Source of the DNA: Ramazzottius varieornatus
Lineage: Eukaryota; Animalia; Tardigrada
Length of the DNA stretch: 64,000 nt
Assembly: GCA_001949185.1 (NCBI GenBank)
Contig: BDGG01000014.1
Location: forward strand, 899,378-963,377
Direction: 5' to 3'
Shown: in pieces, positions 1 through 64,000 of the stretch
How the letters are laid out: each line of letters begins with the position of its first letter
Position numbering within the stretch: the stretch's first letter is position 1
Program-made: the position numbers and the translations under genes
The notes under the pieces: generated by a model
Database searches by the model: none
What the model saw: the letters and a program-made list of their open reading frames with translations, nothing else
What the model was told of the DNA's origin: nothing

Positions 1-824
1 TGACTGTTTTGGTGCGATTGGGAAGAATTCGAGTTCTGGGCACGGCCCTGTCACAGACAAACAATACGACTCAGGTCGTGCCGTAACATTAAAAATCCGC
101 TTACCGTGTTGGAATTTTGTCCATTATTCTGGACGTCTAACATCTGCTTCAGCTGCCCACTTTTCAGCAGTCTCAAGGTATCGTCACATCCTCCGACGTG
201 TTGGCCGTGGAAAAAGATGTTGGGAACGGTTTTCTGGCCAGTCAGCTGAAGGAGTATGTCTTGGATGGCAGGGCCATTTTCTAAGACGTCCAGCTCATGA
301 ACGGACACGGGCACTTGTAGATCCCTGAAGACATCCTTCACCTTCATACAGTACGGACATGTCGTCTTGCTGAAGATAACAACAGGGTGTGAAGGCTCGT
401 TGATCCATTTGGTCACCTGATTCCTTAGAGGATCAGCTTCGGCGATGGGAGGCATGGTGGAAAACGCCCGCTGAGAGGAGAAATCCCGATTTCCACTGCG
501 TCGTTCAGAAAACGAGTCAGTGATGCCGCAGCGAAATCCAGTTACATTGATTGAATGGTAGTTCACAAGGCACTTGACTGCATCATGACGTAGAGCTGAC
601 GCTACAGTCTGGCTCCCTTTATGGTGCTGTAACTCTTCACGGCGATAATTCCCAGAGGATGATAAGGAAGAAACACAGACACTCGTAACGGGAAGATGTT
701 TAGGAATCGCTGGACGAACCTGTAAAGAGAAGGGTAAGTTGCGTCGGGTAGAAAGGGAGATAAGACGGTGGGAGGAGGCGAGCGTCTGCCAGGTGTTTAG
801 CCACTGCCTCGGCCGACAATTCAT
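1..824 (-). CDS. Glutaredoxin-domain protein, probably the 5' part of thioredoxin-glutathione reductase; continues off the left edge
   Basis: Grx domain VVIFSKTTCPYC...TGQKTVPNIF..GQHVGGCDD. MPP start at 455, with an upstream in-frame basic extension from ATG 824. Phase-0 donor at about 104, and the next exon (about 47..1) stays open. The TrxR domain is outside the window, so TGR is inferred. Confidence 0.75.
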
Positions 825-1924
825 AGCCCAGGAGCTGGAACGACCATCACAAGTCACGTTAGTCTGACATATTCCGCTGCTTCTACTTCTGATATGAACG
901 ATGAGAAGTACCACACGGAACAAAAGCGTCTTGTCATGCTACGATAAGCAAAGAAACAGGTTGTGCTGGTTTATCCGTCGTTAACCTGTGAGCTATTCAA
1001 GTAATCAACGTAGCCATAGGGATCCGTATCAGTCGGCCCCGCCTTCGGCTGATATCAACATTGTTTGCGTCGCGCTTACAAGAAACGCGATTACGCCATA
1101 GCGCCATGTGCTAAACTGCGCGGACTTACCCGAACTCGAGCCTCAACTCGTCACGCCCAGCGTCAGTCAAACATCTGCAAAACCCGCTTTTGTTATCTTT
1201 TAGATTTCAGTCTCATCCTGAATCTCCAGACGTCCTTAGTCCAGACGTTGTCCGGCTCCTCAGACTCATTGTTGTTTTCCACCGATATTTTATCGGCAGT
1301 CTGGCAGATAAACAAACAGAGTTTGCATTAAAGTGGCTCAGCTGAGACTGAGAGCCTGAGACAAAGGAAACAAACGATAATCGCCGCTGCCACTTGCTAG
1401 TTCTGACGAAGAGCTCCAGCAACCAGCAAGATGACTTGGCTTTTCTTCCTTCCTCCGAATCATTCCTACTCTCCTCCAGGTGTCGATTTGATGGAAGAGC
1501 GATTAATAATATCGCTGATAAATGATAACAGGTCACAGTTGCATGTTTGCCGTATGACTTCAAAGATGGAAGAACTCCAAGGCGGGACGAGCATCGCCTT
1601 TTATTGCTCCCCATCCGCCCATTTCGCCAACTCAGCAATTACACTTCTGGTCTCGCCCGTACCATTATACAATGAACAAAATACCATCCCCATGACATCA
1701 GACAGACAATCTTCACTTTTGACACTCACGTCATCAGGCTACTCTTTGTCAAACTGGACATCAGTGGACGAGCTGCGGAGTACCAAAGTAATTGAGTTCT
1801 CCGAGTGTCGGGTGTTTCGTACTGCTTTTGGCCACTTTTAAACGCAAATAAAAACGAGAAAACAGCAAGTGCGTACAGGAGAGAAGCAGCATGAGAAAAA
1901 ACACAGAAACCGGGGCCACCAGAT

Positions 1925-3447
1925 TTACAGAAATTTGCCGGTCTTCCTTTCTTGTCGGTGGACATGGAGGGAGTCTTCAATCAGAAACCTATAAGCACAA
2001 ACGCACAGCTCACACCACTCCCACCCGAAGGAGGAAACACGCGCTCGAAGGTCCAGAGTCCTCTTACCTGTACCAGAGAAAGGCAATGGGGGCCGTACCC
2101 AGATGCCATAGCGAATGCGCGTCAAAAGTAAAAAAAAGTGGAGGAAAATCCAGCAGCTCCAACACCATCAGACAGTCGACCATCAGGACGCTGACAGCAC
2201 ACGGCATCAGCTCCTTCCAACTCCTTCCTTCCCTCCTTACTGCGCAAAAGACCAACCATCCGATGGAATTCAGTACACCTAAAAACCGAATGGACGAAAA
2301 ACTCAGCATATTTTGAGAAAGAAACTTTTTTTGCAGCGAAACCAGCGCAGATAGAATCAGGGATAATATCACGAACCGACAGAAACATTTGCCACCATGT
2401 TATAACCGTAATCGAAACGGACGAACGTCAGGTAGTAGCAGTGGTATGTATAGAAGATCAGCAAAGGAAGGGCAGGAGCTGTCCATTTCCACGTCCTGTC
2501 GTACCCGATCAATCTGTAGGAAGACAATTGCTAGTATTCCACCGGTAAAACCTGTGAAGTAACCTTTTCTCTTCGAACATCAAATTTTTACCTAATCAGG
2601 AACGCGTAGAAGGAAAACAAAACAGCAGCCAGAGCGCAAAAGTAATCCATTTTCTGCAAAGAAGATCCGTTTGATCCTGTCAACGAAAATCCGGAATTGT
2701 ACAGTATTCGTGCTACCTCTGTGAAGGGAAAGTCTCGTGTGTGAAAGACTGAAGACCAAAACCATGCATTGATGGATACCTGTGACGAGAGAAAACAGTC
2801 ACCTTGTGCTGCATATGATCAGCTTTGTCGAACGATAGATTCCCAATATTTACTTGGAATCCAAAGTTCGGAAAACAGTACTCGTATCGAAAATCGAGGA
2901 AAATACGTACCATTGCATAAGTCCTCCAAAGGTAAAATGTGGGCGCTTCTTTCGGGACTGCACGCAGAAACTTCTGCAGCATGTAGAAGTGTGCGATACC
3001 GTTAAGAATGGAGAAGATGGCCGAAGCTGGCTCCTGGATTCCGAAAAGACGAACAAATGGCCACTAAACAAAAGAGCACAGAGAAATTCGAAAATAAAAC
3101 GAGTGGCAGGGAAATCAGGCAATCGATGATTAACGCACCTTACCGTAGAACTGCGGAATCGAGTAGTTGTTCTCCCTGAACCTATCGACGGTGTCCCACA
3201 TGCAGTTGTACTTGCACTCGTCCTCGCACTCCCACAAGAAGGCTTTCATATACCACGGTTGCTGGCGCGCCCATGAGGCGTCTGGGAGATCGTTCTCAAC
3301 GAAGAACGCAGACGACGGACAGTTCGCTTGTGAGCACTGCAGCAGACAGGTCCGGAAGTAGTTGCTCCGGTCGCCCATCGATCCATCTGACCATCCTGTA
3401 AGAGCCAAAAGAATGCATGAAACCGTAAAAATTATGTTCGATGCCAT
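1925..3447 (-). CDS. PGAP3: Post-GPI attachment to proteins factor 3 (Per1-like), about 6 exons
   Basis: Signal peptide then SMGDRS..F..C..C; W.C.DECKY.CMW; QFYGK/WPF; LELLDFPP..FDAHSLWHLGT; last exon FLIEDS...KFL* (stop 1925-1927). Confidence 0.93.
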
Positions 3448-3659
3448 GGCTCATGAGTCCAGTCCGCGTGGTATGACGGGAAGAACGAAGGAGAACTACA
3501 TCTGAAGTCCGGAATCTCTTTCTCTCCTGTAGAGAAGTCGATCAACAATCAAAGCGAAAACGACAACAACCCGCCCCTCGTGTCATCATGTGCTACGTTT
3601 TACCGTCACACGCTGCGGTCAGTACATTAAAACGTCTAAATGACGACCCGTACGGGATA

Positions 3660-3780
3660 TACTTCCGGTGACGTCCTGCACCTCTTTCTTCGGAATTCGA
3701 GTTCAAAATTCAAGATCAATAACAAAAATTATTTTCGCTCACTCGCTTCCTGAGTCCTTTATCCACGTCTTCCGGACATT
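3660..3780. promoter_or_regulatory. Bidirectional promoter between PGAP3 and HisRS
   Basis: Start codons are 377 bp apart, head to head. ACTTCCGG (ETS-like) abuts TGACGTC (CRE-like) at 3661-3675, with a second CTTCCGG at about 3769. Confidence 0.4.
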
Positions 3781-3824
3781 CTCTCTAAAGAATTAGCTGG
3801 TCATCGATGTACATCGTCGCTTGA

Positions 3825-6800
3825 ATGGACCCCGTTGTAGGAATAAATGCTGTTGCGCAAGGTGACACAGTGGGCAGAAAACCTGGAAAGAAGACTGAAA
3901 AGGGGAAAGAAAAGAAGCAGGTGAGATTGTCTGACGTGTTTTCATTATTGTACGATCAAACTGGTTACATTGATTGTCGTATGACGCGCGCGTTCATCCG
4001 GGTATGTGTGTTGGTCCAAAATGTTTTGCTTCGAACCGGTAGTTTTCCAGATTATTTTGAGTGAGCTCCTTGCCAGTAGTCAGGAAACAGCTACATCGCT
4101 CTTGTGGCGACGAGGGCTGTGGCAGAAGTTGTGCAGAGTTTGAGGATGAGTTGGAGATGAGAGAGTCATGTCAGTCAGATCCGTAGCAAAGTTGTCCTGC
4201 TCCTGTAAATTCAGCTTTGATTTCATCATCACCAGACATTCCCTTTTTCGATATGGCGCATCATTTTGCCATTCCGACGTTGCCCTGAGCGCCGGCGATA
4301 GAAGAAGATACCGCAATCTGTGGCAGCGTGAGAAAGTATGCGATCTGTGATGAATGTAGTGGTGCGGGTTTGGAGTTTCCGACTGATCGACTGTTAACAC
4401 TTCTGATCCCATTTTGTTTCTTTCAGGCTGGCGAAACTGAGCTGTCGGAAGAACTCCGCACGAAAGCTTTGATCGACGGAAATGGACCGGAAGACGCCAC
4501 TGCTGGAGCGCAGAAACTTGTTCTCAAGAACCCGAAGGTAAGTCAGACAGCACGGTGGCGAATATTCCTCTCAACTTCCGGACGATGAGAATGCATCCCT
4601 TCAGACTGTTCTTTGCTTGACTGACTGAGTGTTATTTGTTTTAGGGAACAAGGGACTTTGAACCGAAACAGATGGCAGTTCGCGAAAAAGTTTTCAAAAC
4701 GATTATCGACTGCTTCAAATTGCACGGCGCTGAGACCATCGACACTCCCGTCTTTGAACTCAAAGTAATTTCCCTCCCACGATTGTATTCCGCTCTGTGT
4801 TTTTTTACGGCGTCCTGTTGCTTTCAGGAAACTCTGACGAACAAGTACGGGGAAGATTCCAAGCTGATCTACGATCTGGCTGACCAAGGTGGAGAAAAGC
4901 TTTCTCTCCGCTACGATCTGACCGTAAACATCCTCTCGCCTTCTTCAGTTTCCACACAATCGTCATCCAATGTGCGGAAATCTGCCCCTTTTTCTTTCTA
5001 GGTTCCTTTCGCAAGATATCTAGCTATGAACAAGATAACGAACATCAAAAGATACCACATTGCCAAGGTGAGGAAGGTTGAGAATGAGAACCGTGAAGGA
5101 TATTCGACCCGGATGAAGTCGCGCATATACGCGCGACTTCACCAGGGTCGATTATTCTGATGCGCCCTTTGATGTAGAGTTTGTGTAGACAAAACAATCT
5201 ACTGGTGCTCGAATTGAGATTGATTCGAGGTGAAATTCCGAAGACTGAAAACTCGGTTTAGAATACTCAGAAAAAAAATTGGTTCTCATTTGTGACGATT
5301 GCTCGTTTTGCAGGTTTATCGTCGCGATCAGCCTTCAACAGCTCGCGGTCGCTTCCGTGAATTTTACCAATGCGATTTCGATATCGCCGGTCAGTACGAT
5401 GTGATGACTGCCGATGCCGAGATTGTGCGCATCCTGGCGGAAATCCTTTCCAAGCTAGACATAGGCAAGTTCGTCATCAAAGTCAACCATCGAGTGGTGC
5501 TGGACGCCATGATGGAACAGTGCGGCGTACCGGCCAGAATGTTCCGCGCCATCTGCTCTTCCATCGACAAACTCGACAAGACACCTTGGCAAGAAGTCAG
5601 GAATGAGATGGTCAATGAGAAGCACCTGGATCCTGCCGTCGCTGACAGAATACAAAACTACGTCGTACTCAAATGTAAGAAGTTTGCCTTTTCGCAGGAA
5701 ATTTCGTTCACCATTTGGGACGTACGCAAAGAAATTCCACCAGATCGTTTCCCAAGTGGCCTACGCTTCTATTGTAGCTTTGCTGAAAGTCCGTGCCACT
5801 CAGAAACTTGGCGAGATCGTTTTCTTCAAATGGTGCACGCTTTCGGCTCATTACAACGAAGAAGTGCGCCATTTGGAGGAACGATCTGAACCATTTGCCG
5901 ACGTGCCGTCTCATCTTCAACTTTTTCTCACGGAAATCCTTTTCATTGCAGCGCAGGGAAACGCGATAGAGTTTGTCGATCAACTCCTGCGGGATCCCCT
6001 CATCGGCCAACATGCAGGCGGAAAAGAAGCCTTCGAGCAGATGAAGCTTCTGCTTTCCTACTGCGAGCTGTATGGAGTCTCCGATGTGGTGTCTTTCGAT
6101 CTAAGTCTTGCGAGAGGCTTGGATTACTATACTGGCATTATTTATGAGGCTGTATTGCAAGGTACATTGTCTGATTTGCACGTAAGGGGAACCTATGCTC
6201 AACGATAGGAAAAAGACCCGACATGGCCCTGACTGCTGCATGGCCTTGACTAACTTCCTCGCTTTTGCAGGTGATGCTTTGACTGCTTCGACCGAGTCAG
6301 TCGGCAGTATAGCGGGCGGTGGTCGGTACGATTACCTTGTGGGTATGTTTGATGCTAAGCTTTCAAAGGGCGCAAAATCAGTGCCATGTGTGGGAGTGAG
6401 TATTGGCATTGAGAGAATCTTCGCCATCATGGAAGCCAAGATGCTCAGTTCAAAGGAGAAAGTCCGCACGACCGAGACAGAGGTTTACGTGGCTTCCGCA
6501 CAGAAGAAGCTGCACTTCGAAAGGATGAAACTCTGTCGAGAGCTGTGGGATGCCGAAATCAAGGTAAAGCTTTTTCCGAAATAGTTTGGGGTTATGGAAA
6601 TTTAATTTTGTTTGTTCTTTGTTCTTAGACTGAACAATCCTACAAGCTGAGTCCGAAATTACTGCAGCAACTTCAGTACTGCGAAGAGTACGGAATACCG
6701 TTGGCCATCGTGCTGGGCGAATCCGAACTTCAGAATAACGTTGTCAAGTTAAGAGATGTGCAGAGTAGAAATGAGGAAGTTGTACCCAGAGATAAAATTG

Positions 6801-6877
6801 TCGAAGTGATAAAAGCGAAATTGCAGTTGATCAATGGACAATCGACGTCTTCGTCAATTGCAACTGTACATGCTTGA
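3825..6877 (+). CDS. HARS: Histidyl-tRNA synthetase, multi-exon
   Basis: [85 protein letters not shown] and an anticodon-binding domain; stop 6875-6877. Exon 1 has a WHEP-like QGDTV remnant. Confidence 0.96.
4168..4335 (+). CDS. Putative alternative first exon of HisRS encoding a mitochondrial presequence
   Basis: ATG 4168, Arg/Ser-rich peptide, and a phase-0 donor at 4336 compatible with the phase-0 acceptor at 4426. Confidence 0.55.
5098..5157. repeat. Intronic palindrome/hairpin
   Basis: tcgacccggatgaagtcgcgc-atatac-gcgcgacttcaccagggtcga in a HisRS intron. Confidence 0.7.
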
Positions 6878-7000
6878 CGGCTTTCTTTCTGGTTTTTTAG
6901 TCTATGTTGAACTTTTATACCTGTTTGTCCTGCGTAGCATTTTGTCGAATGAACGAAATGAAAATGGAAATAAAAACGGTAAAAAAAGGACTGAAAAGGA

Positions 7001-8063
7001 TCAGGCGCTAAAAGTACTCGTTGCCGTCTTCTTCACCATCGAAGTGGCGAGTTTACCAAAGAGCATAAAGCCAGTTTGACCACCGGGGGTGTAACTGAAT
7101 GTATACCTGCATAAAAGACACAAATCGCAGCAGCTGCAAGAGGAACAAAATGTAATTGTTCAGGAATATTCCTACCAAATCAACGTGAAGATTTGAATAG
7201 CTGCAGCAATAACCGTGAGTAAGGTGCTCTGGAGCTGCAGAGCGAAGAAAAGCGTAGCCACCATCGAGAAAAAATAGAGAGTTGTTTGAGGAAGCCGGTC
7301 AGCTTTGACCATTCCATGGAAATGATTGTAGGGTCCTCTCAGAACCCCAAAACTGAAAAAGTGAAAAATGTCGGCGAGCTGCGAATCGAACGCCAGCCTC
7401 CAGTTCACCAGGCAGCGCACCACCAGCCACGCTATAGTGACCTGAAATTATGCCGAGCTGCCTTGTCCAGGCTAAACTACTTCCGCTATGCGTTGATTGA
7501 CGAGCAGGTGTTGGATTGATTGGACCGCAACAATGCGTTATCTTTTGATTTCCCTCCGTAAATGTCCAGAAGGAAGCTCCTTTCGCTCACCTGGTTATGA
7601 GGAAGAGAGATCCAAAAGTGAATAATATCGAAAATTTCCTGCTCTTGAGTATGAGGACAGGGAGATAAAAGGATGCCTAAAAAAGGAATATCGTGAGACG
7701 AAGAAAGTTCTGCTGAATTGAGCTGGACTCACAACAACAAAACAGAACAGACCGGCGGCGAAAAATCCCAAAAAGCCCAGGAACCGCTGTTTTCTTGTCT
7801 GCAACAGGACAAACTCGTCTGTGCCAGAAAAAAAGCCATGAACAAGATCAAACGGAACATGCTCTTACCATCGAAGGAAACCATGGATCCTTTTCGGCTG
7901 ATTGATCGATTTCCTCCAGTGTCTCATTCCGATTGCCCTTTATTTTCAGCCACTTAAAGCCTTGCTGAAGTCTCTCCTGGAACACTGCTCCGCTGGATGA
8001 ACCGCCCTTCTTCAGATAACCACCATGATCGTCTCGGAGGTTCAAGGGAGATGGACTGTCCAT
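7001..8063 (-). CDS. Vesicle transport protein SFT2 family (SFT2D3-like)
   Basis: TRKQRFLGF..FFAAGLFCF; RKF; GPYNHF...DRLPQT.LYF..MVATLFFAL; final exon YTFSYTPGGQTG..*; stop at 7001-7003. Confidence 0.85.
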
Positions 8064-8340
8064 TGTGGCGCGGAATAAAACAAAACCGGGACAAACAAAA
8101 CAACCAATTTTTTCTCAGATTTCATTGCTTGTGGTCAATCAACAATCAAGCGTGTTTACTTTGAGTGGTTTATTGGCCGTGTTGCCCCCACCAGAAACCG
8201 CCTGAGTTAACCGGAAGTCGAGGTTGTTCGGTTTCAGGTTTACTATTTTGTGCGAAAAAGCATTTTTCTCGTCCACTTTTCAGACAACGCCTGGCACCAT
8301 TGGGAGGCTTTCTATCTGCTGGTAGTACGTCTCTGCGCCA

Positions 8341-8487
8341 TACTGTAATGCTTCTTGAACTTCGCGAATCACGTGATCATACGCGTACGGTTGAACCCCG
8401 GTCCGAAAATTTTGTCCTACCAGCCCTCTAAGGGGTGTTTCGCGCGTATGATGACGTGCTTCGCGAAGTTCAAGAAGCATTACAGTA
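8341..8487. mobile_element. 147-bp MITE with TA TSD (Tc1/mariner-type), copy 1
   Basis: TA-CTGTAATGCTTCTTGAACTTCGCGAA...TTCGCGAAGTTCAAGAAGCATTACAG-TA; second copy at 18862-19008. Confidence 0.9.
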
Positions 8488-8720
8488 TTTGCAGCAATTT
8501 TGCCGCGGGTCAGTGGGATTGCCTCAAACTGCCCCTTACGTGGAAGCCCGGTGAGGAGGCTTAACTAACAGTATGGAGGATACATGGCTTCTTGGCAACC
8601 CGAGACGCCTCAACCAGTGGCCATCGGCAAGCCTACCAGACGACTCACCGCATTGTACAAGTGAAGGTGCTTCTTCTGTAATATTTGAAACCTCACCGTA
8701 GCCCTTAGCCGTCGGAAAAG

Positions 8721-10242
8721 ATGTCGAAGGCAGCCAAACCGAAGCTCAGAATCGCCATAGTTGGCTCCGGAAATTGGTAATCTACTGGCTTATCGTACTA
8801 TACTTTTGGGCTATTTGGCCAAACTCGCATCATCTGACTGAATGTTCCCCCTTGATTATTTACAGGGGCTCGGCCATCGCCAAAATTCTTGGGAAGAATG
8901 TTCAACCAATGGCAGACTTTGAGAAGACCATCCAAATGTACGTGTTCGAAGAAACACTGGACGATACTTTTGGGCTGTTGAAAGGCAGGAAATTAACCGA
9001 CGTCATCAACAAAGAGCACGAGAACGTTAAATACCTCAAAGGGCACAAACTACCCGAAAACATCGTAAGCTAGTAACCTTGGCTCAGATAGCGCAGGCTG
9101 TGGACCTTGGATTTCTGCTTTGATTTGTCATCGTCCTTCAGCATGCCGAGCCTGATTTGGTGACGGCCTGTAAGGATGCCGACTACCTGGTCTTCGTTCT
9201 TCCTCATCAATTCATCGGCAAAGCATTGGACTCCTTGGTCGGGAAGATCAAACCGACAGCAGTCAGCATGTCGCTGGTCAAAGGTCTGTACAACCCCGAG
9301 AAGAATAATATGCGGTTGTTGTCGACGGTCATTACTGAAAAACTGAAGACACCCTGCGGTGTTCTGATGGGCGCTAACGTGGCGAATGAAGTGGCTGAAG
9401 GAGCCTTCTGTGAAACCACCATCGGTAAGCCGGCTATCGATCCTTCCCGGGTGCTCCTTCCTCTGAATACTGAACTGAATTTTGGGTATCTTCAGCAAAC
9501 TATCTTCTGTAGCTTTCCAAGATGAAAATCATGGTGAAGTCTTCAAGAAGCTGCTGCAAACACCCGACTTCCGCGTTAACGTCATCAAGGATGCAAAAAA
9601 CGCTGAACTATGCGGAGCACTGAAGGTACTGTGCCGTCGAAATTTAATTGAAAGGGTTTTGATTGGTTCTCTAGTGGGAGCGTTACCTGTACATGTTGTA
9701 GAATATTGTGGCCTTCGCTGCTGGGATATGTGACGGTGTCTACGGGGAGAAGACCAACACGAAGGCAGCCATTATCCGCCTGGGTCTCTGTGAGATTATG
9801 CATTTCGCTGACACCTTCTTCCCGGGTGGATCCCGAGAGACCTACCTGGAGAGCTGCGGAGTTGCCGATCTCATCACTTCCTGCTTCGGGGGACGCAACC
9901 GAAAAGTTGGGGAAGCCTTTGCTGCGTGTGAGACCAAGGTAATCACAACAGTAGTGAAGGACCAATAGGGACAACCGAGCCCATGTTTGCCTGTGTTCCA
10001 GCTACAGTCTTCTTTGTTGTTTTTGATTTTAGACATTGGATGATCTAACCAAAGAACTGTTGGCTGGTCAGCAGTTACAAGGGGCCGGTACTGCCGAGGA
10101 GGTCAATACCTTCTTGGCTCAGAAAGGCAAAGAGAAAGAATATCCGCTGTTTACGGCCGTCCATCAGATTTGCAAGAGAAGCATTCCACCCAAAGCTCTG
10201 ATCGATGCTCTGAGGAACCACCCCGAACACACCGACAAGTAG
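8721..10242 (+). CDS. GPD1: NAD-dependent glycerol-3-phosphate dehydrogenase
   Basis: [77 protein letters not shown] and NHPEH motifs across exons. Confidence 0.95.
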
Positions 10243-11998
10243 GATCGCAGACTCGATATCCAAAGGCACTACGCCCACGTGAATCTTTCATTATGTTTCT
10301 TTGTTTACCTGACTAATGGTTTGGTAGTTTCAAGTTTCTCTCTATACTTGAATTCAAGTGGACGACTTGTGTGAATTGAGTTGTATGTGGGAGTTGTATC
10401 AGGTGCGGAAGTATGACTTGTTACTCCTCCGACGAAGATTTTCAATAATTTCTCCTGACTTTGAACTTCGGAATTTTTGATCAGGTTATCCAGCCATATC
10501 AGCAAGGTACTTCAGTCATTTTTCCGGCATCGTGTTCATGCCTTTACTGTAGAAGCATGGGGCAAGTGAAAAGATAAACTCTCTGCAGGCATTTTTAGCC
10601 GGTTCTCTGGAAGAGATTTTTGTTTCTCGCTGGAAGTGCTCCAATTTCGCGACATGGTGATAGTTTGTTAGTATCAGATCCCCTTTTCCCGGTGTATGAA
10701 GGAGAGTTTCCAGTTTCGCCTCCTGTAGTTTTGCGGGAGCGTTTCGTTCAGTGTTCACTCTGAAGCTGACTTGCAGCAGTAGTGCTTTGAGTCAACTGAA
10801 TAATTTTTTTAGCGCTCTTACCCGTTATAGAGAGGTTTAGTCTACAGTTAGAGCCATGCTCCGCAGAGGGATTGTACAGCGGTCTAGACTATAAGATAGT
10901 AATCAGACAGCAACCGTAATGTTCCTTTGGGGACGCTCACGATTCGATATTTTCTGCGGTACTTCCGCTCTTTCGAGTCATTCCAATTTTTGCTTCACAA
11001 CGTCTTACAGAGTCCCCTCCCTCTCATCCAGAAACGTGAGGTTAATGAAAGACAAATTCTGCGTGTATCGTTAGGTGTGCGAGGTAAACGGGGAATCCGA
11101 ACCCATAACTTTTTTGCCTTCCCGTTTTATCCGAATGTCCAGCAAATATTTTGTGAGACATCTCAAAGTCTCGTAAGGATTTTACAAGGGTTCGGGAGAA
11201 TCGGATTCAACAGTCTCCCCTGGCGCGTTATTGTCCAACTGTAGTTTCGGTCTCCCGTAAGAGTGACTTCCGACCTAAAAACCTCCAGAGGTGAGAAGAA
11301 TTACCCAACCTCCAACGGTTCAACTAACAGCTTCATTACGAGAGCCAATGCATATCTTCACGCCTGTGTGGGATGCGCTGACGCCTTGAGAAAATTCAAA
11401 TAGTTGAACCGCGTATAATTTTGGTTATCCATGTTCCCGACAAAACCACTCCTGCCCTATCCCGAAGCTGGAAAACTTGGGTTAAGCGGAGATTATCGGG
11501 TATTCTGGCTCTCTCACCAAAAAATTAGATACAGGAGATTATGGAATGGTTTCCTTGAAAACACTGCTCCATATGACGAAGTAAGGGTCATACTGCCGTG
11601 TATTGGTGCGCGCAACGCAGGCACACGCCATACTGCGCTGCTGTGGACCTACGAACACGATTCTGGTTTTTCGTTGCTCTATCTCGACTCGTGCGTTTAG
11701 TCAGGAGCCACCCAGCACAAAAGTTATAGATAACAACCTTGCCGAAAAAGCGCTGGTCTTTTCAAGTGGCGACCTGCAACATTGATCGAGCAGTTTTACA
11801 AATGGCAGGAGAACATGACTTTGGAAGGCTGTTTCTCGATAACCGTAGTGAGTATCGGTTTCCAAAACTAACACTTTGTAAACACAACTGCTTAAATTCG
11901 GGGAAGAATTTTCGTTGAATTGTTTCTTCATACGACTATTTTTAACCAAATTTTGACTGGTCGGGTCGAATGTTCACCGTGGTGCTTCAAAGTTTGTT

Positions 11999-12149
11999 TA
12001 CTTTACAACGTAGAAGGCTCGGCGAAGCTAAAATAAGCCGATTTGGCCGTTCTTAGCCGTGGCTAAAAATATTTCAGCTGCTTTAGCCACGGCTAAGAAC
12101 GGCTAAAACGGCTTATTTCAGCTTCGCCGAGCTCTCTCTACTTTACAAC
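11999..12149. mobile_element. Palindromic MITE with 11-bp direct flanks (Mutator-like)
   Basis: Near-complete fold-back 12017-12132, flanked by TACTTTACAAC at 11999-12009 and 12139-12149. Confidence 0.7.
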
Positions 12150-12731
12150 ACGGACGGAGAGAGGCTTGATCAGTCAACTTCCATCCTGTGCCGGCGGAAG
12201 ATCTTTGCGCTGTATCGCTTCAGACTTCATTGGGTCAGTCTCGATTGCTCCATCTCAGCACCTGAACCGCCTTTCTGTTGAGCGTGGGCTGGGTTAGTTG
12301 GGTTAACAGAACGCTGACAATAGCCAGGAGTAGACAGAGTGACTGGAAAAAAGGCGCAGCCAAACGGACAAGGGTGAGTGGAGCTATGAACTTTTGAAGT
12401 TAGGGTGCTTTTAGGAGTAACAAGTCATACTTCCGCACCTAATATTACCCCCTCCCCCCGTCGTCTTACGTAATACTTGGATGGTCCCCGACCAGAAAAA
12501 CCTCCGTGGGAGTATCAATTCGTGTGATCTGAAATCCTCACGGAGTTGATGGAAAAATATGTATCTCACCACGTTTCAATACCAACAGTGAAACTGGGCG
12601 GGTGTCACCTTAGTGCCAGTACCAAGATGTTTTCCTTGTAACTGTGTGCGGTGGTCGGTAGCAGTTTGAAAGCTGCTACATACTGGCCAGTTGTAGTTTT
12701 GGCGTCATTGGGATTTCATGTTAGCTCATAT

Positions 12732-14529
12732 ATGGTCACCGAGATAATGGAGAACAGTCGACAGGCTCCTACACTGAGTCCTTCGGGCCTGCTTGCGCAA
12801 CAGCACATCCTGAAGCCGTTCAGATTTCGTCTTGTTAGTTCTTCGAACGCGGAAGGCTCGCCATCGGAATCGCCTCTCGACCGCTCAAGAAAATGGATCG
12901 GCTGGGCATTTCACGCCACGGGTTTGTGCTTCGTGTTATTGTGCTGGATCTACTTTCTGTACTATCTGCGTTTCGTTTTCGCCTATGGCAGGGTTGGTCA
13001 GCCTGGAAAACCAGCTTCTCTTGTTGGGCTAGTGACTGATTTACCCGAGTACCTAGTGCAAGTACGAGGGCCGCTGTTGCTTTCGCTGATGTTTTACAAA
13101 GCTCCCCAGATCTCTGGAGTTGTATCTCGTTCTCTTGACCTCAGTCTCCACTATTCCTGTTGCGCAAAACTGCTCAGAAGACGCGGTAGTGTATACGCGG
13201 TTCTCTTGTCGCTGTTGGTGGTGACCATCGAACAAGCACCGTCAATGTACATATGGATCTCTGTCCTATTTTCGACCCCTTCGTTTTCCTCCAAGTTCAA
13301 TCCCAACGTTACCCAAGGACTAGGTGAGGCGCAACCACCCAGCAGTCGGGACCCGATTAAACTGAGTGCTGGGTGGAAATTTGCACTGCATTGGATCATT
13401 CACGCTGGTTCGCATTTTCTCATTGATCAAATTACTCTTCTGCTGGTGGGCTGTTCTCTGGTGGTAAGTAGCGTCTTGAGTCGATTCAATGGCCAAGTAA
13501 ACAAGCTTCGCTTGCCGTCCAACGAGCCCGTTGGTACCATCTGCATGGAAAGACACGCACAGTTTGTTGGGGAACTGGTGGTTTCGTACGAGGAAGTGCG
13601 TCAGCTCTGGAGGAATGTCAACAAGGAATTCATGCTCCTCTTTGCGGCGGTTTTCGGCTTGGACGTTACCATCATGTTGGGCTACGTGGTGTCAACAGTC
13701 TCCATGATAGTGACCGGCGAGGGCTATTCACTGATTTCCTTGTGGAGAGAAACGTCACAAGCAATTTTTGCAGCAGTGCGACTGTTGCTCGTGTCGGTTC
13801 CACTGGTCTTGGTACACGAAAAGGTACACCCACGACGAGAAAATATGGGCCAGTAAAAATTATGGATCAGGCGGAAAAGACGGCAAAATAGCAATTCAAC
13901 CGTAGAAAAGTGTTGAAAAGTGTTGAAAAGTGCGTTAGTGTGAATCAGTCGCGCACGTACATGCTTCCTTACCGCCCTAGCGAGAAGGCGTGGTCCATAA
14001 TTTTTGCGGGATCATAATTTCCCTTCGCGCGCATACAGAATTCGGCCTGGATATCGCTGGTGCTAACAAGACGACGCACGATGATTGTTTGCTTTTCTGT
14101 AGGATGGCACGTTGCAGGAAGAGCTGGTAGAGTACGAAGTGCGAATATTGTCAGTACTCCGTTCTGATCAGGTATGAGTCATTGCTGCGTTACGTTTGTA
14201 AGTGATTGTGTATAGTCTGTATTGTGTTTTATGTCTAGAGCGGAGAGCTGAAATTGTCCATCGATACCTTGCGCCGTCGAATGCGCGATACGTCCATTAC
14301 CTTCCAAGCTGGCGGAATCTTTTACGTTACTCGCAACTCCCTTCTTACGGTAAGATCGAATGTACAGCAGAATGTTTTGTGGCATCTGAGACCCAGTTAT
14401 GAGCACTGACGTGCAACATTTACTGGCATCGTGTAGTACGCAGCAACAGTGATTTGTAAGGGTCTTTGTTCGCAGGCGTTCACGTTAATCGTGACATTTG
14501 CGTTGGTTGGGCGGGACCTCCTGGGATGA
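12732..14529 (+). CDS. Gustatory receptor-like 7TM chemoreceptor, apparently intact
   Basis: Long hydrophobic exon 1 (to 13823), then three short exons separated by phase-0 introns (DGTLQEEL.., ..TFQAGGIFYVTRNSLLT, AFTLIVTFALVGRDLLG*). This C-terminal intron pattern and TM7 motif match the GR/GRL superfamily. Confidence 0.75.
13824..14037. mobile_element. Degenerate MITE starting at the GR intron-1 donor
   Basis: gtacacccacgacgagaaaatatgggccagtaaaaattatgga aligns with the reverse complement of tccataatttttgcgggatcataatttcccttcgcgcgcatac; internal (aaaagtgttg)n. Confidence 0.5.
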
Positions 14530-14974
14530 TAATGGTGCACGTCTAACCCCAGCACGTTCTGTATGAAACTCATATTCCGAAACGAATTACCCAAGAAACT
14601 TATGATTTCTGTTGTTTACCCTCAAATTTTCTTCCATTGACGTGTAATTTTGTTGTCCTAGCAGTTTTCTTTTTTTCTTGGCGGCCGTTTTGGCGCACTA
14701 TCTTCGGCTGAAACACACAATGCCGAAACACCCTCGTTAGTGGTGCACCTTGTCTCTGACAGCATATCCGTAATGTGTTTCAACTTTTCGATAAGTTAAG
14801 ACTGATATGCAATTACGTACCGAGTTCGGTGCTGTACTGTATGCATCACAGTCCGACTGCAAAAACAGCTGATTCAAAGCGTCGTTCGCAGGTTCTTTTA
14901 GTACGATGCCTGTGAAGCGCAAGTTTGCGTTCTTTCGAAAGCGACAGTACCGTCTGGCTCCTTCCAGCTTTGCC

Positions 14975-16366
14975 ATGGCTAGGAAGCACATTTTGTGCAT
15001 CACCATCCCCGGCTACGGTCATCTGACTCCGTTGCTTGCACTGGCCCGCAAGCTCGGCGCTATCCATCAGGTTACCTTTGCGGTGTCAGCTCACACGGCC
15101 AACCAGCTGCAACAGCGCCAGCTATACCATGTCGCAACCGACGGCAAATTCATTCAGCTGTACGGCATTCCCGATGGAATCGACTTTGACTTTGACGATC
15201 CAACTGACCCCACCGTTCTCCAGCGGATCAGCCAGCTTATGATCAGAGGCATCGAACAGCTGGTCGGAGGTATTCCCACCCGCGACACCAAGCACTCTTC
15301 TATTCGAGGAATCGCTGATGCCGTTGACGTGATTATTGCTGACCACAACATCGGACTGAAAGCTACTCAGATTATCGTCGATCGTCATGTGCCCTTGTGT
15401 ACGTTCATTCCTAGTGGAGTATATTGTATCCAGATGGTTCTAGCTTTCAATGAAAAAGCCTACAGGGAACAAAAGTTACCTAAACCGTCGAAGGGTTTTT
15501 TCTCTCTGCCGAACGCGGACGGATACTTCGATGAACCACCCCTCGAGACGTTAGTTCAGTCGGTGATTATAGAACAGAAGGAAGCTGTACCGCTAGCTAC
15601 AGTGCTCATCGTCAACTCGGTGCGTTCGTTCGAGCAGAAGTACATCAACAATTACGAAGCGTTGGATCAGATGAAGGATAAACCGACATTCTGTGTGGGA
15701 CCGCTGCTGTCCGAGGATAAAACCACAACGAAGAACCTCGCAATGGAGGAGAAAGTTCGAACATGGTTATTAGGACGAGAGAAGGCTTCGGTGATTTGCA
15801 TCTCGTTTGGCAGTATTGGTACACCGAGGCCGGAACAACTGAAGGAGCTTTGTAAAACGATTGTGCAATTGGACCAACCGGTTATTTGGTCATTGAAAAG
15901 TAACCATTATGCACATCTCCCCGATGAACTGAAAGCAATGGCACAAGCTGGGTTTGAAGAAGAGATGGTCACGGATAAAAAGGTCCTGTTGGTTTCATGG
16001 GCGCCTCAGAAAATGGTTCTGGCTCATGAGAATGTCGGGCTGTTCGTCAGCCATTGTGGATGGAACAGCACGATCGAGGCACTGAGTGAGGGAAAGCCCA
16101 TTGTGGGATGGCCGCAGTTCGCCGATCAGATGATCAATGCGGAACTGGTGGAAGAGAAGGGGGCGGGCGTGGTTGTGAGGGACGCTGGGATGATGGACGA
16201 TCGTCTGGTGTTGGCTGAGGAAATCGTGGAGAAAATTGTGGCAGCAAGAGGAAAGATGGAAGGGGCGATGGCGCTCGGCAAATGTGTCCGGCAGGCGGTG
16301 GAGCAAGGTGGTTCGTCGTACCGCGAGATTCGGGATTTATTGGATTTCATTGATAAAAATCAATAA
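14975..16366 (+). CDS. Intronless soluble UDP-glycosyltransferase (GT1) with a plant-type PSPG box
   Basis: HILCITIPGYGHLTPLLALARKL, DVIIAD, ISFGS and WAPQKMVLAHENVGLFVSHCGWNSTIEALSEGKPIVGWPQFADQ, ending GGSS. No signal peptide or C-terminal TM. Confidence 0.93.
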   Translation: MARKHILCITIPGYGHLTPLLALARKLGAIHQVTFAVSAHTANQLQQRQLYHVATDGKFIQLYGIPDGIDFDFDDPTDPTVLQRISQLMIRGIEQLVGGIPTRDTKHSSIRGIADAVDVIIADHNIGLKATQIIVDRHVPLCTFIPSGVYCIQMVLAFNEKAYREQKLPKPSKGFFSLPNADGYFDEPPLETLVQSVIIEQKEAVPLATVLIVNSVRSFEQKYINNYEALDQMKDKPTFCVGPLLSEDKTTTKNLAMEEKVRTWLLGREKASVICISFGSIGTPRPEQLKELCKTIVQLDQPVIWSLKSNHYAHLPDELKAMAQAGFEEEMVTDKKVLLVSWAPQKMVLAHENVGLFVSHCGWNSTIEALSEGKPIVGWPQFADQMINAELVEEKGAGVVVRDAGMMDDRLVLAEEIVEKIVAARGKMEGAMALGKCVRQAVEQGGSSYREIRDLLDFIDKNQ

Positions 16367-17555
16367 ATATGCTTAAAGTACCATTGTGCTGTCGCTTTTC
16401 AAGTTTTCCTGGTTCTATCTTACCAGTTTATCAAACAAGAATGTCAGATCTGTTTTAGATGATATGGAAGTTCATCAATCTAACTTTTATGCGGTATGCG
16501 TGGGCGAGCAGGAGCATACGACAGACTGAACTCTCAGAAATGACGTGCTCATCATGAAATCGGTATGCGAGTGGCATTGAGACTTGGATCAAGGGACATG
16601 AATGTCGATGATGGCGTGGTAGAATAAAATCTTTAAAAGGAACCTCGTCTTTTCCCAGACGAGCTGAGCCAAACGACATCAAATGGAAAATATCAGTGAT
16701 GCAATGTTCAATGCGTTGTTGATGCGTTGCCCGAAAAGATAAAAAATTCCGCAGAAAATTCATACTTTGCGGTACAAAATCTCAAGCGACCTTCAAATTC
16801 TCCAATACGAAATGGTTCAAAGATTTTATCGATCCTTCGATAGTTGTTTAAATTTCACTATACTTTTGTATAGCTCTCTGTTTCTACGGCTTTCTTGCCA
16901 CATTTCTTCGAATTTGTCCTGTAAGCGCTTTACCTGGCACAGCAGTCGGACAGATAAAGGTTATTATTATTATTAAGCGGCACTTTTTCCATAGACCGAA
17001 CAACAACAGTAAACTACGCATAGGAGATCTTGATACAAGGTCTGCTGAATATTTGAGACGCACGAAACGAGAACTTTTGGTGCGAAAGCACAGTTTTCAA
17101 CCATAAAAATTGCTTAAAAAATGCTTGGTTTGTTGTGCCAATTGTGAACACCCACACACTACTGATTTTCTCGAAGTTCAAGCGACAAAAAACTTTCAAG
17201 TTCAAGTGAAACTTTCAAGCTTCAAAATTCATATCTTCGTACACGCGCCCCATTTCACTACGAATACCTTCCGTCAGGTGAAAATATTCATCTATATCCC
17301 GTGTGTTTTTTATGCCTCCATGAAAAAGGCTATCAGCTAAGAGCGTTTTGCTCAAGATGCCATCCGGTTGGGAGGGTCATCTTAATAATTTGCTCGCGGG
17401 CCCCTTTGTACAGTACTTTAATCAGTATGATATGCCTTCAGGCAACTGAGACAAAGCTTCAAATTCCTTCAATATAAGGCGGTGCCGGCGTCTTCAGATA
17501 CGTTTTGTATGACCAGCATCAGGTCCGTCACGGTTTCCTGTATGTCCATTCGGCT

Positions 17556-17597
17556 GCAAATGTAATGAACCCAGTCTACTGGGTTCATTACTTTTGC
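17556..17597. repeat. Short hairpin
   Basis: gcaaatgtaatgaacccagt-ct-actgggttcattacttttgc. Confidence 0.7.
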
Positions 17598-18229
17598 GAA
17601 GTACGGACTTCTGCCTCAAGTAAATGATTCCGCGCGTTTATTCTGCTACAGTAAATCATTGTACTTTCATCTGCTGCGCTTCCGCTCATGTTCGCTGGCG
17701 TGATACGACCGTGGTAAGATCTTTGGCTGAGTGGCGCCGTAGCTGCTGTCGAGATAATATGGTGACCCGATACGTGAGGATTGCTTTATTGTTGATTTTG
17801 ATGGAGAACCCATGTTTAACTCACAAACAGATAAACTAATTAAGAATTTACACTAGCAGGGATGCATTATGTACACTGTGTTTGTACCTGTACAGTAAAG
17901 AACATTATTTTCTTGCACGGTATATAGTGCTCATCCTCATGGGACGACTGCGTCGTTCCGAGGTTTTATGGTAGGCGTTCCTTCCAACTCCATTCCATGG
18001 TAATTTATATTACTGCATACATTGTATTTGTCCACCGCAAATAGCTGGAAGCCACCACGCTAAACATGACGAAAGGCGAGCACGTGAGTTGACCATGAGA
18101 TACAAAGCCGGCCTTGATTTTCTTAGAACCAATCATGTTCGAAAGCTGTTGCAGGTGTTCATTGTGACCGAAGATTTTCAATTGACGAACGTGATGAACA
18201 AGACCAATGATAGGAGCCTTTCGAAGTAT

Positions 18230-18465
18230 ACCGCGTCTATGGTGAGCCGGGCGATTCAAAAGTCCACAGTACTTTCTCCACGGGTGTACGCGCGGATAAA
18301 CTCCTTTTTTCCGCGCATCCACCCGCGGACTATGACAAGAGTTTCACCGCGGGTGTACGCGCGGATAAACTCCTTTTTTCTGCGCATCCGATAAAGTCAG
18401 TTTCTCCGCGCATGCGCACGGATGAAATGTATTAGTCCGCGGGTGTATGCGCGGACAAACTGACT
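18230..18465. repeat. Array of alternating-orientation CCGCGGGTGTACGCGCGGA motifs
   Basis: Forward copies at about 18277, 18347 and 18437; inverted copies at about 18311, 18380 and 18406. Confidence 0.7.
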
Positions 18466-18861
18466 CATAATCCTCCCATCGTACTTACTTGCAGTGCGAG
18501 GCCTTCAAAGCAAGCCGTTCCACCGCATTCCTAACTGGTCAAAAAAGTTTTCTGGGCGTATCCACCAAAGTAGCTGGTGAAATTACACCACCAAGCCAGC
18601 TTAGTCTTTTTAAGCCCTTAATGTGCTCCGGGCTCCAACCGAAAGATCGAATTTCAACAACCGACATCACATCGACCACATTTCCAACGGAAAACCGAAC
18701 TCCTGGTTCCGGATCGGCTTTGACATTAACAGCGCAAACAAGCCTGCCCTCCTCCAGAGGGTTAGCCGATTGATTAGCGCATCAGATTTTCTTCTGAGAC
18801 CTTTAGGCTCTTCTGCAATAATACTGAGCGACAATTCGAATAATACACCGCTGTCGACTCG

Positions 18862-19008
18862 TACTGTAATGCTTCTTGAACTTCGCGAATCACGTGATCG
18901 TACGCGTGGAGTTAAACCCCGGTCCGGTGACTATACCCTACCAACCCCCGAGGGGATGTTTTGCCTGTATCGTGACGTGTTTGGCGAAGTTGAAGAAGCA
19001 TTACAGTA
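18862..19008. mobile_element. 147-bp MITE with TA TSD, copy 2
   Basis: Same TIRs and length as 8341-8487. Confidence 0.9.
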
Positions 19009-19459
19009 CGTGACTCATTGTTGTCTGTACACGTTCGCAAACTCATGGTCAGTAATTCAAAGAACGCGCTACCACGGTTGCGTCGTCAACGACATGGATA
19101 GTCTTACAATAAATGTTGCCCACTGTGGGTCTACAAGAGCGTTTACTTATCGGTCCAGCACTAATTGAGACGAAAGCCCCAACTAGTGATTATTAAGCGA
19201 CTCTTCGCTAAGTTCGTGCTGGAACCACGGGCTCGTCCGGATCGATCCTCGAGACTGGACTTCTGGACGAGAAATAAAAGCATTACACACGTGAGAAGTT
19301 CGTAAGAAGATTTCCGTCCTAAGTGGATTCCGACAAGTGCAATGGTATGCTAAAAACCGCGGTCCAAGAGGTGCAAGACCGTGTTCCCTAGTGCATGAAT
19401 GAAGTGCTACAGGTGAGATTCGGCCCGGAAATTTGCACCTTAATTACTCGCATGCTAAT

Positions 19460-20920
19460 TTAATATATCTTTCCAACCAACGCGAAGGTGAATATGAGAG
19501 TGAACGTCTGCAAATTAGGACAACTCACTGTAAAGTTAGTGTTCGGGAGTAAAATAAAAGCTCTGGCCAAAAACAAACTCACCGTTATTACTGACGACCT
19601 GGTGACGTATAATATTTTGGCCACATGAAAGCAGAAGTATGATCCGTCCGTTCGCTTTCGCAGGCTTCTAAGGCTGTTCTTGAGGCTCTTGCCCTGTTAA
19701 TAAGAATTATTGTACCTCGTTATGTACTTTCAAAGTGGGTTACACCGACCTCAGCGGTTCCGTACTGGCAGTAACTTCCGCTCACAGTTCAACAGTTGCT
19801 CCCTTAGAATTGAGGACTGAATTGAGAATAACACGATCGGCAATTTTCGATCTCCCTGATACCCGCTACTGTTCATCGTATTCTTACCTGCTCATATACC
19901 GCCACCAAAGTGATCGCCGAAGCTAGCAAGTGCAGTGCAGTGAAGACCACAGCGGAAACGTTAAGCGTTATAGCATAAGCTATCATCCATGGCTTTCTAA
20001 GATTTGGATCAGGAACACGCAGAGCGCCAACCAAAGCCACCACATGCTCCAGCATGATGGAAACATCTAGGCCAAATGCTGCACCAAGTATGAGCATGAA
20101 ATTACTGTTGATTGCTGTCCAGCAAATGCGAGCTTCGTCGTACAGACCAGTCATATTGTCGATCAATGCAATGTACCCATCAGTCACAACAGTTTTGCCT
20201 TCAGCTAGCGTAAGTTTCTCACACTGCAACTTTCGGTCAATAATCCGGAGATTTCTACACATGATCAGACTGCAGAAGGTCAGAATAACGAGAATTTGGT
20301 CGGTGAGAAAAAAGGAGTAGCCTCTAAACACGAAGTCCAATATGATCGTTTGCCAAAATTTCCTGATTGGCACGTATCCATCGGTCGAATTTATGCACGA
20401 ACTGGACACATTGCTTTCCTCAGCACTAGAGTGGAGGCGAAAACCGGCTACTGCATATGGTGGTGTATACTGTGATGCCAGTAGTACCGCTGACGCTGGC
20501 AAAGGCGGACCAACCTGATCGTTCAACCAGACGCCGACCAGCCTGGTCGCAGGAAGCCACCAGATTCCTCATCAGTTGATAAATCTGCGGGCTCTTTTTA
20601 TAGCATATTGGGACGATCAAAGGTCCGCGCAACTCACGGGTTATGGCGGGGAGTACAGAAATCGCTTCGACCAATTTAAATAGTGATCGCCCACTCTGCG
20701 TCACAAATTAATCCGACAGTCGGTAAATGGAAATGACCCCAACAGGCGCATAGGTACAGCAGACCTATCGAAGACACCAGACACCGGACACCGAGACGAT
20801 TTCATTAGTTTTGTTGCCATGATCGAGTCGGTCTCGAATAATCGATAAAACACTAGGAAGTGATACTGAGGTAAGATGCTTGCTTTAACCGAAGGTGTGG
20901 GACTGGTCGCCGTCATACTT
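19460..20920 (-). pseudogene. Gustatory receptor-like pseudogene
   Basis: Homologous to the 12.7-kb GR (RGPL...YKK.PQI, NFMLILGAAFGLDV, FHVAKILYVTRSS, TFTLIFTFALV) but split over several frames. Confidence 0.75.
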
Positions 20921-22332
20921 AAAACTGCTCCAAACCGAGAGGACTCCCGTTTGAGCAAGATAGTGCTGTTAGTTTACGACATGGGAAGGCCACCGGAGCC
21001 TGCTGTTATCAGACTGCGCGAGTCGTGTACAAAAACTTTCTGGCGATGCCAACTAGGTTTCGAGGGAGATCCCAGCGTAGGCGACGGTACTGCTCTCGGC
21101 CAACGGGCACAGCACTGGTCCGCTCCAATCTATCTCCGGGATTCGCTTCCACGTCTGAAATTGTATACGCCAACCTCAATGCAACAGTTCAACGACGTAG
21201 ACACGGTGCTGAAAGCCAACGCTGTGCGCTGGTACAACCATTTTTCGTTTATTGTCGGAAAACGGACACCGCTGGCATTTGCTGTTTCAGCTGACGCCTA
21301 ATCACCTGGCTACGGAAACATGACGTTGATTACTGCTGGGACAGGATGAAACGAGGGTAAGTAACGTTTAAATCTACATCACTAAGGTCGAGTTTCCATG
21401 TCCGCAAATGCTACAACGATTTCCTGACTGGTACACTTGTCTCACTACATTTCTGACCGTGAAGTAACTACTGATGACCCCATGTCCTGGTCCAACCAAG
21501 TGGCACAGGTGTTTTATAGCCTTACGGTAAGGCTGTCCGCCAGGAAAAGCGAATAATGAACATGTAAAAAGAGATGGTGCGGCTTACTTTATGTGGGACG
21601 ATTCCGATGTCTTCTCTGGTTGTGTTGCAAACGATAGTGGACGCTTGCTTTGTCTAGTTATTCTGAACCGCTTTTCTGTTTGCGGGCAGATTTAGAAGAA
21701 CTTTAGAAGAATCTTTCCACATTTACGAATCCTGTTCGCAGAGAACAGAAAGCGGCTCTTGAACCGACTCAATAAAGAATGTGGCAAAAGATTGATGCAT
21801 TACTGTGTCAACAACTCGCAAAATAACGACTTGACAGTTGAATACGAACTACAGCCCGTTCGGGCCACATCGCTACCACCTTCTAAAAATCAGAGCTCTC
21901 TCCATCGAAACTTTTTCGCGTCGAACATAGCATCCGTAGATAGCAAAAACAATGGCCTATCATAATCAAGAACAAAATTTGGCAAGTTGTACGAGACACG
22001 GCCGTATGACGAATTTTTGTCACAAAGGAAGACCCTCGAAAAAGACGACTTTCGCAGATTTTTAGGCATTTTTTAAAAATCGTTTTCTTGATTTTGTCTG
22101 CTTTTTCTGTGCTGTTAACAGCTAAAATAAATAGAAAAATAACCAGGCTACCTGTGACATGCTTAAAAGCAGAAATATACCGCCCGAATCAGAAGTTATA
22201 ATTTCTGGCGAATGCGTTGACCGTAGATTTTTAGCGGTTCGAGGCGGTGGCAATGGTCGCACCCATTTTATACAAAGTCATGAAACGGCAGGATTTGATT
22301 AGTTGATCCAAACGCGAAAGGTTAGCATTGAC
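20760..22332. repeat. Arm A of a near-identical inverted duplication (arm B 44637-45870)
   Basis: Identical ORF translations on opposite strands (MLALTEGVG.., MNRLNKECG..); direct alignment ends at ggttagcattgac. Confidence 0.9.
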
Positions 22333-22751
22333 TGCGATGGAAGGAAAGTTATTCAGGCCAGGCCAAATGAACTTGCGTGTTTATCCCAAAGTCGAAAGCT
22401 GGTCAACTTTCCAAACACTGGCTCTGTGTCATCGCAATACGTCTGCGTACTGCAGAAGCTTCTCTGAAATTTCATCAAAAGATAATTCGTAGGATTGGTT
22501 TAAGCAGTAATTTTCCATTGGATTACTTTTGCTACTGAGGCTTGTTTTCACGCGGTTCTGCGTGGATTAATAAATCTAAGCCTACCCCAGAAACGGGAGT
22601 GTATAATGACAGTATCAGCGTGGCAATCAGGGTCTGCGAAGGTGCATAAGAATTTACGATTTGCTTCCATGTCGACTTTTGAGCATCACTTTGAGTGGCA
22701 GTGCCAGAAAGCTTGGTGACTGGTCCGCTTCGAATACTTAGAAGTTTCTTA

Positions 22752-25390
22752 ATGGCAGGCGCATCTGCTTTTAACATCACATTCGTGGTAATCAGCATGT
22801 ACCAGCAGCAATGCTACCTCCCAGCTTACGAGGTGGCGATTGCGGAAGCCAACCAGATGTACAAGGGCCACCTACACGCAGAGCTGGTCGCCCTGACTCG
22901 CCCAGATCTATGGAATTGCGCTGCGGTATCGAGTAACACAGTTGATCTAAGCACGGCTTTTTATTATCGGAATATGTCATCACGCCAAAATCCTGCCTTC
23001 ATATCGCCAAGTAATTTACGACTTTCTAATCACAGCCATTTTACAGCCTTGTTCGGAATGCTTTACAGTAAACGAAATTTCCCTCGCGTTGCAGACTGTG
23101 TGGACGTGATGTTGGAAATGCATCCGTTGATGACAGGTAACCAACAGTATCAATACTCTGTGTAGTATTTCTTGAGGGAATGATCAATAGCTTTTTCGAC
23201 GGTTTCTATCATGTTTTTGACAGAGTGGAATGTCCCGATCGTTACCATGTGAGAACATCAGACAGACTTGATTTTGGCTAGAGAAGCAGTAGTTCAGAAT
23301 ATTCTTTCACTTTGTCTGTGTTCCCCCAGAAGTGGCAACAGTCGGAAGCTGAGCGACAAAGAGAAATACCCTACTGTCATTTCTATGAGCCCGTCGGACA
23401 ATTTCATGATGGCCATTTTCGTCAAGACTACCCTGGAACGGTTCCGATGGACAAACGTCTTTCTTCTGTGTGACAAAGGTGACCGCGTGGTACCTTTTTA
23501 CATTGCCATGTGTGCAATCTTCAAAAACCTTCTGCGACCTGCCGATGGACAGTTTACTTTATACGACGTCAGTATCAAATCTGTCGACTCTCACCAAGCT
23601 GATTTGGATCTGATGTTGGAAGAAATTGCTTCGCGTTCACGAGGTACCAGTAAATCTAGATTGCCTCGCTGACGTGTCACCCCATACATTTCTTGCAGTT
23701 GTCATCGTGCTAACCAACGCTGTCGTCATGCGACAGCTGATGGTATGTGCCTTGCAGCCATGCCGCTGCGCAATAGCCAATGCGACAAACCGCTGGTGTC
23801 CGTATGTAGTCCCCGTCATGTAGCCATCGACTGGGGACCGGGTCGGTTTATTCGGGCAAATCCGGCTCTGCTTACGTAACGGCTTAATGGCTACAGCGTA
23901 CGAACACGGCTGACTACCAATTTTAGACGTGACGTCAGGCTCAGCATTGCCATTCCCCAGCTGTTTGTCACGTAAAAATTTTCCAGCGGCAAGGCTGGTG
24001 CCTTGGGAATCTCTGACCTATGTTATTACCCGAGAAGTGAGAATTATGGATATATTTCAGATTCAGGCGCAAAGAAGGAACATGACCAATGGCGAATACG
24101 TGAGTCAATACAAACGGGATCATCCGGAGACACAAACTCAAAAATGTACCTTGACGGTATATATTGTCACTCGTCCCTTTACAGGTGTACTTCTTCATGC
24201 AGCCGTTCTTGCTGCTCAACGTCTTCTCGGACTTTTCCTGGAGATTAGACAAAGACGATGACTTAGTAAAAACATCCAAGTCGGCATTAGCAACTCATTA
24301 CGCAGGCCGCAAAATCAATTGTATTTTTGCAGCTTGCCTTAGAGGCCTTCCGAGTCGTCTTCTACATGATCACCGATACGGAGACTCTTGCACAAAACAT
24401 ACCGACGAATACTCGAGATGAAATGGTCAATCGGATGCAAAGCTATTCGCTCTGCAAAGAACGCACGACGGTAGCCTGTACATACAGTGCATAAAATACA
24501 TTCCTTCCGGTGACCACGTGCTATCAGATATGATTGATTAATGCTATAAGACCAGTTGATCACCTGAAGGGTTGCATTTTGTGCAGTGTACTTATACCGT
24601 AACGTTGGCTTCGCGTTTCTTACTTGTCGCTTTCAGGCAACGGTGGAAATGTTTGCGGCATACGAAGCTGTAACTCTTCTGGCAAAAGTATATCAAAGCG
24701 CCACTTTCCTTTCTCTGTATGAACCTCCGAAAAATCAATCCGGTTCCAGGTTGCTCGCGACATCGTCCAAAAGGCTCGTTTAAATAACAAGCAACCTAAC
24801 TTTGTCGGCACCACGTTTGTAAAAGAATTGTCCAATCGTACGCATGATCTGCTAAGGGAGTCCACCAACTTCGACATAAACGCTTGCAAAATACCTGACT
24901 TCCTGATCAAGCAGTTCAATTCCACGTCGAAAAGTTTCGAGGTATAACCGGTCCGAAAGAAAAGATTGTCCGATATCGACATTACTGAACTAAACCTCCA
25001 TTCGTAGAATGTCATTCTCTTCTGCGGCAAGGACAATACAAGCTCATTTTCGTTCAATCGAAACCTGACATGGCCCGGAGGTCACTTGCCGGAGACCAAA
25101 CCCCGCTGCGGTTTTGATGGATCAAATAATGAATGCCGGACGAACAGTACCGCAACCATATTGGTTTCTACAGTTCTAGTCGCAGCAGTACTGCTTATCA
25201 CCTTGCTTGGCGTTTTGGTTTGCTTCCGGTACAAGTTCAGATTTCTGAAGTTTCTCTAAGGCTTCTAAGATCGATGATTCCTTTCAGATGGGATGAAGAA
25301 AGATCGACTGGGAGCCATGCCAGAGGAGTGCTGCTTTCCTGTGATGAATTAGTTTTCGGCTCTCGATATACGTGTCTGCTGTCTTACTAA
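22752..25390 (+). CDS. ANF-receptor (rGC/NPR-type ectodomain) single-TM protein with short tail, multi-exon
   Basis: PAYEVAI..AN, EWNVPIVT, LSDKEKYPT, RFRWTNV, NMTNGEYV, WPGGHLPETKPRCGFDG..C, TM helix, then WDEE...LLSY*. No kinase/cyclase exons before the stop. Confidence 0.8.
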
Positions 25391-26617
25391 GAACTGCTAG
25401 AAACTAGGTGCCAATCTGCTTCCCACTTTTTGCTACCGGGTTAAGGATATGTGTACTCGATTCCATAGTCAGTCGTTTATAGTCTGTCTAAATTACAACT
25501 AATGTTTAGTCCTTGAATCTTGTTGGTTAGAGTTCTCGAAAACCACTGGTAAAAAATCTTTCAAATTTTTTGCGCTGACGCACCGCCGTCTTGTAGACGT
25601 AGCTATCGACATTGTTTCTTGGTTTGATCCGCATTCAGATTTCATCCGTAATTTTTTGTGATATCCACAATTTGGTCGCTTTCTGTCAGTGGTCATCAGT
25701 GCTTAGCAAAAGGAACACAGTTTCGAATACGACGAGGTACTGCGAACTTTGACCTCATTTGGAGCTTACTGCTCATAACAGCTCTTGAGGTTTGTTTCTG
25801 TGGCTGTCTCGAACCGCCCAGATCGCTTCCCAGTTTCATTATGATCGGAGCAAAAAATTTCAATGTGCTTCTGTTACCACAAAGCATGGCGCATCTCTAA
25901 TCTTAAGCTTGACGTACGCTTCGAGTGAATACTCTATGGATGGAGCACATTCCACCCATTCTGTTTACATGCATGAGCTTAGCCAAGACTTGATAGAACT
26001 GCCCGTCCTTAGTAATAATAACCCCTCCTCAGCCTTTTCTCAACGTTTTTCTCTTTTAATAGTATCACTCTTCTCATAACGATCATTCACTCTTCTCCCA
26101 AAAGATGAGGTACCTGGCACTCGCACAGAAGGAGAAGGAGATGCGAAAAACTGTTTTTCGATTTTCTTCATGGTATTCTGTATCATGGTGGTGCTTTAGG
26201 AAGCACAACCGAAGTTGCCATTGTGGTTAGCGCGACTGATGCCCTAATGGGCATAATAAACGAGAAATTTGATTTTCCTGCTGATGTGCAAGAGTGTATT
26301 CATTATGAAATTTCATAGTGCAAATACGGCGACTAAATCGACCTATTTGTGGCGCACTTTTTCAAAATTGAATTTGCAGCGGAAAAACGAAACCTGGTAT
26401 TTGTGTACCGTTTGATAATTTACTGATCTGACTTGAAATTACGCAGACTCAGAACGCAGTGCACAATTCAGAATGGTGATCCGCATGGAATTCGGCGCTG
26501 AATATTTATGGCTGTGGTAGCAGCACGCTGTGTGATCTGATCTTCAACAGCGAAAAAAGGGAGTGAAAGGAAAGATACATTAATACGGAAAGTACCACGA
26601 CGAGAACAAGAACGCTT

Positions 26618-29600
26618 TTACAGATCTTCATCCTCCCTTACAGTAATAATACTATTTTTATCGATGCTCTTGAGTCGATTATCAAGGGCTGCGGTGAATT
26701 TCCCTTTGAATTGAGCTTCGGTGGTAGGCACGTTAGTCAATTTTCCGCCAGCTGTGCTTTTCTGCTGTGCAGCAAATTTATGGACATGTTCTGTGGAAGA
26801 TAAAACACCATGCATGATCAGCCATACGCACATTTTATTCTGTCTTCACGACATCGGACTGCGACCAAGGTGGTTTTGGAGTGCGACGTTGCATTCACAT
26901 TAAGGCCAAAAGCAACAAAGCGAAGCATTTGCTGATGGCTTACCTAAGAAACTTTCGAAGTGTTTCTTTCCGAACATTACAAATCCGACACCTTTCACCA
27001 TCTGCCAGTACCAAAAAATCTTCCGAAGGAACCAGGATGTTGCACATTAGCTTCCGGGCGTATTCGTCCATATCTTTCGCTTTTTCCTGCAGCTCTTGTA
27101 ATTTTCGCTTCTTCACCAAGATGGAGGATTTTCCCAGGCGCTGGTAGATCGCCTTATCGACTTTCTTCTCGTCTTTGAGGAACGACCACTTGATTTCCGG
27201 CACTAAAGACAAGACACAGAATGGTTATTTTAGAAGATTTAAAGCCGAGAAATATGGTTGAACGAAATTCACACAGCTTTAAGCTTCGGCTTCCGCTCTT
27301 TGACTGCTCCCAGTTCCCTTAGCTTCTGCTCGTACTCTGAAAAACAGAAATCTCGGCAAAAAAATTCAAACAGGTCACTTTCTAAGCGGCGTGCGCTGTC
27401 AGCCAACAACACAATAAACTTGCGCCGCTTGGAAAAATTGAATACGACAGAGTGCCTCCCCGAAGTGGTGTTCGCTTTCAGTGACTATACCGGGAAACGT
27501 GCGCCGCTTAGGGAACCAGACCCACTAGTTCAGTTTCCCAATGGCGCACGCTTTCAGCCAATCACACGGTAAATGTGCGCCACCTTGGAAAAATAAATTC
27601 GACAATCTGGTGTCTCAAAGAGGCGCTTACTTGTAGCCTGCAATACTGGAAACGTGCGCCACTTTGGAAAACAAACCCGACCCGATCATCTCAAGGTGGC
27701 GCGTGCTGTCCGGTATATACCTGGGCATAATGCGTCTTTTCAGTACACAAACCCTCTGCAGCATTTTCAACCCGCATCCAATCGTTTTCCTCACTCGAAA
27801 TATTGATAATTTGTGATATGTGTAATGTCTTACCTTTCGCTTTCTTGAGATGATAGACCCGTAAAGCCTTGTATTTCTCGGTCTCATCCATTTCACTGGT
27901 CGCAGTAATCGGAAGAGTAGATTGTTGAATGCCGTCCGGCATCTCTGCAGACCAAAACTAAATTCGTTAATCTCGATAGTATATCAAATTTCATCGTTCA
28001 AGGTTCGGTTCACGCGCCTGGCCTTATTATTGGCCGGGACAAAGTTTTTAGCCACTGGCCGAAAGCGGTAACGCTTTGATTGATTGTCCGTTTAGCCGGA
28101 AGATGCCGCTTTCGGCCAGTGGCCAGAAATTTTGTCCCGGCCAATAATTAGGTCAGGCGCGTGCACCTTTTTCCTCATTGCTAACCGACTTTTCCTGTGG
28201 ATTGTCTATAGGCAACCCGTTCAGACTCTCCGAACGATTTCTGGCTGAAAATTAAGCAGTCAAAATTCAAACCGAAAATGGAGAAGGAAAATATGATACC
28301 ACACTGTCGGACTAAAAGTCAAGTTTACCTGCATCAGGCGCTTTTTTCCTACGACTGTTTCCGTCTGAATCTGTCTCAGAGTCCAAGCCGCGATAAATAT
28401 TCTCCCGCGCTGGAACAAAATCACCGTAAACAGTGCGACTTGAAAAGGCGGAGCAGTGAGATTGAGATTAACCTTTTACTCTGTTCCGATGCAAAGCCAG
28501 GCTAAGCGCTGTATGAACAGAGTTCGAAAAATGCGGCAAGAGCGCCAGAGAAAAAGAGGGTATATAAAACAAAAACAACCAACTTTTTCGTTTTTAAAAT
28601 CTCAAAATCTAAACCAGCAGAAGTACATCTACGTTGTTCTTGCACCACATGAAATTCGAGAAGTTTAGCCCGCTCAGATAGTTCTTAAAACTCAACAAGC
28701 TATTTACATGAAGAGCAGATGGACAAAAAAGGCTATCTTTGAGCAATGCCTCGGCGATGTACGCAAACGAGCCGGAAGTGGACTCAAGAAGCTTGCAGGA
28801 CAGTGGAGCGGTGGAGACAGGCAGCATTATCAGGATTTTGGCTTGACTCCTTGTTTTCAAGTTCCGGCTTGATTCTTGGCTCTTCAGCAGACGATTACCG
28901 TTGGCAAAATTACCAGTCCAAATTCGAAAGACGTTCACCAGGAGGTTTTCACAGCGTCGATGCCAGAGTGGCTTCCATGCGACTTCTTGCAAATGCTGGC
29001 AGTATCGCTTGAAGTCTGGATCGTGCCTGTCTTTGTCTGCTCGGCTCAATCGGATGTTCTGCAGGAACTTCTTTTGAATGGATTCCAGCTGTCTTTGCAG
29101 GCTCTTGATCGTAGGGAACCAGCATGACGAGGCATAGTCGTGGACTGCTCTTACGAGGCTCTTGTAAAGAAGCTGCTTCACTGCTCGATATCGTTGGGGA
29201 AAGAACGCGTTGACAGCGTACAATCTTTGCCTGCACTTGGCCGTCACTTTGTCCACTTGGGCTGTCCATTCGAGCTTGCTTGAGAATGTTATGCCGAGGC
29301 AAACTGCTTCATTCACCAAAGGGATCTTCTTGCCACTAATCACGTAGTATTCGCCTGGAACCTTCACACTCTTGTCCCGCTTGTTCGAGATCCGGAGGTG
29401 CTGCGACTTTTCCGGATTGGTTTCCAGGCCGACTTCTTTACACCATGCTTCTAACCGTTGGAGATCTTGCTGGAGGACAACGCAGTCTTCATGTTTCTTG
29501 ATTGTTCGAGACAGAACAATGTCATCGGCGTACTGCATGACCGTGGAACTGATGCTTTTGGCTAGGCTGTTAACGGCAATGGTGAAGAGAAGTGGGCCAA

Positions 29601-32600
29601 GAATTGAACCCTGCGGCACACCAGATGGGACAGATTGTTCCGACGAGAAATGTCCCTCAACCACGACTCTTTGGCTCCTTCCTTTCAAGTAATCAGACAG
29701 CAAACCTTTCATCTCACCATTCACTCCATGACTTGACAGGCTAGTGACGATGGACGAGTGCGGAAGCTTGTCGAAGGCTTTCGAACAGTCCAAACAAACC
29801 ACGTCTTCTTCGTCTCTTTGTAAGAGGGCTTGCGAGTATTGGTGAGCCATATGGAGCAACTGCATTTCCGTCGACCTCTGCTTTCTGAATCCGTACTGCG
29901 TATCTGAAAGTAGATTATTCTTATCAAGATAGTTAGATGACTCGGCACAATCTTCTCGAACAGCTTGGATAATGGTGGTAGAAGGGAGATGGGACGAAAG
30001 GAAGAGCTGCCCTTCTTTGGTATTGGTACCACTTCGGCCTGCTTCCACGTTGTGGGGAATTCTCTTTTGCTGACGATCAGGTTGAACAGTCTTGACAAGG
30101 GACATACTACGGATGTTCCCGCGATCTTGAGTAGCTGGTTGGTTATCAGGAAGGAACCAGCAGCTTTAGCAGAGTCTAGGCGTTGGATTTGTTTCAAGAT
30201 CACCGAGGTAGTGAAGTGAAGTGGCGGGCAGTGGGGTGTCTCTGGGGGCTCAACGCGTATCGGCTCACCATGGCTAACGGTTGATGGCAGGCAGTGGCGT
30301 GGACTGGCAGAGTACACTTTGGAGAATTCTTGGCTGATAAACTCGGCTTTGTCTTGCGGATCTACGATGTACTTCTCATCATGACCAGGTATCGGGATAG
30401 GCGGGATAGATGCAGCGGAGGTGTTCTTCTTAACATGTTTCCAGACTGCTCGGGGATTTCTGCGGGATGCTTTTGCGATGCCATAAAGACGACGATGCTT
30501 GTCAGACTGGATGATTCTTCTCTTGCTAACTTCGAGCTCCTTCCAACTTGAATAATCTGCTTGATCCCTTGTTCTTCTCCATTTCTTAAAGGCACTTCCA
30601 CATCTTCGCAAGCTATCAATAGCTCTTTCGGAGAGGGAAGGACGATGAAGACGCTTGGCTCCGACAGATTTCAACTGAAAAGCACTCTTCGCAGCAGCGA
30701 TGAATTTATCCTGAAAAACAGTAACGGCAACATCGACATTGCACATCAAATCAAACACCTGGCCCCAATCAATCGATGATAGTGCAGTCTTGAAAACATT
30801 GATATTCTCCCCGTCAATTTTCCACACCAGCTTTGGCTTCGTCTTGAAGTTCGGAGTCATAAGCATCAGCTTGGTTTCGATGGCTTGATGGTCACATGTA
30901 GCTGAAGGTGGGTTAACGATCCTGGTGTTGCGAACGAAGCCCAGTTGGGTAACGAAGAGCTGGTCGAGTGATGATTCGCTTCGTCCCCGCTTTCGAGTGG
31001 TGCCTTTCACTTTCTGCCACAGTTTAAACTCGTTCTTCAACTGGATCAAATCCCTGTCCCTTTCCGACTTTCCACTTGTATCGCCATCCCAGACTATGGA
31101 CAATTAAAGTCACCAACTAGGAGAATATTCCGCCGTAAGAATGGTGGAAAGAGCTCCATCGACGTGCGAAGCTTCGAGAAGACTTGGGCATCATAAGCTG
31201 GCGCATAAACTACTCCGATCAGGACGTTCAAACGCAAGCAAATCAGCTTGATCCACATCACCTCCACACCGTCTACTTCCAGGCTCTCCATTCTGACAGC
31301 TTGTAGCCCCTTCTTGATGGCGATGGCTACTCCTCCTCCCGCTTGCTTCTTGCATCCTTCTCGATCCTTCCGGAAGAGATTGTAATGTTCAGGGTCAGCA
31401 ATCAAACAATCAGGGGTAGAGTTGTCTGCCCAAGCTTCGACCAACGCGACGATATCCGCCTTCTTCTCGCCCATCCATCTCTTGGTCTCCTCGCTTTTGC
31501 TTCTTGATGCCATTGACGTTTCCGTACAAGAACGTCAGCTTCTTCCCGATTTCACCTGAAAACTCAAGAGGAGGCATCTCGCAGTCGATAATGTTCCCGT
31601 TGTGACAGGCATATGGAGTTTGCTTTGGATTGGTGTTCAGTTCGATGTTGATTCTCGTTTTGAGCCGTCAGACGCACAGACGGAATTCGTCAAGCGAATA
31701 CTGGCAGACGCGTCAGAAGCGAAATACTTGGTGGCGGGTGATGTGGCGATATCGTATGATGAGAAAACGAAAGGTCCGATACTGCAGGTGGTGAAGGATC
31801 CGATGTTCACGCCGGATGGTTGGAAAGCTTTAGGTCGGGTCTCCAGTCATCGGCAACACGCCAGGCAGTTGCTGAAGGCGGCGGGAAGGATGAGAGAGTG
31901 TAGTCCGAAGATGGTGGTGTACCACCAACGTGGTGATCCTGACGAGCATGAGGAGGAAGAATCAGAGGACGAAGGAAATGACTTGCTGATGGCCATGGCT
32001 CTAAATGTGCATTAGGAGAGTAATATGATATATCTAAATATGAAGATTGACGAAGTCGATCGGTATCATTCGAAGGTATTATTGAGTAAGAACTGACCTG
32101 AAACTATTATTTGATATTTGAAAATTTCACTTACCCTCTGGTCCGCGTGCCCAGTCATTTTCACTCCACTCTTGTTCATTGACATAGTCTTGGAATTCCG
32201 CAATGTCGGACTTGCCATCTTCACTGTCCACATTATATGTCTTACGCGCGTCTCTGTCCGCACCAGATGATGGCCTCGAAGAGAGGCTGCTTTCACCTGA
32301 CGATTCCAAGGTTGACCGTGTTCTCTTCGTGCCCTTCCGCAAAGGCATCTTCAGCCTTCTGCGGCCGACTATCTTTGTAATTGGTCCAGGTCCTTCGTCT
32401 TTATCGCTTCCTTCGTCTTCTCCACCACCCTTATGATCCTGTCGATTACCGCGAATCCCACTGCTGAACAACCGTTGATTATTCAACTCATTGCGCTTGT
32501 TCCGTTCAGATTCCGTCCGATCGAGGTTGGTCATCCGCTGACTTCGCTGTGCTGGCTTATTCTTTTTCTCTTTCTGAAATAAAACAAAAGCATGGATAAA

Positions 32601-33134
32601 GAGAATATTCGGGAAAGTTTAAATTGAAAACATCTATTGAACCAATAAGTGCAAATACAAAATGAGAATTCGGATCCGCTCACCTCCGATTGGCGAATTC
32701 CTTCCAGTGTATCGAACAGGGCATTGACTTTCATCTCGTCAGAATCGACCTCGATTATGATGGCTTTGGAAATCTGATAGTTCGCGTCCCATTTAGCTCG
32801 GACATGGATTCCCTTCTCCTGCTCCGTCTTTCCAACCAACTCATCGCTGTAGTTGTGTCTTTCAGTCATGAACTCTTCGGTTAGTTCCTGTGGAGTTCTG
32901 ACCTGGTAGTATCCATCTTCGTACTTCAGCAGGGTGTGTCCCAAGAACCGTAAGCACAAAGTTAGAGGTAGAAAAATATCACAGCGGAATCGAAAGATCA
33001 AATAACTCACTGCCGGCCTCCCGAGTGTTGTTGAGGATAGCTTTGAACAGTGCAGAGTTCCCCTTGTCTCTTTCCGGATCAGAAGTCGCTATGTTTCTCT
33101 TGGCCCTCTTCGCTCTCTGGCTCTGTTTGCCCAT
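26618..33134 (-). CDS. Transposon accessory gene with C-terminal BEN-like domain, multi-exon, interrupted by a LINE; may be defective
   Basis: ATG 33134; a series of phase-1 exons is compatible across the LINE. C-terminus ILVKKRKLQEL..KDMDEYARKLMCNIL...LRKFLEHVHK...FTAALDNRLKS resembles the BEN pattern. One junction (about 27.2 kb) could not be phased. Confidence 0.55.
27380..27710. repeat. About 78-bp period array of inverted GTGCGCCRCTTGGAAAAA motifs
   Basis: Forward motif at about 27420, 27499, 27575 and 27654; reverse at about 27381, 27460, 27535, 27614 and 27691. Confidence 0.75.
28007..28167. mobile_element. Palindromic MITE in an intron of the BEN-like gene
   Basis: cacgcgcctggccttattattggccgggacaaa...tttgtcccggccaataattaggtcaggcgcgtg. 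Confidence 0.8.
28609..32020 (-). mobile_element. Non-LTR retrotransposon (CR1/L2-like), APE-RT ORF with frameshifts
   Basis: YGNVNG, DIVALVE, GGGVAI, VYAP and GDFN (APE); FRPISLLPPLSKLFEK, QYGFRKQRST, LDCSKAFD, SGVPQGSILGPLLF and YADD (RT). Split into three ORFs; ends not precisely defined. Confidence 0.92.
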
Positions 33135-33336
33135 CTTGAAAGGAACGAAAGACTAGGGAAAGAGTCAATCTAAGAATGTCCGAGACACAAACTCCATTAA
33201 AAGTAAGCTTATTAAGAGCAACTGACGAGCCTCAACCGTTAGCCAGCGCACAAAGAGTACCGGGGCAGCGTTCTCGGTGCTAAGCTTGTATATGCGTTAC
33301 TTTCAGTGACGCAGTACCGGACAATTGTTCAGTCGA

Positions 33337-33693
33337 AATGGTTACGAGGTAAAACTAGCGGAGTTGTCCAATGTAAAGTGCATGGTGGAGTTGACCACCC
33401 TCGATCTCATCATTCAGTGATCAGATTTCGGTGCGTTTGGGTTTATCCGATAGGAAAAGATGTCCGCTGTTTTTTTCAAACATAGTAGGCACGGAAGAAG
33501 ATCGGATTTATTGATAGACATCCGTTGGGAAGAGGGACGATCAACACAATGTTAAAAAGCCAGTTTTCGAAAAATCAGCTGATTTTAATCAATCAAGTAA
33601 CGATACAGACGCGTGTGTGAACTTTCAGGGTGGACAACTCCACCATGCGATTTTACATTGGACAACTCCGCTAGTTTTACCTCATAATCATTT
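33337..33693. repeat. About 65-bp inverted repeats in the divergent promoter of the BEN-like gene and transposase
   Basis: 33337-33401 (gaggtaaaactagcggagttgtccaatgtaaa..catggtggagttg.ccaccct) is the reverse complement of 33627-33693. Confidence 0.85.
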
Positions 33694-33823
33694 TAGATTG
33701 ATGACCAAACACTCTGAGGACATTTCTGATCAACATCTAATTTTGATTCAAATATGATTGATTGCGGAATGTTCCAGAAAGTTTTATCGGAATTATTATT
33801 GTGGTTCCTTCTCTGCATAAATT

Positions 33824-36601
33824 ATGGAACGGCAGAGACTTTCTAGATTTTATATCCAGTTAAACTTAGCGAAGAAGTGGGCGGCATCGAATGAGCAAGA
33901 CGGAGCGAGGCAGGGAGAAGCCAGAAGAGTCAGTCGGCCTCTACCTGTCTCTGAGGATATTAATTTATCACCTGTCGTCCGGTCCACCACACCTGAGCCG
34001 GAATATGTTGACAATGACAACGACATTTACAGCGATAAAGATGACAAGTCGTCCGACGACATCATCGACGAGATGGAATCAGAAAGCGACGATGCGGATT
34101 CAGACATAGGTAAGATGTATATCTGTATGCGTGGTAGCACTTAAATCAACATGGGCAGTTATTGATTGATCAGGCTGTCTTAACAGAGCCAATTCTGGTC
34201 GAACGTTTAGGGAGTAGTGCTTCGCAATCAGCTAAACAAGACGGATGGACAATTCCCGATATCTGCGCGTTGATGCTATACACCGTAAAGAGCAACGGAG
34301 TGACCAACTCAACTCTGGACAAGTTCCTAAAGATAGTAGCGCTGGTAATAAATGGAGAGAGGAACATGGAAGATGGACTGAGTGGAAAGAAGTTCCCGGC
34401 TAATGTCCGGTCTGTGAAGAGGATGTTAGAAATATCCCACGAAGACCAGTGGAAGGTGGTTCACATAATGTCCCACAAAACGGATTGTACGGAAGAAAGG
34501 CCAAGACGTTCCTACAACCGAGATATGTGGTTACACACTACGTGACCACGAGAATCCAGCACGAAAGACCTACATCTGTGACCTGTGCCAAGCTGAATGG
34601 GACCACAAAATTATGGAGAAGGACGGGAACCATTTCGTAGTCGCGTCTCTACACTGGATACTGTCCAATGTATTGGACAGATACGGTGGGAAAATCCGCA
34701 CGTCTGCTATAGCTGATGGTGTAACTAACGTGATGTACGACGTCAGGGACGGTGACAGGTGGAAGAATATGAGGCTGATAGGAACCGACCTGGTAATTTC
34801 TGTCCACGCTGATTCCGCAGCCATCAGCAAGAGTACTCAACGCAAGATGTACCTAATCTTCATCCACCTTCTCAACCTGCCGATTGGTCTGCGCCGTAAC
34901 ATGTGGCCATTGTTCTTGGTGTGGGTGGGGGAAGCGTTACCGAAGGATCGAGAAGCATTCCTGATGGAGCTGTCTCTGCAGTTGAACGCTCTTCAAAAGG
35001 GATCGGCTGGCTTTCAGCCTGTGAGTTGGAAAGACATGGAAGGACGGATGAAGGAGTCATCAACTTACTTGCATTCCGTGTGGTCGGACACGCCTGAAAG
35101 GGCTGCAATTAATGGCCAATTCTCCCACGCCGCAGCACAAGAATGCATCTACTGCACTCAGGTAATCCCTTGCCATACCGATTTCGGCCAAGTTCTAAGA
35201 CCTACTCTCTATTTATAGACTGCTGAATGTATAGATCACGTGATGTGCTACAAGTACAAGAAGAATCCTGTGCTGAAATCACACGATGAGGTAGTAACGT
35301 TATCCACTAAATGGCACACTCTAACCCTCTCCGAGCAGAAGAAGATACACGAAGACCGAAGCGTCGGAGGTTTCAAGCGCCCTTCCCTCGTACATCATTG
35401 GAGGAATTTTAACATGGTCGAAGGTTTCGCACAGGACGTAATGCATCAGATGGACGAAGGCCTGTCCAAGTTCTTCCTGAAAGCCATTGTTGAAGGGACA
35501 GATGCTATGAAGTTGACGAAAAACCAGATAAATGAGATTGACCGTAGATGGCTGTCCATCACAGTTCCCGGTCACGACAACAGGAAACTGCGTTCCATCC
35601 GCACATACAAGCAGTGGAAAGCACATGAGCTGCGCTTTTTTCTGCAACATGGCGATCCGTTTGTAACAAGAGGGATCGTCCCCAAAGCGTTCCATAACAT
35701 CTTGCGTTTGGCGAGCTCCATTGCTTGGTCTTGCACGCAGGACTCAGTCACCCGCGATGACGTCACGAAGATCGAAAGATTAAGCTCTGATTTTTTGCAG
35801 AATTTCGAAAAGTATTTCGGCGTTGGCTTGATGAAATATTCCGTCCACGTGGTCCAGCATATACCCATGGCGCTCAATTTATTCGGCCCTCTGCATCTGG
35901 TGTCCTGTTATGGGCCCGAAAGCGAAATCGGAAAGATCTCCCGCAGAATCTGCGGAACAAATAAAACCACAAAACAGATAATGAACTCCTTCCTTACCCT
36001 CACTGAATGCAGCAGCTACCTGAATGACGCCATTGCGCCAGATTCGAACAAGGACAAGCTGGTAATACGAACCGCTCTTCACGTCCTGAATTTACCAATG
36101 CCCGTGTTTTCTGCGAAAGTCTTGGAAGGAGTTTGTCGTCTGTTGGGCAGACCACAGCTACTGAGGAACGAAAATGAGCTGAAGTTGCTTCGAAGGTACC
36201 CTGACCTTCAGGATGCCAGCCTGCAGAGCTTCTACAGTTTCAAGAGAGCGCGAGTGGAGAATGGCATCTACATTCGTACGTGTGCGCATAGTGAAAAGTC
36301 AGTGCGAAACGAGATCATTATTATCGACCAAGACCACGATACTTGGAAAGTTCTGGACATTATCGCGTTCGTGAGAGCGGAAGATCTCCGGGTGGAACGG
36401 ACCTTTGTCTATGGAGAGAAGATGAAGAAAGTAGATGAGAATCGAATCGAAGTCGACCATATCTACTCTGTACAAGCTTCCGATAGGAATCGGATGTTTC
36501 TTACATCGTCAGTGCGAAAACAGCTGGTCATACTGCGGGACTTTGACTATGGTCGGCGGATTGTCATTAGCCCTCCCTCGAACATTTATTTTGTGACGTG
36601 A
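33824..36601 (+). mobile_element. CACTA/EnSpm (CMC) transposase, intron-containing, frameshifted near 34.5-34.6 kb
   Basis: DVRDG..W, HADS..ISKS, LLNLPIGLR, SDTPERA..G..H..CIYC, DVMH, WKAHELRFF and VHVVQHI...FGPL..SCYGPES are Tnp2/DUF4218-type motifs. Confidence 0.85.
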
Positions 36602-37313
36602 ATTTGGGTGAGCTGTATTGAGTTTAGATGAGTCCTCAGAGTGGACCGACATTTTGCTTGACCGGTGCCTTCTGTGTATTGCAGGTAACGGCCAACTCCC
36701 GTCGCAGTCCGATGCTTGCACCGACGCAGTCCGATGTTCAGTGCACAGCAAACTCGTTCTACGGCCATGACTGAAATGTTCTTCGTACACATTGTGCAGT
36801 TGTGTCCAGTATAAAATACGAAAGTTGTATTTGCGATTTTGTGTTTTCAGTTTTATAGTAATATGTACTTTGACTAGGAATTGCTTGCATATTCGGGCAA
36901 AATTGTGGCGCGTGACGTTCACATGTTGTATTATACGCGGACGGGTGCGTGGTAAGTTTTAGTTGTACACGTCATAGACCGCACATGCTTCAAACCCCAC
37001 TGTGTGAGTAACGACACGCAGCCAAGCTCGGCTCAGCGAGGAGACACTCCGAAACAATGAAGAAGCGAAAAAAACTGCAGAATATATGGGACACACGTGC
37101 GCACCTTCCCAGAAAAGTTCCCCCTGCCTCTGTTCAAGCGCGGATTGCACTGCGTTCTTGCTAGGCCTATCACAGTCAGATGTTCAATTTCTGTGCAGCT
37201 CAGTACGAGTGTAGCGTAGTTCGAAATAGTTGCCTTGGCTAAGTTTCGAATTTTGAAATCTATCTTATCCCTCATTTGTGTGTAGAATAATCACTGACAT
37301 CATCTTTTGGACA

Positions 37314-38141
37314 ATGGGCGCCAATACGTTTGTTCAAAAGGCGAATATGAGAGTTTCAGTCCCGCAAAATTCGAAGCGAAAATATACCGTTGAACGCATT
37401 ATTGAACATCACGGAGAAAAGGGTCTTGGTACTCGTATTTTTTATCACGTAAAGTGGTATGGATACCCGGAATTCAAAAATACTTGGGAGCCTCAGGAAT
37501 CGCTGGTAGATAGCGGGGACGCAATTGCTGAATACTGGGAGATAGTTAGGCGTCTGAAAAAATATGACAGCCGTCCTAAACGTGGCGAAACCTACAAGTC
37601 CAAGAAGGAGGCATCCAAGGAATATCTGCGGTTAAAGGACAGGCTGAAGGATGTCTTATAAGAAGACCCAGGTTAGTGAAATTTTATTGAAATAGTCGGC
37701 CTATATGTTGAACGTCGGCATATCGCTTCACCCGGATCGCCATCTCAAGTGGCTCACTTTTCCGCTGTTACTGCCCGAAAGTATGCGCCATTTCGGAAAA
37801 CAGTATGGACGAGTTCATTTGCCGACGTCCTATATATCTTTGTGTCAGAAGAGCATTCTTACTTGTGAGGATAGAATTTCTGTTGTCGTCTTGCTATATT
37901 GGTATATCATTATTTTAGGACCAGAGACCCTTGCCTCGCTCGTGCTCAACAAAGTTGCATCCGTTTTCTTTGCCAGGGATCCCAGCCAGCTGACCGAGAA
38001 GGACAAGGGGTCGCTTTCACGGCGGATCGGGTTAGCGACAAAGGAAGTGTTTCCACACAAGAAAGACGTCCACGGAACGTGCCAACTGACTCGAAATGGT
38101 CCCCGACACTATGTCGGACTTTCTTTATTGTAGTTACCTGA
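37314..38141 (+). CDS. Chromodomain protein (in-frame stop at 37659-37661; possible second exon from about 37918)
   Basis: YTVERIIEH...YHVKWYGYPEFKNTWEPQESL..AIAEYW is a canonical chromodomain with its aromatic cage. Confidence 0.8.
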
Positions 38142-38749
38142 ATTATTTCGTCCAGAATGTCTTGCAACGGGCTCCAGAGCGTTGTATTGCTGTTCGAAAA
38201 GTCTGCCGGGAAAGAAGACCCGGACCGGCACTGCTAAGTTCCGTTAATACCATACGCCCCTTTTATTGCTTACGCGACATCACTGGTACTGCTGAAATTG
38301 CTTGCTTACGCTGCTTGTTTTTGCGGCAGCGAAACTTGTTCGTTGTTTTTGTCTGCTGCAAATCTCGTTCCTTTTTTCTGTTAATCGAAAATTTCCGATA
38401 CATATCACCAAACCTTGAATTTATCCGAAATGCTGAAATTTCAGTATATCCTTCATAGGAAGATCCCCAACAAAATAACCTTCTTTGGATTTTTCTATAG
38501 TTCCGGCAAATTAAGTTCGTTAGGGTATATGGTCAGTCGCACGCTGGCGAGCGGAAGCTTTTTTTCCCCACCCTCCCATCCCACGTTTACGGTATTGGTT
38601 GCTGGTTGCGTGGTCGCGCATGGTTTTCAGATGGTTCGTTGTACTCTATGCTGCCCACACTGTGTACTTTAGCTCTTTCAAATTTTGTACTGGATTCTGC
38701 TTGTAGTATTTTGTCTGTCATCTTGTCTGTAGTTTTCAGTCTTTAATAA

Positions 38750-41215
38750 AGAAAGGGGGTTGTTGCGATGACCGAAGAGCGCTTTGCCTGGTCGAGTTGG
38801 TCGGCAAGTTTGCGACAACTGCAGGGAAGGACTTCGGGGTCACGGCAGTCACCTTTCCCTGAGCCCCAACTACACGTCTGTTGTTCGATGGTAAAGCTAG
38901 GGTACGCCAACTTTACGTTATCCGCGTCGATGGTGGGAATGCTGTTTCTCGAATATCTCGGGTAGCTGCTTTTCTAGCGCTTCGACAAAAGGCAACTACA
39001 GTGTGAAGGGAATACAGATGAAAGCTAACTCTCATCAGAAGTAGAACCGCGGTGGAGAAACCAGCAAAGTTTTCAATATCCGGCTGGTTATTCGGTAGCG
39101 CCAGATAAATTTTCTTCTTCAGTCTTTACAGCGGTCCGGTTTGACCTGCTTCTGCCCAAACTCTTCAATAGACACCCCTCTTTCATCCACAGCTAAAGTC
39201 AAACTCAATCGTGCAATGGGGAAGAAACTACATACTTTCTTCTCGAACGCGGAGCTCAATAAAAACTCCCCTTCATATTCCTTACAAGATTTTGTTCAAC
39301 GAATGACTTCCCAGCCTACGCTCTAATTTTGCAGTATGGCCATAAGTTTCTTTCACTTTATTGCAAAAATTTGCCGAGATCGAACGACCAAAGAATTTCT
39401 GGTGAACGCAGCTTTAAAACTTGTTGAACCCTCAGCTGCTGTGTAATGTTTCACAAAATCTAATCTACCCGGGCCTCGGGAGGAAGAAATTTTTCGTCGA
39501 CAAAGCTGAGTTATCGAGTCACTTATTTCCTGGGGGTTTTTTGAACAGCACCTGTTTTGTCGAAATTGAGGCGACAGTCGATAACCGGTTTGTTCTGCAC
39601 GTTTTGACATGGGTTATGGATTTTCGAGTGCGCTGGTTTCGAGAAAATAACAATCTTAACGAAGAAGGCACAATTTTCATGATTATGTTACAAAATAAAG
39701 CGAATCCAGCAATGCAACGTGAAGCTGAGATACAGCTCCCTTATGTTCAAACGAAAGACAGGCCTCACACTATTTTCATTAAAAAGAAAGAATCAAAGTA
39801 TTCCGTCTGTCTAGAGATAGAAGTTCTTAAATTAAGCACACGTAGTCACTTTTTTAGACAGTTCTTTAAAGGTTTTCGCCAGACCTGTACATTAATGTTT
39901 AAATTAATTTCAAATGTTTTCAAATGTTTAAATTACTCTAACCAAATTATCCCCCGCGATTTTCCGAAATGTTCGAAAACGGTATTGCAGATCTCGAAAT
40001 AAATTGCGGATCTGCAAAATATTGCGAGCCCAGCCGGCCAACCTCAATACGCTTTTGTGTGGCTCTACTTCTAAGGTAATCCCTTCCCAGTGCGGATACG
40101 ACTGCACAACTCATTCCTCTCGAACGTCAGTATGGTTGCATACTCGACGGCGCGGCGAATTCTATCAAATTCAACGGGACTAGCAGAGTGCGAAGCAATG
40201 CGTGGAAAATCGGAAGTTCTTCTAGACCTCCTCCCGTTTATTTCCCGGATTTTTTCTGATTTCCTGGTGTTGTTGGTCATGTCATATGTCATGTGCCAGA
40301 AGGCGTGACCTGCCATGTTGTATGATGTGACCTGACATGATATGTTAGCGGTTTCAATACACTGTGGCTTGATTTTTGATTGATCGGCAAATTGGGAAGC
40401 TTCACAATTTGCCGACCTGCTCTTTTCATCCATCTCATACATTTTTTCAAATCTGAAGTCATTCTTCTCTTTTTCTTGTGAAAGTAGAGAACAATAAGCT
40501 TGCCCTGTCTGAAGAATCAAACGTAATCCTCGGCAGGTTGGCCAATTGATCAAAAGCTTTTCTGGAGTTGGTTGTAAACGGCTGACACAATGGAAACCTT
40601 GGCTCATTCATGGCGGCTTACTCAGATCATATCTCCTTCTTTTCGGACTTTGAGTTTCTACCAATGTTTACAGACGCGCAGCTCGACAACAAAAGTGAAT
40701 GGTCTATTCATCAATATCCTCCTTCAAAAAATTTGCGTCACAAACCCAACTTAATTCGCTACCAATTATGGCGCCCAATATTCTACCTCATTCCTCTCTG
40801 TTTTTCAATATCTGGCACTTGAAAAAAATTTCGCTTCACAGTCGGTCTTTTTTCTGCCATACCCGCACTACTAACATATGCGATGCTGGCTTCTAAGTTT
40901 GTCTAACGATCCAAGTTTTCCTATAATTTGCGAATTCAGCGAATTTTGACAGTCTTGTGAATTCATCCACTTTGACGAACCTAATCTTGTCGGTACAACA
41001 TCATCTTTCAGACGTCGAAACTTATCCGAACCAAACTCCTGCTCCGAAAGATGAGCATCACAAATCCAAGCGGGACCACGACCAACATGTTTCAATCCCA
41101 AACTCGAAACACCACTTCCTCCTCACATCCTCGTTTACCGGAACTGAATATAAAGTTCTACCCTTTCTATGTTTTTCCCATAGTAATATCCACATTCAAT
41201 GCATTTTTTGTGCAA
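38750..41215 (-). pseudogene. THAP-domain gene remnant (THAP at about 40975-41215; downstream extent uncertain)
   Basis: CIEC / LYSVPVNEDVRRKW / ICDAH / RRLKDDVVPT, joined over two frameshifts. Confidence 0.65.
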
Positions 41216-42084
41216 TTACTCGAACTCGGCAAATTGGCAATCTTCCCAAATCGCCGACCACTAATATTAACTGTTAAATCTCACCGAGAAACAAGTCCCC
41301 AAAATTGCCGAAAAACAACCCCCTGAAAACCGCACGAACACGCTGCTTTCCCCGATAAAAATCTCCTCAAAAGAAATTCCATTCATCTTACTCGACCCCG
41401 AACTTAGCCAAGCCTGTACTGAGAGCTGTAATTCAACCTTATCTCTCTCCTTCTAGTCTTTTGTATCTACCACTCAACACTGCGCCACCTAGCACTTAGC
41501 ACAGACCCACCTCTCACAGAGCACACTACTTCCATTGGCTCTAGCTAAACCATTCCTCATCATACACTCAACACCACCTCGACATACTGCCCTTCGTCGT
41601 GCGAAAACGTTCAAACGGCATACCACGCACACCAAGACAAAAAAGCATAGCCTCCCTCAAAATATTCTACTCCACATATTTTCAGAGCATGAGTCCATCT
41701 CCCACTCAATTAGTCGAGACCCTTGTGAGATCTCTAACATGACACAGCAGCCCGGAATTGGTAGAAGTTATCTAGGCTGAGAGCCACTATAACTTAGCAG
41801 TCGCCCTACTCTCTGCTAATCCCTGATATACTTAAACGGTGTCTTGTTCTACGACACAGCAAGCTGCGAGCGAGCCGAAGGCGAGCGAACAGCTTGTGGA
41901 TTCGCAATGTAACAGCCGGACAGTGAAATATTTTACATGGTCAGGCTCGCTGTCACTAATTAGGATCGTTGGATGGGACAAGGTATGATTTAAGTATTAC
42001 GCCTTCAATTTCTTCCACACAAAGAACCCATCAACCTTTCAAAATAATCTCCCGTCATGTTCTACTGAGCTACCCTCCTGAAAT

Positions 42085-42355
42085 TACAGTCCTACCTGTG
42101 AGATGTGACAGTTCGAACGCCCGATTTCAGTTCCGGACGGTACGTGTGTACACGGGGCTGCTCGCCATGCTGTTACCGATCAGCTGATGAGACCGATCAG
42201 CTGATCGGACACGCGCTTAATTACTTGATCAAGTCAAGTGATAACCGGACGTCGATCAGCTGATCGTGCTGCGCAGTGCATGGCCAGCAGTCTCGTGCAG
42301 AATTGCTGTCCAGTGGCAGAAGGAGCAATTGTCACATCTCACAGGTAGGACTGTA
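42085..42355. mobile_element. MITE with TA TSD (Tc1/pogo-like)
   Basis: TA-CAGTCCTACCTGTGAGATGTGACA...TGTCACATCTCACAGGTAGGACTG-TA. Confidence 0.9.
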
Positions 42356-42499
42356 ACCAAATTATTTGTGTGTTTCATTTTGCACAGTATCATCAAAACC
42401 TGTCATTGTTGCTGCAAATATTTATGGTAGTTGCTAATTAAATCTACCGCTTTAAACGGAACCGCAAATCGCACGGCGCTCCTAATATCCGAACATTTT

Positions 42500-43060
42500 G
42501 AAGAAACAGTTTATGTGGTCCCCGGTCAGCAGTCTAACTCGCTTGGCGACGTTGTGCGAACCACCCTTGAATGTTGCAGTACAGTGTCCAACACGTACCC
42601 CAGCCGAAGCGTCATCTCAATGTCATCTTTCCGGACCCACCTACCCACTCCCTCTGATGACGTAATGCGTGAATCATGCCTAGCTCCGACGTCGCTTTTC
42701 GGACGATGCAACATACATTGTCGTGTATGGTAATATGCAGCATCGTGACGTATTCTACTTAAACGGAGGAAAAGTTGAGTTTACAGTTCTTAATGGGCCT
42801 AGTGTTGTACGAATACCGCGCACTGCGGTACGTACAGCCTCGCTTTGTGACTCGATTGCTGTTGATAGCTTGTTCAGAGGAAGCAGCTGTTTTCCTTTAT
42901 GGCTGAGGTGCCGAGTGCGATGAGTTACCGCCGTAAACACCGTAAGCTCGGAATTTCGTCCGAAAAATCGATGGCGCTTAACTATCGACTCGGCTACAGT
43001 AGCATTGTGGACCCCTAAACGTTCGCATGCTGTCACAGTAACCTCCAGAGTACTGGGGTT
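42500..43060 (-). pseudogene. Possible highly decayed ANF-receptor ectodomain fragment
   Basis: Weak similarity only (VLDTVLQHSRV versus MLEEIASRSRV). Confidence 0.25.
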
Positions 43061-43140
43061 GGAAAATTTTCTCACGAACTGTCAGCAGGTAGGTGTTCAT
43101 CACTAAGTGGATTCCATAGTGTACATACAAGCGAGAGCGC

Positions 43141-43336
43141 GGCGGACCCAGAGCCTGGCCGAGCTAGGCCGCGCCCAGGACTTTCCGACGTCACGAGGAG
43201 TTTGTTCAGATCGCTTCGCTGGTCGTAATGATATACCGACACACGCAATCAAAACTGTCAATCAACTAAGATTGTTATTAGAGTGACGTCGAAAAGTCCA
43301 GGGCGCAGCCTGGCTCGGCCAGGCTCTGGGCGGACC
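43141..43336. mobile_element. hAT-type MITE
   Basis: 8-bp TSD GGCGGACC (43141-43148 and 43329-43336); TIR CAGAGCCTGGCCGAGC. Confidence 0.9.
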
Positions 43337-44636
43337 CGCAGTATAACAACGCGTGACCACTGTTTTTTCCGCATGGGTTGCCATCGGGAAGTTGCGCCTT
43401 CAGCCATATGTGAATTCCGATTTGTTAAAGCCTTTCAATGATGTGTCAAGCAGATCAGGCCGACATCTCTCTGAACGCCCGAGGCAGTCGAGATCAATCG
43501 ATGTTAGCTGGGCGAGCACGGTATAACATAGAAGCCGGCATTAAGAACACATTTCACAGTAGTTATCCGAGAATTAATAAAGCCGGGACTTTTGTACGAG
43601 GCAATGAGAAACTGATGTGACCGAGACAGTAATAACGTGGTAGAGAGGCACTGGCGTTATTCCGGTGTCAGTAAACGGCAAGTCTGGATATGACGCCTGT
43701 CGTAGCCGGTTGGCACCAGTATCCGTATGCGTGCGACAGGGTGCTTTTCAGCATTAACTTTCAGAAAATATTGGAGGGCATCAGAAACCATCGTTCGACA
43801 AGCTTCGACAGCATATGGGGAGGCTTCTGGATAAGGATGCGCTTTCCGCCTGACCTTTCCAATGCAACGGAATTCGGAGCGGATATTCCGAATTCCAAAT
43901 TCCAAATTCCGTTCCCTTTTCCGTTTTTCGAAACGTCGGATCAAAAATCGGAATTTGGTCGATGAGTTTGGAAGTCGGTTAACATTCTGGTCATGCGATA
44001 CTCATGGTCGGCATTGTGGTCAAACAATATTTTGAGATGATGCAGCTACAGTTTTCCTGTACACACCTGTCAAATTAGGAATCGACTGCTGGGCGATTCG
44101 GCCGTCCATGGTTCATGCATCGTTAGTGGAAATGAAAATGCGACGATGAAGCGAACGCCTTGGATAATGGACGCCGCCACTTGCCTGGCAGTTCAGGGCG
44201 GTCCTGGTTGAAGTAAAAGTCCATCTGTAACCGGCAACCACTCAGGTGACAAGCTGTCCCACGTGGGAATAGAGCTCAGAGAGGCTGCTTATATCGTCAA
44301 GCAGATCAGCAAGCGAGGGCCGCAATGTAGTCCCAGATCCACCTCGACAAGCCATAGTAACTTGATCATGTTACCGCAGAACTTATCTCAGTTGACCCTT
44401 GCTGCATTCGGTCCCATTAGCAATAAACTTTTGTGTGCCGTCTGGTTACATGTGTCAGTGTCAGCAGATCCAGCAAAGCGCAGCCAGTACAGTATCGTAT
44501 CTCCGAAGGGTGAGCCAGAGTTCGTTCATGACACAGAGCGCAACGCTAGCTGTAGTTTACGCCTTTCTGCGTCGATGAATGACTCCTCGTTTTCTCATCC
44601 GGAAACCATTTGTGCTGGAGCAGTCCTAAGTATTGT

Positions 44637-45870
44637 GTCAATGCTAACCTTTCGCGTTTGGATCAACTAATCAAATCCTGCCGTTTCATGACTTTGTATA
44701 AAATGGGTGCGACCATTACCACCGCCTCGAACCGCTAAAAATCTACGGTCAACGCATTCGCCAGAAATTATAACTTCTGATTCGGGCGGTATATTTCTGC
44801 TTTTAAGCATGTCACAGGTAGCCTGGTTATTTTTCTATTTATTTTAGCTGTTAACAGCACAGAAAAAGCAGACAAAATCAAGAAAACGATTTTTAAAAAA
44901 TGCCTAAAAATCTGCGAAAGTCGTCTTTTTCGAGGGTCTTCCTTTGTGACAAAAATTCGTCATACGGCCGTGTCTCGTACAACTTGCCAAATTTTGTTTT
45001 TGATTATGATAGGCCATTGTTTTTGCTATCTACGGATGCTATGTTCGACGCGAAAAAGTTTCGATGGAGAGAGCTCTGATTTTTAGAAGGTGGTAGCGAT
45101 GTGGCCCGAACGGGCTGTAGTTCGTATTCAACTGTCAAGTCGTTATTTTGCGAGTTGTTGACACAGTAATGCATCAATCTTTTGCCACATTCTTTATTGA
45201 GTCGGTTCAAGAGCCGCTTTCTGTTCTCTGCGAACAGGATTCGTAAATGTGGAAAGATTCTTCTAAAGTTCTTCTAAATCTGCCCGCAAACAGAAAAGCG
45301 GTTCAGAATAACTAGACAAAGCAAGCGTCCACTATCGTTTGGCACACAACCAGNNNNNNNNNNNNNNNNNNNNNNNNNNNNNNNNNNNNNNNNNNNNNNN
45401 NNNGCGCACAGCGTTGGCTTTCAGCACCGTGTCTACGTCGTTGAACTGTTGCATTGAGGTTGGCGTATACAATTTCAGACGTGGAAGCGAATCCCGGAGA
45501 TAGATTGGAGCGGACCAGTGCTGTGCCCGTTGGCCGAGAGCAGTACCGTCGCCTACGCTGGGATCTCCCTCGAAACCTAGTTGGCATCGCCAGAAAGTTT
45601 TTGTACACGACTCGCGCAGTCTGATAACAGCAGGCTCCGGTGGCCTTCCCATGTCGTAAACTAACAGCACTATCTTGCTCAAACGGGAGTCCTCTCGGTT
45701 TGGAGCAGTTTTAAGTATGACGGCGACCAGTCCCACACCTTCGGTTAAAGCAAGCATCTTACCTCAGTATCACTTCCTAGTGTTTTATCGATTATTCGAG
45801 ACCGACTCGATCATGGCAACAAAACTAATGAAATCGTCTCGGTGTCTGGTGTCTTCGATAGGTCTGCTTT
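44637..45870. repeat. Arm B of the inverted duplication, containing an N gap
   Basis: Reverse complement of 20760-22332; gap at about 45354-45403. Confidence 0.9.
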
Positions 45871-47694
45871 ACCTATGCGCCTGTTGGGGTCATTTCCATT
45901 TATCGCCTGTCGGATTTTGTCGCTATGCAGAGTGGGCTGCCATCACCCACGCTAACAGAAGTTATTTCTGCACTTCCCATTATAGCGAAAGAAATCCGCG
46001 GACCTCTGGTCGTCACGATGTCCTACAGGAACGGCAAGCGGATATATCAATTAATGAGATATTTTGTGGTATCCGGAGACCAAATCGCTGTACGTCTGCT
46101 AGTACGGTTGGAATGGTTTGCTCTTCCTGCATCGGCTGTTCCTTTGGCATCACAGTCTAATCCAACGCAGGCTGTGCTTGCTTCTCGGCTGTACTCTAAT
46201 GCTGAAAGAAGCAACGTGTCGAGTTCTTACAAAAGCTTGGCCGGTGGAAATGCGGCGGTTACAAGCTTTTGGTGAAATTTTGTATTAGACCTCGTGTTTG
46301 GAGGCTACTCATACTTTCTCAATGATCAAATTCTCATTATTCTGGTACTTTGCAGTCTGACAATGCGCAGAAAGCTCAAGGTCATTGGTCAAAAAATAGA
46401 GTGTCACAAATCTACTCTAGCTGGTTGCAAAAGAGTTGCGACCGACGGGTACATTGCGTTGATCGACCACGTAACTGATCTGCACAGCGAAGCTCGCATT
46501 TGTTGGTCGGCAAACAACAGGAACTTCATGCTTATATTTGGGGCAGCGTTTGGCCTAGACCCAATGATCATGTTAGGACAGGTGGTGTTTTTGGTCGGCA
46601 CTTTGCGTGCTTTTGATTCAAGACTTCATGAGCCCTGGAAAATCGCTCCCATGATTGGGCTTCAGGTTTCAGCCGTTGTTTTCGCTGCACCGCACTGCAC
46701 TTGCTGACCACGGCGATGCCTCTGGTGATGGTGTACGAGCAAGTAAGAGATATCGCGCCTATTAAGGACACAAACGACTACTGATAGTATCTTCTGTTTT
46801 CTAAGTCGTCGGTGTTACGGGAGCAACTGCTGGACTACGAAGGAAAGCTGTTACCAGTACTCAGAACAGCTGAGGTTGGTGAGACTTGATTTGGTAGTCA
46901 TCTGCCCGTGGTAATGTGCACACAACAAAATTATGTGAACTTCGCGGGAGTTATAAGCAGATATGCGCAGCTTCTTCAAAAATGTGTGGGGTGGTACTAT
47001 CGGTCTGGGATCAGATTCACGCGTATCACTACGACGTAATCAGCATGGAGATTTCTACTCCGAAAATCCAGCATGGTTATTAGAGAATGATATCGTTCTT
47101 TATGCTTGGCCGAGCCGAGCCGGTCGAGCCGAGTACGTATCTTTGGCCTCTAGATTTTGCGAGACTCTCGATCTGTCGCTTTTCTCCAAGGATCGTATGC
47201 CGGGATTTGCGAGATTAGGACGAAAGGGTAGCAAAAACGTGCATTTGTAACACACATTACAAGCAAACTGAAGTAGGTGGAACGGAGGTCAGGACTTGTG
47301 ACCTACAGTCCGGAATGTTCGTTTTGATAATCGTCATGGCGGCTACCTCAGTTCTACTGTATCTGATATGATTCACGAAGCCATTGTAAAAGTTTAAACG
47401 AACGGATGATCATCACTCCTCTATAGGGGAGGTGCCTCGAGAACAGCCTGAGAAGTCTGCAAAAGCGAATGGACGGATCATACTTCTGCTTCCATGTAGC
47501 GGAGATATTCTACGTCACCAGGTCGTCCGTAATGACGGTGAGTTTTCCTCGGCAGTATTGTCAACGGATAATTTGGATAGTGCACCCGTTTTGTTCGTAA
47601 ACGCTCACCATACAGCGGCTCACCTTTCTACCTTGCAGACGTTCACTCTCGTATAGTCACCTTTGCGTTGGTTGCCAAAGATATACTGAATTAA
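45717..47694 (+). pseudogene. Gustatory receptor-like pseudogene (paralog of the 19.5-20.9 kb copy)
   Basis: Same exon structure; TGA at 46273, frameshifts near 45.9 kb and 46.7 kb and in the last exon. Confidence 0.75.
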
Positions 47695-50600
47695 GAAACG
47701 ACGTAAGTTTCTAGCGGATTTACACGGTCATGATTTTATCATTAACCAAAGAAACTCGATCTTGACCTCTCATGCCCATGTGTCATACAAATGTGCTCGT
47801 CAAAGCCCCCCCCCCCCCCCCCGNNNNNNNNNNNNNNNNNNNNNNNNNNNNNNNNNNNNNNNNNNNNNNNNNNATGCCCATGTTTCATACAAATGTGTTT
47901 GTAAAAGCCCCCCCCCCCCCCCCCGTTGGGCGACCATGCTTCTTGTATGTCTATCCGCTTGACATTTAGAAGTGCCGGAAAGTCTCCAACGGGACTGTTT
48001 GTGCAGACAAGTTAATGTTATCAACGTGAGTGTGCACACGTGAACGTCCCTCGTCGGTAACGCGTTCTTTCGGCGCAGACCGTGAACCTGTGAACATTTT
48101 AACCTGGCGTATGAAGCAGCAGTGATACAGGCGTATTTGCTCGTTATTCGGATTCAGTGGAATCTAGACCTGTTGGGGGGCCTGCTAACGTGTTCAGTAG
48201 TCAGCCGCGGAGTTCCCAAAGCGGGTCGAATGGATGACACTGCCATTGTCAAAATCGGACGAGAATAAAAGTGTTTGTGCAGACTATGGTCAACGTGACA
48301 CTAATTGCTGAAGTTTCGTGCTTTGGCTGAAGCGTTGGACTTTCTGCCAATGCTCAATACCCCATAGCGCAGCACTCATGGGCTGTTTTTGCCAGAAAAT
48401 GAGGTAAACCAGCAGTTTCAATCTAAATACCACTGCCCTTTTAGGCTTTTGACTATTCTGCTCATTCTCCAAGGAACGGAGCCTCTTTGCTCCCTGAGCC
48501 TGTTAATCGATTTGCCCCTTGCAACACACAGGGCCTGGTCACACCATCTCTGGCCCTCGTTTTCACATCGGCTAAGTTGAACTCTTCAGTTGGTTAGCAT
48601 CTCCTACTCAGTACGTCGTTATTCAGTCGCGATCTTCGAATCAATCTGAACAAACTTATAGACGTGGGAAAAATGCGGAGCGGAGGACCGGCGGATAGAA
48701 ATACAGAAATTACAGTAGCTACTGGACATATGCGGCATATATTGATACATGTGTGTTGCCGTTTGCGCTTGTATAAGAAACAGCGCCAGTCATCTCGTTC
48801 GGAAGTACAAACTAAAGTGGAAAATACATAGTGCTAAGCAAGTTTGCGGTTTTAATCGGTCATAATTCCAATGCCAACTGCAGGAAGATCTAACGAAGTG
48901 GAACAACTGATAAATGATGTCAACTGGAACGGTCTTCGATATCGAAAGCACTCTGCTTCTTTTAAGCGTCTGTTAGACGTATTGCGATTCTGAGTGGCTC
49001 TCGAGGGCAGTAAAGTGAGACAAACGTAACACCTATTATGCAGGCAACCGCATGTTTCTGGTCTCGACCTTGCTCAGCCTGTTCCGGGAATGAAGATCCC
49101 ATGACAGTCGCGCAGTTTTCGTCTCTCTGTCTCGGAGGGGAAAACGGGCCGAGCTGCCGCTCTCACTGCGCAGAGAAATCAAGAAAACAACATTGCTGCC
49201 ATCCCTGTCGGAGCACCAGCTGGTGTTACAACAGTATCCACATTCAGATGTACAGTACCACCTCCGGGTAAAAACTTGCGAACCCGAAATCGACCTTCAC
49301 GTGGCAGTCAGGAGCTGGACAATGGCAGACCATGTACGCCGCTTTTTGCCGTCGAAGTCGAAATGAGACAGCGAGAAGTAAATGAGACAGAGCGAAATAT
49401 CCGCCTGATCCAGTTGCCAAAAGTTTTTATGGCATTTGTGCAAGAGATGAACAAAAAGGACATTTTACGTAGTGATTTATTCGCACTCGAAAGGTGGAGG
49501 AGGAGCAGGCGCGTTGACCAGATAGGGCTGTATTTACGAGGCTTAGAGGCTTCGGTAAGACTAGCAGCTGGATCGAGTCTGGCTGCGGCACGCGGCAAAT
49601 CGGCATAGTAAGACGTATCTGCCCGATGCCGAGAGTTGATTACCGAGATGTCTTCAGTCCGCTGACCCGATACGGCTGTTTTCGGGTTAGGAAGTTGGAG
49701 TGTACCGCTTATGAGCTTCGTTGAAGGTGAAGAACGATTGAGACCATGAGCTGGAAGAAGCTGTTTTGAAAAATTTTCTGTAAATCTTACCGTTGCTCTT
49801 TCTCTTCTTCCCTATTCCAGGTGTTGTCCACCCACATTCTTCCTTTTTCTGTAGCAACAATTAGCCCCGTGCGTTGACAACATGCACAGAACGTTGAGTT
49901 TGAAACCGCAAGAGAAAGGGTTTTTTTCCTGCTTTTCTGAATTTTTGCTCGTCCGGATTTCAACCCGTATATCTCTGGCACCCAATGTTTCGGAAGAAAA
50001 CTTGACACAGCTTCTGCAAGAAAATTTTTTGGTATATGACACGAACAGATAACAGAAGTATTTGAAAGAATCTGGACGTTCGACAAAATTGTTCAACCGA
50101 AAGTGCCATGTTTTGCACCAAACGGCCAGTTTTACTAAATTGATTTTGCTGCACGACTAGCATTGACGATTTGATTATTCAACAGCCTATTCGAAAGCTT
50201 AATGTTGATGCACTGCAGTGCAAAAAGTTTGGAGGAGAACGCTTGTCCCGGACGAAAGATATGATTTTTTGAAGTTAATGGTCAGAAAAACGTTGCAAGT
50301 CATACTTCCGCACCTAATAATATTGTAACAGTAAGATATCGTTTCTTCCCCGGGAAATAACCGCGCGCCATCCATCAACTACTCGTGCTTCAAACACCTT
50401 TACTGAACCCAAAATGCACCCAAAATGCTCTGTACCAAACCAGGACTGATCCCAAATGTTATATGGTCAGTATAATGGATCGCAGGCTCGTCCGATCAGG
50501 GTATGACGACTGCTTACTGTTCGTAAAGCACCAAACTATCTTTTGAATGCGGAGCCAATCAGAAACTTAAAGGAGTGGCCTACGAGTAAACGCGGGTCTG

Positions 50601-53419
50601 AGCTTAAGTCCAACACAAGACCCTGACGTAGCCTGATTTTATGTTACTTTTGTGACCTCTCCAGCAACCTCTGCTTAATGGCAATACCATTCTCGGGTCA
50701 GCCGCAGACAGAGTTCAAACCCACTGGTGCGCGAACACTTCGCGCACCAGCGGGTCCATGTTTGAGAGTCTAACCGCCATTTGGGACGTCGGCAAAATGA
50801 AACGCCATGAACAGGGCACGCCTACAGCGGGCCTAATGACCCCATGGAAAAATGTCCCCGCTGGCTTCCACCGCAACCCCACATTACCGACATTTGCCGC
50901 TTCTTGGGTATAATTCAGCCAGGCAACAATATGGGACCAGATGGTCCCACATTGATCCACTTTTGGATGTGCCCTGAAAGCTAAAGGTGAATCGTAGCGC
51001 TTGGATGGGGTGGTTTGATATGGGACAGTCCCATATTGGTGCCGCAATGCAGTCTACGGCGGTCCGGCGATGAGACAGCATCAAAGAACTTTTGAGTAAG
51101 ATAACGATAGCCAACGCAATAACCTATCTGGTATTTGCGTTCCGTACCCCGATCAGTTTCAAACCTGTTTCTTGAACGCAGATTACTGATTCCCGTTCCA
51201 GAGGCGGAACGACTCTGGTCCACATGGTCCAACCCATTTAGAATTCAGGGTATCACTACACTGGTACCGTTGGCTTGACCTCACTGTCTCTATTGCAGAC
51301 GTGCTATTGTCTGCCTATTGTTATGAACCGCCGAAACATGACTGCTCGCTATTAGAACCGAGGATCAATCAGGCAGACCACAAGCCTGCAATAATAACAA
51401 ATTTGATAATAACAGATGATGGATAGTAAACATAGCGACAAGGCAACCGATAGAAAAATCCGACAAATTCACCAGAAGCACACCTGAGCACCTCACTCAA
51501 GATTATCCTAAGTGAAAACGACCGACAACAAACCAACTAGAACGTAAGTTGAACAGCAAGAGAAGCTGGGTACTTCAAATTAATTTAAAACAAGTTAAGA
51601 ATGCTAAAACAGAGGTTCAAATGGCTCACAAAAAGCTCTAAAAAGAATTGAAACGCTGAACAAAACAGTCGACTAAAACTGCCGGCTCTTTACAGGGACT
51701 ACGCTTTGTTAACATCGTCGCTGCTGTCGTCGAGAGAGAGAGAACGCGTTTTTCGGTATTGGAAGTTTGACGAAGCGACCGTCGGCGTTCAGCTTCAAAA
51801 TTTTGTTGACCCTCGCCAGGGCCGACACCTTGAAAGCCTCGGTGGAGTGGTCACCAGAAATAATCGCTCTAACAACAGCATTCTGCATTCGGCAATGGTG
51901 CAGTACCTTAGCTTTCAACATGTATCTAAACAGATGAACATTACTATGTTGCCAAAATGGCTGAAATATTGTCGCAGAATCAAGGACCTCTCAATGCTAT
52001 TTTATAACGCGAAAACACCGTCGATAACTTCCGTCGCGTTTCGGTACCGCAACTAATTTTCACCGTCGTCTGAAATAGCAGTGGGCTGAGGTAGTATTTC
52101 GATCGGTGGGTGTAGTGTACAGACCAATGTTTTTTCGGTACGGTGAAATGAGGGTCCTTCCACCACAAGCACTATCGATCTTTTCTCTCAACGCCATACC
52201 TATAGCTAATCAATAAGACAATAATGGCCCCTTAAATTATATGTACTTTGACTATTGAGAATGATAGCAGCCAATCGATAGTCCGCCAATCCAGAAGGGC
52301 GGTTAGAGAATAATAATTACAACTGTCCCTCTTACATACTGTGATAGGCTGAAATAAATTTGGGCTTTGTTACTTAAGGATACTTTTCCTTGCAGAACCA
52401 CCAATACAATTCGAAGTGAGGGATGGACAGTGGTGTGGGGGAGGGAGCACCGAAAAAATTCGTTGCGCCTGCGGAATAACGATTCGAAAAAAACTGGGAA
52501 CTCAGCATAAAATTCGACAAAATCATTCTCCCAAGTGGCGCACATTCTCGGTCCCATCGGCCAGAAGCGTGAGCCACTGCAATGGATTATCGAGCTGGCC
52601 GAGTTTGTTTGTTCGTTTCGGGTTAACTGCTTACTCTTACACGGTAAGAAAGAGCCGCTGATCATTAGGAGCCTGACCTAGAGGAAGAAACGTCGCTATA
52701 GTGGAAAACAAGCACAAGGCCAACTGCTCGCGGTCCTACTGTCCTAGACTGTGCTTCCGTCGCGAACGGAAACCGAAGACTACAAAACAAAGGATCAAGC
52801 ATTTCCCGTTTCTGATGTAATCTCAATTTCTTTCCCGCAAACTTGAAGTGACATGTGGTTAGATATCGGGCGTTGGGTATCGTGGCCAAGCAGATGGATG
52901 ATTCCTAGTAGATTGATGCTTCCTAACAGTCCCCGGTCTTCGGATACGGCAGCATAATGAGCCGAATGTGTTAACAGGAAGTTCGATGGCGAGAAGGCAG
53001 CAATGGATTGTCCTGGTCTGTTCATGCCTGCTAGCTTTCTCCGGTAATTTCTTTCACACATCCTCAGTCCCCTGAGTCGTCGACTACAACGACAATCGTC
53101 AGCGTGCACCGTTATCAGCAATGTCATCACGGATTCGACTGTGGACCCTGCAATAGTGAACGCCACCGACCCATCAGCCTACAAGAAACCGGACCACTGT
53201 CTCCACCTGGACAGCACCGAATACAACAGTCTCTCCGCCACTTTCACATACGCTACCGCGACTGCCGCGGTCTTTGCTGCTTTGGCGGTCAAACATTCTG
53301 GTCGGCGATGGTTGATCTGATCTTCCGGACTACTCGCAGTTACAGGCGCGTAAGTATACTGGTAGTCTATGTGCTCCGCTAAAGTTCGCCAATTTTACGA
53401 ACGTTTATTCTTTTATTGC

Positions 53420-54155
53420 ACCCTGTCCGCGCCAACTTGCTACCACCTGGCATTTCGATCCAAATAAATTTAGATTTCTGCTTTACCATTCATCGTTCCG
53501 CATATTCCATAAAAATTTTCATGCTAATCTGATTCAGCCATGATTCGTTCAGATGTGCTGCCAGACTGCGTGGAAAACTTGACCAGTATGACTTTCGGTG
53601 GGAAGGACATACACAGTAGGTGAAATGCAGTCTACAGAATTCCATGTTAGAGTTTTCGTTCTCAGTCTGATGTAAACAGCCAAACAGATACCTCAGTTGT
53701 TGGAGAGAGTCGAGAAAGAACGGAAACAGTTCGAGCTAACTTGGCAAACGAATTAAAACCGGCGAATTCGGCCGTTTTGCCGGGAAAACTCGTTTCGGGC
53801 AAAACTTCTAGCTCTTTTCCAGAACGGCAGATTTATCGCTCCAACCACTTCTCCTGTAGCTTGATCCCTGGTCTGATTATTTTCAACAACGGTATCACAG
53901 AACTTCAACAGAAAAATGCAAAAATAATATTCGAAAACGGTCCCAAAAGCTACAAAAGTTGGTGCGATTTTCAACCTTCACCTCCCCATTTTAGTGTCGC
54001 TCCCAACTTTTTGCGAGAAGATTTTCGGCCAAAGATTTTTCAAAAGATAGCTAGAAGGTTGTTATACCAGGTAGAATTAGTTTGGAAGTGGAATATCAAT
54101 TCAGTCGAGAGAGGTTGGGTTTTATGAGTGGTAGCAAGTTGGTGCGAAGGCGGGT
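53420..54155. mobile_element. Non-autonomous TIR element, about 735 bp
   Basis: ccc..cgcgccaacttgctaccac at the left end and gtggtagcaagttggtgcg..ggg at the right end. Confidence 0.6.
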
Positions 54156-54159
54156 CGTA

Positions 54160-54520
54160 CTTGGAAGACAACGATGCCGCTTTCGCGCTGCTTCTGATAG
54201 GACGATTGCTCTATGGTTTCGGTAATGGTTTTTGAACGACCGTGTGCAGTCACCGAGTCAATCATCTCTGGAAGGACAGGTAACGCCTTCAGGTTTTGGC
54301 TGAGCGGAGCCACTCTGGACGCGATCGGGATGAGCAAACTATATGGATTTCCGTCGGACTGACCACCATTGCTAGTTTCGCCGCTTTTTTCCAAGGCTAC
54401 GTTAACACAGAAGACGATCTGGACAATGGGGGTGTAGGCAGGTGGGAGTCGACGAGGCCTGGAGTCAATCAGTTCTGCACCAATGTTGATGCACTCTATT
54501 ACTGGTTTGCCGTACCCCAC
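54160..54520 (-). mobile_element. Possible decayed Ty3/gypsy pol fragment
   Basis: IDSRPRRLP and IASRVAPLSQNLK resemble gypsy pol segments; no catalytic motif seen. Confidence 0.25.
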
Positions 54521-55099
54521 TTCCTCATCTGCTCGATCGTCTCGACATTCACAACCAATTCCCCGAAATTACTTGTGGTAAATTTCTCGATATTGCCATA
54601 ACGAAGCTAGGGAAGATTTGGGAGCTCGGCGAGGAAAAACGGAAAGATGTTTTCCCGAAGCGGTTTATGCTTACAGTGTTGTTGGCGGAGCTCGTGCCTC
54701 GCTTAAGAAACGATCTTTCATAGTCGGGCACGCTTTCAGCCATGCAGCAACACTGAAAACGCACGACACTTGGAAAAGCGATCTCGGCGAAATATAAAGA
54801 GCCCGGCTTACGAAAGCTGATCAAGAACCGGATCAAAGTCTCCGGGAAAATGGAGAGTTCCAGAAAGCGAAGTTCAAAATGGTCCTTTGCTCAAGACAAA
54901 AGTGCTGAATCAAGCCAAGCTTGGTTGATTTGAGCAAGGAAAATTTCCAGCTGTGTCAGTGAGGCTCCGCCTCCATCCGTTTTTTGTTCGGCCTGAGCTT
55001 TCTCAGAGCGTACGACCGAATTGGCTTCAAAATCACGTGCAAAACGAAGTAATCCACTCGATTAGCTATTTTGTCGCTGTGCTGTGAAACAGCAGTGTG

Positions 55100-56480
55100 C
55101 GACTGAATCGTGCAATTTTACACGGGTGACAAGCCGTTGAGCACGGTTTCTGTGTCAGTGATTATGTACATGTACAAGACACTACGGAAAGCTTCTTGGG
55201 CTGTGTGAAAAACTCGAGACGTTGCGCGGAAAGGCTGCTAGGAAGCTAGCACCACGTAATATTTGCAACTGCATTGCAAATGTTCATTCGAGCACACCGG
55301 ATCGTCCGTACTATTGATTCGCCAGGTCATCTCTTCGAAAAGCGGTTCGAATACGTAAAGCTGAGTGACGAAATATACCTACGAAAGTAGGAGTAAGTAG
55401 ATATGGCTTTTCGGTGGACGGTAGGAAGAAATCTGATTGCCATACATAATCGCCACCAGTCATGTTCTGTCTGCAGGCCTGAACCCAAGATTCAAATATT
55501 GCATCGCATCGTGTTTTAGCCTTTATAGATACGCTCTGATGATTATGACCCAACATTTACTGTACCACAAAGTTTACCATTAGTTTTCGGGCAAGCAAGT
55601 TGTTGGCGAAGACGAAAACCACTACGAGAGGGATTCTGTCAAAACCCGCAGGACACAACGCCCAAGCTGGTTAGGAGATCAGTCTTGCCTCTAGTGTGGT
55701 GAGCTATGCTCGCCAATAGCGATAAAAGAAGGGCCTTCGGTAGAGCTGCTGTCGACATTGGCTTCATAGACCTGAAAACTTCCTTTGGGTTTTCAAGCCG
55801 GTACACATAGTGTCATAGAATGGCACTTGTCTGTTGATTTCGCACAACAAAAAGCCATTGGTCCAGCTAAACCTCTCGAGCAGGGATCGCATAAACATCA
55901 GTGATTTGGAATTCTGTGCCGCGCTCATTGAAGCGACAGTAGGATATTTCCTCTTACTCCGCATCTCGGGACTGTTGCCACTGCTGGAAAAGTAGGAAGT
56001 CTCAAACGAAATGCACGCAACGAAAAGTAGCACCTTTCTAGGTCTGACTTACATTATGAAAAACGGGATATTCCAGGCTGAAACCAGAAACCCATCATGC
56101 AATTCGGTTTTTATAGAATCAGTTTTGCCTTATTCCAAAGGACACGCACCGGCCATCAAAGGAGCGACTGCCAACACCACGGCCGCGCAGCCTGTAAAAT
56201 TTTAGCGCGAGGAACCACCATTGACTATTTATTACCTGGTGAAATGGAAACCAAGACGTTCTTTCCAGCATGTTGGTCCCGGTAGTAAAATTCGGTGGCT
56301 TGATCTACGACGTTGGATGTCGATGATTCGCAAGAAAGGATGTCTGGATGTGTCAGGACTACCAAATCAAACCGAAGGCGATTCCGGTACAAAGAATTCA
56401 CTTCTTCCGCAGCCATCTCGTATCCCGGATAAATACAATCGTACCCAAGCCGTACAAAAACCATTCTTCCAATCAAAGTG
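55100..56480 (-). pseudogene. ANF-receptor ectodomain pseudogene
   Basis: PGYEMAAEEVN, WNIP, SKRKYPT, LLERFSWTN, NMTGGDY and YIITDTET motifs, with stops and frameshifts; no 3' exons found. Confidence 0.7.
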
Positions 56481-58069
56481 ATGTTGCTATAGTCCGCCCT
56501 GACGAAAGACCATCATCTAACACCACGCAGTGCCGTCTTCCCCACCTCACCGCTTTCGAAGCAATCACCCCGGTGTCGATACCGGAATTCTCGCAGACAG
56601 CTAAGCCCGTTGGGATTTTCTTAAATAACGCGGTCTCCATTATAGTGATGAACTTTTTCCTTCTGGCGTGCGGTCTTTCATTACCTTTGTGTACAGTGCC
56701 CCTCGTGAAGATAGCAGGCTGCGCAACAGTCAGGCTGCACAATAGCAACGCTTCCGTTTCATTTCCCGTAGGGAGTTTTTTCGCAGACCAAGGTTATACT
56801 CGACCTGAACTGTTTTTCCGCAGTTGCCCAATCGACATCAACGTTTTAATTTCAGAAAAATATGTTTTCCGGACCTCGATTCTGAGTAAGCACAAATGGA
56901 TGGTACGGCGTCAGTACGTCTCCCAGTGAATTCATTTTTTGGATTCACCTCTTGGTGAAACGTTTTTGCATTTTCTTCTTTTGAGCTATAAACCTTTCAG
57001 AGCAGAAGGGCTACACAAAGTATCTCTGAGTAAAGGTTCTGCGACGTGGGCGAAGGACCCGATGGTGGAGTCGAGCAGCGAACGCGAAGGAGGGGCTGTT
57101 GACACTGTAGGTTATGCATGCAGGTGATGACACAGACCATGCTGAGAAAACTACCGAACAGGGGAAATCAACTGTTTTGCCGGCCGGCAGCTTAGTTGAC
57201 TTTCCGGGCAATTAGTTGATATCCCCACAAGGCAGTTGGTTATCAGTATTTCATGAGTTTTTACAAGTGGTGTGACCGAGAGAGTCGGACAAAGGCTGGG
57301 AATAGCCTTTGTAGCGTATACTTTACGAAAACTGTTACATCCGCCACAGCGTCACCATTGAAAAAAATCAATTTATTTTCGGTTGGGAACCTCACCACTG
57401 ATATCATATGGGAGTAGATCCATCTTCCTTTGACCGGTTTTGAATGTAACTCTTCGAAATCTGTCAGCGGCGCTGTGAAATGGATGTGCTCTGCCTGGTT
57501 TCAAGAATCCACTAAATTGCCCGAGTCAACTCTTTTGCCCGGCCGATTTAATTGTTTCGGTCGTCAACTGGTCAACTGAAGTGCCGACTACAAACGGCTG
57601 TAGGATGAAGAACACCTGGAGGGATAATATTCTCGACAATTGGCGATCTTTTTATCGATGTTCTCCAGATGTCTTGGCCGAAGATAGTGCTCCAAATCCT
57701 TCGCGGTGACTTATGTAATTGCCAGTGGTCATATCTCTTTATGAGCGCAAAGACCTGAAATTTGGTTGCTATTGATAACTTCGAAGTATCAGAAGTGAGA
57801 GGACTACGCCAACCGGTCATAAATAAATCCTAGAAAACTTTCAAATAGTTGTGAATCAATCTTGAATCAAAATTCGTTCACCAGAGTTCTAACACCGCTA
57901 CCGGCGTCACAAAGCTGGTGACTTCATGGCTAACTTGGCCCATGGAACTGAGCAGAAGATGGAGCTTTTTACTACCACGAGCAGAAGATTTTACTACGAT
58001 TAGATTTACTACGATTAGATTACTTGCTGTTGCAGACTTTATTCATAGTAATGCTTAATGGGATTACAT

Positions 58070-61061
58070 CTACCCGTAGGTATACCGGGAACCGAACACT
58101 AATTCATCCAAGGACAGCAACATTCCTCTCACATGGTGTACAGCAGACTTTTTTTCGGCCCACCTAAAATATTGATAAAAGATTGCGTCCTTACATAGAT
58201 TTTGTTTCTACTAGTGTATGTATTGAAAACCGTACCGAATGTAAAACAATGCGCCAGCCAAAATTGCTGACAGAGTCGCAACGACTGATACTGAAGAGAC
58301 CAAAAGCGTTTCGGTGCTGCTCTTCCGACACTCAACATTGAGTCCGCCAAAGCCACAGCGCGGCTCGTTGTCTGGTAAGCGACCTCCAGGCCATGTGACG
58401 TTCCGACCGAATGGCAGTGAAGTTGTGCGGTCTTTTCCTTGGAAGAAAATAACGTTCTACGACAGTTAAATCACTTCAGTGAATGTCGACAATACAGTGC
58501 AACTTGCGCGGCAGGGTCATAACCTCAAACGTCTGTGTCGTTGAATTGAACAGCTTGATTAAGAAGTTTGGTATTTTGCAGGCGCTTGTGTCGAACGAGG
58601 CGGACACCGTTGACAGGTTGTAAGTGCGGTTAGAAAACTCTCTTACGAACGCAGTCCCGATAAGAGTGGGTCGCACTTTTTTCTCCCGACTGCTTTGGAC
58701 GATATCATGAGCAACCTAGAAACCAGAACAAATGATTTTATTCAGGCCTTGACCGGCACCATATAGCGGTAACGTACTTTTGCTAAGAGAGTAACAGCTT
58801 CGTACGCCGCAAACATTTCCACCGGGGCCTGAAAGTAGCGATTGCGAAACGCCAAACTAAAGTGACTGTGAGGGCTGTTAAAGGCCTACCTTTGCGCGGT
58901 CTTTGCACAGCGAATAGCTTCGCATCCGATCAACCATCTCATCTTGAGTCTTCGCCGGTAGGTTTTTGGCAATACTTTCCGTGTCGGTGATCAGATAGAA
59001 GACCGTTCGAAAGGCTTCTAAGGCAAGCTGTAAAGATAACCCTCTAATCGAGTGGAAATGTCGTTACCTACGTAATGAGCGATCGGGACACTGTCGTCTA
59101 ATCAAGGCGCCTTACTATATCATCCTCTTTGTCTAATCTCCAGGACAAATCCGAGAAAAGGTCGAGCAGCAAGAACGGCTGCATGAAGAAGAATGCCTAT
59201 AAGGGGGACCTGGTACCACGATATGTCGATATTGCAGTAAAGTTTTCACGAGTTTGAGTCTCCGGATAGTTTCGGATTCTAGAAACTTACGTAATCACCA
59301 TTAGTCATGTTCTTTCTGCGCGCATGAATCTGCAACTCCTCAACAATTAGGACACAGTCTCATAGTCGGGTGATCAGTCGCTGGTTACGAGCTGTTCGCT
59401 CGTAACCAGCTCACGCAGGTCACACCAGTAGGAACTCCAGGGGAGACGGGATACAATGCACTCTTGGCCGAGTCTCCGGAAGTTTATGTACAAACTTTCA
59501 GCTATCACTTCCTTTCACAATCACTTTAGAGAAATTACAAAGCTGAAAACCGAAGAAGCTTCTTTTGTCAAACTCAGTATTGGAACGAAAGAGAGAGTAA
59601 TTGTGGTCTTTACCGGTCCCCAAAGCCCTCTATATCAAAGCCCAATCACGCCGATCAATTCAAACATATCACGCGCATGTGAGGCCACAAAGGTCGAAGA
59701 GGAGAATTAGAAAGGAAAGCCGACGGATGTTTATGGCTGGTTGGCTACAGTCACGCTTATGGTTAGCTATCTTTTGCTTCCTCGTACGTCCCGAACCCGT
59801 CGTCCGATTTCCGTAATTCAAAAAGAACATTATAGCGGACTCTTTGAGCTCCCTGGTCACGTGACAGGCGAAATTTCACGGTTGTTGAGTTAGCCGGCCT
59901 GTGGCAGAGTTGTTGAGTTAGCTAGCGGTTTTTAAGAGTAGGCCATCAGAAGGCCTACTGGTTGAAAAGTGTGGCTAACTCAACAACCGTTCCCTCGTTC
60001 GCCTCCCATAGCCCCCGATCCATCAGCGCGAAAAAATTGAAGCATTTCTGATTGTTTAAATGAGACACCTACCATCAGCTGCCGCATTACAACAGCGTTG
60101 GCTAGCACGATGACAACTGCAAAAGATGATAGGGTGAGACATTAGCCTGGAATGCCATCTCAGTAAACTGATTAGTACCTCGTGATCGTGATGATATCAG
60201 ATCCAGTGTCAGATCCGCTTCAGCATGGTGAGTACCTACATTGTTGAGACTGACGTCGTACAAATTAAAATGTCCATCGGCGGGTCTCAGAAGGTCTTTG
60301 AAGATGGAGCACATGGCAATGTGAAAGGGTACCACGCGGTCACCTTTGTCACACAGAAGAAAGACGTTTGTCCATCGGAACCGTTCCAGGGTAGTCTTGA
60401 CGAAAATGGCCATCATGAAATTGTCCGACGGGCTCATAGAAATGACAGTAGGGTATTTCTCTTTGTCGCTCACCTTCCGACTGTTGCCACTTCTGGGGGA
60501 ACACAGACAAAGTGAAAGAATATTCTGAACTACTGCTTCTCTAGCCAAAATCATGTCTGTCTGATGTTCTCACATGGTGACGATCGGGACATTCCACTCT
60601 ACCGTGCGAAAAAAGATGAACCGTCGCAAATGTCGAGACAAGTATGATATAATGGTCAGAAATGAGAAAGACGCTAGTGGATATTGTTGTTTACCAGTCA
60701 TCAGCGGTGCCATTTCTAACATTGCTCCAACGCAATCTGAAATATGCAAAGGTAACTAAAACCTGTAGATGTTGTGAACGAAGATGAGAAGACGCAAGAT
60801 ACTTGGTGATATGAAAATGTGGCTCCGACGGGCTAATGTGTTTTGGTAATACAAGGATGTGCTGAGCTCGACAGCGTTCCCCGATACGGCGGCACAATTG
60901 AAAAGATCTGGACGGGTTAGCGCAATCATCTCCGCATGCAGATGGTCCTTATACAATTCGTTCGCCTCCGCAACCGCGACCTCGTAAGCAGGAAGATAAC
61001 ACTGCTGCTGATACTGGGTGATGACGACGAATGTGATGTTGAGAACGGGTATGGCCGCCAT
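58070..61061 (-). CDS. ANF-receptor single-TM protein with short tail, paralog of 22752-25390
   Basis: Collinear exons; WPGGRLPDNEPRCGFGG..C, TM, then WAEKK...FGSRYTYG*. Confidence 0.8.
59878..59990. mobile_element. Small intronic MITE
   Basis: acggttgttgagttagcc...ggctaactcaacaaccgt, with an internal third copy of gttgttgagttagc. Confidence 0.7.
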
Positions 61062-62534
61062 CAGGAAGCGTTAGCGAAGCACATCGGTCTGGAAAAAAAA
61101 CAAAGTTTACACAATTCTCACCAAGACGGTGTACCGGCCTAGTCTACCTGGTATCTTTCACTTCAGACAGCCCCCAGCTCCTCGTACTATTTGGTTTCCA
61201 TTCTTAACGTGTGGACGTGAAGGTTAGCGACACATGCAATCCGTGGTTAACTGCCGCAACGTAGAGAGCGTCCCGGTTTCGATGGGTCAGAGGGAGCTTT
61301 GGCTGGACAATCTGCTTATTGCAAATGGACGTTTGGCAAACAAAGGCGCCCAGCAGGATGCCCGATTGAGCTACCTCAAAGCTGATGAAAACATTACCAG
61401 CAAATCAGGCTTACGAACATGCGCAGCTTCTTCGTGCAATTAAGATTGGGAGAAAAAAGCGCTGATCACCTGCCGGAATTCACTTCCTGGGACCGCCTCC
61501 TGCCCGAAGGTTGTTATTGCGAGATATCAAGTGTGGGTACACCATTCAACGAACTTTGTGGCCCTGGAGTTCTACGCAACGAGCTACTATGCCACACGGT
61601 AGTAAGCAGCACCATCGGAGATTCGCCTTCACTTGAATACATATCGATTCTGAAGGTGAGATTCCCGTTAAATATTCCCGGGCTTTTAGTGAACTGCGAG
61701 ATACTTCCCTATGTAGTGGGGTTGTACACACAGGATAGTACCAGGTAATGCATAGAAAATCACTGATACAGCCAATCCTATGGATTATCTTTCGATGAGC
61801 TTATGGAGGATCTTTTGCAGTATGCAGCCCTGACGCCAGACCAGACAGGCTGCAGAAAACAGCCGAAGACTGGTACACGTACTGCAGATACCGACAAACC
61901 TCGAATCAAGCCAAGCCATGCCTAACGGATATAGCCTCGTAGGAATACTGCATCTAAAGAAACCCGTTTTTACCCCCAACTCAATAATCAACTGACCGAC
62001 CACATGATCATTTTATCTGGGCAGCCAACCTGTATCTCGTAAAATATTCGGGCGTCGAAGCACGACCAAGGTACGTTCTATGTGCAGCTCAGTATTTCCA
62101 ACTGCTGTCGCTGAAGGATGGGTAACCGGCAGTCTAAACAGGGGGTTTATTTCTGTTATTATCAGAGAAACAGCACAGTGGGTCACGACTTCCCAGAAAT
62201 CTCCAACCAAACGGCTCGTTACGGGTCAGCTGTGAAGAACCAGAAGAACGCTTGAAACTTTGATTGATAATAGAACGCCGTACGGCGTGCAGTCGAAAAC
62301 TATCCTTTCACCCAAGTCAGCTCGCCATCCGAAAATAACATTTCACGCGCGCGATTTGCGTCAATCGACATTCCGATGTACCTACAAAGAGCTTCCATAA
62401 TGCATTTGGTTTTCTCTCTAGGGTGGGGAAAACTTTGATTCATTAATGATATGTCATAACATGCATGAAATCAAATAATCTCCTACAAAGAAAATTATTT
62501 TATATTATGGTTTCGGTGGTCTAATTGTATCTAC

Positions 62535-64000
62535 CTGTAAAGAAGAATGGAGGCAGCAAGGGAGGCGAGAAAGAGAGCTACTACCGCAATTTCGACCGCA
62601 ATCAGTCTTGAGTCCGTCGACCGGCACTCAGGTTTCCTTCCGTCGAACCCGCAAACTGGCTCGTTGAGCGGCGCTCGGTTCAGCAGTCATGTTATGTTCC
62701 GCCCAAAACTCAAGGACGATGTGGCAGAACTACCCGAGTAGTAGATAACATTCTGCAGAAGATGGAAAAGCTGGAAGTTGGACCTGCTGCAAGCGCACAA
62801 GTTAATTTTGCTTCAAAGAGCCCCGAAGTATGGTTGAACTGCTTCGTGATGTAGTTTGGCAGTCGAAAGGCGTCTTTGTCGAAAGCAATGGTCGCTGATG
62901 AGACGTCGTAGGATCAGTTTGCTGACATCTGGACAATCCGCGATCCGCTCATCAGAGAGCGAGAATTAATATCAGGATGATTATGCAGAGCTTCGTCTGC
63001 CATCTGAAAACGCAGTCTGCTTTGCTTTTTTCAGAAACAGCTGTGTCCCTTGTCTACAGTTCAAACGGTTACTGGTGCACCTACCATCGCCAAAAGCGAG
63101 ACAGTCGCATATGAAGTGAGAGGCTGGAATCTGCAAAACGAGTAAGATTTTGCTTTGAGCAAATCGGTCAATTTGTTACAGATGGTTTTGGTACGACTTG
63201 CTGAGACTGTTACAGGACGTGAAACCGTACTTCAGCTTGATCGTCACACAACGGAAGCCGTTTTTCCAGTTGCATCACTTTGTCCATCAGTTGCGCAGGG
63301 ATGTTGCGGGCCATGGTCTCAGTGTCGGCAGTAACGTAAAACGAAACGCGAGACGCGAAACGCTGGGCGCGCTAACTACAGATCAACCATAGGACGTGAA
63401 TTCCAAGGCGGGCAATACAGAGGGCAGATCTTACGTGATCGTCCGTCCTGTTCAGGCTCCAGCTTACACACGGAAAAACTGGTGTCAGTCTGAATGGCTG
63501 TGTTGCAAGAAATACCTAAAACTTGCTTTAGACTGACTTTGTCTTCCTATCATGATAGTAACCGTACTTCCGTTAAGTTTCATAAACTTACGTAGTCGCA
63601 ACCGGTCATATTGTTTCTATGGGCCGCCACCTGGACAAGACTTACAATTAAACCGTGATTCAATCTACCTGGGGTGATCCCTATAAGCTGGAAGGGTTTG
63701 GGTCTTAAACGGGGAAGAGAGCAATGCTTTTCCAAAATTCCAACTCCTTCCAAACTTCGTTCCCACATACGTATAACTGTGTTGTGTAAAAATCTTGTGG
63801 AGGTGTCGTGCACCAGAAGGAGCACGGCGCTGAAGACCTGAACTAGACAGAAATCGGGAAATCTACGCGACACCCACATCAGGCACTTCAGGCTGGTTTG
63901 TTCGCGGGCGGAACATTTTAGGATAATTTCGCTGACGCTGTTCTGCCGTAAAAATCTCCAAATTTAGGAGCAAGACGTCGCTTTGGAGCTCGTACACATA
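62535..64000 (-). pseudogene. ANF-receptor single-TM pseudogene, 5' end outside the window
   Basis: NMTGCDY, VTADTETMARNIP, SYATVSLLA, KQFNHTS..FE, NEPVCGFDG..C and TM; in-frame TGA codons at about 62915 and 62687. Confidence 0.75.

What the first reader, a model, noticed from the sequence alone, without database searches (positions are those of the whole stretch)
26618..41215. CACTA/EnSpm-type locus with a chromatin-reader set: BEN-like gene, chromodomain gene and THAP gene
Seen: a Tnp2-type transposase with a divergent multi-exon BEN-like gene, a downstream chromodomain ORF and a convergent THAP remnant, all inside a chemoreceptor cluster and mostly decayed. Known: CACTA elements carry a second DNA-binding ORF, and chromodomains target chromovirus integration. 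Inference: this may be one large (more than 11 kb without the LINE) cargo-bearing DNA transposon that reads histone marks for targeting or anti-silencing.
Basis: partly seen in the sequence, partly recalled or inferred. Interest (0 to 1): 0.8.

Follow-up and report, generated by a model that had tools for sequence, protein, structure and literature searches.

The report
Tardigrade transposon carrying a chromodomain gene
This is a broken copy of a tardigrade cut-and-paste transposon that likely travels with two extra genes, a chromodomain protein predicted to read histone marks and a likely BEN-type DNA binder, while the neighbouring THAP fragment likely belongs to a different repeat.

Summary
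Mostly confirmed, with corrections. The window holds an EnSpm/CMC-type transposase (33824-36601, +), a divergent spliced BEN-like gene (33134-26406, -) with a LINE in an intron, and a downstream chromodomain gene (37314-38133, +). Other Ramazzottius loci pair these genes: RvY_00158 (transposase+chromodomain in one model), RvY_02322/02325 (BEN-like/transposase), RvY_11272/11276 (BEN-like/chromodomain). These copies are 93-98% alike, so they probably move as one unit. Candidate ends 26204 and 39005 read CAC..GTG with a 3-bp duplication (1 of 60 shuffles as good; right end uncertain by about 100 bp), giving about 9.3 kb without the LINE, not over 11 kb. The THAP remnant lies 2 kb outside, single-copy, between its own repeats. 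All three genes are broken here, yet transcribed. The chromodomain is secure and keeps its aromatic cage; BEN rests on weak fold hints only. Histone-mark reading for targeting or anti-silencing is untested. This scan had noted EnSpm+BEN pairs in other animals and chromodomain partners of Transib-like transposases; I found no EnSpm with a separate chromodomain gene in print. New variant of a known kind.

The parts
26201..26236 (+). Candidate left end: 3-bp AAG duplication (26201-26203) and imperfect terminal inverted repeat starting CAC at 26204
   Evidence: 10-nt match to the 5' end of the H. exemplaris CMC-EnSpm consensus seen; near copies cover from about 26140-26180 onward
26406..33134 (-). 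BEN-like accessory gene (ORF2), about 9 exons: N-terminal beta-rich module, acidic linker, coiled coil, C-terminal BEN-like domain. Broken: intron 1 has no AG acceptor, LINE in intron 3, frameshift near 27000
   Evidence: joints, poly(A) at 26406; tblastn of homologues; fold hints
27388..27671 (.). Four 79-bp-spaced copies of a palindromic ~42-nt motif inside an ORF2 intron; the motif is dispersed genome-wide and is not a terminus
   Evidence: (25 contigs with unrelated flanks)
28007..28167 (.). Small hairpin repeat (62-nt arms), MITE-like, in an ORF2 intron
28488..31981 (-). Nested LINE (endonuclease + reverse transcriptase), three indels against the family's other copies; ends approximate, no target duplication found
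33336..33693 (.). Multi-copy MITE with 66-nt inverted ends between the two divergent genes
33824..36601 (+). EnSpm/CMC-type DDE transposase, two introns (second, 35162-35218, matches RvY_16926), one frameshift near 34469
37314..38133 (+). Chromodomain gene: exon 1 with the chromodomain (about 37383-37541), premature stop at 37659-37661, exon 2 (about 37918-38133) of no known family
38975..39008 (+). Candidate right end: imperfect inverted repeat ending GTG at 39005, followed by AAG; an alternative end near 38905-38920 is not excluded
   Evidence: caveat from contigs running across 38970-39018
39009..39430 (.). Flanking host repeat (about 105-nt units; matches library entry ramVar1-365, unclassified); a related unit forms the left flank 26100-26203
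40345..41260 (-). Separate THAP-like remnant (about 40993-41221, two frameshifts) between two copies of a palindromic repeat (ramVar1-810, unclassified); outside the element

Best explanation
The stretch 26204 to about 39005 is a dead copy of an EnSpm/CMC-type cut-and-paste transposon that likely moves as a three-gene unit: a DDE transposase, a divergent likely BEN-type DNA-binding helper, and a chromodomain protein predicted to bind methylated histone lysines. In intact copies the transposase would cut at the CAC..GTG ends and leave a 3-bp duplication (inferred from the family and the candidate ends). The BEN-like protein would bind sites in the element as plant TnpA does (inferred by analogy). 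The chromodomain protein most likely tethers the complex to H3K9- or H3K27-methylated, repeat-rich chromatin and so biases insertion (my estimate about 35%; anti-silencing about 25%; mere passenger about 30%). Later a LINE and two MITEs inserted, and each gene took a disabling mutation. The THAP remnant is a separate neighbour.
For: Pairings elsewhere in the same genome: RvY_00158 is one gene model with transposase (70% identical) followed by this chromodomain (72%); RvY_02322 (BEN-like) is 3 tags from RvY_02325 (transposase) on one 9,333,084-bp scaffold; RvY_11272 (BEN-like) is 4 tags from RvY_11276 (chromodomain) on one 2,480,670-bp scaffold. These copies are 93-98% identical to each other although on different scaffolds or far apart. 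DNA contigs show near copies (85-94%) along 26140-27350, introns and 3' UTR included. Candidate ends are the best of 191 pairs with a duplication (27 against 16.5; 1 of 60 shuffles) and fit the EnSpm rule CAC..GTG with 3-bp duplication (PMC12730594). CMCT motifs present. Cage residues Y24, W48, Y51 align with those of HP1.
Against: No second copy was read as DNA; linkage rests on locus tags, and gene order is known only for RvY_00158. No locus outside the window shows all three genes. Only 2 of 7 named BEN-like homologues and 2 of 6 named other transposases had a detected partner; none in Hypsibius or Paramacrobiotus. The inverted repeat is imperfect (about 24 of 33 positions); 8 of 60 shuffles reach its score if no duplication is demanded, and repeat contigs cross the right end. 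BEN: no Pfam or PDB sequence hit, fold scores Z 3.5-4.3 or E about 1, Foldseek PDB none, and the Atlas pointed to RRM below its bar.
Confidence: 0.68

Rival explanations
1. One reading: one element of more than 14 kb that also carries the THAP gene.
For: The THAP remnant is only about 2 kb from the candidate right end and converges on it; the right end is not certain.
Against: Single-copy depth at 40436-41763 in the DNA run; its own flanking repeats matching another library family; a different multi-copy repeat lies between; no terminal repeat pairs the left end with 39500-41600 above chance.
Confidence: 0.07
2. A two-gene EnSpm element (transposase + BEN-like) that captured a host chromodomain gene once; the gene is a passenger without a role in transposition.
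For: The chromodomain partner was found only in Ramazzottius and unnamed ENA assemblies (2 hits among 5 candidates); it is HP1-like; EnSpm+BEN pairs without it were noted in other genomes (unchecked notes).
Against: The gene, its second exon and the cage are kept across lineages whose proteins differ by about 30-37%, about as diverged as the transposases, which suggests long retention under selection.
Confidence: 0.3
3. Segmental duplications of a region holding host BEN-like and chromodomain genes next to a transposase, not a transposon unit.
For: The locus is transcribed and spliced; linkage elsewhere is by tags only; the window sits among duplicated receptor genes with a 99% inverted duplication around it.
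Against: Near-copy coverage starts at the candidate left end and does not extend into 26000-26091; all three genes here are broken; candidate ends with target duplication exist.
Confidence: 0.08

Closest known systems
EnSpm (CACTA) superfamily, CMC/CMCT clade; animal TRC elements such as SmTRC1 (PMC1636069, abstract and section 6 read; PMC12730594, passages read)
   Same: DDE transposase with C(2)C and H(3-4)H motifs; candidate CAC..GTG ends and 3-bp duplication; spliced genes; size near 9 kb
   Different: Two separate accessory genes (BEN-like and chromodomain); TRC ends reported there start CCC with 2-bp duplications; no Pfam Transposase_21 hit on this protein itself
Hypsibius exemplaris CMC-EnSpm consensus hypDuj5-3932 (PMC11071193, supplement rows read)
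   Same: Tardigrade CMC-EnSpm, 8609 bp, 20-bp inverted repeat; shares a 10-nt motif with the candidate left end
   Different: Gene content not described there and only its first 400 letters were visible; no CMC label was found among the Ramazzottius entries
Plant Spm TnpD + TnpA (bioRxiv 10.64898/2026.08.24.746577, passages and section 6 read)
   Same: Transposase plus a separately encoded DNA-binding regulator
   Different: TnpA uses tandem HTH motifs and is reported as restricted to flowering plants; here the helper is BEN-like and a chromodomain gene is added
Chromoviruses and other chromodomain Gypsy elements (PMC6839031, PMC12477816, passages read; Gao et al. 2008 seen only as cited)
   Same: A mobile element encoding a chromodomain
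   Different: There it is fused to a retrotransposon integrase; here it is a stand-alone gene in a DNA transposon, and targeting is untested

Membership tests
EnSpm/CMC (CMCT) DNA transposon | DDE transposase with C(2)C and H(3-4)H motifs between second D and E | tested here: met
   HADS, SDTPER, CIYC, DVMH, HVVQH, YGPE in P0001, matched in P0009 and P0016; definition from PMC12730594
EnSpm/CMC (CMCT) DNA transposon | Tnp2-family profile match (Transposase_21, DUF4218) | tested here: inconclusive
   DUF4218 E=1e-4 to 2e-4, below cut-off; Transposase_21 only on distant hit P0017, E=2.2e-6, below cut-off
EnSpm/CMC (CMCT) DNA transposon | 5'-CAC..GTG-3' inverted ends with 3-bp target duplication | tested here: inconclusive
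   Candidate 26204/39005 with AAG; 1 of 60 shuffles; imperfect repeat, right end crossed by repeat contigs; first scans missed it
EnSpm/CMC (CMCT) DNA transposon | Dispersed copies | tested here: met
   Homologous gene models on at least four other scaffolds and near-copy contigs
EnSpm versus Mirage, Chapaev, Plavaka, ESTA | Placement in a transposase tree with reference elements | not testable with these tools
   No reference transposases could be fetched; tree holds only the hits
BEN domain | Profile match to BEN | tested here: inconclusive
   0 of 10 members hit Pfam BEN at E<=1; profile against PDB sequences none
BEN domain | BEN fold (beta-hairpin then five helices) | tested here: inconclusive
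   BANP Z 4.3, rmsd 4.5, 80 aligned; NACC1 Z 3.9; Bsg25A Z 3.8 among the top 7 rows; BANP Z 3.5 the only one of 50 rows over residues 65-145; bracovirus BEN ranks 1 and 5 at E 1.0 and 2.7; models pLDDT 53 and 67
Chromodomain (HP1/Polycomb type) | Profile match above cut-off | tested here: met
   PF00385 46.9 bits against 25.1; HP1 best PDB match E=2.8e-9
Chromodomain (HP1/Polycomb type) | Three-residue aromatic cage | tested here: met
   Y24, W48, Y51 align with the HP1 cage positions (cage identity recalled); kept in P0035 and P0036
Chromodomain (HP1/Polycomb type) | Binding to methylated histone tails | not testable with these tools
   needs peptide binding assay
THAP domain | C2CH zinc motif, conserved W and AVPT box; profile match | tested here: inconclusive
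   CIEC, RKWC, CDAH, VVPT in order over two frames; Pfam E=0.14 on the C-terminal half only

The most novel reading that the evidence does not exclude
A tardigrade EnSpm lineage has evolved a three-part toolkit, transposase, BEN DNA reader and stand-alone HP1-like histone reader, and uses the chromodomain protein to steer a cut-and-paste transposon into methylated chromatin or shield it there, a DNA-transposon counterpart of chromovirus targeting.
Probability: 0.3. Interest if true: 0.72.

Novelty: new variant of a known kind. Interest (0 to 1): 0.48.

Why it matters
Chromodomain-guided insertion is known from retrotransposons. A cut-and-paste element that keeps a separate chromodomain gene with an intact methyl-lysine cage gives a direct test of whether DNA transposons also choose chromatin by reading histone marks. 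It adds to hints that animal EnSpm elements use BEN-type proteins where plants use TnpA. It also warns that some annotated tardigrade chromodomain genes (RvY_00158, RvY_11276) are probably transposon cargo, not host regulators.

Tried and rejected
No whole genome was held, so other copies could not be read as DNA. Scans of metagenome and viral contigs with the transposase alignment: 0 of 17 and 0 of 52 pattern matches confirmed. The inverted pair 27540/37749 as termini: rejected, the motif is genome-wide with unrelated flanks and lies inside ORF2. First terminus scans found nothing above shuffles, partly because one window stopped at 38990. Joints 26119-26169 to 38913-38970 as a clean empty site: unresolved, both flanks hold similar ~105-nt units. 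TTAA at 39414 as a target duplication: rejected, the library repeat runs past it. The stop at 35216 as decay: rejected, it lies in an intron. Atlas search on the BEN-like part gave RRM leads under 0.9; on the N-terminal module only unnamed clusters at 0.91, so a Tudor-like reading is untested. Foldseek against PDB: no match at E<=0.001 for either model. Exon 2 of the chromodomain gene: no Pfam, PHROG or PDB match. No RNA holder was on record as RNA; no RNA contigs lay on the THAP remnant in 3 of 3 non-source runs, which is not evidence of silence. Motif look-ups for the element ends in the tardigrade repeat library: 0 of 4 (cells cut at 400 letters). No LINE target duplication found. No complex prediction was run.
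Full report
Source and layout. No genome was held. The C-terminal transposase ORF is 100% identical to a protein named RvY_16926 of Ramazzottius varieornatus, so the window is tardigrade DNA. The flanks hold receptor-guanylate-cyclase-like genes (ANF_receptor in 2 of 19 ORFs scanned; paralogy 22700-25400 to 58000-61000) and multi-pass membrane ORFs without a Pfam hit, so 'chemoreceptor cluster' is only partly shown.

Transposase. The gene runs from ATG 33824 to TGA 36601. Its relatives were 17 proteins among 2946 candidates, mostly tardigrade (RvY_00158 70%, RvY_02325 75%, Hypsibius BV898_11302 37%, three Paramacrobiotus loci), then a distant animal-type protein and one with Transposase_21. 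The motifs that define the CMCT clade in PMC12730594 (passages read), DDE with C(2)C and H(3-4)H, are present. The stop at 35216 lies in a 57-nt GT..AG intron. A real frameshift lies near 34469: RvY_00158 and RvY_02325 read through in one frame, and DNA and RNA contigs carry the window's version without gaps.

Divergent gene. Contigs of runs X4 and X5 (one study; RNA by guess, but spliced and polyadenylated where DNA run X1 is not) show 6 CT..AC joints between 26790 and 32684 and a poly(A) end at 26406. A search of 1.84 billion representatives with one exon gave 14 hits. Of 10 looked up, 5 were named, plus one cluster member: RvY_06495, 02322, 11272, 02396, 08458 and Hypsibius BV898_18637; a profile search added RvY_01775 (4 hits among 7308 candidates). 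Full-length homologues map to exons from ATG 33134 onward. This copy is broken three ways: no AG acceptor for intron 1 (an RNA contig retains it), a LINE (about 28488-31981; RVT_1 E=1.3e-30) in an intron that an RNA contig reads through unspliced, and a frameshift near 27000. BEN identity is not proven. Pfam gave no BEN hit for 10 of 10 members, Foldseek on PDB none, the Atlas RRM leads under its bar. But the predicted beta-hairpin plus helices drew three BEN structures among the top 7 of 48,161 chains (BANP Z 4.3, rmsd 4.5, 80 aligned; NACC1 3.9; Bsg25A 3.8), BANP was the only one of 50 rows covering the domain in the second model, and bracovirus BEN proteins ranked 1 and 5 in the viral library (E 1.0, 2.7). 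All are below significance; I put BEN at about 70%.

Chromodomain gene. Pfam Chromo 46.9 bits against a cut-off of 25.1; best solved match HP1, with Y24, W48 and Y51 on the cage positions (the cage is recalled knowledge). The search gave 2 hits among 5 candidates at E<=1e-12: RvY_11276-2 (71%) and an ENA protein (62%). Isoform RvY_11276-1 has a 70-residue second exon that matches 37906-38130 at 68% and fits no family. The window has a premature TAA at 37659 before it, leaving the chromodomain whole.

Do the genes travel together? Three other loci each pair two of them. RvY_00158 is a single model of transposase followed by this chromodomain, probably a prediction that joins two genes, but it fixes order and strand. 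RvY_02322 and RvY_02325 are 3 tags apart on one scaffold; RvY_11272 and RvY_11276 are 4 tags apart on another. With about 17,000 or more tags, each such adjacency has a rough chance under 1%. These copies form one young subfamily: transposases 93-97%, chromodomains 93%, BEN-like parts 95-98% identical (tree). Against this: 5 of 7 named BEN-like homologues and 4 of 6 named other transposases had no detected partner, no locus showed all three, and nothing links them in Hypsibius or Paramacrobiotus; the searches were length-limited and see only called genes.

Ends. DNA contigs show single-copy depth at 26000-26091, near copies (85-94%) along 26140-27350, and one unique contig 33654-38821. First scans for inverted ends found nothing. 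The curated tardigrade repeat library (PMC11071193; passages and supplement rows read, cells cut at 400 letters) lists one CMC-EnSpm, hypDuj5-3932, 8609 bp with 20-bp ends, whose start shares 10 letters with 26210-26219. That led to the pair 26204/39005: CAC..GTG, about 24 of 33 positions complementary, AAG on both sides. It was second of 2273 CA/CC-ended pairs and first of 191 with a duplication (27 against 16.5); 1 of 60 shuffles matched it with a duplication, 8 of 60 without. The pair was picked by eye before the test. Repeat contigs cross 38970-39018, both flanks hold related ~105-nt units, and a weaker end-like motif lies near 38905-38920. I rate the exact ends at about 55%, the right end within 38790-39010 at about 80%. 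Size 12,802 bp, about 9.3 kb without the LINE.

THAP. The pieces CIEC, RKWC, CDAH and VVPT lie in order over two frames at 41203-40999; Pfam THAP E=0.14. It sits 2 kb beyond the candidate end, past a repeat matching ramVar1-365, between two palindromic motifs (40381-40415, 41226-41260), the left one matching ramVar1-810, at single-copy depth. I could not look for THAP beside the other copies, so its exclusion is inferred.

Mechanism. Shown: gene content, decay, transcription and splicing, pairwise linkage. Inferred: cut-and-paste movement as one unit; the BEN-like protein as a TnpA-like DNA-binding helper (TnpA role from bioRxiv 10.64898/2026.08.24.746577, passages and section 6 read); the chromodomain protein as methyl-lysine reader biasing insertion, by analogy with chromoviruses (PMC6839031, PMC12477816, passages read). 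This copy cannot move by itself.

Novelty. Animal CACTA-like elements (PMC1636069, abstract and section 6) and tardigrade CMC elements are known, as are giant EnSpm with accessory genes in red algae (as cited in PMC12477816). Searches (listings seen; four of the listed papers opened) showed no EnSpm with a BEN or separate chromodomain gene; some searches were for context. Repbase and most subscription journals were not searchable, and the unseen remainder of library consensus sequences may bear on this. Unchecked notes of this scan report EnSpm+BEN pairs in six other windows and chromodomain partners of Transib-like and KDZ transposases; none on this genome or this protein. Verdict: new variant of a known kind, interest 0.48.

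Noticed in passing
window 34512-34573: RNA contigs of X4 and X5 splice out a 62-nt intron that reads GT..AG on the minus strand, inside the transposase coding region, so an antisense transcript overlaps the transposase gene while sense-type joints occur in the same contig.
   Followed up: partly
window 26140-27200 versus 33824-38133: The copy looks mosaic: its left end is 85-94% identical to other copies in DNA (BEN exon 89-91% in protein) while its transposase and chromodomain are only about 70-75% identical to the same subfamily.
   Followed up: partly
window 20066-22332 and 44637-46559: An inverted duplication (717 nt at 99%, 451 nt at 100%) frames the whole region; one arm adjoins an assembly gap, so part may be an assembly artefact.
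   Followed up: no
window 27542-27583, also 5831, 37749-37790, 52576: A ~42-nt imperfect palindrome is dispersed genome-wide with unrelated flanks (25 contigs) and forms 79-nt tandem arrays; could be a protein-binding site or tiny mobile element.
   Followed up: partly
window 28329-31660: An RNA contig reads through this exact frameshifted LINE copy with no differences, while the DNA run's main LINE contig lacks its three indels, so intact relatives probably exist.
   Followed up: no
window 42084-42356 and 43147-43330: Two more MITE-like elements with 30- and 48-nt inverted ends; the first is very abundant in the DNA run.
   Followed up: no
window 36608-36684: An intron right after the transposase stop is spliced in RNA, so the transposase transcript continues towards the chromodomain gene; a shared pre-mRNA is possible.
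   Followed up: no
window 14873-16363: Intronless UDP-glycosyltransferase ORF of 497 codons in an intron-rich neighbourhood (UDPGT E=2.7e-25); origin not examined.
   Followed up: no
window 39418-40002: A 194-codon stop-free frame with no Pfam family between the repeat and the THAP remnant.
   Followed up: no
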